A DNA stretch of 64,000 nucleotides from positions 1 through 64,000 of the IMG/VR virus record IMGVR_UViG_3300029935_000001, one strand, 5' to 3'. The notes beneath the pieces are model-generated. The model had not been told where the DNA came from, did no database searches, and saw nothing but the letters and a program-made list of their open reading frames with translations. Positions 1-64,000 of this stretch are shown piece after piece (position 1 is the stretch's first letter; each line of letters opens with the position of its first letter). The stretch comes from a virus (lineage: Duplodnaviria; Heunggongvirae; Uroviricota; Caudoviricetes). The translations under genes were made by a program, and so were the position numbers.

Positions 1-342
1 AAGAAATCGGAAAATAGGAAAAACCTAGGAAGCCATAAACCAAGTTGGATGGAGCTCAAATTTGCAGAGTATCTCAATACTAACTCCATAGTTGGGTGGC
101 AAACCGAAAAACACTTTTGGTCCTCGGAGTTAAGAAAAAGCTTTTATCCAGACTTCTTGTTTGAAGATCTAAAGCTAATTATCGAGCTCGACGGGACACA
201 GCATCGAAAAACAGTAGAACACGACGCGCTACGAGATCAGTGGTTTAACTCAATCGGTTATCGCGTAATACGAGTTTCGCACGCGGAGTTTAAAGATCGA
301 CTATTCTCGGGGCGAGGATTTAAGGATTTATTGGGCAGCTGA
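1..342 (+). CDS. DUF559/Vsr-like putative homing endonuclease (5' truncated by window edge)
   Basis: Frame is open from base 1. Motifs FYPDF, IIELDG.QH, D..RD.W, G..V.R. The stop codon lies inside the downstream tRNA-Leu. Confidence 0.8.
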   Translation, partial: KKSENRKNLGSHKPSWMELKFAEYLNTNSIVGWQTEKHFWSSELRKSFYPDFLFEDLKLIIELDGTQHRKTVEHDALRDQWFNSIGYRVIRVSHAEFKDRLFSGRGFKDLLGS

Positions 343-415
343 CAAATGCAAATAGGCACAGCTACTACGCTTAGAACGTAGGTTTTTCCGGGTTCGAATC
401 CCGGGCTGCCCACCA
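333..415 (+). tRNA. tRNA-Leu(TAG), short variable loop, atypical D arm (replacement tRNA in HEG cassette)
   Basis: gggcagc/gctgccc acceptor, ctacg-CT TAG AA-cgtag, TTCGAAT T loop, ACCA. Confidence 0.85.
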
Positions 416-421
416 AGATAA

Positions 422-465
422 AGGTGCCGAAAGGCGTGAGAGTTCGAGTCTCTCCCTGCGCACCA
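422..465 (+). pseudogene. orphan 3' half of a Leu-type tRNA
   Basis: Variable arm gccgaaaggc, T arm gagag-TTCGAGT-ctctc, cctgcgc-ACCA; no adjacent 5' half. Confidence 0.8.
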
Positions 466-473
466 AGAACAAT

Positions 474-550
474 TGACTAGTAGCTCAGCTGGTAGAAGCG
501 CTTGGCTGTTAACCAAGATGTCGTAGGTTCGATCCCTACCTAGTCAGCCA
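474..550 (+). tRNA. tRNA-Asn(GTT)
   Basis: cttgg-CT GTT AA-ccaag, tgactag/ctagtca, GCCA. Confidence 0.9.
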
Positions 551-693
551 GAATTGACACTGATGTAAACGCAATGTAGCATTAACAAAGCGTAGATCGG
601 GCAGTGTTGAGTAGCAATGCGCAACGACCGATATGTCGCAGTCGAAGATGAGGCCCGGCTCTATCGAGACTTAATACTCCGGGACCGGATAAC

Positions 694-779
694 GGGTGGC
701 ATGCTACAAGGTGTGGCAAGAGACTGTAAATCTCTCGTCCTTCGGGACATGCTTGGTTCGATTCCAAGGCTACCCACCA
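694..779 (+). tRNA. tRNA-Tyr(GTA)
   Basis: agaga-CT GTA AA-tctct, long variable arm, ACCA. Confidence 0.9.
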
Positions 780-787
780 AACATAGC

Positions 788-861
788 CGGGGTATGGTGT
801 AATGGCAGCACCACAGTCTTTGACACTGTTAGTTCTGGTTCGAGTCCAGATACCCCAGCCA
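788..861 (+). tRNA. tRNA-Gln(TTG)
   Basis: acagt-CT TTG AC-actgt, GCCA. Confidence 0.9.
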
Positions 862-869
862 AAGAATTA

Positions 870-929
870 AGGATTGTTTCAGCAACCTAAAATAATTTCA
901 CTTTTACTGAAACCAAAAAGCAATCCTGA
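870..929 (+). ncRNA. scaffold RNA copy 1 with Lys(TTT)-like anticodon stem-loop
   Basis: AGGATTG-TTTCAGCAA ... tttca-CT TTT AC-tgaaa ... CAATCCT-GA. Confidence 0.7.
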
Positions 930-942
930 ACTTACAAAATGT

Positions 943-1018
943 GGACGCGTCGACTTCTGGTGAGGTCATCACCCTTTCAAGGTGACTAGGTTCGGTTCGA
1001 ATCCGACCGCGTCTACCA
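943..1018 (+). tRNA. tRNA-Glu(TTC)
   Basis: tcacc-CT TTC AA-ggtga, ACCA. Confidence 0.88.
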
Positions 1019-1025
1019 AAAATTA

Positions 1026-1102
1026 CTCTCAGTCGGTTAGCGGTCTATACCACCTGTTTTGGGAACAGGATTTCGCAAGTTCGAATCTTGCCTGAGAGAC
1101 CA
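1026..1102 (+). tRNA. tRNA-Pro(TGG)
   Basis: cctgt-TT TGG GA-acagg, ACCA. Confidence 0.9.
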
Positions 1103-1111
1103 GAAACAAAC

Positions 1112-1186
1112 GGCCTCAAGATGTTCATGGACGCATACCTGTCTGTCTAACAGGAAGAGTGGGATCGTTACCCACTGAGGTCGCCA
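1112..1186 (+). tRNA. tRNA-Asp(GTC), T loop ATCGTTA
   Basis: cctgt-CT GTC TA-acagg, GCCA. Confidence 0.85.
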
Positions 1187-1194
1187 AACAACAA

Positions 1195-1270
1195 GGTTCC
1201 AAGGTGTTCATGGATGCACGCATGCCTGTCACGCATGAGGAGTCGGGATCGTTACCCGCTGGGACCGCCA
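1195..1270 (+). tRNA. tRNA-Asp(GTC), T loop ATCGTTA
   Basis: catgc-CT GTC AC-gcatg, GCCA. Confidence 0.85.
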
Positions 1271-1277
1271 AAACATT

Positions 1278-1356
1278 GCTCACTCAACGCGAGATGCGTA
1301 GTCCCAAGATCGCAACTTAGGGCTGGAGTGCGGTGAGATACCGACGGTGAGCGCCA
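1278..1356 (+). ncRNA. non-canonical tRNA-like RNA
   Basis: gctcact/ggtgagc acceptor + GCCA, elongated anticodon arm, GAGAT loops in both D and T positions. Confidence 0.55.
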
Positions 1357-1363
1357 CAACAGC

Positions 1364-1394
1364 ATACCTATAGTGTAATTGGCAGCACGCTAGT
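1364..1394 (+). pseudogene. orphan tRNA 5' half (probably Trp) interrupted by HEG
   Basis: ataccta-TA-gtgt-AATTGGCA-gcac-G-ctagt, then AT-rich HEG leader. Confidence 0.65.
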
Positions 1395-1425
1395 GTTGTA
1401 TAAATACATAAAAGGAAATGTTTTT

Positions 1426-2079
1426 ATGTATTTTATAGTATACAAAACTACTAACACCGTAAATAACAAGTATTATATTGGGTGTCATCAAACAGACAAC
1501 TTATCTGACGGCTATTTGGGGTCAGGAAAACTTTTAACGCGTGCAATTAAAAAGTATGGGGTTAACAACTTTAGCTTTGAAGTCCTGCACTTTGCTGAAA
1601 CTAAACTCGATATGTTTGCTTTAGAAAGAAGGTTGGTAACCGAAGACGTTGTTAAAGACCCAATGTCTTATAACTTAAAAGTCGGCGGTAGCGGGGGCAA
1701 CCCCAGTATTGTTGGAGCATTTACCGGCAAGAAACATTCGCCAGAAACAAAAGATAAGATAAGTCGGGCTAACAAGGGACGAGAAGTTAGTGATCAAGTA
1801 AGAAAGAAACTGTCTGAAAACAATTGGGCAAAACGAGATCCTATTGCGCAACAACAGCATGCCAAAAAAATTGCAAGTTTGCCAAAGTCAGATTCCCATA
1901 AACAAAAATTGAGGGAAGCTATCATTAGGAATCAGTCCAACACTGGTATTGGCGGCAAACGCAACAAAGGAAAAATTAGGAAACGAGTCAAATGCCCTCA
2001 CTGTTTTAAAGAAGGTGCAATGAATACTATGAGTCGATGGCATTTTGATAACTGCAGAGTTAAATCCGCATCCTGCTAG
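1426..2079 (+). CDS. GIY-YIG (Seg-like) homing endonuclease with NUMOD3 repeats
   Basis: IVYKTTN..N.KYYIG.H, GYLGSG, YN...GG, GKKHSPETK, C-terminal CPHC; RBS aagga and TATAAATA upstream. Confidence 0.9.
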   Translation: MYFIVYKTTNTVNNKYYIGCHQTDNLSDGYLGSGKLLTRAIKKYGVNNFSFEVLHFAETKLDMFALERRLVTEDVVKDPMSYNLKVGGSGGNPSIVGAFTGKKHSPETKDKISRANKGREVSDQVRKKLSENNWAKRDPIAQQQHAKKIASLPKSDSHKQKLREAIIRNQSNTGIGGKRNKGKIRKRVKCPHCFKEGAMNTMSRWHFDNCRVKSASC

Positions 2080-2145
2080 CTCAACTGGCAGAGCGCCAGT
2101 CTCCAAAACTGAAGGTTTGCGGTTCGACTCCGCGGCAGGATGCCA
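2070..2145 (+). tRNA. tRNA-Trp(CCA) overlapping HEG stop codon
   Basis: ccagt-CT CCA AA-actga, atcctgc/gcaggat, GCCA. Confidence 0.88.
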
Positions 2146-2160
2146 AGATAAATAAGTTAT

Positions 2161-2266
2161 GGGCCCATAGCTCATCTGGGAGAGCAACGGTTTTGCCAAG
2201 TGCCTTTTGAATGTAGGGTATTTGGCAAGCCGTAGGTGGTCGGTTCGAGTCCGACTGGGTCCACCA
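2161..2266 (+). tRNA. tRNA-Ala(TGC) with 30-nt hairpin insertion in anticodon loop
   Basis: G3:U70 acceptor gggccca/tgggtcc ACCA; removing 2197-2226 leaves a canonical 76-nt tRNA. Confidence 0.8.
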
Positions 2267-2308
2267 GATATATCCACTAGCGAGCGAATACAGTAGGATA
2301 AATACTGT

Positions 2309-2923
2309 ATGAGAATTTACGAAATCGAGTCTGCTGCTCGCAGCACAACAGTGTATCACGGCACCGCTAGAAAAAATCTAGTCGGAATCATGAAGACCGG
2401 CTTAGTCCCAAGGATAAATCGCTGGGAGAATAAATTTAACGCGCCTGGGCAAAAAGCCAGTGGCGAAAAAGCAGTGTTTGTAACGCCAAATTTCGACGAT
2501 GCAAAATTGTTTGCCGATCAAAACCGCGACGGCGGCGCAGTAGTGGCTTTTGAGTTGTTACCTACTGATGTAGTAGACGCTGAGCAGTTTTATTCAAATG
2601 AATTATTGGTACGAAACACAGTTGCACCTACAAGAATTCGAGTGGTTTGGCCTGCATCAGCAAATCAGGAAAAGTTGCGCAACCAAGCTGCAGCAAGTCT
2701 TAATAAAACTGAATTAATCAGGCAATTAAATAAAATCACCAAAGAGAGCCTGTGGACCATTAAGTCTGCGTCAAAAACTACTTCGAGGGTATTAACCTTC
2801 CGAGTTGGTAATCCGTACTACGATACATCAATATTACTCGCGGAATACCCAGGATTTTTAGAAGAAAAAGGGGTTGACCCCGCAGTAGTAAACCAAGTAA
2901 AATCAATTTTAAATCAGTCCTGA
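2309..2923 (+). CDS. putative ADP-ribosyltransferase/Tpt1-fold protein
   Basis: YHGT, I.KTGL.P, VFVT motifs; TAAATA upstream. Confidence 0.5.
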   Translation: MRIYEIESAARSTTVYHGTARKNLVGIMKTGLVPRINRWENKFNAPGQKASGEKAVFVTPNFDDAKLFADQNRDGGAVVAFELLPTDVVDAEQFYSNELLVRNTVAPTRIRVVWPASANQEKLRNQAAASLNKTELIRQLNKITKESLWTIKSASKTTSRVLTFRVGNPYYDTSILLAEYPGFLEEKGVDPAVVNQVKSILNQS

Positions 2924-3085
2924 ACCTAACACAATGCCGCCGAGTTAAAGCAACTACTTGCAGGGCGGGATATAAATCACTTGCTAAAGGAGGCGATAAT
3001 GAACAATCCAGATACAGAGCTTGGTGGCTTTGGATTCCCAGGGTATTCAGAATATACCCGCGGCTAACCAAGACAAAAGAACAAT

Positions 3086-3256
3086 CGCGGCTTCGGATGG
3101 GCCGGAGTGTATCGTGTTGCGGGTTAGTGTAATTGGCAACACGCGGGGCTCATAACCCCGAGACATCTAATGCTAGTCCTGGTTCGAGTCCAGGGCCCGC
3201 AACACGATACACTCAAATGCCTTTTTGGGGGAGTTCGATTCTCCCGGCCGCATCCA
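3086..3256 (+). pseudogene. outer degenerate tRNA enclosing tRNA-Met
   Basis: cgcggct (3086) pairs with ggccgca-TCCA; T arm gggag-TTCGATT-ctccc. Confidence 0.6.
3118..3202 (+). tRNA. tRNA-Met(CAT), initiator-like anticodon stem, long variable region, no encoded CCA
   Basis: cgggg-CT CAT AA-ccccg, tgcgggt/gcccgca. Confidence 0.85.
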
Positions 3257-3373
3257 AAACTGTAGTGGAACACGATCGAAACTATCGGCGTAAAACTGGT
3301 TAACTCCAGAGTTGTCAATAGTGGGGCTCATTGTGTCAGAGTTGAGAACTCCTGCTACAAACGAAAGACATGT

Positions 3374-3448
3374 GGGGGTATAGCTCAGCGGTAGAGCTTT
3401 CGGCTTTTAACCGAAATGTCCTTGGTTCGAACCCAAGTGCCCCTACCA
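3374..3448 (+). tRNA. tRNA-Lys(TTT)
   Basis: ttcgg-CT TTT AA-ccgaa, ACCA. Confidence 0.9.
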
Positions 3449-3523
3449 CAGAGTACTCCTGCTGGTAGCCTACGCATACTACTAGCAGGGAAGGGAAGCG
3501 CGTAGGCTTCCCGAGAGATTTAT

Positions 3524-3599
3524 GCCAGGTTGACCCGAGAGGTGAGGGGCCATCCTTACAAGATGGAGTATGCTGGTTCGAGTCCAGCACCTGGTACCA
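3524..3599 (+). tRNA. tRNA-Val(TAC)
   Basis: ccatc-CT TAC AA-gatgg, ACCA. Confidence 0.88.
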
Positions 3600-3605
3600 G
3601 AATAA

Positions 3606-3659
3606 AGGATCGTTTCCGCAATTTAAAACTATCTTTTGGTGATAAAAACGCGATCCTGA
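3606..3659 (+). ncRNA. scaffold RNA copy 2 with Gln(TTG)-like anticodon stem-loop
   Basis: AGGATCG-TTTCCGCAA ... tatc-TT TTG GT-gata ... CGATCCT-GA. Confidence 0.7.
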
Positions 3660-3691
3660 TTTATTCGATTATCGCAGGGTGAGCTCTTTGT

Positions 3692-3764
3692 GCAGTGGTT
3701 GCATAAGTGGTCTGTGCGCTAGATTGAAACTCTAGAGGACATCGTTCGATTCGATGCCGCTGCA
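3692..3764 (+). tRNA. tRNA-Phe(GAA), replacement tRNA, no encoded CCA
   Basis: ctaga-TT GAA AC-tctag, gcagtgg/ccgctgc. Confidence 0.85.
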
Positions 3765-4613
3765 CAAAGAGCTCAAGAACCCTAAGTGAATGTGTTTTAA
3801 CGGCAATACTACAACTTTAACAGAATTTTGCTGTATGACTGCTTGAATTTTTTCGTAGTCTCGCTTAATTAAGAAGTCGTTTTTTGGATCTAAATAAAGG
3901 TCTAAATCCGGGAGATAAAAGTCAGGGTAGTAGTTATGTGTCTTTCCGTGTAGAGTATACAGCAATGGCTTAGGTCGGCACCAGTTAACTTTTAACTCTT
4001 CTAACAGCGCAGCACACTTACTTTCGAAGGTTGACTCGAGTCGGACTGGCGTTCCGTACGAATCTACGGTATAAGAGGTTTTCCCTGACCTTATTCCGTT
4101 TTTTCCAAGGTTATTAGCTAATGCGTTTTTTGTTGCAGCAGCAGACCTACACTGCGGCGAACACGTTTTCCTAGTCCCCGGATGCCATTTTTGGCAATTG
4201 ATGCACTGTGAAACCCGGGTAAATTTTTTTCGAGTAGTGCCCGTTGCTGCGTTGCTGATAGAGCAACGCGCACTATCTGTATGTCGCCAGCCAGATTCGT
4301 TGCGCTTTTTGTTGTTAAATTTCGCCGAACACGAACGAGAACAAAATTTAGCAATATTGCGATAATCGTAGCTAATGGGCGCTTCGCACTCAATGCATTT
4401 AGACGGATGCTTGAAGTATTCGGCAATTTTTTTATGTTTGTTAGACACATTTGGGTGTTGAAATTTAGAACGCGCAAGTTTAGCAATAGCAGCATGTTGG
4501 GACTTGCGTTCAGCATCGTGTAATAAGTAGTGAGAGTGAATACCCTTCGCTGAGTTAATCTTGTGACATATAACGCAAGAACACAGCGGCGATTTGTATG
4601 ATGTGTTAGACAT
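3732..4613 (-). CDS. putative homing endonuclease, Zn-finger + PD-(D/E)xK (YYPDFYL..YLDPKN family)
   Basis: CxxC/FCSxSC repeats and YYPDFYLPDLDLYLDPKND; C-terminus reads antisense through tRNA-Phe. Confidence 0.8.
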   Translation of the reverse strand: MSNTSYKSPLCSCVICHKINSAKGIHSHYLLHDAERKSQHAAIAKLARSKFQHPNVSNKHKKIAEYFKHPSKCIECEAPISYDYRNIAKFCSRSCSAKFNNKKRNESGWRHTDSARCSISNAATGTTRKKFTRVSQCINCQKWHPGTRKTCSPQCRSAAATKNALANNLGKNGIRSGKTSYTVDSYGTPVRLESTFESKCAALLEELKVNWCRPKPLLYTLHGKTHNYYPDFYLPDLDLYLDPKNDFLIKRDYEKIQAVIQQNSVKVVVLPLKHIHLGFLSSLCSGIESNDVL

Positions 4614-4627
4614 ACAGTATTTAGCGT

Positions 4628-4667
4628 AAATCCGTAAAGCCTGGTTCGATTCCAGGACCCTGCACCA
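4628..4667 (+). pseudogene. 3' half of the original (Phe-type) tRNA; its 5' end is gcagggt at 3674
   Basis: cctgg-TTCGATT-ccagg accctgc ACCA, complementary to gcagggt 3674-3680. Confidence 0.8.
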
Positions 4668-4882
4668 GCTTTAACAGTGTTGATGATCAATGGGCCGTGG
4701 TAAAGCACGAGGGAGACAGCCAACTCACATCCGTCAGCCTAGCGCTGCGATACAGAAGGCACAGTAGCAGTATTCTGGTCCGCCGACCGATAAAACTTAC
4801 CTGCTCTGATCAGGCAGGGGCAACGCTGTTAATAATATTTGCTGTACTCAGTAGCAACTAAATAAAAGTAGATTAAGATTTA

Positions 4883-4958
4883 CTCTCCGTGGCGTAATCT
4901 GGTAGCGTGGTGCGTTTGGGGCGCAGCGGTCCTGGTTCAAATCCAGGCGGGGAGACCA
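4883..4958 (+). tRNA. tRNA-Pro(TGG)
   Basis: gtgcg-TT TGG GG-cgcag, ACCA. Confidence 0.88.
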
Positions 4959-4966
4959 TTTATAAT

Positions 4967-5090
4967 TCCATCGTAGCTCAGCGGTAGAGCCGCGGACTGT
5001 GGGCAAAGTAGATAGGCTACTATCCGGTTCAAGCCCGGTATGCCAAAAGTAATCCGTTGGTCGGAGGTTCGAGCCCTCCCGATGGAGCCA
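4967..5090 (+). tRNA. tRNA-Asn(GTT) with 49-nt insertion inside the anticodon
   Basis: gcgga-CT GT[5001-5049]T AA-tccgt, tccatcg/cgatgga, GCCA. Confidence 0.75.
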
Positions 5091-5104
5091 GCTTTACAAT
5101 ATGT

Positions 5105-5179
5105 TCCCTGTTAGCTCAGCGGCAGAGCAATCGCCTTGTAAGCGATAGGTCGAGATCTCGGAATTCTCACAGGGAACCA
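5105..5179 (+). tRNA. tRNA-Thr(TGT), atypical T loop
   Basis: atcgc-CT TGT AA-gcgat, tccctgt/acaggga ACCA. Confidence 0.8.
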
Positions 5180-5207
5180 AGAATTCATTGCGATATAATA
5201 TTATAAC

Positions 5208-5236
5208 ACTTGCTTAGCTCAGTCGGTAGAGCAGAA
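5208..5236 (+). pseudogene. 5' half of the original (Ile-type) tRNA
   Basis: acttgct-TA-gctc-AGTCGGTA-gagc; pairs with agcaagt at 6030. Confidence 0.8.
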
Positions 5237-5279
5237 TGTTGAGCTCTATCATAAATAGTATTATATAATAGAGCTGAAC

Positions 5280-5945
5280 ATGGCACATACTAAAACAATT
5301 AAGTGCGAAAAGTGTGGGCTAGCCATTCGAGCCAACAATTTTAACCGTCATTATAACGCATGCGGACCGAAGGCACCAAAAAAGGTGCGAGGCATAGATT
5401 TTGACCCAAACTGGGGGTATAAAGATGGTTCCCGAGTTGCTTGGAACAAAGGATTGTCGAAAGATACTGACGAACGAGTAAAGGCATACGCTGCGTCTGT
5501 AAAACTGTCGGCCCGAAGCCCGTGGCACGGTCGATGCTTGGACCCGATTAAAGAGCAAGAGCGCAGGAAGAAGATTTCGGCTAAACTAAAAGGAGTAGCC
5601 GGTGGATACCGGGCAAATGCGGGCCGCAGTAAAAAATTCAAAGTCTTTGACTCGTTTGGAAAGCATACTGTACTCCAGAGTACGTATGAATACGTTGTGT
5701 ATGAGATTTTATGCGAATTAGGGATTAGGTGGATTAGGCCTTCTGCTCTAAAATACAATCAGCGAAATTACTTTGCAGATTTTTATCTAATAGACTTTGG
5801 GGTATATCTTGACCCAAAAAATGATTACAAAGCAGCACAAGACAAAGAAAAAATCAAAGCAGTAATAGAACAAAATAACGTTAAACTAGTAGTGCTTCTA
5901 AAGCATCAACTTACGAAGTACGACATTCAAAAGCTCTGTAGTTAA
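5280..5945 (+). CDS. putative homing endonuclease (YFADFYL..YLDPKND family)
   Basis: N-terminal CxxC, AWNKG NUMOD-like motif, PD-(D/E)xK core; stop lies inside tRNA-Ile. Confidence 0.8.
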   Translation: MAHTKTIKCEKCGLAIRANNFNRHYNACGPKAPKKVRGIDFDPNWGYKDGSRVAWNKGLSKDTDERVKAYAASVKLSARSPWHGRCLDPIKEQERRKKISAKLKGVAGGYRANAGRSKKFKVFDSFGKHTVLQSTYEYVVYEILCELGIRWIRPSALKYNQRNYFADFYLIDFGVYLDPKNDYKAAQDKEKIKAVIEQNNVKLVVLLKHQLTKYDIQKLCS

Positions 5946-6005
5946 ATGGTATAACAATCGGCTGATAACCGGTAATTACAAGTTCAATTCTTGTCGGAGC
6001 TACCA
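5932..6005 (+). tRNA. tRNA-Ile(GAT), replacement tRNA
   Basis: atcgg-CT GAT AA-ccggt, agctctg/cggagct ACCA. Confidence 0.88.
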
Positions 6006-6040
6006 GGACCGCCCTGGTTCGAATCCAGGAGCAAGTACCA
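6006..6040 (+). pseudogene. 3' half of the original tRNA started at 5208
   Basis: cctgg-TTCGAAT-ccagg agcaagt ACCA. Confidence 0.8.
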
Positions 6041-6351
6041 GATTTAAACGAGCCGCCTGATCAGCGGAAACACCAAGCGGAGCACTGTTAGCCATTGTGC
6101 TAGCAGTCACGGGAACTTGGCATCCTGCGTGGCCCGGAGCGCAGGAACCGAATTTAACCTAAGCGCTGAGCGGAGTAATCAGCTTCACAGTGGGCACGAC
6201 GCAAGTGTGGATGACTTGCACGGTTTGGGGAGAAACAAGTAGTGGCGCCGCTATTTTACTGAGCGCAGTTGCGCGAAGCCCAAATTGGTCTTACCGGTAG
6301 ACGCAGGTTCGAATCCTGCCGGGCCCTGCCAAACTAACACAGGATACAATT

Positions 6352-6594
6352 ATGTTCCGAGACCGTTACAATAACGAAATCCACGTAGGCGATTGCATCT
6401 TTGTATGCTATGCATATCGTTGGTCCGACCAAGATCACTCGTGGCTTACTGCTCGCGTAACGCAGATTGAACCCGAGAAGCGCACTGTGAAAGTGCGCTT
6501 TGATGATGAAGCGTTTGATCGCAACGCAATGAAAGAACAGTGTGTTCATATTGACGCACCGGAGATGTTGATTCGAGTGCTAAAAGGATCTTAA
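6352..6594 (+). CDS. hypothetical protein
   Basis: ORF with RBS (agga), SH3/KOW-like pattern EIHVGD. Confidence 0.6.
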   Translation: MFRDRYNNEIHVGDCIFVCYAYRWSDQDHSWLTARVTQIEPEKRTVKVRFDDEAFDRNAMKEQCVHIDAPEMLIRVLKGS

Positions 6595-6724
6595 ACCGCT
6601 AGCCGTTTGACGATAAGCAGGATCGAGCAGGCTCTAAGCTGTAATCAGACTGTAGAGTAATAAATCGTCACTAAACAACGCCTGCAAAGCTAAGGGAAGC
6701 GGCAACTTAGCAAGATTTAACTGG

Positions 6725-6799
6725 ATCCTCGTAGCTCAGTGGAAGAGCGACGGTCTACGAAACCGTAGGGCGGAAATTCGAATTTTCCCGAGGATGCCA
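6725..6799 (+). tRNA. tRNA-Arg(ACG)
   Basis: acggt-CT ACG AA-accgt, GCCA. Confidence 0.9.
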
Positions 6800-6822
6800 C
6801 TTTTAACGTAAACAGCTTGGGT

Positions 6823-6893
6823 GTGGCCATGGTGTAATGGTAGCACAACAGGATGTGGCCCTGTTAGACTGAGTTCAATCCTCAGTGGTCACC
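6823..6893 (+). tRNA. tRNA-His(GTG)
   Basis: acagg-AT GTG GC-cctgt, gtggcca/tggtcac, C discriminator. Confidence 0.85.
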
Positions 6894-6915
6894 CCCAAGC
6901 TGTTTCCTAAAACAT

Positions 6916-6991
6916 AGGATGGTTCCAGCAGTCATTTTACATGCCAGTCAGCGCTCAACTGACATTAAAAACTGAGCACAACCCATCCTGA
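6916..6991 (+). ncRNA. scaffold RNA copy 3 with pseudoknot payload
   Basis: AGGATGG-TTCCAGCAG ... gtcag-CGCTCAA-ctgac (loop GCTCA can pair with TGAGC) ... CCATCCT-GA. Confidence 0.65.
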
Positions 6992-7006
6992 TTTTACAAA
7001 AAGTGG

Positions 7007-7062
7007 TTGACACCAGTGCTCCTACTCTGTATAATAGCTACATACAGTAACGCAACGGAGCA
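7007..7062 (+). promoter_or_regulatory. repeated early sigma70 promoter + leader + RBS cassette (also near 7325, 10264, 13192, 13739, 28712, 37538, 38672)
   Basis: TTGAC-N17/18-TATAAT followed by agctacata(c/a)..gtaacgcaacGGAG. Confidence 0.85.
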
Positions 7063-7066
7063 GTAA

Positions 7067-7697
7067 ATGAATCAAGTCTTTGCTAGCTTGAAAGCGCAAG
7101 CGGTTGCTGAAGTCTCTGCTGAGCTCAGCGGCGCAAGTGCCGAGTTTGCTGCTCGCGTCGAGCAAGTGTTTGCTGAACTGATTGTCAAAAAGTGTGCTGA
7201 CTATGCTGACATGGCTTACAACGCCCGTTGTAAGTATCCTGGCGATTACGTTGCCGAAGCAATGGAGTGCGGGGTTACCGAAGGCGTTACTGCCTGGCGC
7301 GGCTAACGTTTTTCGAGAAAACAGTTGACAAGCAACAAAGTCAACTGTATAATAGCTACATACAGTAACGCAACGGAGCACAAGAAATGATCAAAGAGCT
7401 TGCAGGTATTAAGGTTGGTCAAACTTTTGTTTCGCGCGTGAATGGCACGCAAGTGACCATTACTGCTGTGATGGGACCGTACTTGGTCTACCGCGATAAG
7501 CACGGTTGCTACTTCAACAAAACTCCGGCAGCGTTTGCCAAACAATACAAGTGAGCGAAAAGATCATGGAATATACTGTTATCGTTGCTGGCAACAACCG
7601 CACTTCGTTCACTGCTGCTCAGCTGCATAGCATGCTGAACTATATCACTAGCTTGGTCACCCAAGGCGTTCCGTTCACAGTGACCACGCAAAGCTAA
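7067..7697 (+). CDS. three small early hypothetical ORFs (7067-7306, 7387-7554, 7566-7697)
   Basis: The first two directly follow promoter/RBS cassettes; the third follows the second. Confidence 0.65.
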
Positions 7698-7858
7698 AGG
7701 AACAATATCCACTGTGGGATTAGGCCCTGCTACCAACGGGAATACATAACCGTCTGCTAGGAATGCTGGGCACACAGGATGAGGTGTGAGTCCTTAGCTA
7801 ATGCCTGGATGGTAAGGCGAGTGTTGCGAGCGATACACAGAATCCATCCCAGAACAAT

Positions 7859-7975
7859 GCCGCTGTCGTCTAATTGGTTAGGACGCTAAAAGCGATCCTG
7901 TCACAGGATCCATACAGCACTCAAATTTTCCACTGCTAATGGAGAAATGTTGGTTCGAATCCAACCGGCGGCTCA
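7859..7975 (+). ncRNA. tRNA(GCT)-like RNA with a permuted scaffold inserted between D arm and anticodon arm (copy 4)
   Basis: gccgctg/cggcggc, D arm, GATCCTG-tca-CAGGATC-catacagca, ttcca-CT GCT AA-tggag, T arm TTCGAAT. Confidence 0.7.
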
Positions 7976-8249
7976 GGAGAAAGTAACATGCGTGACAACG
8001 TAAATAAGTTTAAAAGTCGCGAGTACGAGTGGCATCCTCGGCGAAGCTGGAAACGCCGCTACTTGCAAGACCTGAAGAAGCTGTTTTACAGCGAGTAATT
8101 AGATTTTGCTTGTGTATGTGCGCAGACACCATATGTGGTCGATTGTTAAACCAAGCCCGCAATCGACGGACCTGATGTGCGCAGTAGTTTGAAGTTGATT
8201 CAAATCAGCTAGTAGCTTGGGCACTGCTAGCGGCAAGCAAGAAGTATTA

Positions 8250-8381
8250 AGGAAGTTTTCAGCAATCAAATCTTACTAGGAAACTGGTGCCGCAAGGCTT
8301 GGAGGTTCGAGTCCCTCCTGCTGTACCTGGTACGGCAGTGGCGAAATGGCAAACGCGCCGGTTAAGAAAAAGACTTCCTGA
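8250..8381 (+). ncRNA. scaffold RNA copy 5 carrying a circularly permuted Leu-type tRNA body (YrlA-like topology)
   Basis: AGGAAGT-TTTCAGCAA, variable arm, T arm, loop-closed acceptor ctgctgtac/gtacggcag, D arm, ACTTCCT-GA. Confidence 0.75.
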
Positions 8382-8385
8382 TTTT

Positions 8386-8476
8386 GGGTGATTGACTGAG
8401 GCGGTAAAGTGCCTGATTGCTAATCAGAGGCCAGCCAGAAATGGCTGCAAAGGTTCGAATCCTTTATCACCCGCCA
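8386..8476 (+). tRNA. tRNA-Ser(GCT)
   Basis: cctga-TT GCT AA-tcaga, long variable arm, GCCA. Confidence 0.88.
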
Positions 8477-8484
8477 AGAACAAC

Positions 8485-8559
8485 GAAGGGTTGGCCGAAA
8501 AGCGAGGCACCTGCCTGCAAAGCAGGACTATGTGGTGGCAGAATCCACACCCTTCTCCA
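8485..8559 (+). tRNA. tRNA-Cys(GCA), atypical T loop
   Basis: cctgc-CT GCA AA-gcagg, U discriminator TCCA. Confidence 0.85.
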
Positions 8560-8723
8560 CAATAGGATCAACGTAGATGAGAAGATGGGCGTTGATCTTA
8601 AAATACTACTCGACCATTTTCTCCGCAAGTAGCTGTTCACTGCGTATATTATATTGAATGATAGATGAAGTACCCTGCTACAGCGCACTCAGTGCGCTGT
8701 AGCAGCTTAACCCTAAAATTAAC

Positions 8724-8975
8724 ATGACCGATAAAATTCTAAAATTCAGCGCCAAATGGTGTGGCCCGTGTAAACAACTAGCGATGACACTTCACGGCGA
8801 AGACCTTGGTGTTCCGGTAGTTGAGGTAGATATCGAGCAAGAGTCTGCAGTTGCGCAACAGTATGGTGTTCGAAGCGTACCTACCTTGGTGTATGTGCGC
8901 AAAGACACAGAAGTAAGCCGGCTCATTGGAGCTCAGCCACTTGAAAAGATTCGCGATTGGGCAGCAGTTCAGTAA
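8724..8975 (+). CDS. trxA: thioredoxin
   Basis: WCGPCK active site, VPT motif. Confidence 0.9.
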   Translation: MTDKILKFSAKWCGPCKQLAMTLHGEDLGVPVVEVDIEQESAVAQQYGVRSVPTLVYVRKDTEVSRLIGAQPLEKIRDWAAVQ

Positions 8976-8977
8976 AT

Positions 8978-9052
8978 AGTCCTATAGTCTAGTAGATAAA
9001 ACAGCACCCTCATAAGGTGTATTCCTTGGTTTGAGCCCAAGTAGGACTACCA
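8978..9052 (+). tRNA. tRNA-Met/Ile2(CAT)
   Basis: gcacc-CT CAT AA-ggtgt, agtccta/taggact ACCA; a TilS gene is nearby. Confidence 0.82.
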
Positions 9053-9062
9053 AGCCTCGGTA

Positions 9063-9907
9063 TTAAGAGATATTTTCTAAAATAGCTTCCCATGAAAGAG
9101 TGTCTTTATCTAAAACCACAACAGTGACGCTATTTTGTTCACTAACCCTTTTGATTTTATCAGAGTCTCGTTTTATTAGAAAGTCATTTTTCGGGTCTAG
9201 GTAAACGTTAAACTCAACGAGGTAAAAGTCAGGAAAATACCGATGCGATACATTGTTTTCGTCAACCCATGTTAGAGGGCCTGGCCTGACCCATTTTACG
9301 TTATTGTTATCTAACGCAGTAGCAACGCGAAGTTCGTATGATGAGTCTAGCCTAACCGGACCGGCTATTGGTGAGTTATAGATTCCAAATTTTTTGTTAT
9401 TAGCAAAGCTTCCGAACATATCGCCGCGCGCGTATCGAGTATTAGCATTCTCTCTTGTAATTTGAGAAATGTAATCTTTTTGACATACAGCACATCTTTT
9501 TTGCGACCTTTAGAAAATTTGCCGCAGTTAATACAAGACGATACCTTGCTGTAAGCCAACACAATTTCTTTGAACGCCTCTGAAATCTTCTGTTTAGTAG
9601 CGGTTGACACGCTGTAGCCATTGTCTTTGCGTTGTTTGTTTGTAAATGTAGCAGCGCACCGATGTCCGCAAAATTTTTTCTTACATAACTCTCCGCAGAC
9701 CAAGCAGTTGTTCTTATACCGTTTGGGCTTGGGGGTGTAAGCGTTAATTTGACAGGCTCTACCTTTTCGGCCGCTGTCCTTTCTTCTAATGTTACCGTCG
9801 TTAGTGTGCGCTGAGATATAATGTGAATGAATGCCTTTTTGTGAGCAAAGCTTCCGACAAGTAACGCACGAGCACAGAGGGGACGTATAAATATTTTTGC
9901 TAGACAT
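9063..9907 (-). pseudogene. frameshifted homing endonuclease, paralog of 3732-4613
   Basis: Two overlapping ORFs; N-terminus YTSPLCSCV, C-terminus YFPDFYL..YLDPKNDFLIKRD; break at T6 run 9497-9502. Confidence 0.8.
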
Positions 9908-9963
9908 ATAGGTTCAAATTGGTAGTTGCAGACTCTGGGTTCTGTGATTACTATCTATTTGGT

Positions 9964-10012
9964 GCCCTAGGATCGAGCCAAGAAAATAGTTCGATTCTAT
10001 CCTAGGGCACCA
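9964..10012 (+). ncRNA. tRNA minihelix (acceptor + T arm + ACCA)
   Basis: gccctag ... atag-TTCGATT-ctat ctagggc ACCA; no D or anticodon arm. Confidence 0.55.
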
Positions 10013-10513
10013 CCAAACACAACTCCAAATGGTTATGGATCTGCACTGTTTTTACCTATACGAAGTCGCTGGGGACGAGACTACTCATGAGTGGTACTGC
10101 GTCGAAGTGGTGCTGCGCAACGGAAGCCACGCAAGGCTGGATCGTTACGAGGTTGCGTCGTCAATGTACGATGGTATCTTGTCAAACCGTCTTTTCTTCT
10201 ACACCAATGAGCGCCGAGCGCAGTTCGTTACCTGGGCTAGTGTAACATTTCCGGTCCAAGTCATTGACACGCGTGTTGATCGCGCGTATAATAGACTTAC
10301 AGTGTAGCGCAACGGAGCAAGCAAAATGAAACATCGTATCGTAGTCGCAATCGAGCTTGACATTGATTCCGAGCTGGTTAACTGCCCGGTTAACGGCGTT
10401 GGCGCGATCGCCACTCACTTTGCCAACTTAGCCCTGCGTTATGGCTCGATCGGAGCTACTGCTGCTGAAGTGCTAGCAATCGAAGAGATCGCCAGCACCA
10501 TCAACAACCAGTG

Positions 10514-11137
10514 ATGTCAGTTCAAGTAATTAACTGCCTACCACGAGACATCGCAGTCGCGGTGTCTGGCGGCATCGACTCTATGGTGGCCTTGCATTTT
10601 TTGCGGCAAAAACACAAGGTCACAGCGATCCATTTCTCGCACGCCGAGTCAGCGACCGCCGATGCTGAGTACGCATTTGTTGCTGAATACTGCAGCCAGA
10701 ACCAGATTCCGTTACTGCTTGGCTACCAAATCACTACCCGCCCGGCTGGTGCTTCGCGTGAAGCCTACTGGCGCAAAGACCGGTATAGCTACTTTCATTC
10801 CATCCGTATGCCTATTGTTACTGGCCATCACCTAGACGACGCAGTAGAGTGGTACCTGTTTACCGCGTTCAACGGCGAAGGCCACATCATGGAATACCAA
10901 AACCAAAACGTGATTCGCCCATTTTTAGGCACCGCAAAAAGTGAGATCCTGACTTACGCAGCTAAGCACTCGGTGCCGTTTATCGAAGACCCTACAAACG
11001 CCGACCCTGCTTTTGCTGCCCGGAACCGAATCCGGCAAAATATCTTACCGGAAGTCTTGCGTATCAACCCAGGGTTGTATAAAGTAGTAAAAAAGCGTGT
11101 TGTTGCCAAAGCTAAACTCTGCAAGGAACTCGAATGA
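10514..11137 (+). CDS. tilS: tRNA(Ile)-lysidine synthetase (short form)
   Basis: AVSGGIDS PP-loop, TGHHLDD..E, IRP, D..N...RN.IR. Confidence 0.9.
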   Translation: MSVQVINCLPRDIAVAVSGGIDSMVALHFLRQKHKVTAIHFSHAESATADAEYAFVAEYCSQNQIPLLLGYQITTRPAGASREAYWRKDRYSYFHSIRMPIVTGHHLDDAVEWYLFTAFNGEGHIMEYQNQNVIRPFLGTAKSEILTYAAKHSVPFIEDPTNADPAFAARNRIRQNILPEVLRINPGLYKVVKKRVVAKAKLCKELE

Positions 11138-12836
11138 AAAAACTTATCGCTGCCCTTGTGCTCGGTGCTAGTGTTAGCGCGTGTGCTGGCGCTGATCCGG
11201 TTCTAATCACTGCCAGTGCCGATGGCACTCAGTATTACGGCCACCCTGCAACCTTTGTCCAGCACAACAATGGGTACAGTATCATGATCACTATGATTAC
11301 GCCCACAACTGCCTACTCTGACAGTCGCACGCGAGCCTACATTGGCATCACAGCGTATGATTGCGCTCGCAAAGCTGGCGACCTTTATACCAGTCCTGCT
11401 GCCGACGCAGCATGGGAAAATAATGGTCCTGTAAATCTTAACAACCCAAAAACCATTGCCGATCGCCTTGCTCAAGTGCTGTGCGAAGTAGGAGCCATGG
11501 TCGCAAGCGCAGGAGTTGGGCTATGATCTTTGGCTCAACACACGCGCAACGCAAACGACGCAAGCAATTAGCTGAGATTAAAAAAATCTACGGCGCGAAA
11601 AAGTTTGCGTGGTTTCCAATCCAGCTAGCTAGTGGTCGGTATGCGTGGCTAGTTACCTACTACGAATACAGCGCCTGGGATTGTACCTGGCTGCACAATA
11701 GTAACTGGTCAGTGATCGAAGATGCGTGGGCAGTGCCACACCCTGCGCCGCAGCGCTACCTTGATCGCTCAGCAGACTACGTTCATTGTAGCCACCGAGG
11801 CTCTGCAGAGCAACTAGCGGAGTGGGTTCAGACGGTGAAGCGGAGTGGGTTCAAATGGTGAACAACGATGTCGGGTAGGCGCTTATCACCAAAAGACATG
11901 TCAGCTGCCCGCCACAAGATGGAAATCTTCAACTCCATGCTCAAGCGAGGCGAAGTGGTTGATGCTGACCGAATCGAACGCTTGCACCACGTTGTGTGTG
12001 GTTGCGGCGCCGAAGGTTGTATTTTTATTTCAGCGCAGCGACGAGCCGACGAGGCAGCAAAACATGATTGAAGTCCTAATCACCGACCAATACGTCACAA
12101 ACGGGGAATCCGAAGCATTCTTTGCTCGGCTGGATCAGTGGGCGCGTGAGGTGTGCCCACACGCATATCACGGATACGACGTGATCGACGTGTCAGATTT
12201 TTCTAGCCGTTACGATCTAGTTGGCGCCTTTAAATTCTCTGATCGAAAGCAAGCAGACTGGTTTTACTTTACGCACTGCGGAAACCACTGATCTAGATGT
12301 AAGCTCAACGTTGGACCTGGCCATAAATAATAGATCAGAACAGGAAAAAAGATACCATGCAAATTAAAGAAATCATCAAATCTGCCGAGATAAGCATCGA
12401 AGCTATTCGGTGGCGCCCTCAGTGCAAGCAAGTGTTAACGTCACTGTTTGCGCAGAAGTACCCGGGCACTGAGCTTTATTTTGCTAACAACAGCAACATG
12501 GGCACCTTGTTTGTCACTACCGACAAGAACAACATCCGCAAAAAGGATGTGATGTCTTACTACAGCGAGCCGACTGAGCATTTCAACGCAAGCATTTACG
12601 GCCCGCAACTAGAAGAAGACGACGACGGAACCCGGTATGTAGGGTATGGGTTTGACGCCATCGACAGTGGTCGATTCAAGGGCATAGTGATGCCGTTTTT
12701 GCAAACAGTAGTTCCGCCACTAGCTACGCGGTTTAACGCAGAACCCGCGATTATGATAATGGTCGAGGATCAAAGTGCTGGCGCATGGCAAGGAATAGCA
12801 AACAAGCTAGGGTGGCATTACTTTAACCCTGGTTAA
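11134..12836 (+). CDS. cluster of hypothetical ORFs (11134-11526 signal peptide, 11523-11861, 11868-12071, 12064-12291, 12357-12836)
   Basis: Abutting ORFs on the + strand. Confidence 0.55.
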
Positions 12837-12842
12837 AAAATA

Positions 12843-13170
12843 TTGCTGTAAACTCCGCAAGGAAAGAAGCAACGAGAAAGGTGTTTAAGACGGCGGGGCA
12901 GTGCCGCCCAGGTCCACCAAAAGCGAGATGACTCTGCGTACTGTGCTGTAGATACAGTTGCTGAACATTAGGATAACAGGTAGTCCTAGTCCGTTTTTGA
13001 TGGGCCTGAAACAGGATCGATTAGGCAACGAGTATTTGAGCCGACAGCACGGTAGGCGATGACCGTAAATCAAGCAAAACTTCAAACGCAAACGACAGCG
13101 TTTTTGACATCAAGCTAGCTGCTTAATGTCTGAGGTAGCCATACCTTATCACCCAAACTGGCAAAAAGCG
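12843..13170 (+). ncRNA. ssrA: two-piece (circularly permuted) tmRNA, tag ANDSVFDIKLAA*
   Basis: Acceptor piece ends ggcgg-GGCAGTG-ccgcc caggtcc ACCA (12919). Coding piece starts gggcctg (13002). Tag 13088-13126; terminator follows. Confidence 0.9.
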
Positions 13171-13188
13171 GCTTCGGCCGCTTTTTTA
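13164..13188 (+). terminator. rho-independent terminator
   Basis: aaaagcggc-TTCG-gccgctttttt. Confidence 0.8.
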
Positions 13189-13253
13189 TGGTTGACCATT
13201 CCGAGTAGATCCGGTATAATAGCTACATAACGTAACGCAACGGAGCTAGCAAC

Positions 13254-13742
13254 ATGTTCAAGACGATCGCTAAGTGGTTCACGCGTGAGCAACTCCCAGA
13301 GGTCAAGAAGATTGCGTTCATCGACGGTGACCAACCGTTGCCCGAAGTTCTTGCTGCGTACGAGCAATACGTTGCTAACACCAGCACCGAAACTCACCTG
13401 GTGCGTGCGTTTTCCGGCGGCAAGCCCCCGAGGATTTTGACCAAAGACGAGCACAAAGAGATTAACAAAGTTTACCTGCGTGGTTACGCAACGGGCAAAG
13501 AAGTTACTGACAAATATATCGCCGCCATGATCCAAAAGGCAGTGGCCGACGGCTACAACCACATCACTGTGATTTCGTCCGACTACGACTTCCTCGACAT
13601 TTTTAAGATGGCTGTGCAGATCAGTCCGTCTCTTAAAACGGCCACTATGCGCTTGATCGTGCCGCGTGCTGCAGGCAAGATGGCCAGGGTTGGTGCTCGC
13701 GTTGCCAACATTGACGTCATCAAAATGCACGTCCAGGCTTGA
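13254..13742 (+). CDS. NYN/PIN-like domain protein
   Basis: FIDGDQ, K..TD, ISSDYDF. Confidence 0.7.
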   Translation: MFKTIAKWFTREQLPEVKKIAFIDGDQPLPEVLAAYEQYVANTSTETHLVRAFSGGKPPRILTKDEHKEINKVYLRGYATGKEVTDKYIAAMIQKAVADGYNHITVISSDYDFLDIFKMAVQISPSLKTATMRLIVPRAAGKMARVGARVANIDVIKMHVQA

Positions 13743-14396
13743 CCTTTCTCGCCAAATCCGGTATAATAGCTACATAACGTAACGGAGCAAGCCAAAATGC
13801 AAGAGATCATTGTTTACCGTAGCCCTGTCGAAGCCGCCATGTGGCAAATGATGTCCGGTGGTGAGTTTTTTCCTGTGTTTGCTGGCGCAATCGTCGGCGT
13901 GCTTGCTGTTGTGCTCGCAGCTCGAATCTTCGATAAGGTGCTTGGCACCTTCCGTCAACCCAAGTGGGCCAGCAACCTGACGCTAGTCGTTGGCGCTGTT
14001 GCTTGGGTTACCACTACTTACTTGATGTGGATCTAACATGACCAAACAGGCAATCAACATTAGCGTCCCGTTTGACCCCGACACCACCGGCCGTCAGCTA
14101 GCAATGGCGCTTGAGGCCCACGCTGAGCAGGCGGTCAAGAAAATGGCCGCGAATCTGTTTGCAACACCGCACGAAAGGCGATCTCCTTATTTGCAAAAGG
14201 ACGCGCAAACCGGTATAATGTATGATCGGTTGCAAGCAATGGTGAACGATCAAGCGCTCACCGAAAAGTGGGAGCAATACGCTCGCTCCTACATCGAGCA
14301 GAACTTCCAAGCGGCTCTTGATCGGGCCCTTGACACCGCAATCGAGCATAGCGCGCGCCGCGTCGCATTTGAACAAACCGCCAAGGAAACCAAACG

Positions 14397-16619
14397 ATGA
14401 AAATGTTTGACGAACCGCAAAATGTTGCCGTAATCTCTAACGTGGCCGAAGTGGGTGAGTTCCGCATTCGCAACTCTGCAAAGGCATTTCGAATCCTCAG
14501 CGCGTCGTTGTATAGTAACAAGATTCGCGCCATCATCCGCGAACTTACTACCAACGCACTTGACAGTCACGTCGCTGCTGGCACCTCCCGCCCGGTTGAT
14601 GTTCATCTTCCGTCGACCCTTGAACCTTGGTTTGCGGTGCGTGACTACGGCACTGGCCTTGATCACAACGAAGTAACCAACATCTACACCACGTACTTCG
14701 AATCCACTAAGACCAACTCCAACGAGTTCGTTGGCGCCCTTGGACTTGGTAGCAAGACTCCGTTTAGCTACACAGAAAACTTCACGGTTACTGCGATCAA
14801 GAACGGCGTCCAGCGCATTTACTCGGCGTTTCTTAACGACCATGGCGTGCCGAGTATTGCGCTCATGACCGAGTCGGCTACCGATGAACCAACTGGTGTT
14901 GAAGTGCGCTTTGTAGTCAACAACAGCGTTGACTTCCGCAAGTTCCGCGAAGAAGCTGCTGATGTCTACTCGTGGTTCAAGACGGTGCCTAACGTCGAGT
15001 CGGCGGTTGACTTTGCTGTTGTTAAGCGCGAGTATGCATCCAAAGACATTATCCCAGGGGTACATCAGGTCAAGAACCGTGGCTACTACTATCACGAGTC
15101 ATATGCGGTTATGGGCAACATTGCGTACCCAATCGAAATCCCCTCGTCGGAAATCAACGACGCCAACCGTAGCTTGCTTGAACTGCTCAAGTGCGGCTTG
15201 GTACTGGAGTTTCCAATTGGAGCGTTGGACTTCCAGCCTTCGCGAGAAGGTCTGTCATATATCAAGCAAACGGTTGCGGCCATCGAAGCCAAGCTGGCCG
15301 ATGTCAGTGCCAGCTTGGCGGACGTGTTGCGCACTGACGCTGCTAAGATCACCTGCCAGTGGGCACTCACTGATTTCCTCGAGTCTCGACTGCAAAACTC
15401 ACTGTGGAAACCGGCGGCAATCCAGTATATCACTGAAATTAACCACGCAGCATTTGATATCCGTGGCTACCATACTCGCACAAAGCCGGTGGAACTTGAT
15501 GTGCAGGTACTTGCTGACAAGTTTAACATCAAGGTCGCCCGTTTCAACGCAATGCACAGCAGCGGCGGCGGCATATGCTCGCCTATCAATCCTACGCGTT
15601 ATGAAAAGAACAAAGAAACATTTTCGATTCACAAGTTTACCATCGGCGGTTCGAACGCTCGATTTGTTGTTGACGACACCCAGACCGGCGGCATCGAAAA
15701 GACCAAGCGGTTTTTCCGTAATGCCCAACTGCCTAATAACCTAAACGTCACCGTAATCTCGCCTGTTGATCGTAAGCGAGCCATGGACGTAGATGGGTTC
15801 TTTAAGCTGCTACTCAACCCGCCTGCTGCGATTCGCTCCCGAGCGTCTGACATCGTCGAAGAAACGACCGACCGCGCAACGAATGTGACCCTACTGTCGC
15901 TGCAGCGCCGCGGGGGCAATGGTGGATGGAATGCGCGCGAAGAGCGCGTATGGCGCGACGCTGGCAAGCTTGACTCATTTGACACAAAGACCACGCATTA
16001 CTACTTCAACCTGTCAGGCTACACTGTAGTGTCTAAGTTCGGTTCAATCGAAGTGCAAACAGTGTGGGATGCCCTGCTATATCTCTCCAGCGAGCTCGGT
16101 GTAACCCAGGTGTATGGTGTGCGCAAGTCCGACCATAAATCCGTTGCTTTGCTGAAAAATTGGGTTTGCCTGGATGATTACATTCCGCAAGCGCTTGAAA
16201 AGAATGCAGCTAAGCTCAAAGATAGCATGGTGCGCGCTGCGCTTTATGATAAGTACGGTTATATGGTTACCAGCGAGCGCCTGCTTGGTATTCTACCCGA
16301 AGGCTACCTCCGTGACCTAATCGGCGAGCTCGCAGTCAGCGAACGTGTTAACCGCAGCGGGGCTAAAAATGTTGCGTACCTGGTTAACACGTTCGCGAAC
16401 AAGAAAAACGGCCAGTCGCTCGCTGAGCGCGTAACGGTTGCGGTTACTGAGGCGGTTGCTGATCTCAACCGTTATGGTATGCTGTGGCACCTTACAAGCC
16501 CGCATGGAGCCAAGCAAGCGATCATTGAGTACGTCAAGATGGTTGATGGCATTATCGAAGCCGAGAAAAAGAGCAAAGAACCACTAAAAGTTGTGCGTGG
16601 CGGCTCTTGGTCGGCTTGA
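14397..16619 (+). CDS. rIIA: rIIA-like protein (HATPase N-terminus)
   Basis: LYSNKIRAIIREL..NA.D, VRDYGTGL, STK, G.LGLGSK. Confidence 0.9.
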   Translation: MKMFDEPQNVAVISNVAEVGEFRIRNSAKAFRILSASLYSNKIRAIIRELTTNALDSHVAAGTSRPVDVHLPSTLEPWFAVRDYGTGLDHNEVTNIYTTYFESTKTNSNEFVGALGLGSKTPFSYTENFTVTAIKNGVQRIYSAFLNDHGVPSIALMTESATDEPTGVEVRFVVNNSVDFRKFREEAADVYSWFKTVPNVESAVDFAVVKREYASKDIIPGVHQVKNRGYYYHESYAVMGNIAYPIEIPSSEINDANRSLLELLKCGLVLEFPIGALDFQPSREGLSYIKQTVAAIEAKLADVSASLADVLRTDAAKITCQWALTDFLESRLQNSLWKPAAIQYITEINHAAFDIRGYHTRTKPVELDVQVLADKFNIKVARFNAMHSSGGGICSPINPTRYEKNKETFSIHKFTIGGSNARFVVDDTQTGGIEKTKRFFRNAQLPNNLNVTVISPVDRKRAMDVDGFFKLLLNPPAAIRSRASDIVEETTDRATNVTLLSLQRRGGNGGWNAREERVWRDAGKLDSFDTKTTHYYFNLSGYTVVSKFGSIEVQTVWDALLYLSSELGVTQVYGVRKSDHKSVALLKNWVCLDDYIPQALEKNAAKLKDSMVRAALYDKYGYMVTSERLLGILPEGYLRDLIGELAVSERVNRSGAKNVAYLVNTFANKKNGQSLAERVTVAVTEAVADLNRYGMLWHLTSPHGAKQAIIEYVKMVDGIIEAEKKSKEPLKVVRGGSWSA

Positions 16620-16676
16620 CGAACCCGTAAGAAATAGTTATACTATATACTAGACTAACACATAAGGAACAGCACT

Positions 16677-17816
16677 ATGTCTTTCCCGTACATCATCCAA
16701 GGGGACAACATTATGATTGTCGTGGATAACAAGCCGCACAACATTAATCGCACCCACCCAGCGTATCAAAAGGTGCTCGACGCAATCAAAACCGGCGACG
16801 ACGCCGCTGTGCGTGACCTGATTGAGCCTAAACAAGCTGTGCTCAAGTTTGCCCAAGGTAACGTGACAATTGACGGTCACCAGCTCTTTTGGAAGCATCG
16901 CGAACTTCACTCCACGCTTGCTGCTCGCATGATTGCGATGCTTGGCGAAGGCTTTGACATCCGACCAATGGCTGCGTTTATGGAGAACCTGATGCAGAAC
17001 CCGTCGAAGCGTGCCATCGACGAACTGTACGACTTCCTCGAAGTCGGCCAACTGCCGATTACTCCCGACGGGCACTTCTTGGCCTACAAGAAAGTCCGCA
17101 GCGACTTCTACGACGTCTACTCGGGCACTGTGCTCAACGCGCCTGCACACTTGATGACACAAGAGCAGCTCAACATGCTACCGACGGTCAGCGACCACGA
17201 TGACCGCGTAGTTGTGAGCGTCAATGCCGCGGGCTTGACTGAAATCACTATGGAGCGCTCGCTGGTTGACGACGACAAAGACCGCACCTGCAGCAGCGGC
17301 CTCCACTTCTGCAGCCAGGACTATCTTCGATTGTTCCGTGGTGACCAGATTGTGATTCTCAAGATCAACCCTGCTGACGTTGTGAGCATCCCAAGCGACT
17401 ACAATAACACCAAAGGACGTACCTGCCGGTACCAAGTACTCGACGTTCTCGGCGTAGCGCCAGAAAAAGCTTTCACGAGCGCAGTCCAGGACACTGCTGT
17501 GGGTTGCAAGCCGGTCAAAAAGCCTGCTGAGCAGACTGGTCCCCGCCAAGGTAGCACCGACTTCTACCGTGGGTATACGGACGGGTACAACGGTTTCGGT
17601 TACAACTGGCAGCGCGCAGGTAGCCGAGCGTATAACGAGGGCTTTGACAAGGGCACTGAACGCGAAGTTGCTGGCCTTGACGCTAGGTATGTGTATGTCA
17701 AGCCCGAGCCGGTGAAAACTGCGCAAGAGTACGATCGCAACGGTCGCCCGCTGTCGATGACCAAAGACGCGATCCGTAAGCGCCAGGCGCGTGCTGCTCG
17801 CAAGCAAGGACGCTAA
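16677..17816 (+). CDS. rIIB: rIIB-like protein
   Basis: ITPDGHFLAYKKVR, CSSGLH, VVSIPSDYN..KGR.C.Y; follows rIIA. Confidence 0.9.
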   Translation: MSFPYIIQGDNIMIVVDNKPHNINRTHPAYQKVLDAIKTGDDAAVRDLIEPKQAVLKFAQGNVTIDGHQLFWKHRELHSTLAARMIAMLGEGFDIRPMAAFMENLMQNPSKRAIDELYDFLEVGQLPITPDGHFLAYKKVRSDFYDVYSGTVLNAPAHLMTQEQLNMLPTVSDHDDRVVVSVNAAGLTEITMERSLVDDDKDRTCSSGLHFCSQDYLRLFRGDQIVILKINPADVVSIPSDYNNTKGRTCRYQVLDVLGVAPEKAFTSAVQDTAVGCKPVKKPAEQTGPRQGSTDFYRGYTDGYNGFGYNWQRAGSRAYNEGFDKGTEREVAGLDARYVYVKPEPVKTAQEYDRNGRPLSMTKDAIRKRQARAARKQGR

Positions 17817-18131
17817 CATGCCCGAGATCACCGGCACCTTTGAGGAAGCGTGGGCAGTAGAGATCATCGAGTCCGAACGGGGCTGGGGGTCGAAGGTCGA
17901 CGAGGTCAAGTATTTCGACAACTTTGACGATGCTGCAGAGTTTGTGGATAAGTTCAACAGCCACAACATTGCAGAGTCGGTCCCAGACTGGTATATGGTT
18001 GCTTCTACGCCAAAACTGGTAAAAATACTCACAAAGTAGTTGACAAGCTAAATAAAAGCTGTATAATAAGAAACATACGCAGCACGCTCTTTACACAATA
18101 GAATACACGGACGGAAGCTTGAGTGGCTTCC

Positions 18132-18259
18132 GTCTACCGAATAAACCGGAGGTAGTGGATTCGAATTCCACACGCCGGACTAAACTTATTCTAACAAGTG
18201 AGTTTAGTCCGGCGGAAGCTCAAGTCTGGTATGAGCACCGGTCTCACGATGTTGGTAGA
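18132..18259 (+). ncRNA. circularly permuted tRNA-like RNA
   Basis: accgg, T arm gtgga-TTCGAAT-tccac, extended loop-closed acceptor, D arm gctc/gagc, ccggt. Confidence 0.7.
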
Positions 18260-18280
18260 GTTTTCTACCAACAAAGATTA

Positions 18281-18399
18281 AGGATGGATACAGCAACTTA
18301 CTCATACTATGAGATTCTACCTGCAGTAACTTAGGGGTAGATAGGGCTGAAGGCAAGCGCACAGCCAGAAAATAACTCAGCGCTCGCAAGCCATCCTGA
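18281..18399 (+). ncRNA. scaffold RNA copy 6 with multi-hairpin payload
   Basis: AGGATGG-ATACAGCAA ... CCATCCT-GA. Confidence 0.65.
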
Positions 18400-18544
18400 A
18401 CAGTTTGTCCAAGTAGCGCCTAACGCAAGCTCTTTGCGCTGCTTTATAGAAGTTGATACCTGCTGTAGCCACTAGCTTGCGCCAAGCTGCAGAAGTGGGT
18501 CAAAAGTCGTTAAATCGATGATAACAGTGTAAGCCTGTTAACAT

Positions 18545-18631
18545 GGGGGGTTGGCAGAGCGGTAATGCCCCGGCCTTGAAAGCCGAGAGACCCGCAAGGG
18601 TGCGTAGGTTCAAATCCTACACCCCCCGCCA
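18545..18631 (+). tRNA. tRNA-Ser(TGA)
   Basis: ccggc-CT TGA AA-gccga, GCCA. Confidence 0.9.
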
Positions 18632-18640
18632 AAGAATAAC

Positions 18641-18725
18641 GCAAGCGTGGCGGAACAGGCATACGCAGTGCGCTCAAAACGCACCGGGGAAACCCATACG
18701 AGTTCGAATCTCGTCGCTTGTACCA
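18641..18725 (+). tRNA. tRNA-Leu(CAA)
   Basis: gtgcg-CT CAA AA-cgcac, ACCA. Confidence 0.9.
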
Positions 18726-18734
18726 AGTTGTAAT

Positions 18735-18821
18735 GCCCAGGTGGTGTAATGGTAGCCACGTCAGATCGAGAGTCTGATGCCCAGCAACAAGGGCGTGGAG
18801 GTTCGAGTCCTCTCTTGGGCA
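18735..18821 (+). tRNA. tRNA-Leu(GAG), C33, no CCA
   Basis: tcaga-TC GAG AG-tctga, long variable arm. Confidence 0.8.
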
Positions 18822-18831
18822 CTCTTTTTTC

Positions 18832-18855
18832 CTCTCTGTAGCTCAGTGGAAGAGC
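18832..18855 (+). pseudogene. 5' half of the original (Arg-type) tRNA
   Basis: ctctctg-TA-gctc-AGTGGAA-gagc; pairs with cagggag at 19803. Confidence 0.8.
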
Positions 18856-18862
18856 TATGTGC

Positions 18863-18934
18863 CTGCCGGAGGCTGAAGGGAGAAGCAACGGACTTCTAAT
18901 CCGTATTATGCCGGTTCGAGTCCGGCCCGGCAGG
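18863..18934 (+). tRNA. tRNA-Arg(TCT), replacement tRNA, no encoded CCA
   Basis: acgga-CT TCT AA-tccgt, ctgccgg/ccggcag. Confidence 0.85.
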
Positions 18935-19681
18935 CACATAGCTTTTACATTCTTGTAATGAACGAAGAATTACAAGAGAAATGAGTTTAGAGACTATTTG
19001 TAATTTTTCTTGTGATTTTTGTTCAACCCAGGCGTTTTTGGGATCGAGATAAAGATCAAAATCGGGAAGATAAAAATCCGGAAAATAATGCCTTGTTCTC
19101 CCAGAATAGTCAACCCACTCGATCGGGCCTGGGCGATCCCATATCACGTCGAGTTCGTCCAACCGTGTGGCGAGGGCATCCTCCCAGGAAGAATCAAAGG
19201 TAAACGATCGGCCTTGTTTATCGATAAAGGTATGTGATTTACTGCAAACTCGGACGTGTCGGGAAGCCAATGCTGCTTTCCTTATATTTTCAATGGCATC
19301 GGGCGAATGTCGCAGTGTGTTATTGAGTTTTTTAGTGGCTAAACTCTTAGCTGGTTGAAAGACATAAGTGCCGTTTTTATGATGCTGTTTGATTTTTTCA
19401 ATAGCCAATTCTCTCGCTTTTGGAGAGGTCAACCGACGAACAGAATCTTGCACCAGCCTGGCAAAGTTCGGATTTTCTCTGCACCAGCGCACATGGCTAG
19501 ACCTTTTCCGCGAGGGTAGCGAAGTGAGATCTTTATGACAAAATTTGCAAAAATCAGATTTTTTTGGATGCTTCCCGCCTGTCAGGCAACTTTTGCTCTG
19601 ATAATGATTTTGTAGAGCACGAGTGGCTATAGTTGTTTTGCAGGCGACGCATGAACAGTAATAAATATTGTTGCTGGGCAT
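18896..19681 (-). CDS. putative homing endonuclease (YFPDFYL..YLDPKN family)
   Basis: CSCxxC N-terminus, PD-(D/E)xK core; C-terminus antisense to tRNA-Arg. Confidence 0.8.
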   Translation of the reverse strand: MPSNNIYYCSCVACKTTIATRALQNHYQSKSCLTGGKHPKKSDFCKFCHKDLTSLPSRKRSSHVRWCRENPNFARLVQDSVRRLTSPKARELAIEKIKQHHKNGTYVFQPAKSLATKKLNNTLRHSPDAIENIRKAALASRHVRVCSKSHTFIDKQGRSFTFDSSWEDALATRLDELDVIWDRPGPIEWVDYSGRTRHYFPDFYLPDFDLYLDPKNAWVEQKSQEKLQIVSKLISLVILRSLQECKSYVPAGPDSNRHNTD

Positions 19682-19780
19682 TTCTTTTCCTAAATGAGAT
19701 AAATGCTTAGAACACCTGGGAATGGGAGTTCCGCGAGGTGCAACATATTTAGTGCTATATCAGTCAGTAGTGAACTTTCT

Positions 19781-19813
19781 TGGTCGGGAGTTCGAATCTC
19801 TCCAGGGAGGCCA
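19781..19813 (+). pseudogene. 3' half of the original tRNA started at 18832
   Basis: gggag-TTCGAAT-ctctc cagggag GCCA. Confidence 0.8.
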
Positions 19814-19879
19814 CTAAATAATAATATGCTAATGAAACTAGTGAAATGCTCCCTTTAGATTTTTCTAAAGGAGAAGAGC

Positions 19880-20230
19880 ATGTCGAGAACACATCGACGC
19901 AAGAACTACGCAACAACCATCTCAAGCTGGGAACACGCAGGTTGCAGGCGCTATGGATTTGACTGGACCCTTGAACGGCGTTGGGTAGGCGAAGGCAAGT
20001 GTATTACCTACCGGCCTCTCACTGAGCGAGAACTGTTTGAACGCTGGTATCGAGAGCATGGCGAAAGCCGCACGGCAAACGAGCGCACGCCAGGTAAGTG
20101 GTACCGAAAACGGCGGTGCCGGCAAAATAGAAGAAAAACTACTTGCGAATTACAAAAATACCTGTATAATAGTGAGTATGAACCCATGGTAGAGCGTAAA
20201 GATCGCTCGCACTTGTGGGATTGGCGTTAA
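19880..20230 (+). CDS. basic Arg-rich hypothetical protein (MSRT.R type)
   Basis: RBS aagga, ORF. Confidence 0.65.
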   Translation: MSRTHRRKNYATTISSWEHAGCRRYGFDWTLERRWVGEGKCITYRPLTERELFERWYREHGESRTANERTPGKWYRKRRCRQNRRKTTCELQKYLYNSEYEPMVERKDRSHLWDWR

Positions 20231-20235
20231 CCAAA

Positions 20236-20310
20236 GCCCTTGTAGCTCAGTGGAAGAGCACTGGTCTTCGAAACCAGCTGCCGGGAGTTCGAATCTCTCC
20301 GAGGGCGCCA
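20236..20310 (+). tRNA. tRNA-Arg(TCG)
   Basis: ctggt-CT TCG AA-accag, GCCA. Confidence 0.9.
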
Positions 20311-20323
20311 CTAATAGACTATA

Positions 20324-20704
20324 ATGATCACACTAAAAGATTACTTGCGTGCAGTTGATTACCGCATCACCGAAGGCTCTGATTACGGATGGAAATGTTA
20401 TGGTCCCGACGCATACTGCCTTGAGGCATGTATTTTGCCAGGACACGACACTTCGGCTAGCGTAATCTTTGATCGTAAGACGCAAGTGGTTTACGAAGTG
20501 ACATTGTGTCTGCCCAACGACCAGTGTTATCGTTGGCTCAACTCCGAGCACGAAGCTAAATATTACAAAGAATGCGAGGCCAAGGGGTACGACCCCGACA
20601 TTGCGTACGATAACGTTCGATACAAGCATACGCTCAGCGAGCTCGAGTTTTTGTGTGTGATTCAACAAGCGTTTTCAACAGGACGTAGCATCCAAGGTGG
20701 ATAA
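20324..20704 (+). CDS. conserved phage hypothetical protein; 3' end overlaps tRNA-Ser
   Basis: ORF track. Confidence 0.65.
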   Translation: MITLKDYLRAVDYRITEGSDYGWKCYGPDAYCLEACILPGHDTSASVIFDRKTQVVYEVTLCLPNDQCYRWLNSEHEAKYYKECEAKGYDPDIAYDNVRYKHTLSELEFLCVIQQAFSTGRSIQGG

Positions 20705-20769
20705 CCAGTCTCGAAAGCTGGGCCAACCGTGATGAACGGTTGATGGTTCGATTCCATTACGTCCTGCCA
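20680..20769 (+). tRNA. tRNA-Ser(CGA)
   Basis: ccagt-CT CGA AA-gctgg, long variable arm, GCCA. Confidence 0.82.
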
Positions 20770-20779
20770 CTGATTTATA

Positions 20780-20870
20780 GGGAAGTGATCCAAGCTGGGT
20801 TTGGCGCTGTTTGGAAAACAGTTGGACCTGTGATGAACAGGTTGCGGTTCGATTCCGCCTCTTCCCTCCA
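20780..20870 (+). tRNA. tRNA-Ser(GGA)
   Basis: gctgt-TT GGA AA-acagt, long variable arm, TCCA. Confidence 0.82.
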
Positions 20871-20876
20871 TAGACT

Positions 20877-21080
20877 ATGACCAAAAAATATATCTACGAA
20901 GCCGTCGAAATCTTTGAAGAAATCCCAGGCGAGCCCGACAGCGTGATGATGAAGATCCCACCGGAGCTAGCCGAGACCCTAGGCTGGCAACCGGGCGATA
21001 CCATCGCGGTGGCCGCCATTGGCGAAAGCATTGAACTGAGGCTTGTCAAGCATGGCGCTAACCCTACTACAGCAGATTGA
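20877..21080 (+). CDS. AbrB/MazE-like DNA-binding protein
   Basis: IPPELAETLGWQPGDTI. Confidence 0.6.
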   Translation: MTKKYIYEAVEIFEEIPGEPDSVMMKIPPELAETLGWQPGDTIAVAAIGESIELRLVKHGANPTTAD

Positions 21081-22040
21081 ACGAGAGCAGGCTAAGATTA
21101 AGCGTGCCGAGTCTAAGATCAAAGATCTCCAAAATTCTTGCCCACACAACCACGAACGCGTACCATATGGGGTAACAACTCGTTACCCGGGCTACGTAAA
21201 GTTCAAATACGGCACTAACACTGGCAACTATGACCCGAGCGAAGACTGCTCCTGGACTAACTATGAATGCACCCAATGCGGCAAGCGCTGGACTGAATAT
21301 TCGCAGGGTTAAAAAGATTGACCGCCGATACATACCGTGCCGAGACTTTGGATACGAATATCAGGTTGACCTGACTACCAACTCGCGATTCATGATAGCA
21401 CAGTGGCTACATAACACGTTCGGCCCGGCGATGCACCACTCTTATCCTCGGGTATTTTATAACAAAAGTTATTGGGCCAAGAACCCGGACTACGGGTTTT
21501 TCAAGGAGCAAAACTGTGTGTTTTTGAGTGAACGGGCTATGACCATGATGGTGTTAGTGTATGCCTAGAACCGAAAATGCCAACTATGAGCTGAGTGTTT
21601 TAATCACTATGAAGCGGTTAGGGTTCCGGCGAGACCAGTTGATCTCGCAGTTAGAAAAGTACATTGCTGCGTGCTTTGAAGATCCAGACCCCACAGAATT
21701 GCAGAACCTAATAAAATTCATTCAAGAAGGAAAAGAAGTATGGGACTAGAATACAAGCAAGTGCCAACCGACCAAGTTGACAACACCGGCACACCATATC
21801 AGTATGCCGAAGTAGACGATAACGGTACAGTCCATGGTTATCGACGCGCCGACGGCGACTGGGACATTCCGATTTATCTGGACCCCAACACAGAAGCGCT
21901 AATAACACGCGCTGCTGCACTCGAAGGTATTTCAGTGTCAGAGTTTATTAACCGAGCAGCAAACGAAATGCTTGCGCAAATGGTCGCTGAGAAAAAAACG
22001 CTATAACCTATAAATAGTTGGACACGGAGGAAAAACGACT

Positions 22041-22550
22041 ATGTCCAGCTATGAAAAAGCATTCAAAGAAGTGATAGGCCACGAAGGCGGATTTACTGAT
22101 AACCCAAAAGATCGAGGCAATTGGACCTCCGGGCAGATCGGGGTTGGCGAGCTCAAAGGAACTAAGTATGGCATTTCAGCAATGGCATATCCGCACCTTG
22201 ATATTCGGAACCTAACTTTAGATCAAGCTCGGGCCTTATACAAAAAAGATTATTGGGACCGAGTTCGCGGCGACGAACTTACTCCGGCAATTGCGCTCAA
22301 TGTGTTTGATGGCGCAGTAAACTCAGGAGTAACGCGCTCGATCCAGTGGCTACAAGAAGCTGTTGGAGTCACCGCCGACGGCTTGTTTGGTCCCCGAACC
22401 ATAGCAGCAGTGCGGTCCCGTAATGACATTGAGCTTGTTGCCCGATACAACAGTCGCCGGCTACTGTTTTTAACTGAAATGAACAAAACCACATGGACTG
22501 AGTTTGGACGAGGGTTAGTTGCCCGAGTTGCTCGAAACTTAGCTCTTTGA
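22041..22550 (+). CDS. endolysin, glycoside hydrolase family 108 with peptidoglycan-binding domain
   Basis: HEGG..DNP.D.G, TKYGI, Y...YW, DG.FGP.T. Confidence 0.9.
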   Translation: MSSYEKAFKEVIGHEGGFTDNPKDRGNWTSGQIGVGELKGTKYGISAMAYPHLDIRNLTLDQARALYKKDYWDRVRGDELTPAIALNVFDGAVNSGVTRSIQWLQEAVGVTADGLFGPRTIAAVRSRNDIELVARYNSRRLLFLTEMNKTTWTEFGRGLVARVARNLAL

Positions 22551-22613
22551 CTTAGTTCTACTTGACAGCAATCCCTGGTTAGCATATACTTGCTTATACA
22601 ACCAGGGATTACT

Positions 22614-22880
22614 ATGACACTTACTAAGCAAGAATTTCTCGACCTGCTACATCAAGGGCCAGTTCAAGTAAAATTCACCAAAGTTGACGGAACTGAACGT
22701 TCAATGGTCTGCACCCTTCAGGAATCGTACTTGCCCGCGCGACCTGCTGCCACAACAAACGCAACTGGGGCTCGGAAGCCTGAGCATATCGTGCCAGTTT
22801 GGTCGATCCTTGACCAAGGCTGGCGTTCAATCCGTGTTGATTCTGTTAAATCTGCTGATCTAATCAACTTTAATGGCTAA
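22614..22880 (+). CDS. WYL_2-like SH3 barrel protein
   Basis: VKFTK.DGTER.M.CT ... W......WRS.R. Confidence 0.7.
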   Translation: MTLTKQEFLDLLHQGPVQVKFTKVDGTERSMVCTLQESYLPARPAATTNATGARKPEHIVPVWSILDQGWRSIRVDSVKSADLINFNG

Positions 22881-24285
22881 TACTACTATTCCCACTCGTC
22901 TATACTGTGTGTTCCGCGCACAAGGCAACGACACCGACGGCCGCACACGCCTAGGCTTTATGTCGCCTAAGACCGACGATGCTGGGTTCGAAAAGCGTCG
23001 GCAAACCCAGCATCGCTGGGCTTACGGCAACGTCGAGTTTGACGCAGCAGGCAAGGGCACTGTAGTTGACCACCGCTGGGAGCATTTTGTTGACGGTACG
23101 CCGCCGCGCCAAGTCAGAGAAACCGCTCCGCTCCAAGCAGACCTATACCCCAAAGAGTTTGACAACGAGCTACTCGAAGGATTTCAAATCGCTAAGTCAG
23201 TGCGGCGTTACGGATGGAACGGTGGCAACACAGTGTGGCGAGTAAGTGACCCGCGCGGCTTCGAACTGGAGATCTCGTCGGCCAACTTTGCGCGCATTGT
23301 AGACTGCACAACGATCATCAATGGCGTGATCCAAGGTAAGTGTATGTGGGGGCGTAACGGCGCGGAGAATATCCTACTGCCCGAAGCGTCGGACGTGTAT
23401 CAAGCGGCAAAGGCCTGGACCCAACGAGTTTCTACCACTGTGTCTCCTAAGGAGCTCAACCCAGGAGACACAGTAGACCTCACCGACGCTAATGCCCAAT
23501 ACAATGGCGCTGCCGTCTACTACGGGCGCTGCTCAGTCGTCAGTCCCCAAGCAACTCAGCGCGAGGACCTGGTCAACAGCATGCGGTCGTTATCGTGGAG
23601 CAGCAGCCGGAGTACCTATCAGTATTTTCATTCTGTCCAGTTCGGCGTGGCGAGCACGGTGATTGAGCGGTACGTTTTCAAGATTGTTGCCACTGGCGAG
23701 TATTACGCAGTATCGACCCCAAAGATTTCCAGCCGCATCGCAGCAGTGGATAAGCCGCTAGACGCCGAAGCCATTGTGCACGAGCTCTCCGGGAAGCCAC
23801 TTAAAGGAAAGTCGTGGTACTCAAAGCATATTCCTTCGATGGTCTACCCAGGTAAGCTGAGTCCTAAGAACATTACGATTCAGCTAGCAAAGGCCAGTAA
23901 GTCGGTGGCCAACGAGTGGTTAGCAAAGCCGCTGCAAGAAGTGGCTCACTCTGCAATTGTCAAGCTCAACAACGAGTTCTGGGGAGTATTTGTTGGTCGA
24001 GAACAATCCGCCAACGGTAGCACTGCGTATAACGCACCATATTGCTACTACGCAGTGAAGCTGAACGTCACTAACACTGGGCTCGAAGCTGTCACGGTAG
24101 ATTCGTCGATTTCAAACCTGTTTGGTGGCGCCAAGTCTCGCTACATGGTGCGGCAAATCTCAGCAGACGAGCTCGCGACGCTAGACTTTTATCAAGTTGT
24201 AAGTTCTCACAAGTCAAAAACTGTCGTGACCGATCAAGTTTCGGCGTTTGCGCTTTCATCTTACTGGATCTTCGCCCATGTTTAA
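22873..24285 (+). CDS. conserved jumbo-phage hypothetical protein
   Basis: 470 aa, DPRGFELEIS motif. Confidence 0.7.
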   Translation: MANTTIPTRLYCVFRAQGNDTDGRTRLGFMSPKTDDAGFEKRRQTQHRWAYGNVEFDAAGKGTVVDHRWEHFVDGTPPRQVRETAPLQADLYPKEFDNELLEGFQIAKSVRRYGWNGGNTVWRVSDPRGFELEISSANFARIVDCTTIINGVIQGKCMWGRNGAENILLPEASDVYQAAKAWTQRVSTTVSPKELNPGDTVDLTDANAQYNGAAVYYGRCSVVSPQATQREDLVNSMRSLSWSSSRSTYQYFHSVQFGVASTVIERYVFKIVATGEYYAVSTPKISSRIAAVDKPLDAEAIVHELSGKPLKGKSWYSKHIPSMVYPGKLSPKNITIQLAKASKSVANEWLAKPLQEVAHSAIVKLNNEFWGVFVGREQSANGSTAYNAPYCYYAVKLNVTNTGLEAVTVDSSISNLFGGAKSRYMVRQISADELATLDFYQVVSSHKSKTVVTDQVSAFALSSYWIFAHV

Positions 24286-25013
24286 GAAACTAATCGAAGT
24301 CTCGGCTACCGCAAGCCTATTGCGTGCTGGTATTTTTACTGCCGGACACTTTTGTATCGACGTGTTTGTGATCGCGCTAATCACTGGCGCCGCCATTGAG
24401 ACAGCCACAGTGGCGTCACTGGTAGGCCCGGTGGTTAACGGGTTGTGGTTCCTAATCATTGACCGAGTGTGGAGTTCCATGCACGCCAAGGACGAGGCCC
24501 AACATCCAGCAAAATTCGACGAGGCTAGATTTTCGTAATAAGTAAGAGACTATGACAGCAAGAAACGACATCACTGGTGATTCCATCCAAACCAAGGGCA
24601 CTTCCGACGCATATCGCGATGGGTGGGATCGGATCTTTGGCAGCCGGCGGCGAGAAGCCGCGTTGGCCGAACTAGCCCAACTGTCTCAAGACCTCGGGCT
24701 TTACGACAGCGAGCATCAATGCGCAATCTGCCGTGACACTGGCCGAGTAGGAATGGGCGATGACTGCCCGGCATGTAAACGAGCACAGTAAGCGCTTTAT
24801 TGTTCAGACCGAAGGCAGACGTGCTCGCGGTCGGTTTGTGCTACGACGTAGTCGGCCGTTCTCGGGTGTAGAGTCAATTGCAGGCGCGGTCCACCACCTA
24901 GCCAGTCATTCGCCACTTGCGCTAAAATGGCAACATGCAGAAAAGAAACTGCTTGCAAGATACGCGCCAAATCTATATACTATGATAAAGTTGGGCATTA
25001 AACGAGAGAGACT

Positions 25014-25838
25014 ATGAGCCGTTATTTTGGAAGCAGCAAGCCAGTTAAGTGGCTGCGCACTAAGTTTGGCATTGAAAAGCCGTACGCACTTGGTTGGGGC
25101 GAATGGGAGGAATGGGAAGATAATCTTAAAAAAGAACGCCCTGTTGCGTTCTTCTTCACCGAAGCGTTGCCCAACGCACTTGCTGGTACAGTAAACTGGA
25201 TCCTAAATCCATTTGAAAATACACGAAACTATATTAGTAACAGGTTCGGCTCGCAAACTCATGTGATGCGCACTGGACTCAAGCCGGGGCAGTGGTACGA
25301 GTTTGATACACGGCTGCTGCACGCAGCATTCAATGAGCTCAAAAACTTTGTTGAAATTGAACAGGCCTGGATGTCGGTGGCGTTTGATGGCGAGGCTCGG
25401 AAAAAGTTTTTGACGCCGTGGTGGAGACGCCGGCGCATTTGGCGAAAGTGGCGTTGCCCCGAAGCCGGGCTTGCCCACCTGGCCTGGGCAAAGACGTTGA
25501 CATTAGACGACTTTAAAGATGCCGGTGACCCTACGCTTGGTGAACCATCGCCTCAGGCCCTGGCAGCACGCGAAACCGAAGAGCTGTACCGTTGGTGGAC
25601 CGAAGTACGTCCAAATAGGCCTGACCCGTGGGAAGCATCAAACCTCACTGAAGTATTTCGCAAGTATACCGAAAAGTACGGAAAAACTTTCCCATTAGGA
25701 ATCACACTTCCTGAAAACGAGCAGCAAGAATATCTTGCTGCTAGTGATTTACAACATGCAATCGACGAAGGCTACGAAAATGAAGACACTGAAATGCTCA
25801 TTCGATTGGTTAAACTAAGGAGGGCACTATGGACTTAA
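25014..25838 (+). CDS. conserved phage hypothetical protein
   Basis: 274 aa, ends EDTEMLIRLVK.R..LWT. Confidence 0.7.
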   Translation: MSRYFGSSKPVKWLRTKFGIEKPYALGWGEWEEWEDNLKKERPVAFFFTEALPNALAGTVNWILNPFENTRNYISNRFGSQTHVMRTGLKPGQWYEFDTRLLHAAFNELKNFVEIEQAWMSVAFDGEARKKFLTPWWRRRRIWRKWRCPEAGLAHLAWAKTLTLDDFKDAGDPTLGEPSPQALAARETEELYRWWTEVRPNRPDPWEASNLTEVFRKYTEKYGKTFPLGITLPENEQQEYLAASDLQHAIDEGYENEDTEMLIRLVKLRRALWT

Positions 25839-26135
25839 AACCAGAAACTCCAGCAGAGGGTGTTATGAAGATGGGCGCGCTCTCAATGTATAAGTTTATG
25901 TGTAATTGCGGATACGAAGACCATGACGTTGTGATGGAGTTCAACGAAGACAAATTTGGTAAAACCGTTACTTTTTATGCCACTACTAGTACCGCATACT
26001 GGCGTGACCAGTTTGGCGCCGATCATGAAGATCGTCTGGTAGTTAAGCAGCTCAAAAAAGTGGCCAACGACGTATATAACCGCGTTGGCCTTGCATGCCA
26101 AGCACTCTTTCGAGGATACGTTAAAACCGAGTCTA

Positions 26136-26968
26136 CTACAATTTTGACTGATCAACAAGCGGCGACACTGGCTGGCCTGCTATCCACCCCTCGTCGCGAG
26201 TCGGGCAAGTAGGACACCGGTTTGATAGTGCTTTAATTTGATTTTGTAGTCGGCGGAGCTCTAGCTTAACATCCTCGTTTTCGGACGCTAACGATTGGTT
26301 AAAATGGCGCAGGCTGTCGATCTCTGCTCGAAGTTCTTTGTTAGCGTTTGACAATTCTTTAATTTGCTCTCGCAACAAAGTAATGATATCAAGCTCAGAG
26401 TTAACCTTGGCAATAGACACTCCGTCTGCCGCAAACATAGCATGAAGTTTTCGAATCCCTAACGCCAACGCGACAATCGCGACTACTACTCCTGAAACAA
26501 CTTCAGCGGCAGAGTTAAACGTAATCCCAGCAAATTCAATCATAATCTATCCGTTATCCGCCTTGTTTTTGAGGTTAAGGGAGTTTTAACCAACACCCAC
26601 CACGATAAAAATGTCAGAACAAGACCTGGTGCTATTGCCGCCGGATACGGATAAATCATCATTGATGCGTGCGTAGCAGTCCACAAAGCGCACCCAAACG
26701 AATTAATGCATACCTTAAACCAGGCAGGAAAGTCGTTTGGGCGGAAAGCTGACGCCATCAGGAGTAGTCCATGCACCGCAAACATAGAAGCCCAAACTTC
26801 TTCGTCAGCAAACTCTGCCATAATATGGTAAACCTGCCGATCAAAAGTATTGCCCTCGGCGAACAGAAACAAGAACCAAAGCAAACTGCCAGCAGCAATG
26901 GAAAATCGCGAAATTCTAAGGTCCATTTGCCAAATGGTGCTAACAATGTTTTTTAACTGTTCTAACAT
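26136..26968 (-). CDS. two membrane proteins (26540-26968 multi-TM; 26136-26543 TM + coiled coil), holin-like candidates
   Basis: Hydrophobic helices, late-type TAAATA upstream. Confidence 0.5.
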
Positions 26969-27598
26969 AGTAATATTTATCAAAGCCAGCTATTTTTAAT
27001 CATGCTGCAGTGCATGATAAATACCACAAATAGGAGTAGATCGTGAGAAAGTTGACCGCAGATTATTTTTTAAAACAAATTGTGCGCAGCAAAACCCCAG
27101 CTGAGTTTGTGAGCTCGTGCACTAAACTCGGTCTTTTTTGGGCAGACCATTTTTCGTACCAGTGGCAACATTTGATAAAAGTTGATAAATATTAACAACT
27201 GCGTGCCAGTGGCGCGCTACGGAGCGCCGCTATGTTTTCTGAGTTTCATATATTCATTCCAGTTCTGCTTGCTGCAATAATTTTAGCAGGTACATGGGCT
27301 ATGTTGTTTTACGTAGTCAAAAAATATTCCCTGCTGCGACGGAGCGACCGCAGAAAAATATCTTATTACGGGTATTCACTGACTGTTCGAACTTTGCATT
27401 CTGTTAATAGTGCAGCCCGTTGCAAAAAATGCGGTGACTATATAGAAAACCATTCGCAAGAAGGCATTGTTTTTTGCTCGTGTAAGGAAATTTTCATCGA
27501 CACTTCTTACGCTTTTCATGTTATTGGCGCCAAAAATCTTGACAACCTGGTGGACTACAGTATAGTATCTATAGATAAATTCTTAGTTGACAAGGACC

Positions 27599-28159
27599 AT
27601 GACAAACACATTTCTAATCGCTGACCCTCACTTCGGGCACTCCGGCGTATGCCGCTTTACTGACCATGCAGGTAATAAAATTCGCCCTTGGTCTTGCCCT
27701 GACGAAATGGACGAAGCGTTGGTATCCAATTGGAACAGCGTAGTTAAACCAGCCGATCGTGTGTATGTGCTCGGCGACGTAGTAATTAATCGTCGATGCT
27801 TGCCTACTATTGCACGGTGTAATGGTAGAAAAATTTTAGTCAAGGGCAACCACGACATTTTCAAAGCCCACGAGTATCTGCAGTATTTTGACGACATTCG
27901 CTCCAGTCATATTCTTAGTAATATGGTGTTATCTCACATCCCAATTCACGAAGATAGTCTGAGTAGGTGGCCAGTAAACATTCACGGCCACCTACACACC
28001 AATGTAGTAATGAAAAATGGCGCGCCTGATCCGCGATATTTTTGTGTTTCGGTTGAGCAGATCAACTTCACGCCGATTTCGTTGTCGGATCTATTAACGC
28101 AAGTGAAAGATCGACTTAGCATCAGCGACACAAGGAGTATGCCATGTGCTACACGTTAA
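27599..28159 (+). CDS. calcineurin-like metallophosphoesterase
   Basis: D.HFGH, LGD, GNHD, HGH.H. Confidence 0.9.
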   Translation: MTNTFLIADPHFGHSGVCRFTDHAGNKIRPWSCPDEMDEALVSNWNSVVKPADRVYVLGDVVINRRCLPTIARCNGRKILVKGNHDIFKAHEYLQYFDDIRSSHILSNMVLSHIPIHEDSLSRWPVNIHGHLHTNVVMKNGAPDPRYFCVSVEQINFTPISLSDLLTQVKDRLSISDTRSMPCATR

Positions 28160-28774
28160 AAGACCGCGATTTTTGGCTGTCTGAGTTAACCAAACTTGGG
28201 TTTGGGCACGTTTCAGTGGAAATAATGAACTCGTGGAACTCTCCAGCAGCAGCAGAGTGTTTTAGAGGATTGTTGCTCAACAAACGAGACGATCCTCGTC
28301 TCGGCTTTCCGCCCCTTGCTTATAAAGCAATTCTTAAGTTATACACCATTTACGCGTTTATGAACGAATCACTCGACGAATGGGCTGGTATGTTTTTCGT
28401 TGACTGATTTCTTGCATAATGCTACAATGCATTCAACGTCAAGTGAGGTGGTTGATATGCAAGAAAAGTCGTGTTTTGTCCAGTATGACGGTAAGTATCA
28501 CATTTTTTACAGCGAAAAGTTCATTCGTGTTGACTTGATGATCAACGACTGCGGAGTTCCAATGTGCATTCTCACCGGAGTTGGAAACTGGGAACTCAGC
28601 CACACCGGACCGGCAGCGCCTAACAAGTTTGACCAGCTGCTCACGCTCGGCCGACCGGTAACATTCAAAGACTTCACACAGCTCGGTTTCACCCAATATG
28701 GTTGAAAAAGGTTGACTCTGGCTACGTTGCTCTGTATAATAGCTACATAACGTAACGCAACGGAGCAACAAGCA

Positions 28775-29353
28775 ATGTCGGTTAAAACTGTCAAGACCGC
28801 AGAACTTTCGCCCAATGCTGCCGCTGTTCAAGAGTTGCGCAAGTGCCTTCAGATGATCGAAGCCGCAACTGGTGTTCGAATTGATGAACCGGCTATTGAG
28901 TGGTCGAACAAAATGACCCGCACTTGGGGCGTGGCTTCGACCAAAGCGTTTAACGGCAAGCGCATTTATCGGATCAAGCTTGCGAGCAAAATCTTCGTAC
29001 GTGACACCCGCACACTGCGTGATACTGTTGCACACGAAGTGGCACACATTGCTGATCATGTGCTTTACAACGGGTGGGGCCATAGTTCGAGCTGGCGTTA
29101 TGTGATGACCAAGATTTTAGGCCGTGATGCCAATCGCCTGGTCACTGACGAAGAAAAAGCCGATGTTGGCGTTGTTGTTCAAAAGCGCCTGATTACCAAG
29201 TACGAATATGCTTGCGGATGCTCTAAATACCTGGTTGTAGGAGCCCGCCATAAAAAAGCACAAGGTTTTGTTTCCGCTATTGGGCATTCGGGCTTGCGCT
29301 GCAAGAAGTGTAAACAGCGTGTCGAATTTACTGGTCTTACTAAGAAGGCATAA
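28775..29353 (+). CDS. SprT-like zinc metalloprotease
   Basis: HEVAH, GH...W, Y.C.C, C..C. Confidence 0.85.
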   Translation: MSVKTVKTAELSPNAAAVQELRKCLQMIEAATGVRIDEPAIEWSNKMTRTWGVASTKAFNGKRIYRIKLASKIFVRDTRTLRDTVAHEVAHIADHVLYNGWGHSSSWRYVMTKILGRDANRLVTDEEKADVGVVVQKRLITKYEYACGCSKYLVVGARHKKAQGFVSAIGHSGLRCKKCKQRVEFTGLTKKA

Positions 29354-29794
29354 CATGTTCAATATTAATATTTGCCGCGAAGCAAACTTCCGCGACGTAA
29401 AATTTCCGCTACAAGCTACACACAAAGTGGCCACCGAAAAGGAAGTCAAGCGGGTGCTCAAGCAAAATCAAGGCCAAGGCGCCTGGGCGTTTGTGTGGCA
29501 GAAGGACAGCAGCGTTCTACACGACATTGTTGATCTTGGGGAAAAGGCCCGAGCATGAAACTTCGTGTTATTATTACTTACGTAGCCTCAGGGCAACAGT
29601 ATCACTTCACCACCGAAGATCTTCCGATTGATGTTGACGGTAACTACGACGCCGAGTTCACTTTTGAGCAGGTGTGCGACGAGTTCCTGAAACCTAATAG
29701 TCGGATGTACATCTACACTGACCTAAGCCAAGTCCTTCCGATTGAGTTTGTTCGCAACCACTGCGTCTTGTCATACGAACTAACGAGGTAAGTC

Positions 29795-30832
29795 ATGGGC
29801 GGAAAAGCTCTTAAAAAAACGCCAACTCGGCGCTATGCTGCTGCCGAGTTTGAGCAAGTTGCTGAAGAAATCCTCACCAAGCTGACTACGTTTAACTTCG
29901 AGTCCTGGGTGGTGCCGTACTACTGCACAAAGGAAACGTTCGGCGACATCGATTTGGTGGTCTTCACTCAGCACCAGCGCGCTCGAGAGGTTATTGTTGA
30001 CCTGTTCAAGCCAAACGAAGTAGTCCATAACGGTAACATTATGTCGTTTGACTACAAAGAGCTCCAGGTTGACCTGATTTTTTTCAGTGATCGCCAGACT
30101 GCAGAGTTTGCTGTCAACTACTTTGCGTTCAACGACCTTGGCAACTTTGTCGGGCGCACCGCGCACAGACTTGGGTTCAAGTTCGGCCACGACGGATTGT
30201 GGTATTGTTTTCGAGACCCTGACTGCAAAAACTACATGTTCCGCGAGCTGCTGGTTACGCTCGATTTTGACCGAGCGCTCGAGTTTCTTGGTTTTGATCC
30301 TGCTCGATACTGGCAGGGGTTTGATACGCCCGAAGACATTTTTGAGTTCGCTACTCGAAGCGAGTATTTTGACCCTGCGCAGTTCAACTTGGTTAACCGA
30401 TCTTGCGAAGCTCGCAAGCGCGATCGCACTCGGGCGATGTACCAGCAGATTCTCGTTTTTTTGAACAAAAAATACTCGCTTACCGGCGACGAAAAAACAA
30501 CACCGGTAAATAGAGATGAGCATCTGCAAAGAGCTGCTGATCGTTTTCCTGGGTTTGCTCGCAGACTCGAGCAGGCGCGGAAAGACTTCACTGAGCTGAA
30601 AAAGTTCAAAGCCAACTTCAACGGCGATAACTACTCTACATGGTTTAATCTAACAGGCCGAGGTCTCGGCGAGCTCATGGCGCGCCACCGAGAGTATTTT
30701 GAACACCACTCGCTAAGAAAGTGGATTGGCACATTGTCACCGGCATCGTTTGAAGCTGTTGCTCGTACAATCGAAGAGACTTTACAACATGAGATTTCAC
30801 AAAACGCAACCCCCACGGATTCGGTACCGTAA
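29795..30832 (+). CDS. nucleotidyltransferase-fold protein
   Basis: FGDIDL, QVDL motifs. Confidence 0.7.
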   Translation: MGGKALKKTPTRRYAAAEFEQVAEEILTKLTTFNFESWVVPYYCTKETFGDIDLVVFTQHQRAREVIVDLFKPNEVVHNGNIMSFDYKELQVDLIFFSDRQTAEFAVNYFAFNDLGNFVGRTAHRLGFKFGHDGLWYCFRDPDCKNYMFRELLVTLDFDRALEFLGFDPARYWQGFDTPEDIFEFATRSEYFDPAQFNLVNRSCEARKRDRTRAMYQQILVFLNKKYSLTGDEKTTPVNRDEHLQRAADRFPGFARRLEQARKDFTELKKFKANFNGDNYSTWFNLTGRGLGELMARHREYFEHHSLRKWIGTLSPASFEAVARTIEETLQHEISQNATPTDSVP

Positions 30833-31040
30833 CCCATTTACCGACGATATTTACGTTAAGCACACTGAGCTTGAGCCTCGAACGATTGAGGGGGTAGAAT
30901 TTTTGCCTGTTATGCTCGAAGCCGGTCTTGGCACCGCAGCTGGACGCCTTGTTTGGATGAGAAAGGATCAACTCGAACTCGTCCGATAAGGTAAACATCC
31001 TGTTGCAAAACTGTTAACAAGAGTCTACAATAGACTCATA

Positions 31041-31082
31041 AGGTTTGATACCGCAAACCCTTACTCATATCATACAAACCTG
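31041..31082 (+). promoter_or_regulatory. scaffold copy 7 in the 5' UTR of the DUF2828-like gene, abutting the RBS
   Basis: TTGCAA-N17-TACAAT promoter, then AGGTTTG-ATACCGCAA ... CAAACCT-GGAG-N8-ATG. Confidence 0.75.
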
Positions 31083-31093
31083 GAGAACACAAA

Positions 31094-31612
31094 ATGAACA
31101 CTTTTGCACGAGCTGTAATCCGCGAAGCCGAAGATACTGAGAACGTTGGTTTTACTGCCAACGGCGCTGCAACCTTGTTGTCGTCTAAGGACGCGTTCAC
31201 CGACTTGTTCGCAGTGATCGGCTCTTCACGGCGCTCGCCTGAAAATGCCGTCGCGCAGTTCAAGACGTGCTACAAGATCGACCGCCGGCTCGCTCTGCGC
31301 ATCCTTCTATGGGCGCGTGATGCTCGAGGTGGTGCTGGTGAGCGCAATATCTTCCGCCAGTGCGTAGATACGCTGCCCGCCGAAGACAAGCTCACGCTGA
31401 TTAGCTCGGGTAAGATTGAAGAGCTCGGTCGCTGGGACGACTATATCAGGCTCATGATGGATAAGAACAGCCGTGTGGCTCGATCTGCGTCTACTCGTGT
31501 GCTCGAGACCATCAAGAGCGGGAACGCTGCTCAGGCGCTGCTTGATAGGCTTGACACAATGACAGACTCAGAAGCTGCTGCGGCGTTGGCGGACTTACAG
31601 CGGGCAAAATGA
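31094..31612 (+). CDS. DUF2828-like protein, N-terminal fragment
   Basis: T.NGA, DLF, ARD.RGGAGER..FR, GRWDD. Confidence 0.8.
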   Translation: MNTFARAVIREAEDTENVGFTANGAATLLSSKDAFTDLFAVIGSSRRSPENAVAQFKTCYKIDRRLALRILLWARDARGGAGERNIFRQCVDTLPAEDKLTLISSGKIEELGRWDDYIRLMMDKNSRVARSASTRVLETIKSGNAAQALLDRLDTMTDSEAAAALADLQRAK

Positions 31613-32340
31613 TTTTTTAGCATATTCGGTTTGTTTACCCCGGTTCGACCACAATGTGGGCATTTTAGTTCTTCTTTATTAGGCGAACCGGGTGTATGAT
31701 TTCCATTTGTTATTGCTAACAAAACCGAAGCTCGATTTTTAGCAGACCGAGCTTCTAAAATAAAAGGGTCGATGTTAGGGTTATATTTGCATTTCTCACC
31801 GTGAAACCGTTTATAGTTTCCAGGGTCAACTTGTTTGTCACAATGCGGGCACTTTATTTTAGAGGTTTGTTGTCGAGCTTGCGCAATGGATTTCCGGCGA
31901 AGATCTGAGCATGGACCGGACTTATATTTTAAGCCTTGGTTCCACGCAGGCTTTAATGAAGTGGCTAACGCTGCTGCTGCTCTACAACGTGCGTGCTGTT
32001 TTGACGTTAAATTTCGCTTACCTATAACGTCTACTGTCATTCTCGCAAAGGCATAAAGTAATCTATAGTTGTTAGGAATCACTTTAGTAAGAAGCCAGTG
32101 ACAAATATAATGCTCGCGGGCAGTTAGATATACAATATTTTGTTTATCAGAAATCCAAGTAGTGTCTTCGCACAAACATTTAGGCACGACGTGGTGGCCT
32201 TCGGTATAACCCAGCGCTGCCTTAGCTGTTTTCCGAGTTGACGCCCGGGCAGCCGCTCGCCGACATATTTGCTGATACCAACGAAAATATTTTGACTCAG
32301 TATCAGTTTTGCTGTATAATAATGCTATGTAATCGGTCAT
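31531..32340 (-). CDS. HNH homing endonuclease splitting the DUF2828-like gene
   Basis: EGHHVVPKC, LTAREHYICHWLL, AWNQG, CPHC repeats. Confidence 0.85.
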   Translation of the reverse strand: MTDYIALLYSKTDTESKYFRWYQQICRRAAARASTRKTAKAALGYTEGHHVVPKCLCEDTTWISDKQNIVYLTAREHYICHWLLTKVIPNNYRLLYAFARMTVDVIGKRNLTSKQHARCRAAAALATSLKPAWNQGLKYKSGPCSDLRRKSIAQARQQTSKIKCPHCDKQVDPGNYKRFHGEKCKYNPNIDPFILEARSAKNRASVLLAITNGNHTPGSPNKEELKCPHCGRTGVNKPNMLKNHFARCKSANAAAASESVIVSSLSSSA

Positions 32341-32378
32341 AAAACTATTTATGTGGATGCCACGGAAAGGACAATAAA

Positions 32379-33452
32379 ATGAACGTAAAAGCTCAACTAA
32401 AGAAAGAACTGCGCGACATTGTGATGCGCGCCCAAAGATGCGCAAAGTGGATGCCTCGTCAAGGCATTGAAGCTGCTCGTATTCGCTCGCTCTTTGGTAT
32501 GGCCCCGAAGCTGTATCGCAAGATGCTGGTCGAAGGCACTCGGGTTGTTGAGACCCAGATGTGCGCAAAGAACTGGGAAGGCATCACCTATGAGCACGTA
32601 CCGTCGGTGGCTATGGCGCGGTACTCGCGCGCGTTCGCCCGCAATTCGCAAGTGGCATTTCCTGCCTATAAGGCAGCCCTCGAGGCCGGCACTGTGCAGG
32701 CCAAGTCTGCTGCGCTGTTTCCGTACGATGTAGCTCGCACGCTCAAAGGCGGCGACACTACCATCGCCAACGAGCAGTGGAAGGCGCTGCCTAACTACAT
32801 CGACGGCCGTGCCAAGCTCTTCCCAATTATCGACGTGTCTGGGTCCATGTCCTGCCAAGTAAGTGGCTCGGTAACGGCAATGGACATTGCTATCACTCTC
32901 GGACTGTATATCGCTGAGCGCCAAAACAGTGCCCTCAAGGACCTGTTTATGACGTTCGACGACACGCCACGCATGATCTCAGTAGCTGGCTGCTCGTCCT
33001 TCCAGGACCGGTACCGCAAGATCAAAGACGCGCCATGGGGTGGGTCAACTAACTTACAAGCATCGTTTGACCTACTGCTCAAGACCGCAGTAGACAACCG
33101 AGCGGCTCCGGAGGACATGCCCGAATACCTGTTCATCGTGTCCGACATGGAGTTCAACGAAGCGTGCGGCAGTGGGTATTACAGAGCGCGCAAGAGCGAA
33201 ACCAACTATGCCGAGATTGAACGCAAGTATCGCGCCAGCGGGTATCAGCGCCCGAACGTTATCTTCTGGAACGTCAACGCCCGTAACGGTAATATTCAAG
33301 TCGAGGCTGACGAGAACGGCACTGCAATGATCTCGGGGTTCTCTCCAAGCATCCTGCGCCCTCTGCTCAACGCCGAATCGGTAACTCCGCGGCAGATCAT
33401 GGAGGCAGCAGTGATGGTGCCGCGCTACACCGTCGAAGGGCTTACTGCGTAA
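32379..33452 (+). CDS. DUF2828-like protein, C-terminal fragment with vWA domain
   Basis: AKWMPR, VPSVAM, DVSGSM MIDAS, WG.STN, SDMEF, FWN, SGFS. Confidence 0.85.
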   Translation: MNVKAQLKKELRDIVMRAQRCAKWMPRQGIEAARIRSLFGMAPKLYRKMLVEGTRVVETQMCAKNWEGITYEHVPSVAMARYSRAFARNSQVAFPAYKAALEAGTVQAKSAALFPYDVARTLKGGDTTIANEQWKALPNYIDGRAKLFPIIDVSGSMSCQVSGSVTAMDIAITLGLYIAERQNSALKDLFMTFDDTPRMISVAGCSSFQDRYRKIKDAPWGGSTNLQASFDLLLKTAVDNRAAPEDMPEYLFIVSDMEFNEACGSGYYRARKSETNYAEIERKYRASGYQRPNVIFWNVNARNGNIQVEADENGTAMISGFSPSILRPLLNAESVTPRQIMEAAVMVPRYTVEGLTA

Positions 33453-34508
33453 AGGAAAGGGGCTTCGGCCCCTTTTGCTATGTTGGGCATATTCCTATTT
33501 GAGATTCGACAACGTATCGGAGCATTACTGTTTTATATGGCTCAATTTGAACTTCACGTTAGGTTAGGCGTCGTAGGTGATCTGCGCTGGCGGATGCTTC
33601 AAGGCGGCGAGGTTTCAGTAAAGTGGCCAATGGGCGAGTGCGTGGTCTCCCCAGACCACCCACGGTGGGACTGGACAATAGGACCACCGCACTACATAGT
33701 CAACAGCGCAGACCCTAACGATCATTATAGGCCCTGGCTCGAGGCTAATGTAGGCAAGCAAGGGTGGGACTGGGAATGGAAGCTGGTCCCAGCGGAGCCG
33801 GGTTGCTACTCGCCAGGCGATCGAGTGCTCATTCGCGTGCGTAAAAGTAAAAGCCACACTCTGTCTGCAATGGCCTTGATGTGGGGCTAAATAATAGTTT
33901 ACAAGGATTATCTATGATCGAACTATTATTTGGGTTGCTATGCGGTCCTCTCGACCGCATCCGGGGGGATAGATTCCATTTACTAAACAGTCGTTTAGTT
34001 GATAAGCTAGCATACGGAGCAGCAATTGCTGCCGCGGCTGGATTATACAACCAGCCGCTAGCACTGTTGTTAGTTGCAATTGCTATGGCAATTGGTATGA
34101 GTCCTGGATGGGGCACGCCGTACGGTGCATTCCTTGACCAACGACCTATGGATCCGATCGACCAAGAATGGTGGCAAGTCGGAATCCTTAAACGCCATAC
34201 TCAACTGGCATTGCTTGCACGCGGTGTTATCTGGGGGCTGCCTATTGTACCTGTTGCACTATACTTAGGTCAGCTAACTTTGTTATTATTGATACCTATC
34301 ATCAGTGTATCGTTTATTGTTGCGTTGTATCTAACCCGGTTAATGCCCAAAGACCGAGACCTGTGGGCCGACTCCGAGACCTTCCGCGGGTTGTTAATCG
34401 GAGTTTCTACTGCAGTGATATTTAGCGCATAGTGTGCACAAATGCACAGCACAAGACGCTAACATAACGTATTATAATAATAGGTGTTAACTATACGAGG
34501 ATTGTGCT

Positions 34509-35816
34509 GTGTATCTTTCTACAAAATTTAAATTTTCGTTGTCCTTGCTTTTAGCGTTTGCCTGGGCAACATTTTCGTGGTATATTGCGCTTCCGTGGGT
34601 CGCGGGGTTGTCGACCGTTATACCTACGTGGACAGCCTGGATGATTATTTTTGGTATAGCTATCATCCCCGGGTTTATGAACGCGTTCTTAGTGTCGTCG
34701 TTGGCTTTTGATCGTCGACCAAAATTCCGGCCAGACTTGTCGAGGTACCCGCCGCTCACTATTCTGGTTGCTGCATACAACGAAGAAGCAGGGATTGCAT
34801 CAACTATTGAATCTATTGCTAAGCAAGAGTATCCCGGTAAGCTGAGTGTTATCGTTGTAAACGACGGGTCCACGGACTCAACGGCCGAGATTGTAAAATC
34901 GCTGCAGCCGCAACATAAGTGGCTCCGATTGCTAACAATGACCCAAAACGTAGGCAAAGCAAATGCTCTTACATATGCATTGCGATTTGTTAAAACCAGT
35001 ATCTTAGTAACCCTCGACGGCGATTCGTACTTATACCGAGACGCGCTAAAAAACATTGTTGGGCGTTACCTTAGTGATCCGGTTAATACTACTGCTGTTG
35101 CTGGGGCAGTCTTGGTTCGCAACAGTCGAAAAAACTTTGTAACTAAAATCCAAGAATGGGATTACTTCCACGGCATTGCTTCGATTAAACGTCTGCAATC
35201 ATTGTACCAAGGCACGTTGGTCGCTCAAGGCGCGTTTAGTTTATATAAAACCTCTTCAGTAAAGGCAGCAGGCGGCTGGCCGCATACGGTAGGCGAAGAC
35301 ATTGTGCTAACATGGGCGCTTCTTAAACAAGGCGACAGAGTAGGCTTTGCTGAAAACGCCATTACGTTTACCAACGCACCTGACAACTGGCCACAGTTTA
35401 TTCGCCAACGACAGCGTTGGAGTCGAGGACTCATTGAAGCATTTAAAGAACACGGTAGTTTGTTGTTTCGCAAGCGGATGACGACGTTGTTTATTTGGTG
35501 GAATTTAATGTTCCCGTACCTCGACTTTGTCTATACATTTGCATTTATTCCAGGAATTTTGTTAGCTCTATTCGGCGTTTTTTGGATTGCTGGTCCACTT
35601 ACGCTTATTGTCCTACCATTGGCAATGATAGTAAACTACATTATGTATCGAATCCAGAGCCGTATGTTTGCAGATCAAGGATTGCGAGTTCGTAAAAATA
35701 TCCTGGGATTTTTTGCTTACGCGCTGTGTTATAGCTTCATTCTTCAGCCAGCATCGGTATGGGGCTACGCTAAAGAAATCATCAACGGAACAAAGAAAAA
35801 TTGGGGAACCAAATGA
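34509..35816 (+). CDS. GT2 processive glycosyltransferase, PgaC/IcaA-like
   Basis: AYNEE, NDGSTD, GKA.AL, DGD, GED, QRQRW, TM helices. Confidence 0.88.
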   Translation: MYLSTKFKFSLSLLLAFAWATFSWYIALPWVAGLSTVIPTWTAWMIIFGIAIIPGFMNAFLVSSLAFDRRPKFRPDLSRYPPLTILVAAYNEEAGIASTIESIAKQEYPGKLSVIVVNDGSTDSTAEIVKSLQPQHKWLRLLTMTQNVGKANALTYALRFVKTSILVTLDGDSYLYRDALKNIVGRYLSDPVNTTAVAGAVLVRNSRKNFVTKIQEWDYFHGIASIKRLQSLYQGTLVAQGAFSLYKTSSVKAAGGWPHTVGEDIVLTWALLKQGDRVGFAENAITFTNAPDNWPQFIRQRQRWSRGLIEAFKEHGSLLFRKRMTTLFIWWNLMFPYLDFVYTFAFIPGILLALFGVFWIAGPLTLIVLPLAMIVNYIMYRIQSRMFADQGLRVRKNILGFFAYALCYSFILQPASVWGYAKEIINGTKKNWGTK

Positions 35817-36718
35817 AAAAGCTTTTTGGAGTATTGTTGTTTGCGCCTGCAGTTGCTTCGGCACAACAAATTTACAGCAGCTATTGGTACGGTGAAGACA
35901 CGGATCAAAACCGCGAGCATTCTGTTGCTGTAGAAGGTTGGCAAAACATCACAACGGCTTCATTTTTTGAAGCCAATGTTGGTGCGCGAGTAACTCAAAG
36001 CCGCGTGTCAAATCGGGGTCAAAGCCAAAACACCACAGATGCAAGAGTTCTAGGCCATGTTATTCTCGATAACATGTGGAACTTAAACTACAGCATTGGT
36101 GTGTTTAACGGAGCAAAAACCGAAATGGTTGGCTCGGTCGAAGGATCGCTTCGAACTGAAAAGACGCTTTTTGCACTAGGGGTTGACCGCAGTGGTATTT
36201 CGTCGATTACAGGCGAGCAAAATGGGGTGCGAGTAGGCGCTCATACATATCGAACTCGATATTATACGTCAGCTGAATATTTTGGTACACGCTGGGGCGC
36301 GTCTGGCGTAGGCTACGTTGAGAATTTCTCAGACGCAAATACCCGGCGCGGTATTGACAGCCGAGTGTATTACACGGTGCTGCCTGCTGCAGGCGCTAGC
36401 GTTTATGTCAAAACGCGACACTGGCGCAATTCAAAACCGTACACAGGTAACTATTATTCGCCCGATCAACTTGATCGATACTTGGCGGGGGTTCAAGTAA
36501 AATATTCGGTGTCTGATAACGTCGTGCTAAGTGGTTACGCAGACGCTGGTGTTCAACACGTCGACAGTAAAACTTCACGTGTCCGCAATTGGAAAGTGCA
36601 AATTGATCGCACACATAGCAATGCGGTAGCATACGGAGCCGCAGTAGGAGTAGACTCGTCTGCGAATCATTCGTATCGGTATAAGTACGCTACGGCTTTT
36701 GTAAATTATCGATTTTGA
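35813..36718 (+). CDS. outer-membrane beta-barrel protein
   Basis: Signal peptide, alternating strands, C-terminal Y.F. Confidence 0.7.
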   Translation: MKKLFGVLLFAPAVASAQQIYSSYWYGEDTDQNREHSVAVEGWQNITTASFFEANVGARVTQSRVSNRGQSQNTTDARVLGHVILDNMWNLNYSIGVFNGAKTEMVGSVEGSLRTEKTLFALGVDRSGISSITGEQNGVRVGAHTYRTRYYTSAEYFGTRWGASGVGYVENFSDANTRRGIDSRVYYTVLPAAGASVYVKTRHWRNSKPYTGNYYSPDQLDRYLAGVQVKYSVSDNVVLSGYADAGVQHVDSKTSRVRNWKVQIDRTHSNAVAYGAAVGVDSSANHSYRYKYATAFVNYRF

Positions 36719-36781
36719 TAAACTTGCGGTTGACCGCCGCATAATATAATTGTAACATTTAACTTTTAACAAGGACTATAT

Positions 36782-37231
36782 ATGAAAAAAATTCTACTTG
36801 CTTCTGCACTTGCTTTTACTGCGTCGACTGCGTTTGCTTGGGAAATTGGCATTACTGGTAACCGCGACTATGCCGGTGACAACCGTAACGGCGCTGGTGT
36901 CGTAGTTGCTAACCAATACGGCAACCTCGGTGTTGCTGCTGCGTTTGATCGGACCTCAGTTGGCGACAACGATCAGAACCGTTACAGCGTGACTGGCAGC
37001 TACGACGTACCGGTCTATCAAAACATCACCGTAGGCCCTCGCGTTGGCGTAGCCTACCTCGACAACCAATCCGGTCGTGACGGCTATGCCCTTGTCGCTG
37101 GTGTTGGCGCTCGTGTGCCAGTGACTGATACTGTGGCTATCACCGTAGACTACACTCGCCAGCGCGGCGAAGAGTCAGTCAAAGGCTTCGACGGCAACCG
37201 CTACACTGTTGGCGTGCGCTACGGCTTCTAA
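36782..37231 (+). CDS. small OmpA/OmpX-type beta-barrel
   Basis: Signal peptide, ends VGVRYGF. Confidence 0.75.
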   Translation: MKKILLASALAFTASTAFAWEIGITGNRDYAGDNRNGAGVVVANQYGNLGVAAAFDRTSVGDNDQNRYSVTGSYDVPVYQNITVGPRVGVAYLDNQSGRDGYALVAGVGARVPVTDTVAITVDYTRQRGEESVKGFDGNRYTVGVRYGF

Positions 37232-37268
37232 CTTACCAAAAACAAGGCCGCAAGGCCTTGTTTCATTT

Positions 37269-37541
37269 ATGACAGTCGAAAAGAAACTCCTTACCTTATT
37301 CATCGAAGAAGCGGCAGAATGCACGCAAGAGATCTGCAAGATGCTTCATCACGGGATCAACAATGTAAACCCGGTGACTGGTGTAGCTAATCTCGAGAAG
37401 CTACACACCGAAGTTGGCGACTTGCTGGCCATCATCGAAATGGCGCAAGACCGCGGACTGCTTGACCCATTCAAACTCCAACAGGCGATTCTCGACAAGC
37501 GCGAACGGCTCAAGCATTGGCACCCTGATCTTTTTGGTTGA
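37269..37541 (+). CDS. MazG-like pyrophosphatase
   Basis: EEAAE ... EVGD. Confidence 0.75.
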   Translation: MTVEKKLLTLFIEEAAECTQEICKMLHHGINNVNPVTGVANLEKLHTEVGDLLAIIEMAQDRGLLDPFKLQQAILDKRERLKHWHPDLFG

Positions 37542-37963
37542 CATCCTACTGCTGCTCCAGTATAATAGCTACATACTGAAACGCTGGAGCAGCGACTATG
37601 ATCCGGAAGTTTGTGCAGGCTTACAAATATCTCCAAAAATACAATCATAGCCGCCGCGTTAGCCCAGGCCAACTGATCACTTACGTCTTGGGGCTGTAAC
37701 ATGTATCTCTACACACCGAAGAAAGGCTTTGTGCAGACTGTAACCCCGCCGCGAGTGGGTTACAGTCCCAGTCACTACGCTACGGTTTGCGCATTTGTCA
37801 ATAAGTATTTCTCAAGGCTGAGCCAAGCAGAAAAGGCCGGGCTTGTATGGGTGGTCCAGCGCGATTACCCCACAGTCAAATATTACAGCCCGTTTCCGTG
37901 CCGCACTGTTCCTGTACGCGGCCATCAGTTCCCGGCTATCTTGTTCGACGAGACCGTAGTCAA

Positions 37964-38395
37964 ATGACCGAGGCACTGTCTAAAAACAAGCGCCGGTTCT
38001 ACGAGCGTATGCTCGGTATTGCTGACCTAATCGGCGAGAACAGTAACGAACCCCGTTACCGCTTCGGGGCTGTGCTTGAGTTCAATAAGACGGTGATCTC
38101 GTCGGGCTACAACTACCGCAAGACGCACCCGTTTGTTTTTCGCAATGGCTATAGGCGTGAAGAGGGCAAACAGGGCCGCACGTTTGTTCATAGCGAAGTG
38201 AGCTGCTTGAGCCGCATTCGCGTGGTTCCCAAAGGGGCTACTCTTTTTGTAAGCCGACGGGATCGGTTCGGAAACCGCCAGTTCGGTCGCCCTTGTCCGG
38301 TGTGCCTGGAGCAGATTCGTATCAAAGGTGTCGAGACGGTGGTCTATACTACCGAGTCTGGCTTTGCAGTGGAGTATTTTTCTCATGACGACTGA
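37964..38395 (+). CDS. cytidine/deoxycytidylate deaminase family
   Basis: HSE, PCPVC. Confidence 0.8.
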   Translation: MTEALSKNKRRFYERMLGIADLIGENSNEPRYRFGAVLEFNKTVISSGYNYRKTHPFVFRNGYRREEGKQGRTFVHSEVSCLSRIRVVPKGATLFVSRRDRFGNRQFGRPCPVCLEQIRIKGVETVVYTTESGFAVEYFSHDD

Positions 38396-39816
38396 AATTT
38401 TTTACAAAATCCGTAACCGCAAGACTGGCTTGTTTAGCAAAGGCGGCAGCCCAGGCAATGTCTCTTGGGTGAAGCGGGCTGGCAAAACATGGAATTCGCT
38501 TGGCACCCTGCGCAGTCACATCTCGCAGCATTTGCCGAGTGAATACAAGCTCAGATGCACTGATATGAGCGACTGGGAAGTAGTCGAGTATGTGGTCACC
38601 GAATCGAAGGCGCGGCCCATCTCCGAGCTCATGTCCGACAAGCAACTAGTCCAACTGTTAACGCATTCTGGTTGACCTTTCTGTGCAGACCCGGTATAAT
38701 AGCTACATAACGTAAAGGAGCTAGCAAATGAGCAACCCCGAATCACTAGCAGTGTTTGTGGTAATGACCAACAAAGACCTCACTGAAGGTAAAGGCGGCG
38801 ACGAGCCGCTGATGCTGTGCGAAACCGCTACTACTGCTGCGCGTCTTGGAAAAGGCCGGTACGTTCAGGGTTCTGATTGCCCGGTGATTGAAGTGCCAGC
38901 AGTCAAGCTCAATGGCGAATGGTGGCTGCCTGTGCGCCGGATTCCGATCGAGCGTGCTTCGACCGAGGACCTGGCGTTTGAACACCAACAAGCTGTTGAC
39001 GCCGCCCGAGCTCGTGCCAAAGCGGCCGCCCTCCGGAAGGCGCAAGCTGCTGGGCTTAGTGACGATGACATTGCTGCCCTTATTGGATACTAACATGACC
39101 GACCAAAAAGCAAAGCGTCTACTCAAAGACATGATGGACCGAGGGTTAGGCGTTTCCGGGCATCATGTTAGCAACGGCGCCGACTACTACCAATGCTCGA
39201 TGTGCTTTGCCAGCAAAGACACCATGGGGTTTGCGGACATCGAGGCCCGACTCGACGACGTGGATCACCGCCCAGACTGTGATCTCGTGAAGATTGCTAA
39301 CTGGCTCAACGAACAGTTTCCAGAGGAAGAATGATGCTTACTGTTGAAGAACGCCTGCGTTTGTGCCACCAAGGTACCGCTTGGATGGGCACCCTTATTG
39401 AAAAACAGCTTCGCGAGCTCACCGACCTCTTGGCCGCCTCCGAACGGTCAGATGCCGAGAGCCTGGCGATGTACCGCAGTGCTCGAGATCGTGCCGATCG
39501 TCTCCAGCTCGAGATTGACGAGATCAAGCAAACCGAGTTCCCGCGCCGCGTCGAGAAAGTGGCCGAGGCCTGGCGCAACAAAGTCGAGCAGCTTACTGAG
39601 GCCGAAGCTGTTATGCGGCGCAACGCCCTTGAGCACCAAGCCGAGGCCGAAAAACTGCGCGAAGCGCTGGCTGACTGCGTGCGTTACATCAGGGTCTATG
39701 CCGATCCCGACCGTGAAGGAATCGACCCCGACACCGTCGAAAAGGCCGAAGAACTTCTTGCAAAATTCGACATCCTGTAGTATAATCAATACTTAAATAA
39801 AGCCGAGGCTGCAACT

Positions 39817-40962
39817 ATGCTCCAAGTTCAAGAATACCTGCGTGACACCCGATTTGCCGATAACTTCGCTGCGCTCGAAGTTCTTGAGGCCGAGCTGGGC
39901 ATTAAGGCACGCATTTACGAAGACGACAACCTCGTCCTACTCGACTACAACCAGATCGAGTCGCCCAAGACTCACCCGATTGTGATCGAGTGCCGTTCGC
40001 TGATCTTGGCACTCGATACCTTTGAGGTTGTGTCGCAAAAGTTCCGACGCTTCTTCAACCTTGGTGAAGCTCCGGATCTGGTTGCTGGTATGGACTACTC
40101 GAAGTCAGTTGTTCTCGAAAAGGCCGACGGCTCGCTGAGCGGTGTGTATCGCAACCCGCATACCAAGCAGTGGGAGATTTCAACCCGCGGTATGGCCAAG
40201 GCCGAGGGCGAGCATATTATGGGCGGCACCTTCCGTGAGCGGATGCGGAGCGCGTTTGGCTTTGCTGACGAAGCCGAGTTCCAGAAATACTTCAATACTG
40301 CTCCGGCGATCAACCAACGTGCCACTTACATCTTCGAGTTCACCTCGCCTGAAAACCGCATTGTGACCAAGTACGAAAAGCCGGAGATGGTGTTGATCGG
40401 CGCAACCCTCGACGGCCGGGAGTTCTCGCTTGAGGGCTTGACGATCTTGGCGCAGTTGATGATCCAAGATGGTCTCACTGTGCGTATGCCGCAAGTGTTC
40501 CCTGCCACTGACGCCAAGGCGCTGGTTGAGATGGTCAATGCGTTTGAGAACCTGGCTGAGGGCGTAGTAGTGTGGGAAGAATCCACCGGGCGCCGTGTGA
40601 AGATCAAGTCGCAAACCTACCTGGCGGCACATAAATTGCGCGGCAACGACGCAGTGCCAACCCGCAAGAACATGATGGCTGTTGTGCTCGAGGGCGAAAT
40701 CGACGAGCTGCTGGCTGTGTTTCCCGAGTTTCGGCAGTATGCGGAACCGGTGCTGGCCGATGTAGCCGAAGTTGAGCGCCAAATTACCGAGGTGTGGGCT
40801 GCGACCAAAGACATCGCTGAGCAAAAAGCGTTCGCGCTTGCTGTTGTGCCGCACGGGCGCATCTCGAAGGTACTGTTTGAAGCCCGCAAGCTCGGTGCCG
40901 AGCCGCTAAAGACTTTCCATGCTATGCCGCTCAACACCAAGATGGGTATTGTCGGACTGTAA
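39817..40962 (+). CDS. RNA ligase, T4 Rnl1-like
   Basis: ECR, FFN.GE, EKADGS, FEF, EG.VV, KIK motifs. Confidence 0.88.
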   Translation: MLQVQEYLRDTRFADNFAALEVLEAELGIKARIYEDDNLVLLDYNQIESPKTHPIVIECRSLILALDTFEVVSQKFRRFFNLGEAPDLVAGMDYSKSVVLEKADGSLSGVYRNPHTKQWEISTRGMAKAEGEHIMGGTFRERMRSAFGFADEAEFQKYFNTAPAINQRATYIFEFTSPENRIVTKYEKPEMVLIGATLDGREFSLEGLTILAQLMIQDGLTVRMPQVFPATDAKALVEMVNAFENLAEGVVVWEESTGRRVKIKSQTYLAAHKLRGNDAVPTRKNMMAVVLEGEIDELLAVFPEFRQYAEPVLADVAEVERQITEVWAATKDIAEQKAFALAVVPHGRISKVLFEARKLGAEPLKTFHAMPLNTKMGIVGL

Positions 40963-41810
40963 GCACCGAACCGGAAGCAATGCGCTATACTATAGCGCAT
41001 TGCTTTTCTGAAAATACACAAGCCCACTATGAAAAAGCCAGTCGTGGTACATCGGTTGAGCACCCGGAACGACAGGGCCAACACTGTGCTGGGCCATATC
41101 CGGTGGTGCCGCGCGAGCCTCGGAGTACGAGGAGTAGACTGGGATTTTTTTGCCACTGGCACCACTGTTGAGGTTATGATTTACAACCAGCAAGCCGCTT
41201 CATTTTACGCTTTGAAATTTCCTGCAGCAAAGGCACAATGAGTTTGGTTACTGCTGCTTGCACAGTTAATTGTACCTTGCCTGCTGTTATGCACAAGCAC
41301 GAGCCGTATGAAGTATTTTTAATTGAGCGACGTATAACTTCGCAGGTAATCGAAACACACGGCGGCGCTATTATTAAGTGGGTGAGTCGCAAAACCCACC
41401 CGGACTATAGCAGTGACCACACATGGATGGTTAGGTGCAACGAAGTTACCTTAACTGCATTGACCCTGGTGTGCAAGAGCGTTACCATCGTAGGATGATA
41501 TGAGCAAAATTCACGTCGAATGCGAGGTCCAGGCGCAATTGCCTAAGACCAAGACCTCGCGAACTTTTGCGGCACAGTTTAGCGCAGAGCAAGAGCAAAC
41601 CCGCAAAATTATCAACCGAGCCGGCGGTCTGGCAACCACCTGGCTCGGAGGCGACTGGTTTGGTGGCAAAAACTTGCACAAGTGGGCAGTTGTTTGCGAC
41701 GAAGTTGCCCTAACTGCATTGACCCTGGTGTGCAAGAGCGTTACTATAACTGAACGCTAAATACAGCAGAGTAGAGAGACTACTCACTATCTTATTCTAA
41801 GGAGCTTAGA

Positions 41811-42854
41811 GTGCCAAATAAATCATACGACGCCATCGTCTTCGTTGGCCGTTTTCAACCAGTCCACACGCAACACCTTGCCACCATGCGCCGAGCGCTG
41901 GAGCTCGCAGATCAACTCATTGTTGCTGTTGGGAGCTCTAACCGAGCCCGTAACATTCGCGACCCATGGACTTACGCTGAGCGCGTCTCGTTTATCTCTG
42001 CTAACTTTGCGCCGGAGGATCGTGCTCGCATTCGGTTCATTCCAGTTAAAGACCACCTCTACAATAACACACTGTGGGCAGCGCGGCTTACTGGCAGTAT
42101 CATGCAGGAAGTGGGCGATCGCAAGCGCATTGGCCTAATCGGCGCCGCCAAAGATGAGACCACGTTTTACCTCAACCTGTTCCCCACCTTCGAGCGCATT
42201 GACACACCGCTGGTCGCAGGCATTGACGCTACTCGAATTCGCGAAATTATCTTCGGCTACGGCCGCGGGATCGCCGACACCCAAGTCGGCGCGGTGCTCA
42301 CTGCTGCTACAGTCGAGGCCATTCTCCGGTGGAGCCGCAACAACGGCGAGGAGTTTGCGCGCATCACTCGTGAGCAGCTATTCCTCAGCCAGTACCGCGC
42401 AATGTGGGAAGTAGCCCCGTACCCTCCAACCTTTGTTACCGTTGACGCGGTTGTAACATGCGGCAATCACGTGCTCATGGTCGAGCGCAAAGCTGCGCCG
42501 GGCGAAGGGCTTATGGCGCTACCCGGAGGGTTCATCAACCCGAAAGAAACGCTCGAGGACGCTTGTATCCGCGAGCTACGCGAAGAAACCCGCCTCAAGG
42601 TACCTGCGCCAGTGATCCGCGGCTGTATCAAGAGCTCGCACGTTTTTGACCACCCACTTCGTAGCCTACGTGGCCGCACTATTACGCACGCGTACCACAT
42701 CCAGCTTAACGACACCGAGCTGCCGCGTGTCAAGGGCGGCGACGATGCGGCACGCGCCTTCTGGGTTCCGCTACACGAGATTGTAGAGCGGCAGACCGAG
42801 ATCTACGAAGACCACGCATTTATCATCGAATATTTCACCGGCGTCTCACTGTAA
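41811..42854 (+). CDS. nadM: bifunctional NMN adenylyltransferase/Nudix hydrolase
   Basis: GRFQP.H..H, Nudix box GG....E......REL.EET. Confidence 0.92.
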   Translation: MPNKSYDAIVFVGRFQPVHTQHLATMRRALELADQLIVAVGSSNRARNIRDPWTYAERVSFISANFAPEDRARIRFIPVKDHLYNNTLWAARLTGSIMQEVGDRKRIGLIGAAKDETTFYLNLFPTFERIDTPLVAGIDATRIREIIFGYGRGIADTQVGAVLTAATVEAILRWSRNNGEEFARITREQLFLSQYRAMWEVAPYPPTFVTVDAVVTCGNHVLMVERKAAPGEGLMALPGGFINPKETLEDACIRELREETRLKVPAPVIRGCIKSSHVFDHPLRSLRGRTITHAYHIQLNDTELPRVKGGDDAARAFWVPLHEIVERQTEIYEDHAFIIEYFTGVSL

Positions 42855-42936
42855 CGGTAAATAGTATTACGCAGCAGGGGTTGCCGCACCTTAAGCCCAC
42901 TCTCCAGATGAGTGGCACACTGATAAGGAGTTTATC

Positions 42937-43647
42937 ATGAGCTTTAGCAAATCCATTCTATTCAACGTTGATTCCTATAAGGTTTCGATGAGCGAGCAGT
43001 ATCCGCCTAACACCACTGGGGTGTATAGCTACATCGAAGCACGAGGCGGACGTTTTGATCACACTGTATTCTTTGGCCTACAGGCATTTATCAAAGAATA
43101 CCTACTCAACCCTATTACCCAAGACGAGATTGATCTCGCTGCCGAACTGTATGCCGAGCACGGCGAGCCTTTTAACCGTGCTGGCTGGGAATACATCCTC
43201 GACCAGCACGGCGGACGTCTACCACTGCGTATCCGCGCAGTGCCCGAGGGCACTGTGGTGCCTATCAAGAACGTGCTTGTCACTGTGGAGAACACTGACC
43301 CAGCCGTTCCGTGGCTCACTACCTGGGCCGAAACCGCGATGCTGCGTGGCGTGTGGTACCCAACTACTGTAGCAACGCAGTCTTGGACTATCAAGCAAAT
43401 CATTCTCGACTACCTGGAGAAGACTGGTGACCCTTCTACTATCGGCTTTAAGCTACACGACTTTGGCGCTCGTGGTGTATCTAGTTGGGAAAGTGCTGGA
43501 ATTGGTGGTGCTGCGCACCTTGTCAACTTTCAAGGCACGGATACTGTTAGCAGCCTACTATTTGCTCGTAATTATTACAGTGCTCGGATGGCAGGATTTA
43601 GCATTCCTGCTAGTGAGCATTCTATTTCTTGCAGTTACGGTAAGTAA
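42937..43647 (+). CDS. nadV: nicotinamide phosphoribosyltransferase, N-terminal fragment
   Basis: DSYK, HDFGARG, GTD, SIPASEHS. Confidence 0.9.
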   Translation: MSFSKSILFNVDSYKVSMSEQYPPNTTGVYSYIEARGGRFDHTVFFGLQAFIKEYLLNPITQDEIDLAAELYAEHGEPFNRAGWEYILDQHGGRLPLRIRAVPEGTVVPIKNVLVTVENTDPAVPWLTTWAETAMLRGVWYPTTVATQSWTIKQIILDYLEKTGDPSTIGFKLHDFGARGVSSWESAGIGGAAHLVNFQGTDTVSSLLFARNYYSARMAGFSIPASEHSISCSYGK

Positions 43648-43701
43648 ATATTGTTCTGTGGCAGAAATCGTATAAATGCACCGCGGAGAAGGGTGCGCTA
43701 T

Positions 43702-44844
43702 ATGTTTTATACGATTTACAAAATTACAAACAAAATTACAGGTCAAATTTATATCGGGCAACATATTACTGATGATTTAGATGACGGGTATATGGGGTCA
43801 GGCATAAGAATCACTAACTCTATTGCCAAGTATGGCAAGGATCGTTTTGATAAAGAAATTTTGTTTGTGTTTAACAACTTCGAAGACATGAACAAAAAAG
43901 AGTCGGAGTTGGTAAATGAAGATTTTATCAGGCGCCCAGACACACTTAATGTAGTGTTAGGCGGTACAGGATGGTGTACAAAAGGAACAGTGTCTGTTGA
44001 GAAGTTGTCAAACCCCGGAGTTTTTGTTAGAATACCTGTCGACCATTTTAACCCTGATATTTACAGATACCCAACATCCGACTCGGTGCAAGTTTATCTA
44101 AAAGCAACTGGCGAGAAATTTAGAGTAAGCACAGAGGAATATCAAAACAACAAAAATCTGTACAATGCAGTATCAACTGGCAAGGTATCGGTGAAGTGTA
44201 AAACGACTGGAAAAACATTGTCTATCCCTGTAGACGAATTTGATCCATCCTTTTATGAAAAGGTTTTAGGTGGCATTGTCGTAGAAAAAGATGGAAAACG
44301 ACAGTATGTAACAAAAGATGAATTTATCGCCGGTAATTTTAGTGGCCTGCATGTTGGAAAAATAACCGCATTCGACAAAGAGACTGGAAAGAGAAAACAC
44401 ATAACAAGAGAAGAATACTATAAAAATAAGGATAGATATCTCCCAAATGGGACCGGCACGGCTGTTGTTAAAGATAAGATAACCGGCAAGCGAACAAGAA
44501 TCCCATCCGTGATGATCGACCCATCACTGCACATCGTAGGAACAACCGGTTGGGCTACTGTATACGATATAACAGTGGGTAAATTTTTAAACATCCCAAA
44601 AGGAACGATTGACCGTAGTAAGCATAAGCGAGCTAACGATAAAAAGTTTATTTGTTATAACCCCAACGGATCTATTAGATTTGAATTCTGGGGCAGGAAA
44701 CAAGAGTTCTTGAAGCAATACAACTGTCCTGCTAGTGTCTGGGAAGCTGCGGTGAATAGTAAAACATTTACTTCAGATCGAGTAAAAAGCAAAGAATTTA
44801 ATGGGTGCAGGTTCGTACTCATTGATTGGAAGTCCCGAAGATAG
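43702..44844 (+). CDS. GIY-YIG homing endonuclease splitting nadV
   Basis: TIYKITN.ITGQIYIGQH, GYMGSG. Confidence 0.88.
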   Translation: MFYTIYKITNKITGQIYIGQHITDDLDDGYMGSGIRITNSIAKYGKDRFDKEILFVFNNFEDMNKKESELVNEDFIRRPDTLNVVLGGTGWCTKGTVSVEKLSNPGVFVRIPVDHFNPDIYRYPTSDSVQVYLKATGEKFRVSTEEYQNNKNLYNAVSTGKVSVKCKTTGKTLSIPVDEFDPSFYEKVLGGIVVEKDGKRQYVTKDEFIAGNFSGLHVGKITAFDKETGKRKHITREEYYKNKDRYLPNGTGTAVVKDKITGKRTRIPSVMIDPSLHIVGTTGWATVYDITVGKFLNIPKGTIDRSKHKRANDKKFICYNPNGSIRFEFWGRKQEFLKQYNCPASVWEAAVNSKTFTSDRVKSKEFNGCRFVLIDWKSRR

Positions 44845-44875
44845 ACTTCGGGCATTTTATTTTAAGGAGATTAAA

Positions 44876-45553
44876 ATGAGCGAAAGACAATATGCGTTGA
44901 ATATGATCGATAAATTTGCGAAACCCGGTGCTATTTTTGCAATGGTAGCAGATTCGTATGATGTTTTTAAGTTTTGTGAAATGTTAGGCTCCGACCCGGA
45001 AATAAAAGCTAAAATTAAAGCGCACGGTGCTACTGGTGGTTTTGTTGTTATTCGCCCCGACTCGGGCGATCCTGTTGAGGTTAACTGTAGATTGATCGAA
45101 ATTCTTGGCAAAAATTTCGGGTACACTGTTAACACAAAAGGGTTCAAAGTTCTCAACTATGTTCGCCTCATCCAAGGCGATGGAGTCAACGAATATACAG
45201 TCCGTGGCATCCTTGAAGCCTTTATGGCCGCCGGATGGAGTGCCGACAACGTGGCGTTTGGTATGGGCGGCGCCTTGCTTGGTGCGCCACAACGCGATGA
45301 CCAAAAATGGGCTATGAAGTGCTCGGCGGCTAAGATCGATGGTGTGTGGGTGCCTGTGCAGAAGGACCCAGTCACCGACTCGGGCAAGCGTAGCAAGGCT
45401 GGACGCGTGACACTGTTCCGAGACCGGGATGGCCAGTACCGCAGCGGTGTTGAAGATTGGGAGCAAGACGCTCTGCAGACGGTGTTTGAAAACGGTCGCC
45501 TGCTAGTTGACGACTCTTTTGACGCGATTCGTGCTCGCAGCAATCAGCGATAA
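44876..45553 (+). CDS. nadV: nicotinamide phosphoribosyltransferase, C-terminal fragment
   Basis: DSYD, IRPDSGDP, IQGDG, FGMGG.L, K.P.TD.GK.SK.G; own RBS taaggag. Confidence 0.9.
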   Translation: MSERQYALNMIDKFAKPGAIFAMVADSYDVFKFCEMLGSDPEIKAKIKAHGATGGFVVIRPDSGDPVEVNCRLIEILGKNFGYTVNTKGFKVLNYVRLIQGDGVNEYTVRGILEAFMAAGWSADNVAFGMGGALLGAPQRDDQKWAMKCSAAKIDGVWVPVQKDPVTDSGKRSKAGRVTLFRDRDGQYRSGVEDWEQDALQTVFENGRLLVDDSFDAIRARSNQR

Positions 45554-47147
45554 CCGTTGACAACGCTCCACTGGACTAGTATAATAACAACATACTACGC
45601 AGTGGAGCTAATCATGAATGCCTGGCAGTTCCTTCGAGACCTCGACACAGTGTGTCAATTCCAAACGCGCGAAGGCAAGCGAGTCGGTAAGGCGTCAGCC
45701 TCTGAGCTCAAGCGCTGGCTCCAAAATGGCGCTATGGTAGTGAATGGTGAGAAGGTAGCGTGGGACGAGCCCATGGACTTTCCTATCATTTCTATTGTGC
45801 TGTTCCCCAAGAACCCCATCACTCTTTTCTAACAAGGACGTTCCAATGAAATCTTTTATCGCGGTACTCATGTTTGTTTTTGCGTTGCCTGCGTTTGCGC
45901 AGCTCAACTCAAGCAACGTTAATCAAGCTGGGTTTAACCAGCTCACTGAAGAACAAAAGGCGCAGGTGGTCCAGCACGTAGCTACACTAGCAGCGCAACA
46001 AAGCGGTCCACAAGCGGTTGTAGAAAAAGCAAACACATGGGCCCAGGTTGGGCAGGGTCTCGGACAAGGGCTAGTGGCTATGGCCCGCGAAATGGGCGTT
46101 GCTGTTAATGAGTTCGCAGGCACCACTGTGGGAAAAATTGCCACGGTGATGCTGCTATGGCACTATATGGGCAACGATCTTATGCGCCTGGCCGCCGGGT
46201 TCGTAGTCGCTGTAGTCGGACTAGGGTACCTACGTTGGCTGATGAATCATCAGTTTCCAACGGAAATCAGGTATAGCGAGACTGAAAAAAACGTATTTGG
46301 CAATCGTGTTGTAGTTAACCGCAGGCGCGCGAGCGTAAATGCAGAGGCTGCGTTCCTCTATTTCATTGGCGCAGTCGTTGTTATTGGCGCCGCTGCCCTT
46401 ACTGCGTTCGTGTAATGCGCACTGTTGCTATTCTCGAAGATGGCGACACTATTGAGCCTACTGATTGGTGTCGGCCACTTCAACTGACTTCGGGCGGCTA
46501 CTCTGACGGGATTTCGTTTCGAAACTGTTACAGTGGCACGCCTGAAAACAATGTAAAATGGGTTCTGGCCAAGAACATATTAAGCGCAAGCTGGATCGGC
46601 AAGACCGTACATGATCTCGCTGTATGCTTAGGCGAGCGGTACGAGTTTGTGCGTGGCGACGTGCCGCTGCAGCACCGTTTAAACATGAAAGATTACAACA
46701 AACTAGCGTAAGGAAACCCTCACATGGCTACGTTTAAAAAAGTTGCGTCCACTTTTCCGATCAACGCTCCGGTGGAGTGGATTGACTCGGCATCTGACAC
46801 TGTTCAAATTGGGCTGGTTGCAGGATACAGCACCAACTCAGTTGACGAGATTTGTGTAGAGGTTCGTCCAACCTCTGTTAAGGCACTCGGCGATCTAACA
46901 ACTGTGCGGGCTCTGAACCCAAACAACCGCATGGTTCAGCTCACTCATGCAGTAACCGGTGATCGACTTTGGTGACGTTCAATCCGGCATTGTTTTTGGT
47001 TGACAAAACTTACATCAACCGTTAAACTATATCTGTTGGTGCAGCAAATTGCAACAAGCACAAAAAAGTTTCAAAAAAGTGGTTGACCAGACAAACACAC
47101 TTCGTTATAATTAACACACTTACTAAACAAACACAGGAGTTTCAAAC

Positions 47148-48245
47148 ATGTCGAACGCTGTCGAACACCGCACTGTTACCGCCAAGGGCGCCCGTCAAGC
47201 TATCCTGCGTTGCTTCAAGGCGCAACGTCCGGTGTTCCTCTGGGGCCCTCCGGGCATCGGCAAGTCGGACGTGGTTGCTAGCATTGCTACCGAGCTCGAA
47301 GGCGCGCTGATTGACCTGCGCCTGGGCCAGATGGACCCGACTGACATTCGCGGCGTCCCGTACTTTAACAAGGATCTTGGCGTTATGGATTGGGCGCCGC
47401 CGATCGATCTGCCCACTGAGGAATTCGCTTCCCAGTATCCGGTGGTTGTTCTGTTCCTCGACGAAATGAACTCAGCTGCTCCGGCTGTGCAGGCTGCGGG
47501 CTACCAGCTGATCCTGAACCGTCGCGTGGGTAAGTATCGCCTGCCCGACAACGTGGTGATCGTGGCCGCTGGCAACCGCGAAAGCGACCGCGGCGTGACC
47601 TACCGTATGCCGACTCCGTTGGCCAACCGTTTTGTCCATATCGAAATGCGCCCGGACTTCCAAGCGTGGCAAGATTGGGCAATCGAGCACGGCATTCACA
47701 AGGACGTGGTTGGCTACCTGACCTACGCCAAGAGCGACCTGTACGACTTTGACGCCAAGTCGGCCTCGCGTGCTTTTGCTACGCCGCGTTCCTGGACTTT
47801 TGCCTCGGAACTGCTGTACGATGACAACGCGTCGCACGAGATGCTCACTGACCTGATCTCGGGCACGATTGGCGAGGGCCTGGCGATCAAGTTCATGGCG
47901 CACCGTCGAGTGGCTGCAGACATGCCGAACCCGTCGGACATCCTAGCGGGCAAGGTGAAAGAGCTCAAGGTCAAGGAAATCTCGGCGATGTATTCGCTGG
48001 TGATCTCGATGTGCTACGAGCTCAAGGAAGCGGTCAAGGCCAAAGTCGGCGACAAAGAGTTCCACGAGATGGCAGACAACTTCTTCAAGTTCATGATGGA
48101 CCATTTCGAGACTGAGCTTGTTGTGATGGGCGCGCGTGTTGCGCTGACCAACTACCAGCTCCCGTTTAGCCCGACCAAGCTGAAGAACTTCGATGATTTT
48201 CACAAGCGGTATGGTCGCTATATTCTCGAAGCTGCTAAGGGCTAA
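47148..48245 (+). CDS. MoxR-like AAA+ ATPase
   Basis: GPPGIGKS, FLDE, AAGN, NRF, TPRSW. Confidence 0.9.
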   Translation: MSNAVEHRTVTAKGARQAILRCFKAQRPVFLWGPPGIGKSDVVASIATELEGALIDLRLGQMDPTDIRGVPYFNKDLGVMDWAPPIDLPTEEFASQYPVVVLFLDEMNSAAPAVQAAGYQLILNRRVGKYRLPDNVVIVAAGNRESDRGVTYRMPTPLANRFVHIEMRPDFQAWQDWAIEHGIHKDVVGYLTYAKSDLYDFDAKSASRAFATPRSWTFASELLYDDNASHEMLTDLISGTIGEGLAIKFMAHRRVAADMPNPSDILAGKVKELKVKEISAMYSLVISMCYELKEAVKAKVGDKEFHEMADNFFKFMMDHFETELVVMGARVALTNYQLPFSPTKLKNFDDFHKRYGRYILEAAKG

Positions 48246-48291
48246 CTAACCCAAAGAAACAGGGCTTCGGCCCTGTTTTGCTATATACAGT

Positions 48292-49986
48292 ATGATAGAC
48301 ACTGCTGCGCTACTAACAAAAACCGGGAAGCTTTCGTCCGAAAAGCTAAAGCAACTCAGTTTAGAAGAAAAAACTTTACTGCTCAACTCAACCGGTGCCC
48401 AATCGCTAAGCGAAGCGGTATATTTGACACACTACCGCACTGTTAAAGCGCAATGCGAGCAGTGCGGGGCTCTAACAGCTTTTAAGAGCTTTTCTGCTGG
48501 GTATCGCAGATTCTGTTCAGCTAAGTGTTCAGCAACCGCAACCTCTACAAAGGCCGCTCGAGAGCAAACTTGCTTAGCTGAATACGGCACGCAATTTGCG
48601 TCGTCTTCGAAGCAGGTCCGTGAGAAAGTGGCAAGAACTCTACAAGATAGGTTTGGAGTCGCACACCATCTACAGCGGGAAGATATTTTACAAAAACGAA
48701 CCGATACTAATATTCAAAGGTACGGTGGGGCTAGTCCCAGGGCCAGTGCGGCAGTCCGCAGAAAAACAGCCGAGACCAATGTCCGCCGATTTGGAGTCGA
48801 AAGTGCTTTCAGCTCGGCTGCGGTCAGAGAGAAAATCAAAGCCACTAACCTAGAAAAATACGGAGTTGACAATCCCGGAAAGTCGCCAGAGATACAAAAG
48901 AAAATACAAGCCACTTTATTAGAAAAGCATGGGGTGAGCCACTGGTTTCAAACAGCTAACGCACACCAAAATCCAGGCTTGCTACTTCTCCGAGACAAAA
49001 ATAGACTAGTTGATCTCTACCCGTTACGCTCAATAACCGAAATTGCAGCCGAACTTAGAGTCAGCGAATCGACGGTTTACAACTACTTAAATCATCATAA
49101 CTTACAAGAAAAGTTTCGATCTTCGTTCGAACAGGAGATTGTTACGTTTCTTGAGTCCCTTGGAGTTTCGAACATAGTGCAGAACTCCAGAAAAGTGATC
49201 CCTCCAAAAGAACTTGATATTTTCTTACCCGATCATAATCTAGCTATTGAATTTAACGGCGTTTACTGGCATCACGACGGACGGTTGCCTGACCCGCTTT
49301 ACCACTATAACAAGTTTAAGGCCTGTGAAGAAAAAGGTATTTTGCTACTGTCTATCTTTAGTTTTGAATGGGAATCTAAGAAAGCTATCTGGAAGGAAAA
49401 AATCAAACACAAACTGGGGCTAGCTAATACTGCAACAGTATATGCCAGAAAAACTCGCATAGTTGCTCTTGCATCAAAAGAGCTCCGAGCTTTTTTAAAC
49501 ACAAATCATATCCAGGGATTTGCTGCGTCGCTGATTCGGTACGGTCTTGAATACCAAGGTAAAATAGTTGCTGTAATGACCTTTTCAGGAAAACGAGCAG
49601 GAATTGGCAGTAAGCAGAGAAAAGAAGGCTGGTATGAACTTGTGCGTTATGCTACTAGTTGCCCTGTTGTTGGCGGTGCGTCAAAGTTGCTTAAGCACTT
49701 TATCAAAACTCATTCTCCAAGCGCAATAACCTCTTACTCTGATAGCAATTATAGCACTGGTGGAATGTATCAAAAACTTGGGTTTAAACAAACAAACGAA
49801 ACCAAATCGAGCTACTCATATTATGACCCTAACACTGGGAAAATATACAACAGGTTTTCGATGACCAAGTTTAAGCTGGTTGAGCAAGGCCACGACCCAA
49901 ATAAAACCGAACGAGAAATCACTGCCGGTCTTGGATACCTACGAGTATGGGACTGCGGCACTCGGACTTGGGAATTGACCTGCTAG
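48292..49986 (+). CDS. Hef-like homing endonuclease
   Basis: T.L.KYG repeats, ELDIFLP...LAIEFNG.YWH, WDCG. Confidence 0.85.
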   Translation: MIDTAALLTKTGKLSSEKLKQLSLEEKTLLLNSTGAQSLSEAVYLTHYRTVKAQCEQCGALTAFKSFSAGYRRFCSAKCSATATSTKAAREQTCLAEYGTQFASSSKQVREKVARTLQDRFGVAHHLQREDILQKRTDTNIQRYGGASPRASAAVRRKTAETNVRRFGVESAFSSAAVREKIKATNLEKYGVDNPGKSPEIQKKIQATLLEKHGVSHWFQTANAHQNPGLLLLRDKNRLVDLYPLRSITEIAAELRVSESTVYNYLNHHNLQEKFRSSFEQEIVTFLESLGVSNIVQNSRKVIPPKELDIFLPDHNLAIEFNGVYWHHDGRLPDPLYHYNKFKACEEKGILLLSIFSFEWESKKAIWKEKIKHKLGLANTATVYARKTRIVALASKELRAFLNTNHIQGFAASLIRYGLEYQGKIVAVMTFSGKRAGIGSKQRKEGWYELVRYATSCPVVGGASKLLKHFIKTHSPSAITSYSDSNYSTGGMYQKLGFKQTNETKSSYSYYDPNTGKIYNRFSMTKFKLVEQGHDPNKTEREITAGLGYLRVWDCGTRTWELTC

Positions 49987-50596
49987 TTTGACTCTGCTAC
50001 TTCAACACCATTCATGTAACTTCTTATCAGGCGTATTTACAGCAAAAGTTAGTGGCCGAGGCCGGTACTGGCACACTTTACAGCTTTTAGCGTTTTAAAT
50101 CGTTTTTGCCCGTTTATAAATCAGTGACTTACAGCGACCTGAGCCTTCGAAAATCGTCTATTTTTGCGTTGAACGCTAAAGTTGAGAGCACATTATGAAC
50201 ATGAACGACATCGACCGCTACAACCGAGTCCAAGAGCAGCTGGCTCACTACGGACTTACTGCTCGACGAGCGCCGAACTTCTACGATCGCATCAGTATCG
50301 GACCTATCGACGACCAAAGCTGCCCACCGTTTAGTGGCGGCGGTCATCTGGTTATGTTGTCTACATTTGAGGAGGTCGAGACTTGGCTGATTGGGTTCAT
50401 GAACGCCAGCATGGTATACTCGGCACTTGGCTTTGATCGCAAAAAAGTAGCAAAGGCCCAAGATCGACTGCGCAAGCAGCAGCTCATGGACACCCTCCGC
50501 AATCAAGAAAAAGAAGGAAATAACGAATAGTTAGCATTGACAAATGCCAACTGCCCAAGTATAATAACAACATCAACTAACAATCAAGGATGCGTA

Positions 50597-51868
50597 ATGG
50601 CTACTACTACTGCTGTCAAAGATAAGATCGCGAGCTTCACTGGCCCGATGGACTCGGCTATCGATCGTCAAGCTCGCGAAAAGCTGGTCACTGCGCGAAT
50701 CGGCATGCTGCTCCGCGCACCGTTCTTTGGCAACCTTGCTACGCGCATGAAGCTCATTAACGCCGACGAGTGGCTGTCAACTGCTGCTACCGACGGCCGG
50801 AACTTCTATTACAACAGCCGGTTCATCATGGCGCTGCAGACCAAGGAAGTTGAGTTCCTTGTTGGCCACGAACTGCTTCATGCATGCTACGACCATATGG
50901 GACGGCGCGGTCATCGCGATGCCCAACTGTATAACATCGCGTGTGACTACGCGGTCAATGCCGACCTCGTCAAGCACCGTGTGGGTGTGAAGATCACCAC
51001 GGTGCCTTGCCTACACGACGCCAAGTACGACGGCATGAGCTCGGAAGAAATCTACGACAAGCTGTACGAAGAGGCCGACAAGATTGACCTCCAGTCGCTG
51101 CTTGACCAACTACTCGACGACCACATGGACGGCGATGATGGCGCTGGCAACGGCGAAGGCGAAGGCGACCAGCAAGGTGGCAAGGGCAGTCGCCCAGCCA
51201 AGCTAAGTGCCGAAGAAAAGGCTCAGATCCGTGACGAGCTGCGTGAAGCGATGATCGCTGCTGCGCAACAGGCTGGTGCCGGCAACGTCCCCGGCGGTTT
51301 GGCACGTATCATCAAGGACCTTACCGAGCCCAAGATGAACTGGCGTGAACTGCTTCGTCAACAGCTCGAAAGCACTATCCGGTCTGACTACTCCTGGATG
51401 CGGCCGTCCAAGCGCGGCTGGCACCTTGACGCTGTAATGCCCGGCATGATGCCCGGGGAGATGGTCGACATTGCTGTAGCCCTTGATGCTTCGGGTTCGA
51501 TCTCGCACTCGATGCTAACCGACTTCCTCACTGAAATCAAAGGCATTATGGACCAGTTTGATTCGTACAAGATCCATGTGCTCACGTTCGACACCCAAGT
51601 GTATAACCCGCAGGTTTATACGTCCGACAACCTCGACGACATTACCGAATACCAGCTCGCCGGCGGCGGCGGCACGTCGTTCGAGTGTGTTACCGACTTC
51701 CTCAAGAACGAAAACATTGAGCCCAAGCGGCTTGTGTGGCTGACCGACGGGTACCCTTGCGGTTCGTGGGGCGACGAGAACCTTTGCGATCAGCTCTTTA
51801 TCATCCACGGCAACAACAAGATTGTAGCCCCGTGGGGCCAGACCGCGTACTTTGACCATGCCAACTAA
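50597..51868 (+). CDS. DUF2201-like metallopeptidase + vWA protein (MoxR partner)
   Basis: TAATDG, HELLH, DASGS, GGGGT, TDGY. Confidence 0.88.
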   Translation: MATTTAVKDKIASFTGPMDSAIDRQAREKLVTARIGMLLRAPFFGNLATRMKLINADEWLSTAATDGRNFYYNSRFIMALQTKEVEFLVGHELLHACYDHMGRRGHRDAQLYNIACDYAVNADLVKHRVGVKITTVPCLHDAKYDGMSSEEIYDKLYEEADKIDLQSLLDQLLDDHMDGDDGAGNGEGEGDQQGGKGSRPAKLSAEEKAQIRDELREAMIAAAQQAGAGNVPGGLARIIKDLTEPKMNWRELLRQQLESTIRSDYSWMRPSKRGWHLDAVMPGMMPGEMVDIAVALDASGSISHSMLTDFLTEIKGIMDQFDSYKIHVLTFDTQVYNPQVYTSDNLDDITEYQLAGGGGTSFECVTDFLKNENIEPKRLVWLTDGYPCGSWGDENLCDQLFIIHGNNKIVAPWGQTAYFDHAN

Positions 51869-52940
51869 CAAGGAAAGGGGCTTCGGCCCCTGCTACTATG
51901 CCGATTACTGTGCCCATCGACGACATTGTATTTGCGTGGAATAACTATCTCGAGTGTATTCACCGCCAGTATTATCTCGAGCATGGTACTGCAGACTGTC
52001 AACGTACAGGGCACTGGCCAAACTGGCGCAGGTATTTTAAGGCCTGTGCCAAGCGAGACTATGACATCACCGTGCTAGATAACAAAGGCCGTCCGTTGGG
52101 GCTGCACCAAAACACCAGCATCGGTTCGTTTGTGTTTGCTGACGAAGGTATGCTTACACAGTTTTTGCTCAAATACAGTGATATAAAGGAACCTTATGAA
52201 AGTTTTTGAAGAGTTTGAAGACGTGTCTGGCATGCTCGCATGCCGCAAAAAACCAGTAGTTGTTCATTATAAAGAAATCAACGAGGAGTTCCGTGTAAAA
52301 ACCCTCGAGGGCGAGATGCGCGGCAAGCCTGGCGATTTCTTGATGCGAGGAATCAATGGCGAGCTATACGTCCACGACCGTGAACTGTTTTTTAAAGCGT
52401 ACGACGTCCTCAACAATGCCAACACCTAACCATCTAACTTGGACTATTGCCGAAGATGATCCAATGATCCTTGAGATCAAGGATCAAACAACCAAGCAGG
52501 TCCTAATGCGCATCTTCCTCGGCGAAGCCATGGAAGCGGCCGGGAAAGAAGCAGTAATGGCCCATGTTGCCGAGTGCAATCGATCTATGTGGATCACCAG
52601 TTGGCATCAAAACACCAATAATCCAAAATGTCAAGTATGGACAGCCATTTCGAGCTAAGCGGCTGGTTTGGCGAGCTCGAACCCAAAGATATTGCAGATT
52701 ATCACCATCAACGCCAACTATCGTTTATTCCTACGCACTTTATAACCTGCGCTACTGAAAAAAATAAAACCGAAGTCTTTGACTGGATATATACACATGC
52801 AAACGGACGTTTTGCTGTAGTAGAGCAGGCTGTGCCGCACCCAGCAACCCCGCACCTAAAAATAACCCGCGTTGTAGCAGGCTTTGAAGATCCCAACGAC
52901 GCTCTGCTATTCTCTCTTTCATTTACATAAAGGAAAAACT

Positions 52941-54159
52941 ATGACCCAAGAAAACGCCACTCATGAAACCGTCGCGCAAGAACAAATTGCAGGATTTACT
53001 GTCCAGGACCTGGTTACGGTTAAGAGCATCATCGAAGTTGCTTCTACACGTGGCGCGTTTAAGGCCGACGAACTACAAACCGTAGGCAACACTTACACCA
53101 AGCTTGCTGCTTTCTTGGCCCAAGTGGAAGCTGCCCAAGGCGCTGCCGACGAACAAGAAGTAGCTAGCGAAGAAGTTGAGGGCGCTAAGTAATGTTTCTA
53201 AAACACATTGGTAAAAACGGCGATCGCAAAGTTGCTATTGTATTTCGCGAAGTACCGGGCGAAGAACACATGGCCCTTGTGCTATATCCAGAAACCTTGC
53301 CGCGGCATATCCACGATTCGGTCATGAAGGTAATCGAATCTCCCGAGGGTCAAACGTCAGAGACCCTCGGCGATGCGATGTTCCGCTCGTTGCTGGCTGA
53401 TGGCAGGCCTATGCTCGAAACCCTTCACAAAGAAGGTATGATTAAAAAGGTGCAAACTGCGCAAATCGTAGTAACCCCAAACGCTAAGAGCCACGTTCGC
53501 CTCGACGAGCTCAACAAAGTTATCAACGAACTCCGAACCGGCGAAAAGGCCAAGGAGCGGATGGAAGAACTTGACATTAACTCCGGGTTGGTCGATTCGA
53601 CTAGTAAGCGGCGCGAAGCTCGCGCCGTAACGGAAATGCCGTTTGTTGCACCAGCAGACGGAGTGCTAGATGACGCTGCAATTGCAACTAACTTGCTTAA
53701 ACAGGCCGATCAAATCCGAAACCAGGTTACTGGATTGTTAGCAGAAGCTGATCGCTTGACTAAAGAAGCTGCTGCACTGATGCCAAATGCAGCACCCGAG
53801 GCGCCTAAAAGCAAGCGCGGTCGTAAAAGCGTCAAAGTTGCTGTTGAGTAAATATGCACTATCTATCCGACGACTTTGTCAAAAAGTGGGAAGATATTGT
53901 TTCGGGCGTTGAACCAACAAGTGTGCCGCTTGAGTGCATCGAGCGGCTCATTATCAAGCTACCCAATCGAAAGCGCAAAACTATTAACCTCCAGACTCTT
54001 CGAAAACACGGTCTCACCAACGAGGAGCTAGAGCAGGTTATTAGCCGCACTCTCACCGAGTACGAAGCAGACCTTGTTAATGTTAGCTTCTACATCAACG
54101 TCGAGCTAGTAGCCGAGTTGGTTCAGCCTGTAACAGATTCAGTCCTTAAGGAACTATGA
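52941..54159 (+). CDS. three conserved jumbo-phage hypothetical ORFs (52941-53192, 53192-53851, 53854-54159)
   Basis: Coupled ORFs with RBS. Confidence 0.65.
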
Positions 54160-54629
54160 AAGCAATCTTTGCAATAGACCAAGAGGGGGGAATGGGCAAG
54201 GACGGTAAGCTACCGTGGCCAAAGATGAAGGGCGACCTTGCCCATTTTGCTAGACTAACCACCGGCGGCACTGTTATAATGGGACGGGGCACCTACGAGA
54301 GCAGCGACATGCCGTGTCCATTACCTAACCGTAAGAATGTGGTGCTGAGCAAAACTCTCCCGCGAGTGAAGCCCGGCATGGCGTTGTGCCGATCGGTTGA
54401 TGACCTCACCGAGTATGGCGATGCGGCTTGGGTCATTGGCGGCGCAGGCGTGCTCCACGAGCTATGGCCTGTAATCACCGAGGCTTACGTAACGGTGGTG
54501 AATGGCAAGTTCGCTGCTGACGCTCAGTTCAACATCGCGCTACTCGACGAGCTTGAAACAGTCGGCATTGAATCCAGCAACGAACACTTTACTATCAAAC
54601 ACATGAAACGACCATGCAGCAATACCTAA
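54156..54629 (+). CDS. folA: dihydrofolate reductase
   Basis: G.DGKLPW, D..HF, IMGR.T, LPNR.N.V, VIGG. Confidence 0.92.
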   Translation: MKAIFAIDQEGGMGKDGKLPWPKMKGDLAHFARLTTGGTVIMGRGTYESSDMPCPLPNRKNVVLSKTLPRVKPGMALCRSVDDLTEYGDAAWVIGGAGVLHELWPVITEAYVTVVNGKFAADAQFNIALLDELETVGIESSNEHFTIKHMKRPCSNT

Positions 54630-54685
54630 AAGACCTACAATATATCTTAGAGCATGGCGAACTGCGGCTGCGGCTAGACTTATGA
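54614..54685 (+). pseudogene. abandoned thyA 5' end (MQQYLKDLQYILEHGE...)
   Basis: Matches the N-terminus of thyA at 55482 (MQQYLDNLRYILDNGE). Confidence 0.85.
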
Positions 54686-54714
54686 ACAATTAGTGTCTTT
54701 GGCATAAATAGCGT

Positions 54715-55482
54715 ATGAACTATTATGCCATCTACTATCGTCTTATGGACCGAGCCAAAAACAGAATATTGTCAGCTGAATACCTCGAGACGCACCATAT
54801 TATCCCCAGGTGTCTCGGCGGCACTGACGCCCACGAAAACCTAATTCAACTAACTCCCGAAGAGCACTACATAGCGCACCAATTATTGACTAGAATATAC
54901 CCAAACAACAAAAAGATAATTTTTGCAGCCCACATGATGACTGTTGGCTTAAGGACCCATAGAAAAAATAAAGCCTACGGGTGGTTGCGCAAAAAAATGT
55001 CCGAGACTTCTAGCGGTGCCGGAAACCATATGTTTGGAAAAAAACACTCCCCTGACAGAAAGAAAAAATCTGCTAGGTACGGCGAGCAGAATGCTTTTTT
55101 TGGAAAAAAGCATTCAGTTGAATCTCGCAAAAAAATGTCTGACTCAAAGCGCGGCCGGCCCGGACTGCGCGCCGAGAAAAACGGAATGTATGGGAAAAAG
55201 CATTCTCAAGAGACCAAAGATAAAATCAGCCGAAATAATCCATACACAGGCACCGCAAGGACAGGACTTCATCCTAACACAGGCAGACCGTGCCCAGAAG
55301 AGTTAAAGGAACACTGTAAAAAGCTATTTACAGGTAAGAAAATTAAAGAAGAGGTTAGACTACGACTTATGAAGCCAAAGGGCCCACAGAAGATAGTAGT
55401 TTGCCCGCATTGCGGCAAACAAGGCGGCATATCTAACTTAACTAGATACCACTTCAATAACTGCAAACACAAGGTCACATAA
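54715..55482 (+). CDS. HNH homing endonuclease with NUMOD3 repeats
   Basis: ETHHIIPRCLGG, LTPEEHYIAH, GKKHS repeats, CPHC. Confidence 0.9.
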   Translation: MNYYAIYYRLMDRAKNRILSAEYLETHHIIPRCLGGTDAHENLIQLTPEEHYIAHQLLTRIYPNNKKIIFAAHMMTVGLRTHRKNKAYGWLRKKMSETSSGAGNHMFGKKHSPDRKKKSARYGEQNAFFGKKHSVESRKKMSDSKRGRPGLRAEKNGMYGKKHSQETKDKISRNNPYTGTARTGLHPNTGRPCPEELKEHCKKLFTGKKIKEEVRLRLMKPKGPQKIVVCPHCGKQGGISNLTRYHFNNCKHKVT

Positions 55483-56327
55483 TGCAACAGTATTTAGATA
55501 ACTTACGCTATATTTTAGATAACGGCGAAAAAAGAAGCTGCCGCACAGGAACCGGCACCATTGGCGTGTTTGGGATGCAATCACGCTATGATCTACGTCA
55601 GGGGTTTCCTGCAGTCACTACCAAGCGGCTTGCGTGGCGTGCGATGCTCAGCGAGCTGTTGTGGTTTATTGAAGGTAGCGGCGACGAGCGGCGACTAGCA
55701 GAAATCTTACACGGCACGCGCGATCCTGCAAAGAAGACCATTTGGACTGCCAACGCCGAAGCCGAGTACTGGAAACCAAAGGCTCGTCACGAAGGCGACC
55801 TTGGTAATATCTACGGTGTGATGTGGCGTAGTTGGCCAAATGCGCGCGGCACAGTAGACCAACTACAAAGACTCATCGACGGAATCCAGCGCGACCCGTA
55901 TAGCCGCCGCCACATTCTCACTGCTTGGAATCCAGGCGAGCTCGATCAAATGGCACTACCACCTTGCCACATCATGTCGCAGTTCTACGTAAGCAAACGC
56001 GGCGAGCTGTCTTGCCAGATGTATCAGCGCAGCGGGGATTGGTTCTTGGGGATTCCATTTAACATTGCTAGTTATAGCTTACTAACTCATATGATTGCGC
56101 AAGTATGCGGACTGTCTGTTGGAGAGTTTATTCACACCGTTGGCGATGCTCATTGTTATGTCAACCATTTAGAACAAATCAAAACACAGCTAGGCCGTTC
56201 ACCTTTGCCTCTGCCAACTTTATGGCTTAACCCTAATGTAAAAGAGATCACTGGATTCACAATGAATGACATAAAACTCATCGATTATACTTCTCACGGT
56301 GGCCTACCTGCCCAAATGGCTGTATGA
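55482..56327 (+). CDS. thyA: thymidylate synthase
   Basis: RTGTGT, ELLWF, MALPPCH, YQRS.D..LG.PFN. Confidence 0.95.
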   Translation: MQQYLDNLRYILDNGEKRSCRTGTGTIGVFGMQSRYDLRQGFPAVTTKRLAWRAMLSELLWFIEGSGDERRLAEILHGTRDPAKKTIWTANAEAEYWKPKARHEGDLGNIYGVMWRSWPNARGTVDQLQRLIDGIQRDPYSRRHILTAWNPGELDQMALPPCHIMSQFYVSKRGELSCQMYQRSGDWFLGIPFNIASYSLLTHMIAQVCGLSVGEFIHTVGDAHCYVNHLEQIKTQLGRSPLPLPTLWLNPNVKEITGFTMNDIKLIDYTSHGGLPAQMAV

Positions 56328-56352
56328 ATCTACTTCTGAGATACATATATGT

Positions 56353-57147
56353 ATGACCACATATATCAAACCATACACATACATCGCAATACACAAGGTG
56401 TCGGGGTACTTTTATTATGGAGTACGATTATCAAACAAAGTCCCAGCTACACGTGACCTTGGTGTTTTGTATTTTACGTCATCAAAAACTGTAAAAACTA
56501 TTGTCGAAGCTGAGGGTACAGACGCTTTTATTTGGATAATAAGACACGAGTTTGACGATAAAAAAAGAGCGGCTTATTGGGAATACAAAGTTATTCGTCG
56601 GATGCTTAAACACCCGAAAATTTTAAATAAGGCAGTATCGCCGATTAATGTCCCCGGTAACTGGTATACAAATGGTGAGATTAATATATTAGGAAAATAC
56701 TGTCCGATTGGGTTTGTTTCTGGCAGAACATACGTCGAAACACCTAATAAACAAGCAGGATACACAAAACAAAAGCTACGAGTTTGGTGGAATAACGGGG
56801 TAGTATCAGTCCACACAGAAATTGCGCCGGGGCCGGGATGGGTCCACGGGAGACTAAAAGCCGATCTCAAAAACTGGAATGGTTCAAAACTCGCCGGAAG
56901 ACAGTGGTGGAACAACGGCCAAGTTCATTATCGAGGCAACAACCCCCCTGACGGGTTTGTTCTTGGCAGAGTAAAGATAAAGAGGCGGGAAAAATCTGCC
57001 CCTCGGGCGGCAGAATCTAATGCCCAGCATGCTGCCAAGATGAAACTAAAAAAATGGTGGACAAACGGTACTGATGCTGTTTTTGCTGATCACTCACCAG
57101 GGCCCCATTACGTTCGTGGTCGCAAACTCAAGAAAGCATCGCTATGA
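56353..57147 (+). CDS. GIY-YIG-like homing endonuclease with WWNNG repeats
   Basis: YTY.....YYGVR, YFTSSK, repeated W(W/Y)(N/T)NG...P.G...GR. Confidence 0.8.
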   Translation: MTTYIKPYTYIAIHKVSGYFYYGVRLSNKVPATRDLGVLYFTSSKTVKTIVEAEGTDAFIWIIRHEFDDKKRAAYWEYKVIRRMLKHPKILNKAVSPINVPGNWYTNGEINILGKYCPIGFVSGRTYVETPNKQAGYTKQKLRVWWNNGVVSVHTEIAPGPGWVHGRLKADLKNWNGSKLAGRQWWNNGQVHYRGNNPPDGFVLGRVKIKRREKSAPRAAESNAQHAAKMKLKKWWTNGTDAVFADHSPGPHYVRGRKLKKASL

Positions 57148-57468
57148 AAGTAATCATATGGGAGCGGAAGGTCGACGTCAGTGTCCTCGACGGTGACGAC
57201 TTTACTCAGCCTGAGCGAGCCGAGTTTTACGCCTGGCTCGCCGAGACCGAAGAAGGCCAGTGGGTCCGCGAAAACTTCAAGCAGCACAACTTCAAGGTAG
57301 ACGCCAGCGTGAACCACGACACTTACCAGCATCAGGTTCGCGTCTACATCGAAAGCGAACCGTCAGCCACGCTCACTGCCTACCTTCTCCGGTTTCGCCA
57401 CTCTGCTTGACACTGCAGGCGACCTGCTGTATAATAGCAACTAACAACTCTAGAGTGACTCTACACAA

Positions 57469-58446
57469 ATGAATAAACCTCCCACTCGACCGTATACGAT
57501 GCTGATTGGCGGTGCCGGCTTTATTGGACAGCATCTGATTCGAATGTTCCAGCAGGCCCGGCATTATATCCACGTTGTTGACCCTGTAAAGATCTACGGA
57601 AATGGTGTTTCTAGTGACGTGTTGTTTGCTGAACGGCGGCGCCGGCTTGAGTTAGTTGAGCGTAACTGTGACGCCGTTACCGAGCAAGTCCAAGACGCTG
57701 AGTATTGCTCCCCCGACGTTATCGTATACTTAGCCGGGGTCCCGCGACACGCAGAAGCGCTGACTGCGCCAGTGGATGCTGCCCGATCTATGATTACTGA
57801 TCTGATCCGTGCATTAGAGATTGCTGCTCGGAACGGTGTTCGGCGATTTGTTTACGTCTCAAGCTCAATGGTGTACGGAGATTTTGCGGCGCCGATTCGC
57901 GAGGAGGCCCCGCTTAACCCTATAGGTATCTACGCTACCCTCAAGCGCTCAGGCGAAGAGCTAGTCAAGGATTTCGCAATGCGCAGCGGATTCGAATACG
58001 TGATCGTACGGCCCACTGCTGTCTACGGCCCTGGTGACCTACCTAACCGTGTGGTGCCCAGGTTTTTCGAGCGTGCCCTCCAAGGCCGGACCTTAAAGGT
58101 GAATGGGCGCGACGAGGTGCTAGACTTTACTTATGTAACAGACACTGCCCGCGGCATTTTTCTAGCTGCTACCGTTGACGGCGCCGAGAATGACACGTAT
58201 AATATTAGCTACGGCACCGCTACTCCAATCTATGATGTGGCCGCCAAAATAGTCGATTTGCTCGGCGAGGGAATAATTGAAGTCAAGGGCCGCCAAGCAA
58301 ACTTTCCAAGTCGACACGCACTAGACATCACAAAGGCTCAAGACAAGCTTGGGTATCGTCCGGAAGTTGACATTAACACAGGGTTAAAAAAACTAAACAA
58401 ATGGCTAACATTTCAGACGCTAAGCAAATTCCATTTTTCGGAGTAG
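57469..58446 (+). CDS. NAD-dependent epimerase/dehydratase
   Basis: GGAGFIG, SSS.VYG, Y...K. Confidence 0.9.
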   Translation: MNKPPTRPYTMLIGGAGFIGQHLIRMFQQARHYIHVVDPVKIYGNGVSSDVLFAERRRRLELVERNCDAVTEQVQDAEYCSPDVIVYLAGVPRHAEALTAPVDAARSMITDLIRALEIAARNGVRRFVYVSSSMVYGDFAAPIREEAPLNPIGIYATLKRSGEELVKDFAMRSGFEYVIVRPTAVYGPGDLPNRVVPRFFERALQGRTLKVNGRDEVLDFTYVTDTARGIFLAATVDGAENDTYNISYGTATPIYDVAAKIVDLLGEGIIEVKGRQANFPSRHALDITKAQDKLGYRPEVDINTGLKKLNKWLTFQTLSKFHFSE

Positions 58447-59504
58447 CGCGCCAAAACAAACTTCTGCAGGACAAACTTACGCCGGTGATTCAGTCTACTC
58501 TGAACTCCGGCATACTTATGAACGGGCCGAATGTAGCAGCACTTGAGACTCATCTAGCCGAGTACACCGGGTTCAAGTATGCGATTGGAGTTGCAAATTG
58601 TACTCAAGCACTCGAAAGCGTATTAGCTGCGCATACGCCCCACAACAACGAGCCGCTTAGTATTTGTATTCCTGCACTAACATACAAAGCTACCATAAAC
58701 GCAGCGATGCGGGCGCGGATGCGTCCTGTTATCCTCGACGTTGATGTCGACGGTCTTATTACTGGTAGCCCATTTGCTGGGGGAGAAACACCTGCGTTGG
58801 CATGTATAGTAGGTCTGTATGGTAACGGCACAGGGGGCTCGCCTCCTGGCATGTCGCACATTCGCGACGCAGCGCAAGACTGGCCAGTACTCAAAGAAAA
58901 TCCGTTTTATAATGGCACCGCTACTGCGTCTTTTGACCCTACTAAGAACCTATATGGAGTCGGCGGCGGCGGAATGGTCTTTACTAACTCGAACTATGTT
59001 GCTACATTTGTTCGCAGCTGGCGCGCAAACGACGGCGACCGTTTAACGGCTGGCACCAACTCCAAAATGAGCGAAGTTGATGCTGCTGTGATGCTGGCTA
59101 AGCTAGAATACTTCGACCACTGGCAGCAAAGGAGGAATATCATTGCCCGACATTGGACGCTCGCGCTCGAGCCGTATGAGGGCGTGGTGCGGCCGCTGTA
59201 CCACCGTGGGAACTGGCATTGCCATGCAGTACAGAAATACGTAATTGAGCTTACGCAAGTGGATCGCAATCTGTTCCGTAAGCACCTGTGGGACCAGGGC
59301 ATTGAGACTCGGATTCATTATGACCTGCCATTACACGAGATGATTAACTACTCGCGTTTTACCAACCCTGGGCCTCTTAGTGTAGCAAGTTGCTTAGCTC
59401 GGAAGGTAGTATCGTTACCGATTTACCCTGAGCTAAGCAACTCGGAGGCTGAGCATATTATTGCTACAGTTAAACGAGGTATCGAGCTGTATAGAACTTA
59501 TTAG
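58401..59504 (+). CDS. DegT/DnrJ/EryC1 aminotransferase
   Basis: DAAQ, SF.PTKNL, SLPIYP. Confidence 0.9.
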   Translation: MANISDAKQIPFFGVARQNKLLQDKLTPVIQSTLNSGILMNGPNVAALETHLAEYTGFKYAIGVANCTQALESVLAAHTPHNNEPLSICIPALTYKATINAAMRARMRPVILDVDVDGLITGSPFAGGETPALACIVGLYGNGTGGSPPGMSHIRDAAQDWPVLKENPFYNGTATASFDPTKNLYGVGGGGMVFTNSNYVATFVRSWRANDGDRLTAGTNSKMSEVDAAVMLAKLEYFDHWQQRRNIIARHWTLALEPYEGVVRPLYHRGNWHCHAVQKYVIELTQVDRNLFRKHLWDQGIETRIHYDLPLHEMINYSRFTNPGPLSVASCLARKVVSLPIYPELSNSEAEHIIATVKRGIELYRTY

Positions 59505-59514
59505 TCTCAGACCT

Positions 59515-61887
59515 TTACCAGCTCTTGCGCCGGTCTAGTTCAGATACTTTCTGAACTAACAGTGCCACTTGTTTTTCTAAGGTACCAATAGTTAATTGCT
59601 GCTCTTTAATTGCTTCGATTAACAAGCCTACCATGTTTCCATACGCAACACTTAGATGTTCGCCGTCTTTAACTGCTTCGGGCAATACCTTTTGAACGTC
59701 TTGGGCAACAACACCAGTCTGGCGTTCGCCAGTGTCAATTCGGGTATAGGTGTACCCGGTTAGCTGCTGAACTTTTGCTACCGCGTCGGAGATCTTTACT
59801 AAATCTTTCTTGAGGCGCGCATCCGAATACGCTGTTACGTCACCAGTTGCGGTGAAGTTACCGTTACTCATATTAAAGGAGAACGGAGTGGTCGGCGCTC
59901 CGGTGCCGTCATCGTTGGGCGAGGCAATAAAATGTATATTATTGTCAGTAGTTGCACCGATTGCTTTAGCAACTGACGAGCTCCCCCGAGGCCAAAATAA
60001 TGCCGCCGTCGATGGCATCTGAATGCTTTTACGCCAGTTTGCGGTTGTAAAGGCAGCAGCCGAATTTGTTGCAACAATAGCGCCGGTCATAGTGCCGCCG
60101 CTCAGTGGCAGATAATCATGAGTGTGCGTAGCGGCAGCAGCGCCGATTTCGGCCAGCGACCACGAAATGTTAGCTGAACCGTTAACTGTCTTACCGGTTG
60201 CTCCAATTGTAAGAGTTCTTGCTGTGCCCCAGTTAGCAGTAGTAATATCCGCCGAGCCGTTAAAACTGGTTCCGTTGATATTACGAGGAGTGGCTAAAGT
60301 TGCAGCAGTGGTAGAAACAACACCGGTTAGGTTTGCTCCGCTACCGTAAAATTCTGTTGCGTACACGCCAGCCCACCGCAGCGCCGACGACCCTAAGTTG
60401 CTTGTATTAGTAGCAGCTGGAGTGATAGTGCCAAGACCAGTGTAGGCTCCAGAAATGCGGCCGTCGGGCACAGTACCAGTAGTTAATTGCGATGCGTTGA
60501 GTGCAGTAAGCGAAGCACCAGACCCAGCAAAAGTACCAAAGGTAGCAGTGCCAGTTCCAGTTAGGTTCACTAAGCCAGTGTATGAGCCACTGACACGAGC
60601 ATCGGGTATTACGCCCGAAGTGATTTGCGAAGCCGAAATGTTTCCATGCAGCGTAGAAGCATACACGTTGGCCCAGACTAACGAAGTAGACCCAAGATCG
60701 CTGTTGTTAGTAACCGATGGCGTGATAGTGCCTAGCCCTGCGTAGTTGCCACCAAGTCGGCCGTTTGGCACTGTTCCGGTGGTCAAATTATTGGCATTTA
60801 GGTTAGTTAGCGAAGCACCAGACCCAGCAAAAGTACCAAAGGTAGCAGTGCCAGAGCCAGTTAAGTTTACCAAACCGGTATACGATCCGCTAATACGAGC
60901 ATCAGGTACAGTACCAGTGGTTAATTGCGATGCGTTGAGCGCAGTAAGGTTTGTGCCGACTCCACTGAACGACGCAGCGGTTACAGCGCCGCCAACTGAT
61001 AATGCACCCGCAATTCCTACGTTACCGTTGTTGGCAATAGTAAGTGCTTCGGCGGTCATTGGCGTTTTAAACGTAAATGTGCCTAAAGCGCCGTCATTTG
61101 CTATAGTAACTGCTCGCGGAGACGTGCCTGTAACTGTTACTTTGTATTCGGATCCACTGCCGGCGGTGAGTTGATTGCCAAGAACACCAAAATTGCCTGC
61201 CACGGTCTGTGCGACGGTGTCGTTTTTACGGACATACTGTGCAGCAGCATGGCCGCCGAGGCCGTCGGCATTGGTTGCAGTGCCTGCGAGCACACGCGAC
61301 GGGCTAGCAGAAGAAAGGTTAATACCAGGTTGAATAGTTCCAAAACCAGCGATTGCTGGGTTAGGAGTAAAAGTTGCGTCCTTGCTAATAATCCCAACAA
61401 TTTGATCTTGAACTAACAATTGCACCACAACATGAGTGCCGCCGGTATTGTCTGTGATAATTGTCGGAATAGATCCGGACTGTCCAGTAGCAGCAGTATT
61501 AAGTGGGCCGACCACAATAAACGCATTCGAGCCTGTATCCCAAACTTTTAATTGTTTGGCGTTCGAATCCCACCAAAAGTCACCGTTATTATTACCGGTT
61601 GGAGCAGTAGTGCCAGCGATTGCACCGCCAAGCGAGCGGAACTGCGTGCCGTTGAATACCTTTAGCACGTTAGCTGCTTTGTCGTACCACAGTTGACCCA
61701 CGATTGGGTTAACTGGTTGCGTTGCGTTAGCGTGACTCTCTAAGAGTCGGAACATGTTTTCGTTTAAAAACTCACCGTACCCGGGGTAGTTTTTACCAAC
61801 CAGCGCTAATGAAGTGTCTGTATTAACAGTGCCGTCTGCAACTACTGCAAATATCGAGCCGTCTGTTTTATTAATTGTATAAGCCAA
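59515..61887 (-). CDS. tail fibre protein with internal repeats and C-terminal S74 chaperone
   Basis: MAYTINKTDG N-terminus, repeated GSGASLT.LNA..LTTGTVP, SDARLK...G..AQDV. Confidence 0.85.
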   Translation of the reverse strand: MAYTINKTDGSIFAVVADGTVNTDTSLALVGKNYPGYGEFLNENMFRLLESHANATQPVNPIVGQLWYDKAANVLKVFNGTQFRSLGGAIAGTTAPTGNNNGDFWWDSNAKQLKVWDTGSNAFIVVGPLNTAATGQSGSIPTIITDNTGGTHVVVQLLVQDQIVGIISKDATFTPNPAIAGFGTIQPGINLSSASPSRVLAGTATNADGLGGHAAAQYVRKNDTVAQTVAGNFGVLGNQLTAGSGSEYKVTVTGTSPRAVTIANDGALGTFTFKTPMTAEALTIANNGNVGIAGALSVGGAVTAASFSGVGTNLTALNASQLTTGTVPDARISGSYTGLVNLTGSGTATFGTFAGSGASLTNLNANNLTTGTVPNGRLGGNYAGLGTITPSVTNNSDLGSTSLVWANVYASTLHGNISASQITSGVIPDARVSGSYTGLVNLTGTGTATFGTFAGSGASLTALNASQLTTGTVPDGRISGAYTGLGTITPAATNTSNLGSSALRWAGVYATEFYGSGANLTGVVSTTAATLATPRNINGTSFNGSADITTANWGTARTLTIGATGKTVNGSANISWSLAEIGAAAATHTHDYLPLSGGTMTGAIVATNSAAAFTTANWRKSIQMPSTAALFWPRGSSSVAKAIGATTDNNIHFIASPNDDGTGAPTTPFSFNMSNGNFTATGDVTAYSDARLKKDLVKISDAVAKVQQLTGYTYTRIDTGERQTGVVAQDVQKVLPEAVKDGEHLSVAYGNMVGLLIEAIKEQQLTIGTLEKQVALLVQKVSELDRRKSW

Positions 61888-61927
61888 GATCTTTCTCCGT
61901 GACGATTATATTGTCGATTATTACTAT

Positions 61928-62539
61928 TTATGCAGAACCACTGCTTGATATAGTTGTGAGCGCCTGAATACGAATGGTATAATCTATTTGTATCTGACGG
62001 TTCAATGATTTTTGCGTCGGGTGGAATACTACATGCGTAATTAATTTTAAATTATCCGCACTTCCGTTCCACACCTTTATACCAAGTTCGTCGAAAACAA
62101 ACGGGCCATTAGTGTCAACTGCGTTATCAAACGCTTGTTGCCCAGCAGGCTCGCCGTAGTCCAACAAGCACGATATCAATATATCTGTATACGGCTTGCC
62201 GGATGTATGCAAAACCGATAACTTATTTCTCGACGGATCTACGTTTGCAGCCGAGTTATTATCAACAACCTTAGCATAAGTTGGATTGTATAAGTTAGCA
62301 TTCTGGCCTATTACATTTGGGGGATTGTAAGCTATCAATCCCGTCGAATCGACGGTAGTACCGCCATTCCCAAACGCCATTGCATAAATTTTACCAACAG
62401 AATTATTTGCTATCGACTGAGCTAACGCTTCGGATAAATTTTCAAAATGAATAGCATTAGTTTTGTCAACAAAGACTTCGTTGGTAATCGGATCATATAT
62501 CTTTAAAAATCCAATTGCGGTTAAATTTCCAATTAGCAT
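61928..62539 (-). CDS. virion structural (baseplate-region) protein
   Basis: FDELG, THV.FHP.QKS.NR. Confidence 0.7.
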   Translation of the reverse strand: MLIGNLTAIGFLKIYDPITNEVFVDKTNAIHFENLSEALAQSIANNSVGKIYAMAFGNGGTTVDSTGLIAYNPPNVIGQNANLYNPTYAKVVDNNSAANVDPSRNKLSVLHTSGKPYTDILISCLLDYGEPAGQQAFDNAVDTNGPFVFDELGIKVWNGSADNLKLITHVVFHPTQKSLNRQIQIDYTIRIQALTTISSSGSA

Positions 62540-62688
62540 CAGTTAATCTCGCTGCTCAACATAAATTTCGCCCCTATTGGGGTCGTAAATCTTTATAAAA
62601 GCGTCAAAATGCAGCGCCGGTGTTTCGTCCGGCGTGCATTCAGGCACAGTTGCATTAGTAGTGTCGTCCATACTATATTTATAGTCAA

Positions 62689-64000
62689 TCAATCACGCAA
62701 ATTCTGAACAAACGTTGTATCCTGTAGAGTCAGCGGCAACGACGTGTTTAGATACAAGCTCCGGTCATACGGGTGAGCAACTTCGCTCATTTTACTTATA
62801 TCAATAACCTCAGCACCAACTTGATGCTGGTTTACTCCAGTTCCAGCAGTTCCTCTGCGCAATCCTATTAGTTGCCCAAGTGCATTGTTTTTGTCTTTAA
62901 ACGTAATGCGCTCAGCACCGATTGTTACAACCCCAAACCTATGCGGTTGAGAAGCAGGCGCAGCCAACCGATTGGCGTCTAACACCTGTACCGTAGCAGT
63001 ATCATTGTCAAGGGCTGCAGTTAAGGTAGTTTTGTTTTTCATAGTGTAAAACTTAACTGAATCATTCATGTCTTTAAAAATGCGATATTCTAGCCCGCTT
63101 GGCACTACGTTGTTAGTCAGTGCCGTCACTGACAATACATCTGTAGCTGATATAACCGGGCGCAACAATTCAATATAGTTGCCTACTACACGAAAATCTA
63201 CTTCTGGTCGCAGCGGCATGCCATTTAATGTTGCCCATAAGCGGTTAATGTCTGCGTCTGGACGCCCAAGGTAAAATACATTAACTAAGCGGGTTAAATC
63301 TTCGTACAAATCAAATCGGTCGGAGTCGAACTCAACCGAATCATACGGATGCTGATTCACATAACCTTCTTCGGCTGGCCCGACAAATGTTTTTGTAAGT
63401 GCGCTCAATTGCCGAGTATCGTTGAAATCTACAATAGTAATTAAATCTCCTGCAGTGATACCTGCTTGAGGTTTAAGCCACAACTGTGTCTGCGCTGTGA
63501 TTTTATAATCCGCAACTGTGTCAATTGCTATTACCACCCGGGCATCAGGTGCAGCAGCTAACGTTACTGTTTGCGCAGATAAGTCAACTACATAATCAAC
63601 TAACAATTGCTGTTCTACATCGTTTACAAATACACGAACGTCAGACTCAACTATGCTTCCAGCATACCCAGCAGACTCCGACGGAAACTCATACACCGTG
63701 CCAACAGGTGCTATGAATTCTACCTGGTGAGCTGGTGACAATCTGCGGCCGTTGACCTCTACAAACGCATTGATAGAGTTAGCCCACAGTAACGGACGGC
63801 TTAGTGTGTAGGTTTCGCTAGCGGTTGCGGTCAAAGTTTGCAATTGCGGCATAGAATAATCAAAGCCAGAACTTCCAAAAACTACAACCGACACTCCACT
63901 TGCTGCTGGGCCGTCGAATACCACAGTAGTAGAATACCTATCGTTTTCTTCTACTGACACCGGAGCAACATTGATCCCGTTTACTATGGTTAACACTGCG
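62689..64000 (-). CDS. large baseplate/structural protein, C-terminal part
   Basis: VxVNG repeats, ERI.....LRRGTAGT; runs off the window. Confidence 0.7.
   Translation of the reverse strand, partial: AVLTIVNGINVAPVSVEENDRYSTTVVFDGPAASGVSVVVFGSSGFDYSMPQLQTLTATASETYTLSRPLLWANSINAFVEVNGRRLSPAHQVEFIAPVGTVYEFPSESAGYAGSIVESDVRVFVNDVEQQLLVDYVVDLSAQTVTLAAAPDARVVIAIDTVADYKITAQTQLWLKPQAGITAGDLITIVDFNDTRQLSALTKTFVGPAEEGYVNQHPYDSVEFDSDRFDLYEDLTRLVNVFYLGRPDADINRLWATLNGMPLRPEVDFRVVGNYIELLRPVISATDVLSVTALTNNVVPSGLEYRIFKDMNDSVKFYTMKNKTTLTAALDNDTATVQVLDANRLAAPASQPHRFGVVTIGAERITFKDKNNALGQLIGLRRGTAGTGVNQHQVGAEVIDISKMSEVAHPYDRSLYLNTSLPLTLQDTTFVQNLRD

What the first reader, a model, noticed from the sequence alone, without database searches (positions are those of the whole stretch)
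870..929. Stand-alone anticodon stem-loops (Lys-UUU at 870, Gln-UUG at 3606) on the scaffold
Seen: each ~55-60 nt element holds only a 4-5 bp stem with a 7-nt loop of anticodon geometry (CT TTT AC; TT TTG GT, with U33 and purine 37) tethered by A-rich linkers. Known: tRNA-Lys(UUU) is cut by PrrC and PARIS AriB, and RloC attacks wobble-U tRNAs. Inference: these are minimal decoys for anticodon nucleases or modification enzymes.
Basis: partly seen in the sequence, partly recalled or inferred. Interest (0 to 1): 0.75.

Follow-up and report, generated by a model that had tools for sequence, protein, structure and literature searches.

The report
Anticodon-arm RNAs on Ro60-like handle
The two short elements are real members of a large, uncatalogued family of phage small RNAs. 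Each joins a conserved "handle" to a copy of a tRNA anticodon arm and is probably the partner RNA of the phage's Ro60-like ring protein, but whether they work as decoys for tRNA-cutting defence enzymes is untested.

Summary
Both elements are present as described. Element 870-928 has a 5-bp stem and the 7-nt loop CUUUUAC. Element 3606-3658 has a 4-bp stem and the loop UUUUGGU. Both sit between tRNA genes of a 323-kb jumbo phage.

They share a handle: a 7-bp closing stem (AGGAUYG/CRAUCCU, then G) followed by unpaired UUUCMGCAA. A covariance model built without element 2 finds it at E 3e-7, and finds 242 copies in 0.95 Mb of other phage contigs.

Both helices covary. Of 129 distinct aligned copies, 74% have a 7-nt loop, with U33 in 88% and A37 in 93%. 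Position 34 is almost never A, and position 36 is U or A in 95%. The commonest triplets are UGU, GUU, UUU and CAU. So the "anticodon arm" reading holds across the family.

The handle travels with a DUF2828/vWA gene (window 31094-33452) whose predicted fold matches Ro60 over its full length. In a mycobacteriophage the same handle carries a YrlA-type tRNA-like module. Dictyostelium Class I RNAs have the same handle architecture.

My best reading is Y-RNA-like partner RNAs that display an anticodon arm as bait. The decoy function is plausible: UUU, UGU and GUU are the anticodons of the three PARIS AriB targets. It is not shown.

This scan has already noted the same system in at least 92 other genomes. 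I found no paper or Rfam family describing it.

The parts
870..928 (+). Element 1: handle RNA with a Lys-like (UUU) anticodon-arm cargo. It lies 8 nt after tRNA-Gln (788-861) and 14 nt before tRNA-Glu (943-1018).
   Evidence: Sequence; R1 66.1 bits; tRNA positions
870..876 (+). Element 1, 5' strand of the closing stem (AGGATTG). It pairs with 921-927 (CAATCCT), and G928 follows.
   Evidence: family covariation at the two variable stem positions
877..885 (+). Element 1, conserved unpaired handle motif TTTCAGCAA
   Evidence: C, G, C, A, A are invariant in alignments A1-A3
896..912 (+). Element 1, anticodon-arm mimic: 5-bp stem TTTCA/TGAAA and loop CTTTTAC
   Evidence: aligned to the model hairpin; a homolog in L183 has the same loop on a different stem, TTAAA/TTTAA
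3606..3658 (+). Element 2: handle RNA with a Gln-like (UUG) anticodon-arm cargo. It lies 6 nt after tRNA-Val (3524-3599) and 33 nt before tRNA-Phe (3692-3765).
   Evidence: R1 35.9 bits, E 3.4e-7, not in the seed
3613..3621 (+). Element 2, handle motif TTTCCGCAA
3630..3644 (+). Element 2, anticodon-arm mimic: 4-bp stem TATC/GATA and loop TTTTGGT
   Evidence: the loop TTTTGGT recurs in 8 other family members on different stems
6916..6990 (+). Third handle copy, with a 5-bp hairpin whose loop CGCTCAA is not anticodon-like
   Evidence: R1 23 bits
8250..8380 (+). Handle copy with a large cargo that includes a T-arm-like hairpin (the subject of another finding)
18281..18398 (+). Handle copy with a 118-nt cargo
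31041..31082 (+). Short handle copy that ends 11 nt before the start codon of the Ro60-like gene
   Evidence: R1 18 bits
31094..31612 (+). Ro60-like protein gene, N-terminal piece (DUF2828)
   Evidence: Pfam. Unsplit homologs of about 470 aa fold like Ro60.
32379..33452 (+). Ro60-like protein gene, C-terminal piece (DUF2828 end plus DUF7788/vWA). It is separated from the N-terminal piece by an inserted minus-strand ORF at 31531-32568.
   Evidence: Pfam; ORF list

Best explanation
Elements 870-928 and 3606-3658 are two small structured RNAs of one family. Each has a conserved handle: a closing stem formed by the two ends, plus the unpaired motif WUUCMGCAA next to its 5' strand. The handle carries a variable cargo, here a hairpin built like a tRNA anticodon arm.

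They are transcribed with the tRNA array and are probably released by the same processing that trims the neighbouring tRNAs (inferred).

The handle is most likely the binding site of the phage's Ro60-like ring protein (DUF2828 plus vWA, window 31094-33452). That would make these RNAs the counterpart of Y RNAs (inferred from linkage, fold and homology to a phage YrlA).

The particle would then display an anticodon arm as bait for a protein that reads anticodon loops. My leading guess for that protein, at about 0.3, is a host tRNA-cutting defence nuclease that is diverted or trapped. Recruitment of tRNA repair or modification enzymes is the main alternative.
For: Family and structure
- R1 finds element 2, which was not in the seed, at E 3.4e-7. 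It finds 242 matches at E<=1e-3 in 0.95 Mb of phage loci.
- 11 of 12 pairs show double changes. The covariation score is 0.614 against 0.127 when shuffled and at most 0.108 when slid.

Anticodon-arm character
- A 7-nt loop occurs in 42.5% of regex-collected copies against 4.5% of shuffled cargo, and in 95 of 129 model-aligned copies.
- Among those 95: C32 68%, U33 88%, A37 93%, A38 84%, and A34 in only 3.
- Position 36 is U or A in 90 of 95 copies, against 864 of 1560 co-resident tRNAs (p 1e-16).

Context
- 164 of 164 copies lie on the strand of the nearest tRNA, at a median gap of 9 nt.

Link to the protein
- DUF2828 homologs occur in about 57 of the loci fetched by the RNA pattern alone, and 30 minis sit directly upstream of the gene's start codon.
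- In the window, a copy ends 11 nt before the gene's ATG.

Protein fold
- AF2 model with pLDDT 79.5. The top 12 listed PDB matches are all Ro60/TROVE over the full length, E 2.5e-8 to 4.5e-5, TM up to 0.60.
- 30-35% identity to mycobacteriophage 'Ro-like RNA binding protein'.

Homology to a known Y RNA
- In phage Krypton555 the Ro-like gene is followed by three handle RNAs. The middle one is a YrlA (Rfam 38 bits) and the last is an anticodon-arm copy (R1 50 bits).
- Bacterial Ro60 loci are known to encode a second, small hairpin Y RNA (PMC4201824).

Towards defence nucleases
- UGU, GUU and UUU make up 39 of 95 copies, against 173 of 1560 tRNAs.
- U36AAU39 is present in 49 of 65 copies against 149 of 519 tRNAs.
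- These match the AriB targets and their shared site motif (PMC12409363).
- The phage has a T4 Rnl1-like ligase.
Against: - No binding, expression or processing data exist. The RNA-protein pairing is inferred from linkage only.
- Elements 1 and 2 lie 27-30 kb from the Ro-like gene.
- The handle motif differs from the published Ro-binding motifs (GNCGAAN0-1G and GGUCCGA). Rfam's YrlA model does not hit either element.
- The hairpins are A/U-rich (stem GC 0.22) and are not the minimum-energy fold of the isolated sequences.
- About a quarter of family members carry cargo that is not anticodon-like. These include a 'UUGG' class with loops of 5 to 11 nt and the copies in E. coli phage EC6.
- Against the decoy sub-claim: AriB needs D-loop contacts to cleave and did not cut tRNA-Gln(UUG). 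A decoy would have to compete with abundant cellular tRNA. The same loop consensus recurs in phages of very different hosts. Elements 1 and 2 lack U36AAU39.
- Counts are over related sequences, and A4 was fitted to the model, so the p-values overstate independence.
Confidence: 0.6

Rival explanations
1. The RNAs are decoys or traps for host anticodon nucleases (PrrC, RloC, PARIS AriB and the like). The nuclease binds or cuts the displayed arm instead of the cell's or the phage's tRNA. This is a special case of the best explanation.
For: - Canonical anticodon-loop consensus across the family.
- Enrichment of UUU, UGU and GUU and of U36AAU39, the AriB target set and shared site motif.
- Isolated anticodon stem-loops are accepted by some tRNA nucleases, for example activated Cas13b6 (PMC13692257).
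- The phage carries 25 or more tRNAs and an Rnl1-like repair ligase.
- In Listeria phage LP-048 the Ro-like gene sits near RtcB and an RNA ligase.
Against: - AriB cleavage needs contacts outside the anticodon arm.
- Elements 1 and 2 lack the UAAU motif, and tRNA-Gln(UUG) is not an AriB substrate.
- The stoichiometry against cellular tRNA is unfavourable.
- The loop repertoire is similar in phages of Proteobacteria, Firmicutes and Actinobacteria, where defence nucleases differ.
- The enrichment may partly reflect A/U-rich composition and the A31-U39 closing pair.
Confidence: 0.25
2. A tRNA damage or repair platform. Like Ro60/Y RNA next to RtcB in bacteria, the particle recognises broken or misfolded tRNAs. 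The tRNA-like cargo recruits ligase, kinase-phosphatase or an exonuclease rather than the attacker.
For: - Ro60 with a tRNA-like partner has been proposed as an RNA-repair platform in jumbo phages (PMC7824862).
- RtcB and an RNA ligase lie close to the Ro-like gene in LP-048.
- This phage has Rnl1-like and Rnl2-like ligases.
- Phage phiLo Ro60 with its Y-like RNAs binds host PNPase (PMC12135203).
Against: - This phage has no RtcB, and its ligases lie 9 kb and 185 kb from the Ro-like gene.
- Nothing explains why an intact anticodon arm, rather than the tRNA elbow, would recruit repair enzymes.
- There is no direct evidence.
Confidence: 0.15
3. A sponge or substrate for tRNA anticodon-loop modification enzymes. 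The C32-U33-N-N-U36-A37-A38 consensus matches what I recall as the determinants for t6A37 formation, and the A36-A37 copies would suit i6A37.
For: - Position 36 is restricted to U (73%) or A (22%) with A37 in 93%, while positions 34 and 35 vary freely. Co-resident tRNAs have C36 or G36 in 45%.
- YrlA is known to be modified by tRNA enzymes (PMC4201824).
Against: - The t6A determinant set is recalled from memory and was not checked in a paper here.
- No benefit to a phage from titrating t6A or i6A enzymes is evident.
- Element 2 (G36 G37) does not fit.
Confidence: 0.1
4. These are decayed tRNA genes or mere spacer and processing signals in the tRNA array, with no function of their own.
For: - They lie between tRNAs at tRNA-like spacing.
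- The handle motif faintly resembles a D-arm (CTCAGC), and the closing stem is 7 bp like an acceptor stem.
Against: - Hundreds of copies in unrelated phages keep the handle sequence and both helices through compensatory changes.
- The elements are tightly linked to one protein family.
- The same handle carries other cargo types and occurs in Dictyostelium Class I RNAs.
Confidence: 0.04
5. These are working minimal ('armless') tRNAs that decode Lys and Gln codons.
For: - A 7-bp terminal stem followed by one unpaired G.
- An anticodon-like loop.
- A length of 53-59 nt, close to nematode mitochondrial armless tRNAs (recalled from memory).
Against: - There is no CCA, whereas most tRNAs of this array encode it.
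- There is no D or T arm, and neither ARAGORN nor the Rfam tRNA model hits them.
- The terminal stem starts AGG/CCU whatever the triplet, so there are no acceptor identity elements.
- The same handle carries cargo with no anticodon.
- Full tRNA-Lys(UUU) and tRNA-Gln(UUG) genes are present in the array.
Confidence: 0.01

Closest known systems
Ro60 (Rsr/TROVE) with Y RNAs: bacterial and mycobacteriophage YrlA/YrlB and D. radiodurans Yrn1/Yrn2 (Chen et al. 2014, PMC4201824; Rfam RF02553), and Thermus phage phiLo Ro60 with Yrl1/Yrl2 (PMC12135203)
   Same: - A ring protein with the Ro60 fold plus a vWA domain.
- Several small RNAs encoded on the same strand, often directly beside the gene.
- The two RNA ends pair, and a conserved unpaired motif sits on the 5' side of that stem.
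- A second, variable module imitates part of a tRNA.
- A small hairpin Y RNA accompanies the tRNA-like one.
- In phage Krypton555 a YrlA carries this very handle.
   Different: - The protein matches Pfam DUF2828/DUF7788, not TROVE. The genome has no TROVE hit.
- The handle motif is WACAGCAA or UUCMGCAA, not GNCGAAN0-1G or CGAA.
- The cargo here is an anticodon arm, which is the one part of tRNA that YrlA lacks.
- Most copies are scattered through tRNA arrays, up to 30 kb from the gene.
- Binding has not been shown.
Dictyostelium Class I RNAs (Aspegren 2004; Avesson 2011; Kjellin et al. 2021, PMC7919456; search pattern in PMC5054030)
   Same: - About 60 nt long and 32-41% GC.
- A short covarying stem joins the 5' and 3' ends.
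- An 11-nt motif ending ..U..C..CAA (CCTTACAGCAA) lies directly after the 5' stem strand.
- The interior is variable, and the 3' end is stem-CUG(U).
- Element 1 reads TGTTTCAGCAA ... CCTG, and phage EC6 reads TTTACAGCAA ... TCTGG.
   Different: - They are eukaryotic, with their own upstream promoter element.
- The only reported direct binder is an RRM protein (Rnp1A).
- No anticodon-like cargo has been described.
- Whether dictyostelids have a DUF2828 protein was not tested here.
Phage-encoded tRNAs that evade tRNA-targeting defence, such as T5 tRNA-Lys/Thr/Asn against PARIS AriB (PMC11464382, PMC12409363)
   Same: - They are encoded in phage tRNA arrays.
- The same three anticodons dominate.
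- Both belong to the conflict over anticodon loops.
   Different: - Those are complete, decoding tRNAs that escape cleavage through changes at positions 39, 41 and 16.
- The present RNAs cannot decode.
- They mostly keep the U36AAU39 site rather than losing it.
Anticodon-arm mimics in mRNA leaders, such as the E. coli thrS operator (recalled from memory, not checked here)
   Same: - A hairpin imitates an anticodon arm in order to bind a tRNA-recognising protein.
- One family copy sits in the leader of the Ro-like gene.
   Different: - Elements 1 and 2 are free-standing between tRNAs, not in an mRNA leader.
- The family presents many different triplets.

Membership tests
Y RNA / YrlA-YrlB (partner RNAs of Ro60) | Encoded in a genome with a Ro60-type protein, on the same strand and usually within a few kb | tested here: met
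   The Ro60-fold protein gene lies at 31094-33452 on the same strand. Family-wide, 30 minis sit directly upstream of the gene. Elements 1 and 2 themselves are 27-30 kb away.
Y RNA / YrlA-YrlB (partner RNAs of Ro60) | 5' and 3' ends pair into a stem that carries a conserved motif on the 5' strand | tested here: met
   A 7-bp closing stem with covariation, plus an invariant C.GCAA motif
Y RNA / YrlA-YrlB (partner RNAs of Ro60) | The published Ro-binding motif (GNCGAAN0-1G in bacteria, GGUCCGA in animals), or a hit to Rfam RF02553 | tested here: not met
   The motif here is UUUCMGCAA. There is no RF02553 hit on either element at E<=1. In Krypton555 the Rfam hit covers only the tRNA-like part, model positions 24-84.
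Y RNA / YrlA-YrlB (partner RNAs of Ro60) | Physical binding to the Ro60 protein, and dependence on it for stability | not testable with these tools
   Needs RIP or EMSA
tRNA | Cloverleaf with D and T arms, and detection by tRNA models | tested here: not met
   ARAGORN and Rfam RF00005 call the neighbouring tRNAs but not these elements
tRNA | A 7-nt anticodon loop with U33 and a purine at 37 on a 5-bp stem | tested here: met
   Element 1 has 5 bp and CUUUUAC. Element 2 has 4 bp and UUUUGGU. Family: U33 88%, A37 93%.
tRNA | A 3' CCA end, encoded or addable, and aminoacylation | tested here: not met
   The 3' flank is GAAC or GATT, with no CCA, whereas neighbouring tRNAs encode CCA. Aminoacylation is not testable.
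Dictyostelium Class I RNA | A short terminal stem, an adjacent 11-nt motif with T3, C6, C9, A10 and A11, a length of about 60 nt, and a 3' CUG(U) | tested here: met
   In element 1 the 11-mer before the cargo is TGTTTCAGCAA, which fits all five fixed positions. The stem is 7 bp, the length is 59 nt, and the 3' end is ..CCTG.
Dictyostelium Class I RNA | Dictyostelid origin with the DUSE promoter; the covariance model of Kjellin et al. | not tested
   That model is not available here. No Rfam family hit the elements.
Anticodon-nuclease decoy (no curated family) | Binds or is cut by a defence nuclease and relieves defence | not testable with these tools
   There is only circumstantial overlap of triplets and motif with the AriB targets

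The most novel reading that the evidence does not exclude
A phage Ro60-like particle uses a universal RNA handle to display interchangeable anticodon arms (Lys, Thr, Asn, Met, Ile, Gln and others). The arms act as baits that trap, sense or neutralise host enzymes attacking tRNA anticodon loops. This would be an RNA-based anti-defence system present in hundreds of phages, including Felix O1-like coliphages, Listeria P100-like phages and mycobacteriophages. The same handle in Dictyostelium Class I RNAs would point to one ancient handle-RNA/Ro-like particle shared by viruses and eukaryotes.
Probability: 0.2. Interest if true: 0.9.

Novelty: new variant of a known kind. Interest (0 to 1): 0.65.

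Why it matters
Ro60/Y-RNA particles are known, but what the variable module of bacterial and phage Y RNAs is for remains open.

This family has a cargo that is recognisably one specific part of a tRNA. Its repertoire of triplets is skewed towards the tRNAs that defence nucleases cut. That turns a vague "tRNA mimic" idea into concrete experiments.

The family occurs in easily grown phages of E. coli, Salmonella, Listeria and Mycobacterium smegmatis, so the tests are ordinary bench work.

It also gives a candidate protein partner and a prokaryotic-virus relative for the Dictyostelium Class I RNAs, whose molecular function is unknown.

In practical terms, these RNAs are missed by tRNA finders and by Rfam, so they are unannotated in hundreds of phage genomes.

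Tried and rejected
- Megablast of window 1-9000 against cultured phages gave only 40-nt tRNA-Thr fragments, so no close relative is available.
- Rfam at E<=1 over 1-22000 hit nothing on either element.
- Single-sequence folding did not recover the hairpins as the minimum-energy fold, and z-scores were weak, from -1.2 to -2.9. I therefore relied on comparative data.
- The first pattern scan (AAGGATNGTTTCMGCAA) returned mostly chance hits and had to be filtered for a matching 3' strand.
- MAFFT on 52 minis misaligned the 3' hairpin strands (A1). I curated a 20-sequence seed in one register (A3). Pairing in the seed is 100% by selection, and A4 is fitted to the model, so only the pair-type diversity and the slid controls carry weight.
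- A profile search of PDB sequences with the Ro-like protein found only a chance hit to S21. The relation to Ro60 shows only at fold level.
- There is no TROVE Pfam hit and no RtcB in the genome.
- The promoter and terminator scan of 1-5000 was at chance level and gives the elements no signals of their own.
- The supplementary tables of Chen et al. 2014 are not held. I could not check whether their phage list already includes anticodon-arm copies.
- Pfam gives no nuclease domain for the ORF inserted in the Ro-like gene, only faint zinc-ribbon hits, so I do not call it HNH.
- Mini stems are not copies of the co-resident tRNAs with the same anticodon: 0-6 of 10 stem positions are shared. Recent duplication from the phage's own tRNAs is rejected.
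- Armless tRNAs and decayed tRNA genes were considered and rejected (see the rival explanations).

Full report
**What the window is.** The window is the first 64 kb of a complete 323,407-bp IMG/VR jumbo phage with terminal repeats. Its first 21 kb hold at least 25 tRNA genes, all on the + strand. They are interrupted by endonuclease-type ORFs, a permuted tmRNA and several odd tRNA-like pieces.

**The observation.**
- Element 1 (870-928) lies 8 nt after tRNA-Gln and 14 nt before tRNA-Glu.
- Element 2 (3606-3658) lies 6 nt after tRNA-Val.
- Read directly, both begin AGGATYG, continue with TTTCMGCAA and an A-rich linker, then form a short hairpin with a 7-nt loop.
- A second A-rich linker follows, then the exact complement of the first seven bases, then G.
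- The loops are CTTTTAC (5-bp stem) and TTTTGGT (4-bp stem).
- The two copies differ by one compensatory pair in the outer stem and have unrelated hairpin stems.
- ARAGORN and Rfam call neither of them.

**More copies in the genome.** A regular expression for "AGG-N4 ... CMGCA ... complement of N4-CCTG" finds six copies in the whole genome. All are on the + strand within the first 31 kb. Cargo length runs from 20 to about 110 nt.

**The family elsewhere.**
- They contain 191 distinct short copies, with a modal length of 54-62 nt.
- I built covariance model R1 from 20 curated copies.
- R1 scores element 2, which was not in the seed, at 35.9 bits, E 3.4e-7, with both helices aligned.
- It finds no further anticodon-arm copy in the genome.
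- It finds 242 matches at E<=1e-3 in 0.95 Mb of loci.
- On the 129 distinct aligned sequences, 11 of 12 pairs show changes on both sides. The covariation score is 0.614, against 0.127 when shuffled and at most 0.093 when the partners are slid.
- That alignment is fitted to the model and the sequences are related, so these numbers overstate independence.
- Even so, the variable positions of the outer stem (GC 39, AU 37, UA 27, CG 26) and of the hairpin stem show all four pair types.

**Is the cargo an anticodon arm?**
- In the regex set, which involves no model, the minimum-energy hairpin of the cargo has a 7-nt loop in 42.5% of copies. Shuffled cargo gives 4.5%.
- In the model-aligned set, 95 of 129 loops have 7 nt. 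Among them, C32 is 68%, U33 88%, A37 93% and A38 84%.
- Position 34 is U 46, G 32, C 14 and A 3, which is the pattern of real bacterial and phage anticodons.
- There are 21 triplets: UGU 15, GUU 12, UUU 12, CAU 11, GGA 6, UAU 6, UGA 5, GAU 4 and others.
- The repertoire is not that of the neighbouring tRNAs. Position 36 is U or A in 90 of 95 copies against 864 of 1560 co-resident tRNAs. No copy has C36.
- The stems are A/U-rich (GC 0.22 against 0.59) and are unrelated to those of same-anticodon tRNAs nearby.
- Loops like element 2's (UUUUGGY, AUUUGGC, AUUUGAA and a 'UUGG' class with loops of 5 to 11 nt) recur, including in a Listeria phage.
- Element 1's loop CUUUUAC recurs on a different stem in L183.
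- About a quarter of copies are not anticodon-like.

**Context.** All 164 copies with a tRNA in the fetched locus lie on that tRNA's strand, at a median distance of 9 nt. They must be co-transcribed, and trimming of the neighbouring tRNAs would release them. That step is inferred. No promoter or terminator of their own stands out.

**The protein.**
- The window's sixth copy (31041-31082) ends 11 nt before the ATG of a DUF2828 gene. That gene is split here by an inserted minus-strand ORF.
- Homologs of this gene occur in about 57 of the loci that were fetched by the RNA pattern alone. Thirty short copies sit directly upstream of the gene's start codon.
- Unsplit homologs are about 470 aa.
- An AlphaFold model from 30 of them has a mean pLDDT of 79.5.
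- Its twelve best listed PDB matches are all Ro60/TROVE proteins aligned over the full length. The best are the Thermus phage phiLo Ro60 structures. The E-values run from 2.5e-8 to 4.5e-5 and the TM-scores reach 0.60.
- Sequence profiles do not see this relation.
- The protein has full-length relatives in 710 cultured phage records. Among them are mycobacteriophage genes annotated "Ro-like RNA binding protein".

**Tie to known Y RNAs.**
- In mycobacteriophage Krypton555 the Ro-like gene is followed by three handle RNAs and a terminator.
- The middle RNA has a T arm, a closed acceptor stem and a D arm, and is hit by Rfam YrlA at 38 bits.
- The last RNA is an anticodon-arm copy with loop CUGCUAA (R1 50 bits, E 6e-11).
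- Listeria phage LP-048 has three handle RNAs between a promoter-like site and the gene. RtcB and an RNA ligase lie a few kb downstream.
- E. coli phage EC6 has at least four, immediately after the gene in its tRNA array.
- Chen et al. reported YrlA in mycobacteriophages. [quoted passage not shown]
- The present short copies are the natural counterpart of that second class. However, the published Ro-binding motif is not the one seen here.

**A second relative.** Dictyostelium Class I RNAs are about 60 nt long. They have a short covarying terminal stem, an adjacent 11-nt motif (CCTTACAGCAA) and a 3' ...CUG (PMC7919456; PMC5054030). That is the same handle architecture.

**Function.**
- Shown: the family exists, its structure is conserved, its cargo has anticodon-loop features, it lies in tRNA arrays, and it is linked to a Ro60-fold protein.
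- Inferred: the protein binds the handle, and the displayed arm engages an anticodon-reading protein.
- The decoy idea gains circumstantial support. [quoted passage not shown]
- Those three triplets make up 41% of the copies against 11% of co-resident tRNAs.
- U36AAU39 is present in 75% of the U36 copies against 29% of U36 tRNAs. In the regex set, U39 occurs in 44 of 47.
- The phage also encodes an Rnl1-like tRNA repair ligase.
- Against it: AriB needs D-loop contacts and does not cut tRNA-Gln(UUG). Elements 1 and 2 lack the motif. The consensus is the same in phages of very different hosts. A/U-rich composition may contribute.
- I therefore put the Y-like particle with an anticodon-arm bait at 0.6, and the specific decoy function at about 0.25-0.3.

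**Novelty.**
- I found no paper on DUF2828 function and none describing anticodon-arm Y-like RNAs.
- Rfam has no matching family.
- This scan has already noted the same protein-handle system in at least 92 other genomes.
- It is a new variant of the Ro60/Y-RNA kind.

Noticed in passing
window 12794-13188 (+): Phage-encoded permuted (two-piece) tmRNA: Rfam tmRNA_permuted 112 bits and beta_tmRNA 89.8 bits, both above their gathering scores.
   Followed up: no
window 18134-18261 (+): Weak YrlA-like hit (24 bits, E 0.36) with a T arm, a long closed stem and a D-arm-like part. It lies 20 nt upstream of the handle copy at 18281.
   Followed up: no
window 7860-7965 (+): A tRNA-shaped sequence (acceptor, D arm, hairpin with loop CTGCTAA, T arm) contains the handle in permuted order: CGATCCTG, a short loop, then AGGATCC-ATACAGCA. 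The insert sits between the D arm and the anticodon-like hairpin. R1 gives a weak hit at 7909-7955.
   Followed up: partly
window 31531-32568 (-): A 345-aa ORF on the opposite strand splits the Ro60-like gene into two separately startable pieces. Pfam gives only faint zinc-ribbon hits.
   Followed up: partly
window 39988-40620 (+); G000 216370-216915 (+): A T4 Rnl1-type RNA ligase (47.7 bits) lies in the window, and an Rnl2-type ligase (75.6 bits) lies elsewhere in the genome. The genome has no RtcB.
   Followed up: no
window 2161-2263 and 4967-5087 (+): The Rfam tRNA model hits stretches of 103 and 121 nt that ARAGORN does not call. They are probably tRNAs with long insertions or introns.
   Followed up: no
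window 340-470 (+): Two T-arm-plus-acceptor-3'-end pieces ending in CCA (about 385-416 and 437-466) lie upstream of tRNA-Asn. Neither ARAGORN nor Rfam calls them. The first has a CTTAGAA hairpin that looks like a Leu(UAG) anticodon arm.
   Followed up: no
L241 4427-4978 (Listeria phage LP-048): ROOL RNA hit (90 bits, just under the 99.1 cut-off) inside the tRNA array. It lies 640 nt upstream of the three handle RNAs and the Ro-like gene.
   Followed up: no
element 1, 877-882 versus 907-912: The handle motif UUUCAG can pair with CUGAAA, the 3' half of the hairpin. This is the minimum-energy fold of element 1. The commonest family stem, UUUCA/UGAAA, repeats the motif, so a two-state switch is conceivable. 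Other stems (UUUGA, UUAGA, CUUUA) do not allow it.
   Followed up: partly

What the first reader, a model, noticed from the sequence alone, without database searches (positions are those of the whole stretch)
7859..7975. tRNA(GCU) with the scaffold grafted in permuted form between D arm and anticodon arm
Seen: an otherwise linear tRNA holds a ~40-nt insert in which the scaffold's 3' strand (aaaagcGATCCTG) precedes its 5' strand (CAGGATCcatacagca), joined by a 3-nt loop. It is the circular permutation of the layout in copy 8250, but keeps an anticodon arm. One motif in both permutations supports a structural protein-binding module. A normal tRNA-Ser(GCT) exists at 8386, so this copy is free to play another role.
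Basis: partly seen in the sequence, partly recalled or inferred. Interest (0 to 1): 0.72.

Follow-up and report, generated by a model that had tools for sequence, protein, structure and literature searches.

The report
tRNA look-alike carrying a protein handle
A 323-kb phage encodes a tRNA-shaped RNA with an extra conserved arm, probably the docking site for the phage's Ro60-like ring protein, so it is most likely a protein-bound tRNA mimic and not a decoding tRNA or a tRNA with an intron.

Summary
Window 7859-7975 is a complete cloverleaf (acceptor, D, anticodon and T arms). A 42-nt insert (7886-7927) lies between the D arm and the anticodon arm. The insert is a capped copy of the "handle" that closes free small RNAs in this phage: a helix starting AGGAT, then unpaired CAGCA.

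Eight phages, including cultured Aeromonas phage APT65, keep the same architecture. A model built without the window scores it at 96.8 bits. The hairpin and acceptor stems covary.

The body is of tRNA-Glu type, yet the anticodon is GCU. There is no long variable arm, so it is not a serine tRNA.

Handle RNAs cluster beside genes for a DUF2828/vWA protein, and a model of that protein matches Ro60 best. In a freshwater metatranscriptome one contig covers 7859-7968 with the insert kept, and no spliced form was seen.

Best reading (0.6): a Y-RNA-like tRNA mimic bound by the Ro60-like protein. Its downstream role (decoy or tether) is inferred only, and binding was not tested.

This scan has already noted the same RNA-protein family many times on other DNA (87 notes, at least 75 genomes). 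I found no paper or Rfam family describing it.

The parts
7859..7975 (+). Whole handle-bearing tRNA-shaped RNA (type A)
   Evidence: (96.8 bits leave-one-out); the RNA-library contig covers 7859-7968
7859..7865 (+). Acceptor stem, 5' strand (pairs with 7966-7972)
   Evidence: 7/7 pairs; all 7 pairs show double changes across 8 homologues
7868..7884 (+). D arm of tRNA-Glu type (GTCT / AGGAC stem), then G26 at 7885
   Evidence: Invariant in 8 homologues. Among 476 ARAGORN tRNAs this signature occurs in 8 of 13 Glu, in 1 called Gln, and in no other type
7886..7927 (+). 42-nt insert: the capped handle
   Evidence: Kept in the RNA contig and no joint was seen
7886..7893 (+). A-rich segment before the handle's 3'-type strand
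   Evidence: Matches the A-rich consensus before X' in free copies
7894..7900 (+). Handle strand X' (GATCCTG; consensus ..ATCCT-G)
7901..7903 (+). Capping loop TCA
   Evidence: Among relatives in public runs, the only positions of the element that vary are 7902 and 7904
7904..7910 (+). Handle strand X (CAGGATC; consensus AGGAT..)
   Evidence: 5 of 6 hairpin pairs covary
7915..7920 (+). Unpaired conserved motif CAGCAC (family consensus CAGCAA)
   Evidence: C, G, C and A are invariant in all 8 homologues. Consensus from 163 free copies
7928..7944 (+). Anticodon-type arm; loop CUGCUAA, anticodon GCU at 7935-7937
   Evidence: The loop differs among homologues (GUC, UCC, GUU, UUG)
7949..7965 (+). 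T arm (GTTGG TTCGAAT CCAAC)
7966..7975 (+). Acceptor 3' strand, discriminator U (7973), then CA; no CCA is encoded
   Evidence: Four of the 8 homologues encode CCA
8250..8380 (+). Permuted sibling: open handle (AGGAAGT...ACTTCCT-G) enclosing a tRNA body whose acceptor stem is closed by a loop
870..928 (+). Free handle RNA with an anticodon-arm-like payload
6916..6990 (+). Free handle RNA
18281..18398 (+). Free handle RNA with a larger payload
31041..31082 (+). Minimal handle copy in the 5' leader of the Ro60-like gene; it abuts the GGAG ribosome-binding site
31094..31612 (+). Ro60-like protein, N-terminal piece (DUF2828; PHROG 850 positions 1-124)
32379..33452 (+). Ro60-like protein, C-terminal piece (DUF2828 + DUF7788/vWA; PHROG 850 positions 141-475)
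   Evidence: The model of a 90%-identical unsplit homologue matches Ro60 structures

Best explanation
The gene makes a stable RNA of about 115 nt that folds as a tRNA. Its body derives from tRNA-Glu and it has free acceptor ends. It keeps a fifth arm that emerges between nucleotides 26 and 27. That arm is the handle: a helix starting AGGAT, followed by unpaired CAGCA. Elsewhere the same handle forms the closing stem of dozens of small phage RNAs whose interiors are anticodon arms or whole tRNA bodies with the gene order permuted. The handle is the presumed docking site of the phage's Ro60-shaped DUF2828/vWA protein. On this reading the RNA is a Y-RNA-like partner that displays a tRNA shape on that protein.

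Shown: the architecture, its conservation and covariation, the genomic link between handle and gene, the Ro60-like fold of the protein model, and an RNA-library contig with the insert kept.

Inferred: that the protein binds the handle, that RNase P and 3' processing set the ends, and the purpose. The purpose I favour is a bait or tether for host enzymes that recognise tRNA, for example anticodon nucleases or tRNA repair and modification enzymes.
For: - Homologues with the same layout occur in 8 phage records, including cultured Aeromonas phage APT65.
- A leave-one-out model scores the window 96.8 bits.
- Covariation: 93.5% of cells are paired and 18 of 27 pairs show double changes. None of 500 shuffles reached this. 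Sliding the partners gave 41-51% paired.
- The handle pattern gives 163 hits on the gene strand against 9 on the other strand in 80 loci that hold the gene, and 65 of 80 loci have at least one. Many hits lie directly before or after the gene.
- A handle copy abuts the gene's ribosome-binding site in this window.
- The protein model's five best PDB matches are TROVE/Ro60 chains.
- 7 of 8 records with this RNA hold the gene. The eighth is a fragment estimated 6% complete.
- The same Glu-type body also exists in permuted form, with its acceptor closed by GAAA (L193). About 30 permuted handle-tRNAs were seen in all. A free acceptor end is therefore not required for the family.
- Body and anticodon do not match: Glu-type D arm and a 4-nt variable loop, but anticodon GCU.
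- In metatranscriptome run X8 one 110-nt contig equals 7859-7968 with the insert. No joint appears in any run. DNA-like runs bridge 7852-7859.
- Relatives vary only at the hairpin apex.
Against: - No binding data exist.
- The Ro60-like gene lies 23 kb away in this window and is split by a homing-endonuclease gene.
- Contigs cannot prove RNA ends or the absence of a spliced form, and only one true RNA study covers the element.
- Four of the 8 homologues encode CCA.
- Two other handle-bearing tRNAs in another phage carry full cognate identity sets: Asp with G73, GUC and C38, and Pro with C1-G72, A73 and UGG. Chargeability within the class cannot be excluded.
- The covariation alignment was fitted to the structure.
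Confidence: 0.6

Rival explanations
1. A working tRNA that keeps the handle. The RNA is charged and decodes, or at least enters the tRNA cycle. The extra arm lets the Ro60-like protein capture, protect or store it.
For: The cloverleaf is intact under the insert. Free acceptor ends are present and 4 of 8 homologues encode CCA. Handle-bearing Asp and Pro tRNAs with cognate identity elements exist in another phage. The insert is retained in the RNA contig.
Against: In the window the Glu-type body carries GCU without the long variable arm that serine tRNAs have. A normal tRNA-Ser(GCU) lies at 8386. Anticodons differ among homologues that share one body type. Permuted siblings have closed acceptor stems. 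Whether a 42-nt arm at the 26/27 hinge fits the ribosome is unknown.
Confidence: 0.13
2. A tRNA gene with a removable insert. The handle is cut out and the halves are ligated by unknown phage or host enzymes, giving a 74-nt tRNA. The permuted copies would be processed through circular intermediates, as in the red alga Cyanidioschyzon (own knowledge).
For: Precise excision restores a canonical cloverleaf. The same junction (26/27) serves as insert site in linear genes and as termini in permuted genes, a parallel to algal permuted tRNA genes.
Against: No joined form appears in four runs, while the unspliced form is present in an RNA library. The 42 nt give no Rfam match to a group I intron or to any family other than tRNA. 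I saw no conserved bulge-helix-bulge by inspection. Permuted copies close the acceptor with tetraloops or 9-bp helices that leave no normal ends. The product would be a Glu-type body with a serine anticodon. The unpaired CAGCA is as conserved as in free handle RNAs.
Confidence: 0.08
3. The handle is a processing or stability element unrelated to the Ro60-like protein, for example an RNase site or a protective hairpin. The RNA's partner would be something else.
For: Binding is untested. In this window the gene is 23 kb away.
Against: The handle and the gene are tightly linked across 80 loci and in cultured phages APT65, A511 and Faith1. A copy overlaps the gene's own translation start region.
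Confidence: 0.1
4. A decaying tRNA gene disrupted by a duplicated or mobile handle segment, with no function.
For: This phage holds other broken and nested tRNA genes. ARAGORN does not call the element.
Against: The element is kept in 8 divergent phages with compensatory changes in three helices. Relatives show 2 differences in the 117-nt element against 14 in the next 50 nt. It is present in an RNA library as a discrete contig.
Confidence: 0.04

Closest known systems
YrlA-type Y RNAs bound by bacterial and phage Ro60/Rsr (Chen et al. 2014, PMC4201824)
   Same: A small RNA pairs a protein-binding stem with a tRNA-like module (T arm, D arm, acceptor-like stem). It is encoded on the same strand near a ring-shaped Ro60-type protein with a vWA domain. 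It occurs in phages.
   Different: In YrlA the RNA ends form the protein-binding stem, the acceptor is closed, the stem takes the place of the anticodon arm, and the conserved motif is GNCGAA. Here the ends are at the acceptor, the handle is an internal capped arm at 26/27, an anticodon arm is kept, and the motif is CAGCA. The protein matches Pfam DUF2828 and not TROVE. No Rfam family other than tRNA matched at E up to 10.
phiRo60 with Yrl1/Yrl2 of Thermus phage phiLo (PMC12135203)
   Same: A phage-encoded Ro60 homologue with partner RNAs encoded just upstream of its gene. The best structural match of the DUF2828 model is entry 9kop, titled 'Crystal structure of the Trove domain'. I assume, but did not verify, that this is the phiLo protein.
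   Different: Yrl1 and Yrl2 are stem-bulge-stem RNAs with a CGAA motif, and the paper does not describe a tRNA body in them. Binding and a PNPase complex were shown there. Nothing was shown for the present family.
Deinococcus radiodurans Yrn1 (Chen et al. 2014, PMC4201824)
   Same: The paper notes that Yrn1 and YrlA have their T and D arms in opposite orientation relative to the RNA ends. Two topologies of a tRNA-like Y RNA are therefore already known.
   Different: They belong to different lineages and are thought to have evolved independently. Here one body type (Glu) and one handle occur in both topologies.
Permuted and intron-containing tRNA genes of Cyanidioschyzon merolae and archaea (own knowledge)
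   Same: One junction position serves as insert site in linear genes and as termini in permuted genes.
   Different: Those are processed to normal tRNAs through bulge-helix-bulge cleavage. Here no such motif or spliced product was seen, and the permuted forms have sealed acceptor stems.
Ordinary phage tRNA genes (Rfam RF00005)
   Same: Full cloverleaf, T-loop and D-loop consensus, and a position inside a phage tRNA array.
   Different: A 42-nt fifth arm, a score below the Rfam threshold, and an anticodon that does not fit the body type.

Membership tests
tRNA (Rfam RF00005 / ARAGORN) | Scores above the curated threshold as a 70-95-nt cloverleaf | tested here: not met
   ARAGORN makes no call with or without its intron option. 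Rfam gives 19.6 bits against a gathering score of 29, and only for the 3' part.
tRNA (Rfam RF00005 / ARAGORN) | Four canonical arms with a 7-nt anticodon loop, U33 and a purine at 37 | tested here: met
   After in-silico removal of the insert ARAGORN calls a 74-nt tRNA(GCU).
tRNA-Ser | Long variable arm (class II tRNA) | tested here: not met
   The variable loop is 4 nt (7945-7948). The genuine tRNA-Ser at 8386-8476 has the long arm.
Y RNA / YrlA (Ro60 partner RNAs) | Encoded with a Ro60-type (HEAT ring + vWA) protein | tested here: met
   The DUF2828/vWA gene is in the genome. The model's top PDB matches are Ro60/TROVE. 7 of 8 records with this RNA hold the gene. The Pfam TROVE model itself does not match.
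Y RNA / YrlA (Ro60 partner RNAs) | The 5' and 3' ends pair to form the protein-binding stem | tested here: not met
   The ends form the acceptor stem and the handle is internal and capped. The permuted sibling at 8250 does meet this feature.
Y RNA / YrlA (Ro60 partner RNAs) | Conserved GNCGAA-type motif, or a match to the Rfam Y RNA models | tested here: not met
   No Rfam match other than tRNA at E up to 10 over 7650-8600. The conserved motif is CAGCA.
Y RNA / YrlA (Ro60 partner RNAs) | tRNA-like module with T and D arms | tested here: met
Y RNA / YrlA (Ro60 partner RNAs) | Physically bound by the Ro60-type protein | not testable with these tools
   Needs pull-down or gel-shift experiments.
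Handle RNAs of the DUF2828 protein (uncatalogued family) | Helix AG[GA]..../....[CT]CT-G, a spacer of about 3 nt, unpaired CAGCA, and an A-rich run before the 3' strand | tested here: met
   The target has AGGATC / GATCCT-G, spacer CATA, CAGCAC, and CTAAAAGC before X', in permuted order. Consensus from 163 copies.
Intron-containing tRNA | Group I intron in the anticodon loop, or a bulge-helix-bulge at the junctions, and a spliced product | tested here: not met
   The 42 nt lie at 26/27. Rfam gives no intron match. No joint was seen in 4 runs. Bulge-helix-bulge was checked by eye only.

The most novel reading that the evidence does not exclude
The handle is an address tag that loads complete, CCA-ended tRNA look-alikes onto a Ro60-like ring that is packaged in the virion. 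A homologue, CKA15_055 of a Listeria phage, was detected in purified particles (PMC12282133). The phage would then deliver ready-made tRNA baits against host tRNA-cutting defences at the moment of infection. Alternatively, it tags a subset of working tRNAs for protection.
Probability: 0.1. Interest if true: 0.9.

Novelty: new variant of a known kind. Interest (0 to 1): 0.66.

Why it matters
Ro60 and its Y RNAs are a long-studied particle whose function is still poorly understood. Here a distant Ro60-shaped protein, present in 709 cultured phage records, comes with a modular set of partner RNAs that display anticodon arms or whole tRNA bodies. This element shows that the same handle works in both topologies, including on a tRNA with free ends.

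If the protein binds it, phages have a general way to present tRNA shapes on a protein. That bears directly on the arms race over tRNA cleavage. Cultured phages make it testable: Aeromonas phage APT65 for this exact RNA, and Listeria phage A511 or P100 and mycobacteriophage Faith1 for the family.

Tried and rejected
- The search for related loci with the single window protein found nothing. An alignment was needed.
- A sequence-profile search of the PDB gave no Ro60 match. Only the fold search did.
- blastn against 50,697 cultured phage records found only APT65 for this RNA.
- Bulge-helix-bulge: only a weak four A-U helix can be drawn at the junctions, and it is not conserved in homologues. 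Rejected by inspection.
- A 67-nt fold-back contig in run X8 (7939-7974, then an extra C) might hint at a non-templated C after 7974. It could equally be an assembly artefact of the T-arm palindrome, so I did not use it.
- Depth at 8284-8318 comes from T-arm matches of other organisms (loose ends on both sides) and says nothing about the 8250 RNA.
- Runs X1 and X3 are probably DNA and were used only as a contrast.
- The RNA at 7691-7852 has no homologue in about 200 fetched loci.
- Mycobacteriophage Faith1's 'Ro-like' protein matches Pfam DUF2828, not TROVE. No Rfam Y RNA family matches beside it. The published phage YrlA set (mycobacteriophage ET08 and others) therefore could not be shown to be the same RNAs.

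Full report
**Setting.** The window is the first 64 kb of a complete 323,407-bp virus record with terminal repeats. It holds at least 25 tRNA genes and a permuted tmRNA.

**The observation.** Reading 7859-7975 gives a full cloverleaf:
- a 7-bp acceptor stem (7859-7865 with 7966-7972);
- a D arm (7868-7884) and G26 (7885);
- a 42-nt insert (7886-7927);
- an anticodon-type arm (7928-7944, loop CUGCUAA);
- a 4-nt variable loop, a T arm (7949-7965) and discriminator U (7973).

The insert is an A-rich run, GATCCTG, the loop TCA, CAGGATC, four bases, and then CAGCAC. Free-energy folding returns the same five-arm shape (z = -3.05). ARAGORN and Rfam's tRNA model miss it. Removing 7886-7927 in silico gives a 74-nt ARAGORN tRNA(GCU).

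**The scaffold.** Free copies in the window have the order helix strand X (AGGA...), three bases, CAGCAA, a payload, an A-rich run, strand X' (...TCCT), G. I verified them at 870-928, 6916-6990, 8250-8380, 18281-18398 and 31041-31082. The target holds X' before X, joined by a short loop. This is the circular permutation.

The payload of the copy at 8250 is a tRNA body whose acceptor is sealed by a 9-bp hairpin. In both layouts the handle leaves the tRNA between the D arm and the anticodon stem.

**Homologues.** blastn found one cultured relative, Aeromonas phage APT65, unannotated at that place. A search for capped handles in loci fetched through the protein, plus a DNA pattern scan of IMG/VR, raised the set to eight phage records with the same architecture.
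- A model of all eight separates them (86-119 bits) from other handle-bearing tRNAs (54-62 bits) and from ordinary tRNAs (51 bits or less).
- A model built without the window scores the window at 96.8 bits, E 2.6e-21.
- On the model-based alignment 93.5% of cells pair and 18 of 27 pairs show changes on both sides. All seven acceptor pairs and five of six hairpin pairs covary. None of 500 shuffles and no slid version comes close.
- This alignment was fitted to the structure, so it leans towards it. The plain MAFFT alignment shows the same compensations.

There is one such gene per genome.

**Which tRNA is it?** The D arm (TC-GTCT-A...AGGAC) and the 4-nt variable loop mark tRNA-Glu. Among 476 ARAGORN-called tRNAs in my loci this signature occurs in 8 of 13 tRNA-Glu, in one called Gln, and in none of 12 Asp or 39 Gly.

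The anticodon loops of the eight differ: GCU, GUC three times, UCC, GUU, UUG and one ambiguous. The window's GCU sits on a body without the long arm of serine tRNAs, and a normal tRNA-Ser(GCU) lies at 8386. An ordinary decoding role is therefore unlikely for this copy.

One caution applies. In another phage, two handle-bearing tRNAs of other body types carry complete cognate identity sets for Asp and Pro.

**Both topologies.** A 1.5-kb IMG/VR stretch (L193) from a 125,709-bp record holds the permuted form of the same Glu-type body: X, CAGCAAC, an anticodon-type arm, the T arm, an acceptor closed by GAAA, the Glu D arm, then X'. Of 47 free handle RNAs flagged for a T-arm-like hairpin in the payload, about 30 look like genuine permuted handle-tRNAs. 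The linear form is the rarer one. Sealed acceptor stems argue that the family does not depend on aminoacylation.

**The protein.**
- The window's DUF2828 + DUF7788/vWA gene is split into 31094-31612 and 32379-33452 by an HNH homing-endonuclease gene on the other strand.
- An AlphaFold model of an unsplit relative (90% identical, pLDDT 82) has as its five best PDB matches TROVE/Ro60 chains over its whole length, with TM about 0.5-0.6.
- Sequence profiles alone do not see this relationship.
- In 80 IMG/VR loci centred on the gene, the handle pattern gives 163 hits on the gene strand and 9 on the other. It occurs in 65 loci, with a 3-nt spacer in 152 hits. Many hits lie directly before or after the gene.
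- Four handle RNAs lie directly upstream of the gene in APT65. Three lie in the gap before gp57 in Listeria phage A511. Three lie just after gp55 in mycobacteriophage Faith1, one of them a permuted tRNA.
- In the window a minimal handle ends at the GGAG in front of the gene's start codon. This suggests autoregulation (inference).
- Of four type-A records found without using the protein, three hold the gene. The fourth (L005's record) is a fragment estimated 6% complete. L193's record holds it too.

**RNA evidence.** One call was allowed.
- In a freshwater metatranscriptome (X8) a 110-nt contig maps exactly to 7859-7968, insert included, with one difference in the hairpin loop.
- A separate 165-nt contig ends at 7852.
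- Probable-DNA runs bridge 7852-7859.
- No run shows a joint across the insert.
- In relatives, the only changes inside the element are at 7902 and 7904. These turn the cap into GTAT on a 6-bp stem. The next 50 nt carry 14 changes.

This is a hint from a single study and from contigs. It is consistent with a discrete, unspliced RNA whose 5' end is the tRNA 5' end.

**Comparison with what is known.** Y RNAs of the YrlA type join a Ro60-binding stem to a tRNA-like module, and they occur in 22 phages (PMC4201824). A phage Ro60 with two upstream partner RNAs has been solved (PMC12135203). A Listeria phage study speculated that abundant RNAs upstream of its Rsr-like gene are Y RNAs, and it found that protein in virions (PMC12282133).

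The present family differs in four ways:
- the protein family (DUF2828);
- the motif (CAGCA, not GNCGAA);
- the attachment point (26/27, with the anticodon arm kept);
- for this element, free acceptor ends with an internal capped handle.

Rfam has no matching family, and my paper searches found no description. Earlier notes of this scan record the same family many times on other DNA, including linear forms. I reached the same reading independently.

**Verdict.** The feature is real and conserved, and it is most likely a protein-bound tRNA mimic (0.6). Its biochemical role is open.

Noticed in passing
window 7691-7852: A structured stretch of about 160 nt directly upstream of the element. In the metatranscriptome run X8 it appears as its own 165-nt contig at about 3.4 times the k-mer depth of the element. 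It has no Rfam match and no homologue in about 200 fetched loci. Possibly another small RNA.
   Followed up: partly
window 31094-33452: The Ro60-like gene is split into two separately framed pieces by a 345-aa HNH homing-endonuclease gene on the opposite strand (31531-32568). Close relatives (P0003, P0004) are unsplit.
   Followed up: partly
window 2161-2263: A tRNA with the Ala-type G3-U70 pair and about 30 extra nt in the anticodon loop. The extra bases extend the anticodon stem into a long hairpin. There is no handle motif, so this is a different kind of insert.
   Followed up: no
window 4967-5087: A tRNA with about 49 extra nt in the anticodon loop. The insert contains its own T-arm-like hairpin. 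Rfam tRNA 51.9 bits.
   Followed up: no
window 443, 3234, 4645, 6018, 6308, 9990, 19791 (T-loop positions): Orphan T arms followed by acceptor 3' strands. All but 6308 end in CCA, and all but 19791 (two distant matches, 250 and 335 nt upstream) lack a perfectly matching 5' strand within 400 nt upstream.
   Followed up: no
L213 (G003:C1:137688-137808 and 137069-137192, minus strand): Handle-bearing linear tRNAs whose body, discriminator and anticodon loop all fit one amino acid: Asp (G73, loop CUGUCAC) and Pro (C1-G72, A73, UGG). They bear on whether some members are chargeable.
   Followed up: partly
L216:1507-2058 (Listeria phage A511): A ROOL-like RNA (87.5 bits, below the gathering score of 99.1, E 7e-17). 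It lies about 640 nt upstream of the three handle RNAs, with the annotated gp59 and gp58 and an unannotated tRNA match between, and upstream of the DUF2828 gene gp57.
   Followed up: no
window 29795-30832: The gene directly upstream of the Ro60-like gene matches PHROG 24943 ('DNA polymerase') and has a GDIDL motif of pol-beta-type nucleotidyltransferases. It might act on RNA 3' ends.
   Followed up: no
window 7003-7060 and 7330-7386: A repeated unit of a TTGACA...TATAAT promoter plus a conserved leader (agctacatacagtaacgcaacggagc) in front of two small ORFs.
   Followed up: no
L010:11895-12140: Two adjacent handle-bearing tRNAs share the same handle helix (GCAAACT/AGTTTGT). One has a Thr-type body with the handle in the anticodon loop, next to an intact AUGGUAA loop. 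The other is of Glu type with the handle at 26/27.
   Followed up: partly
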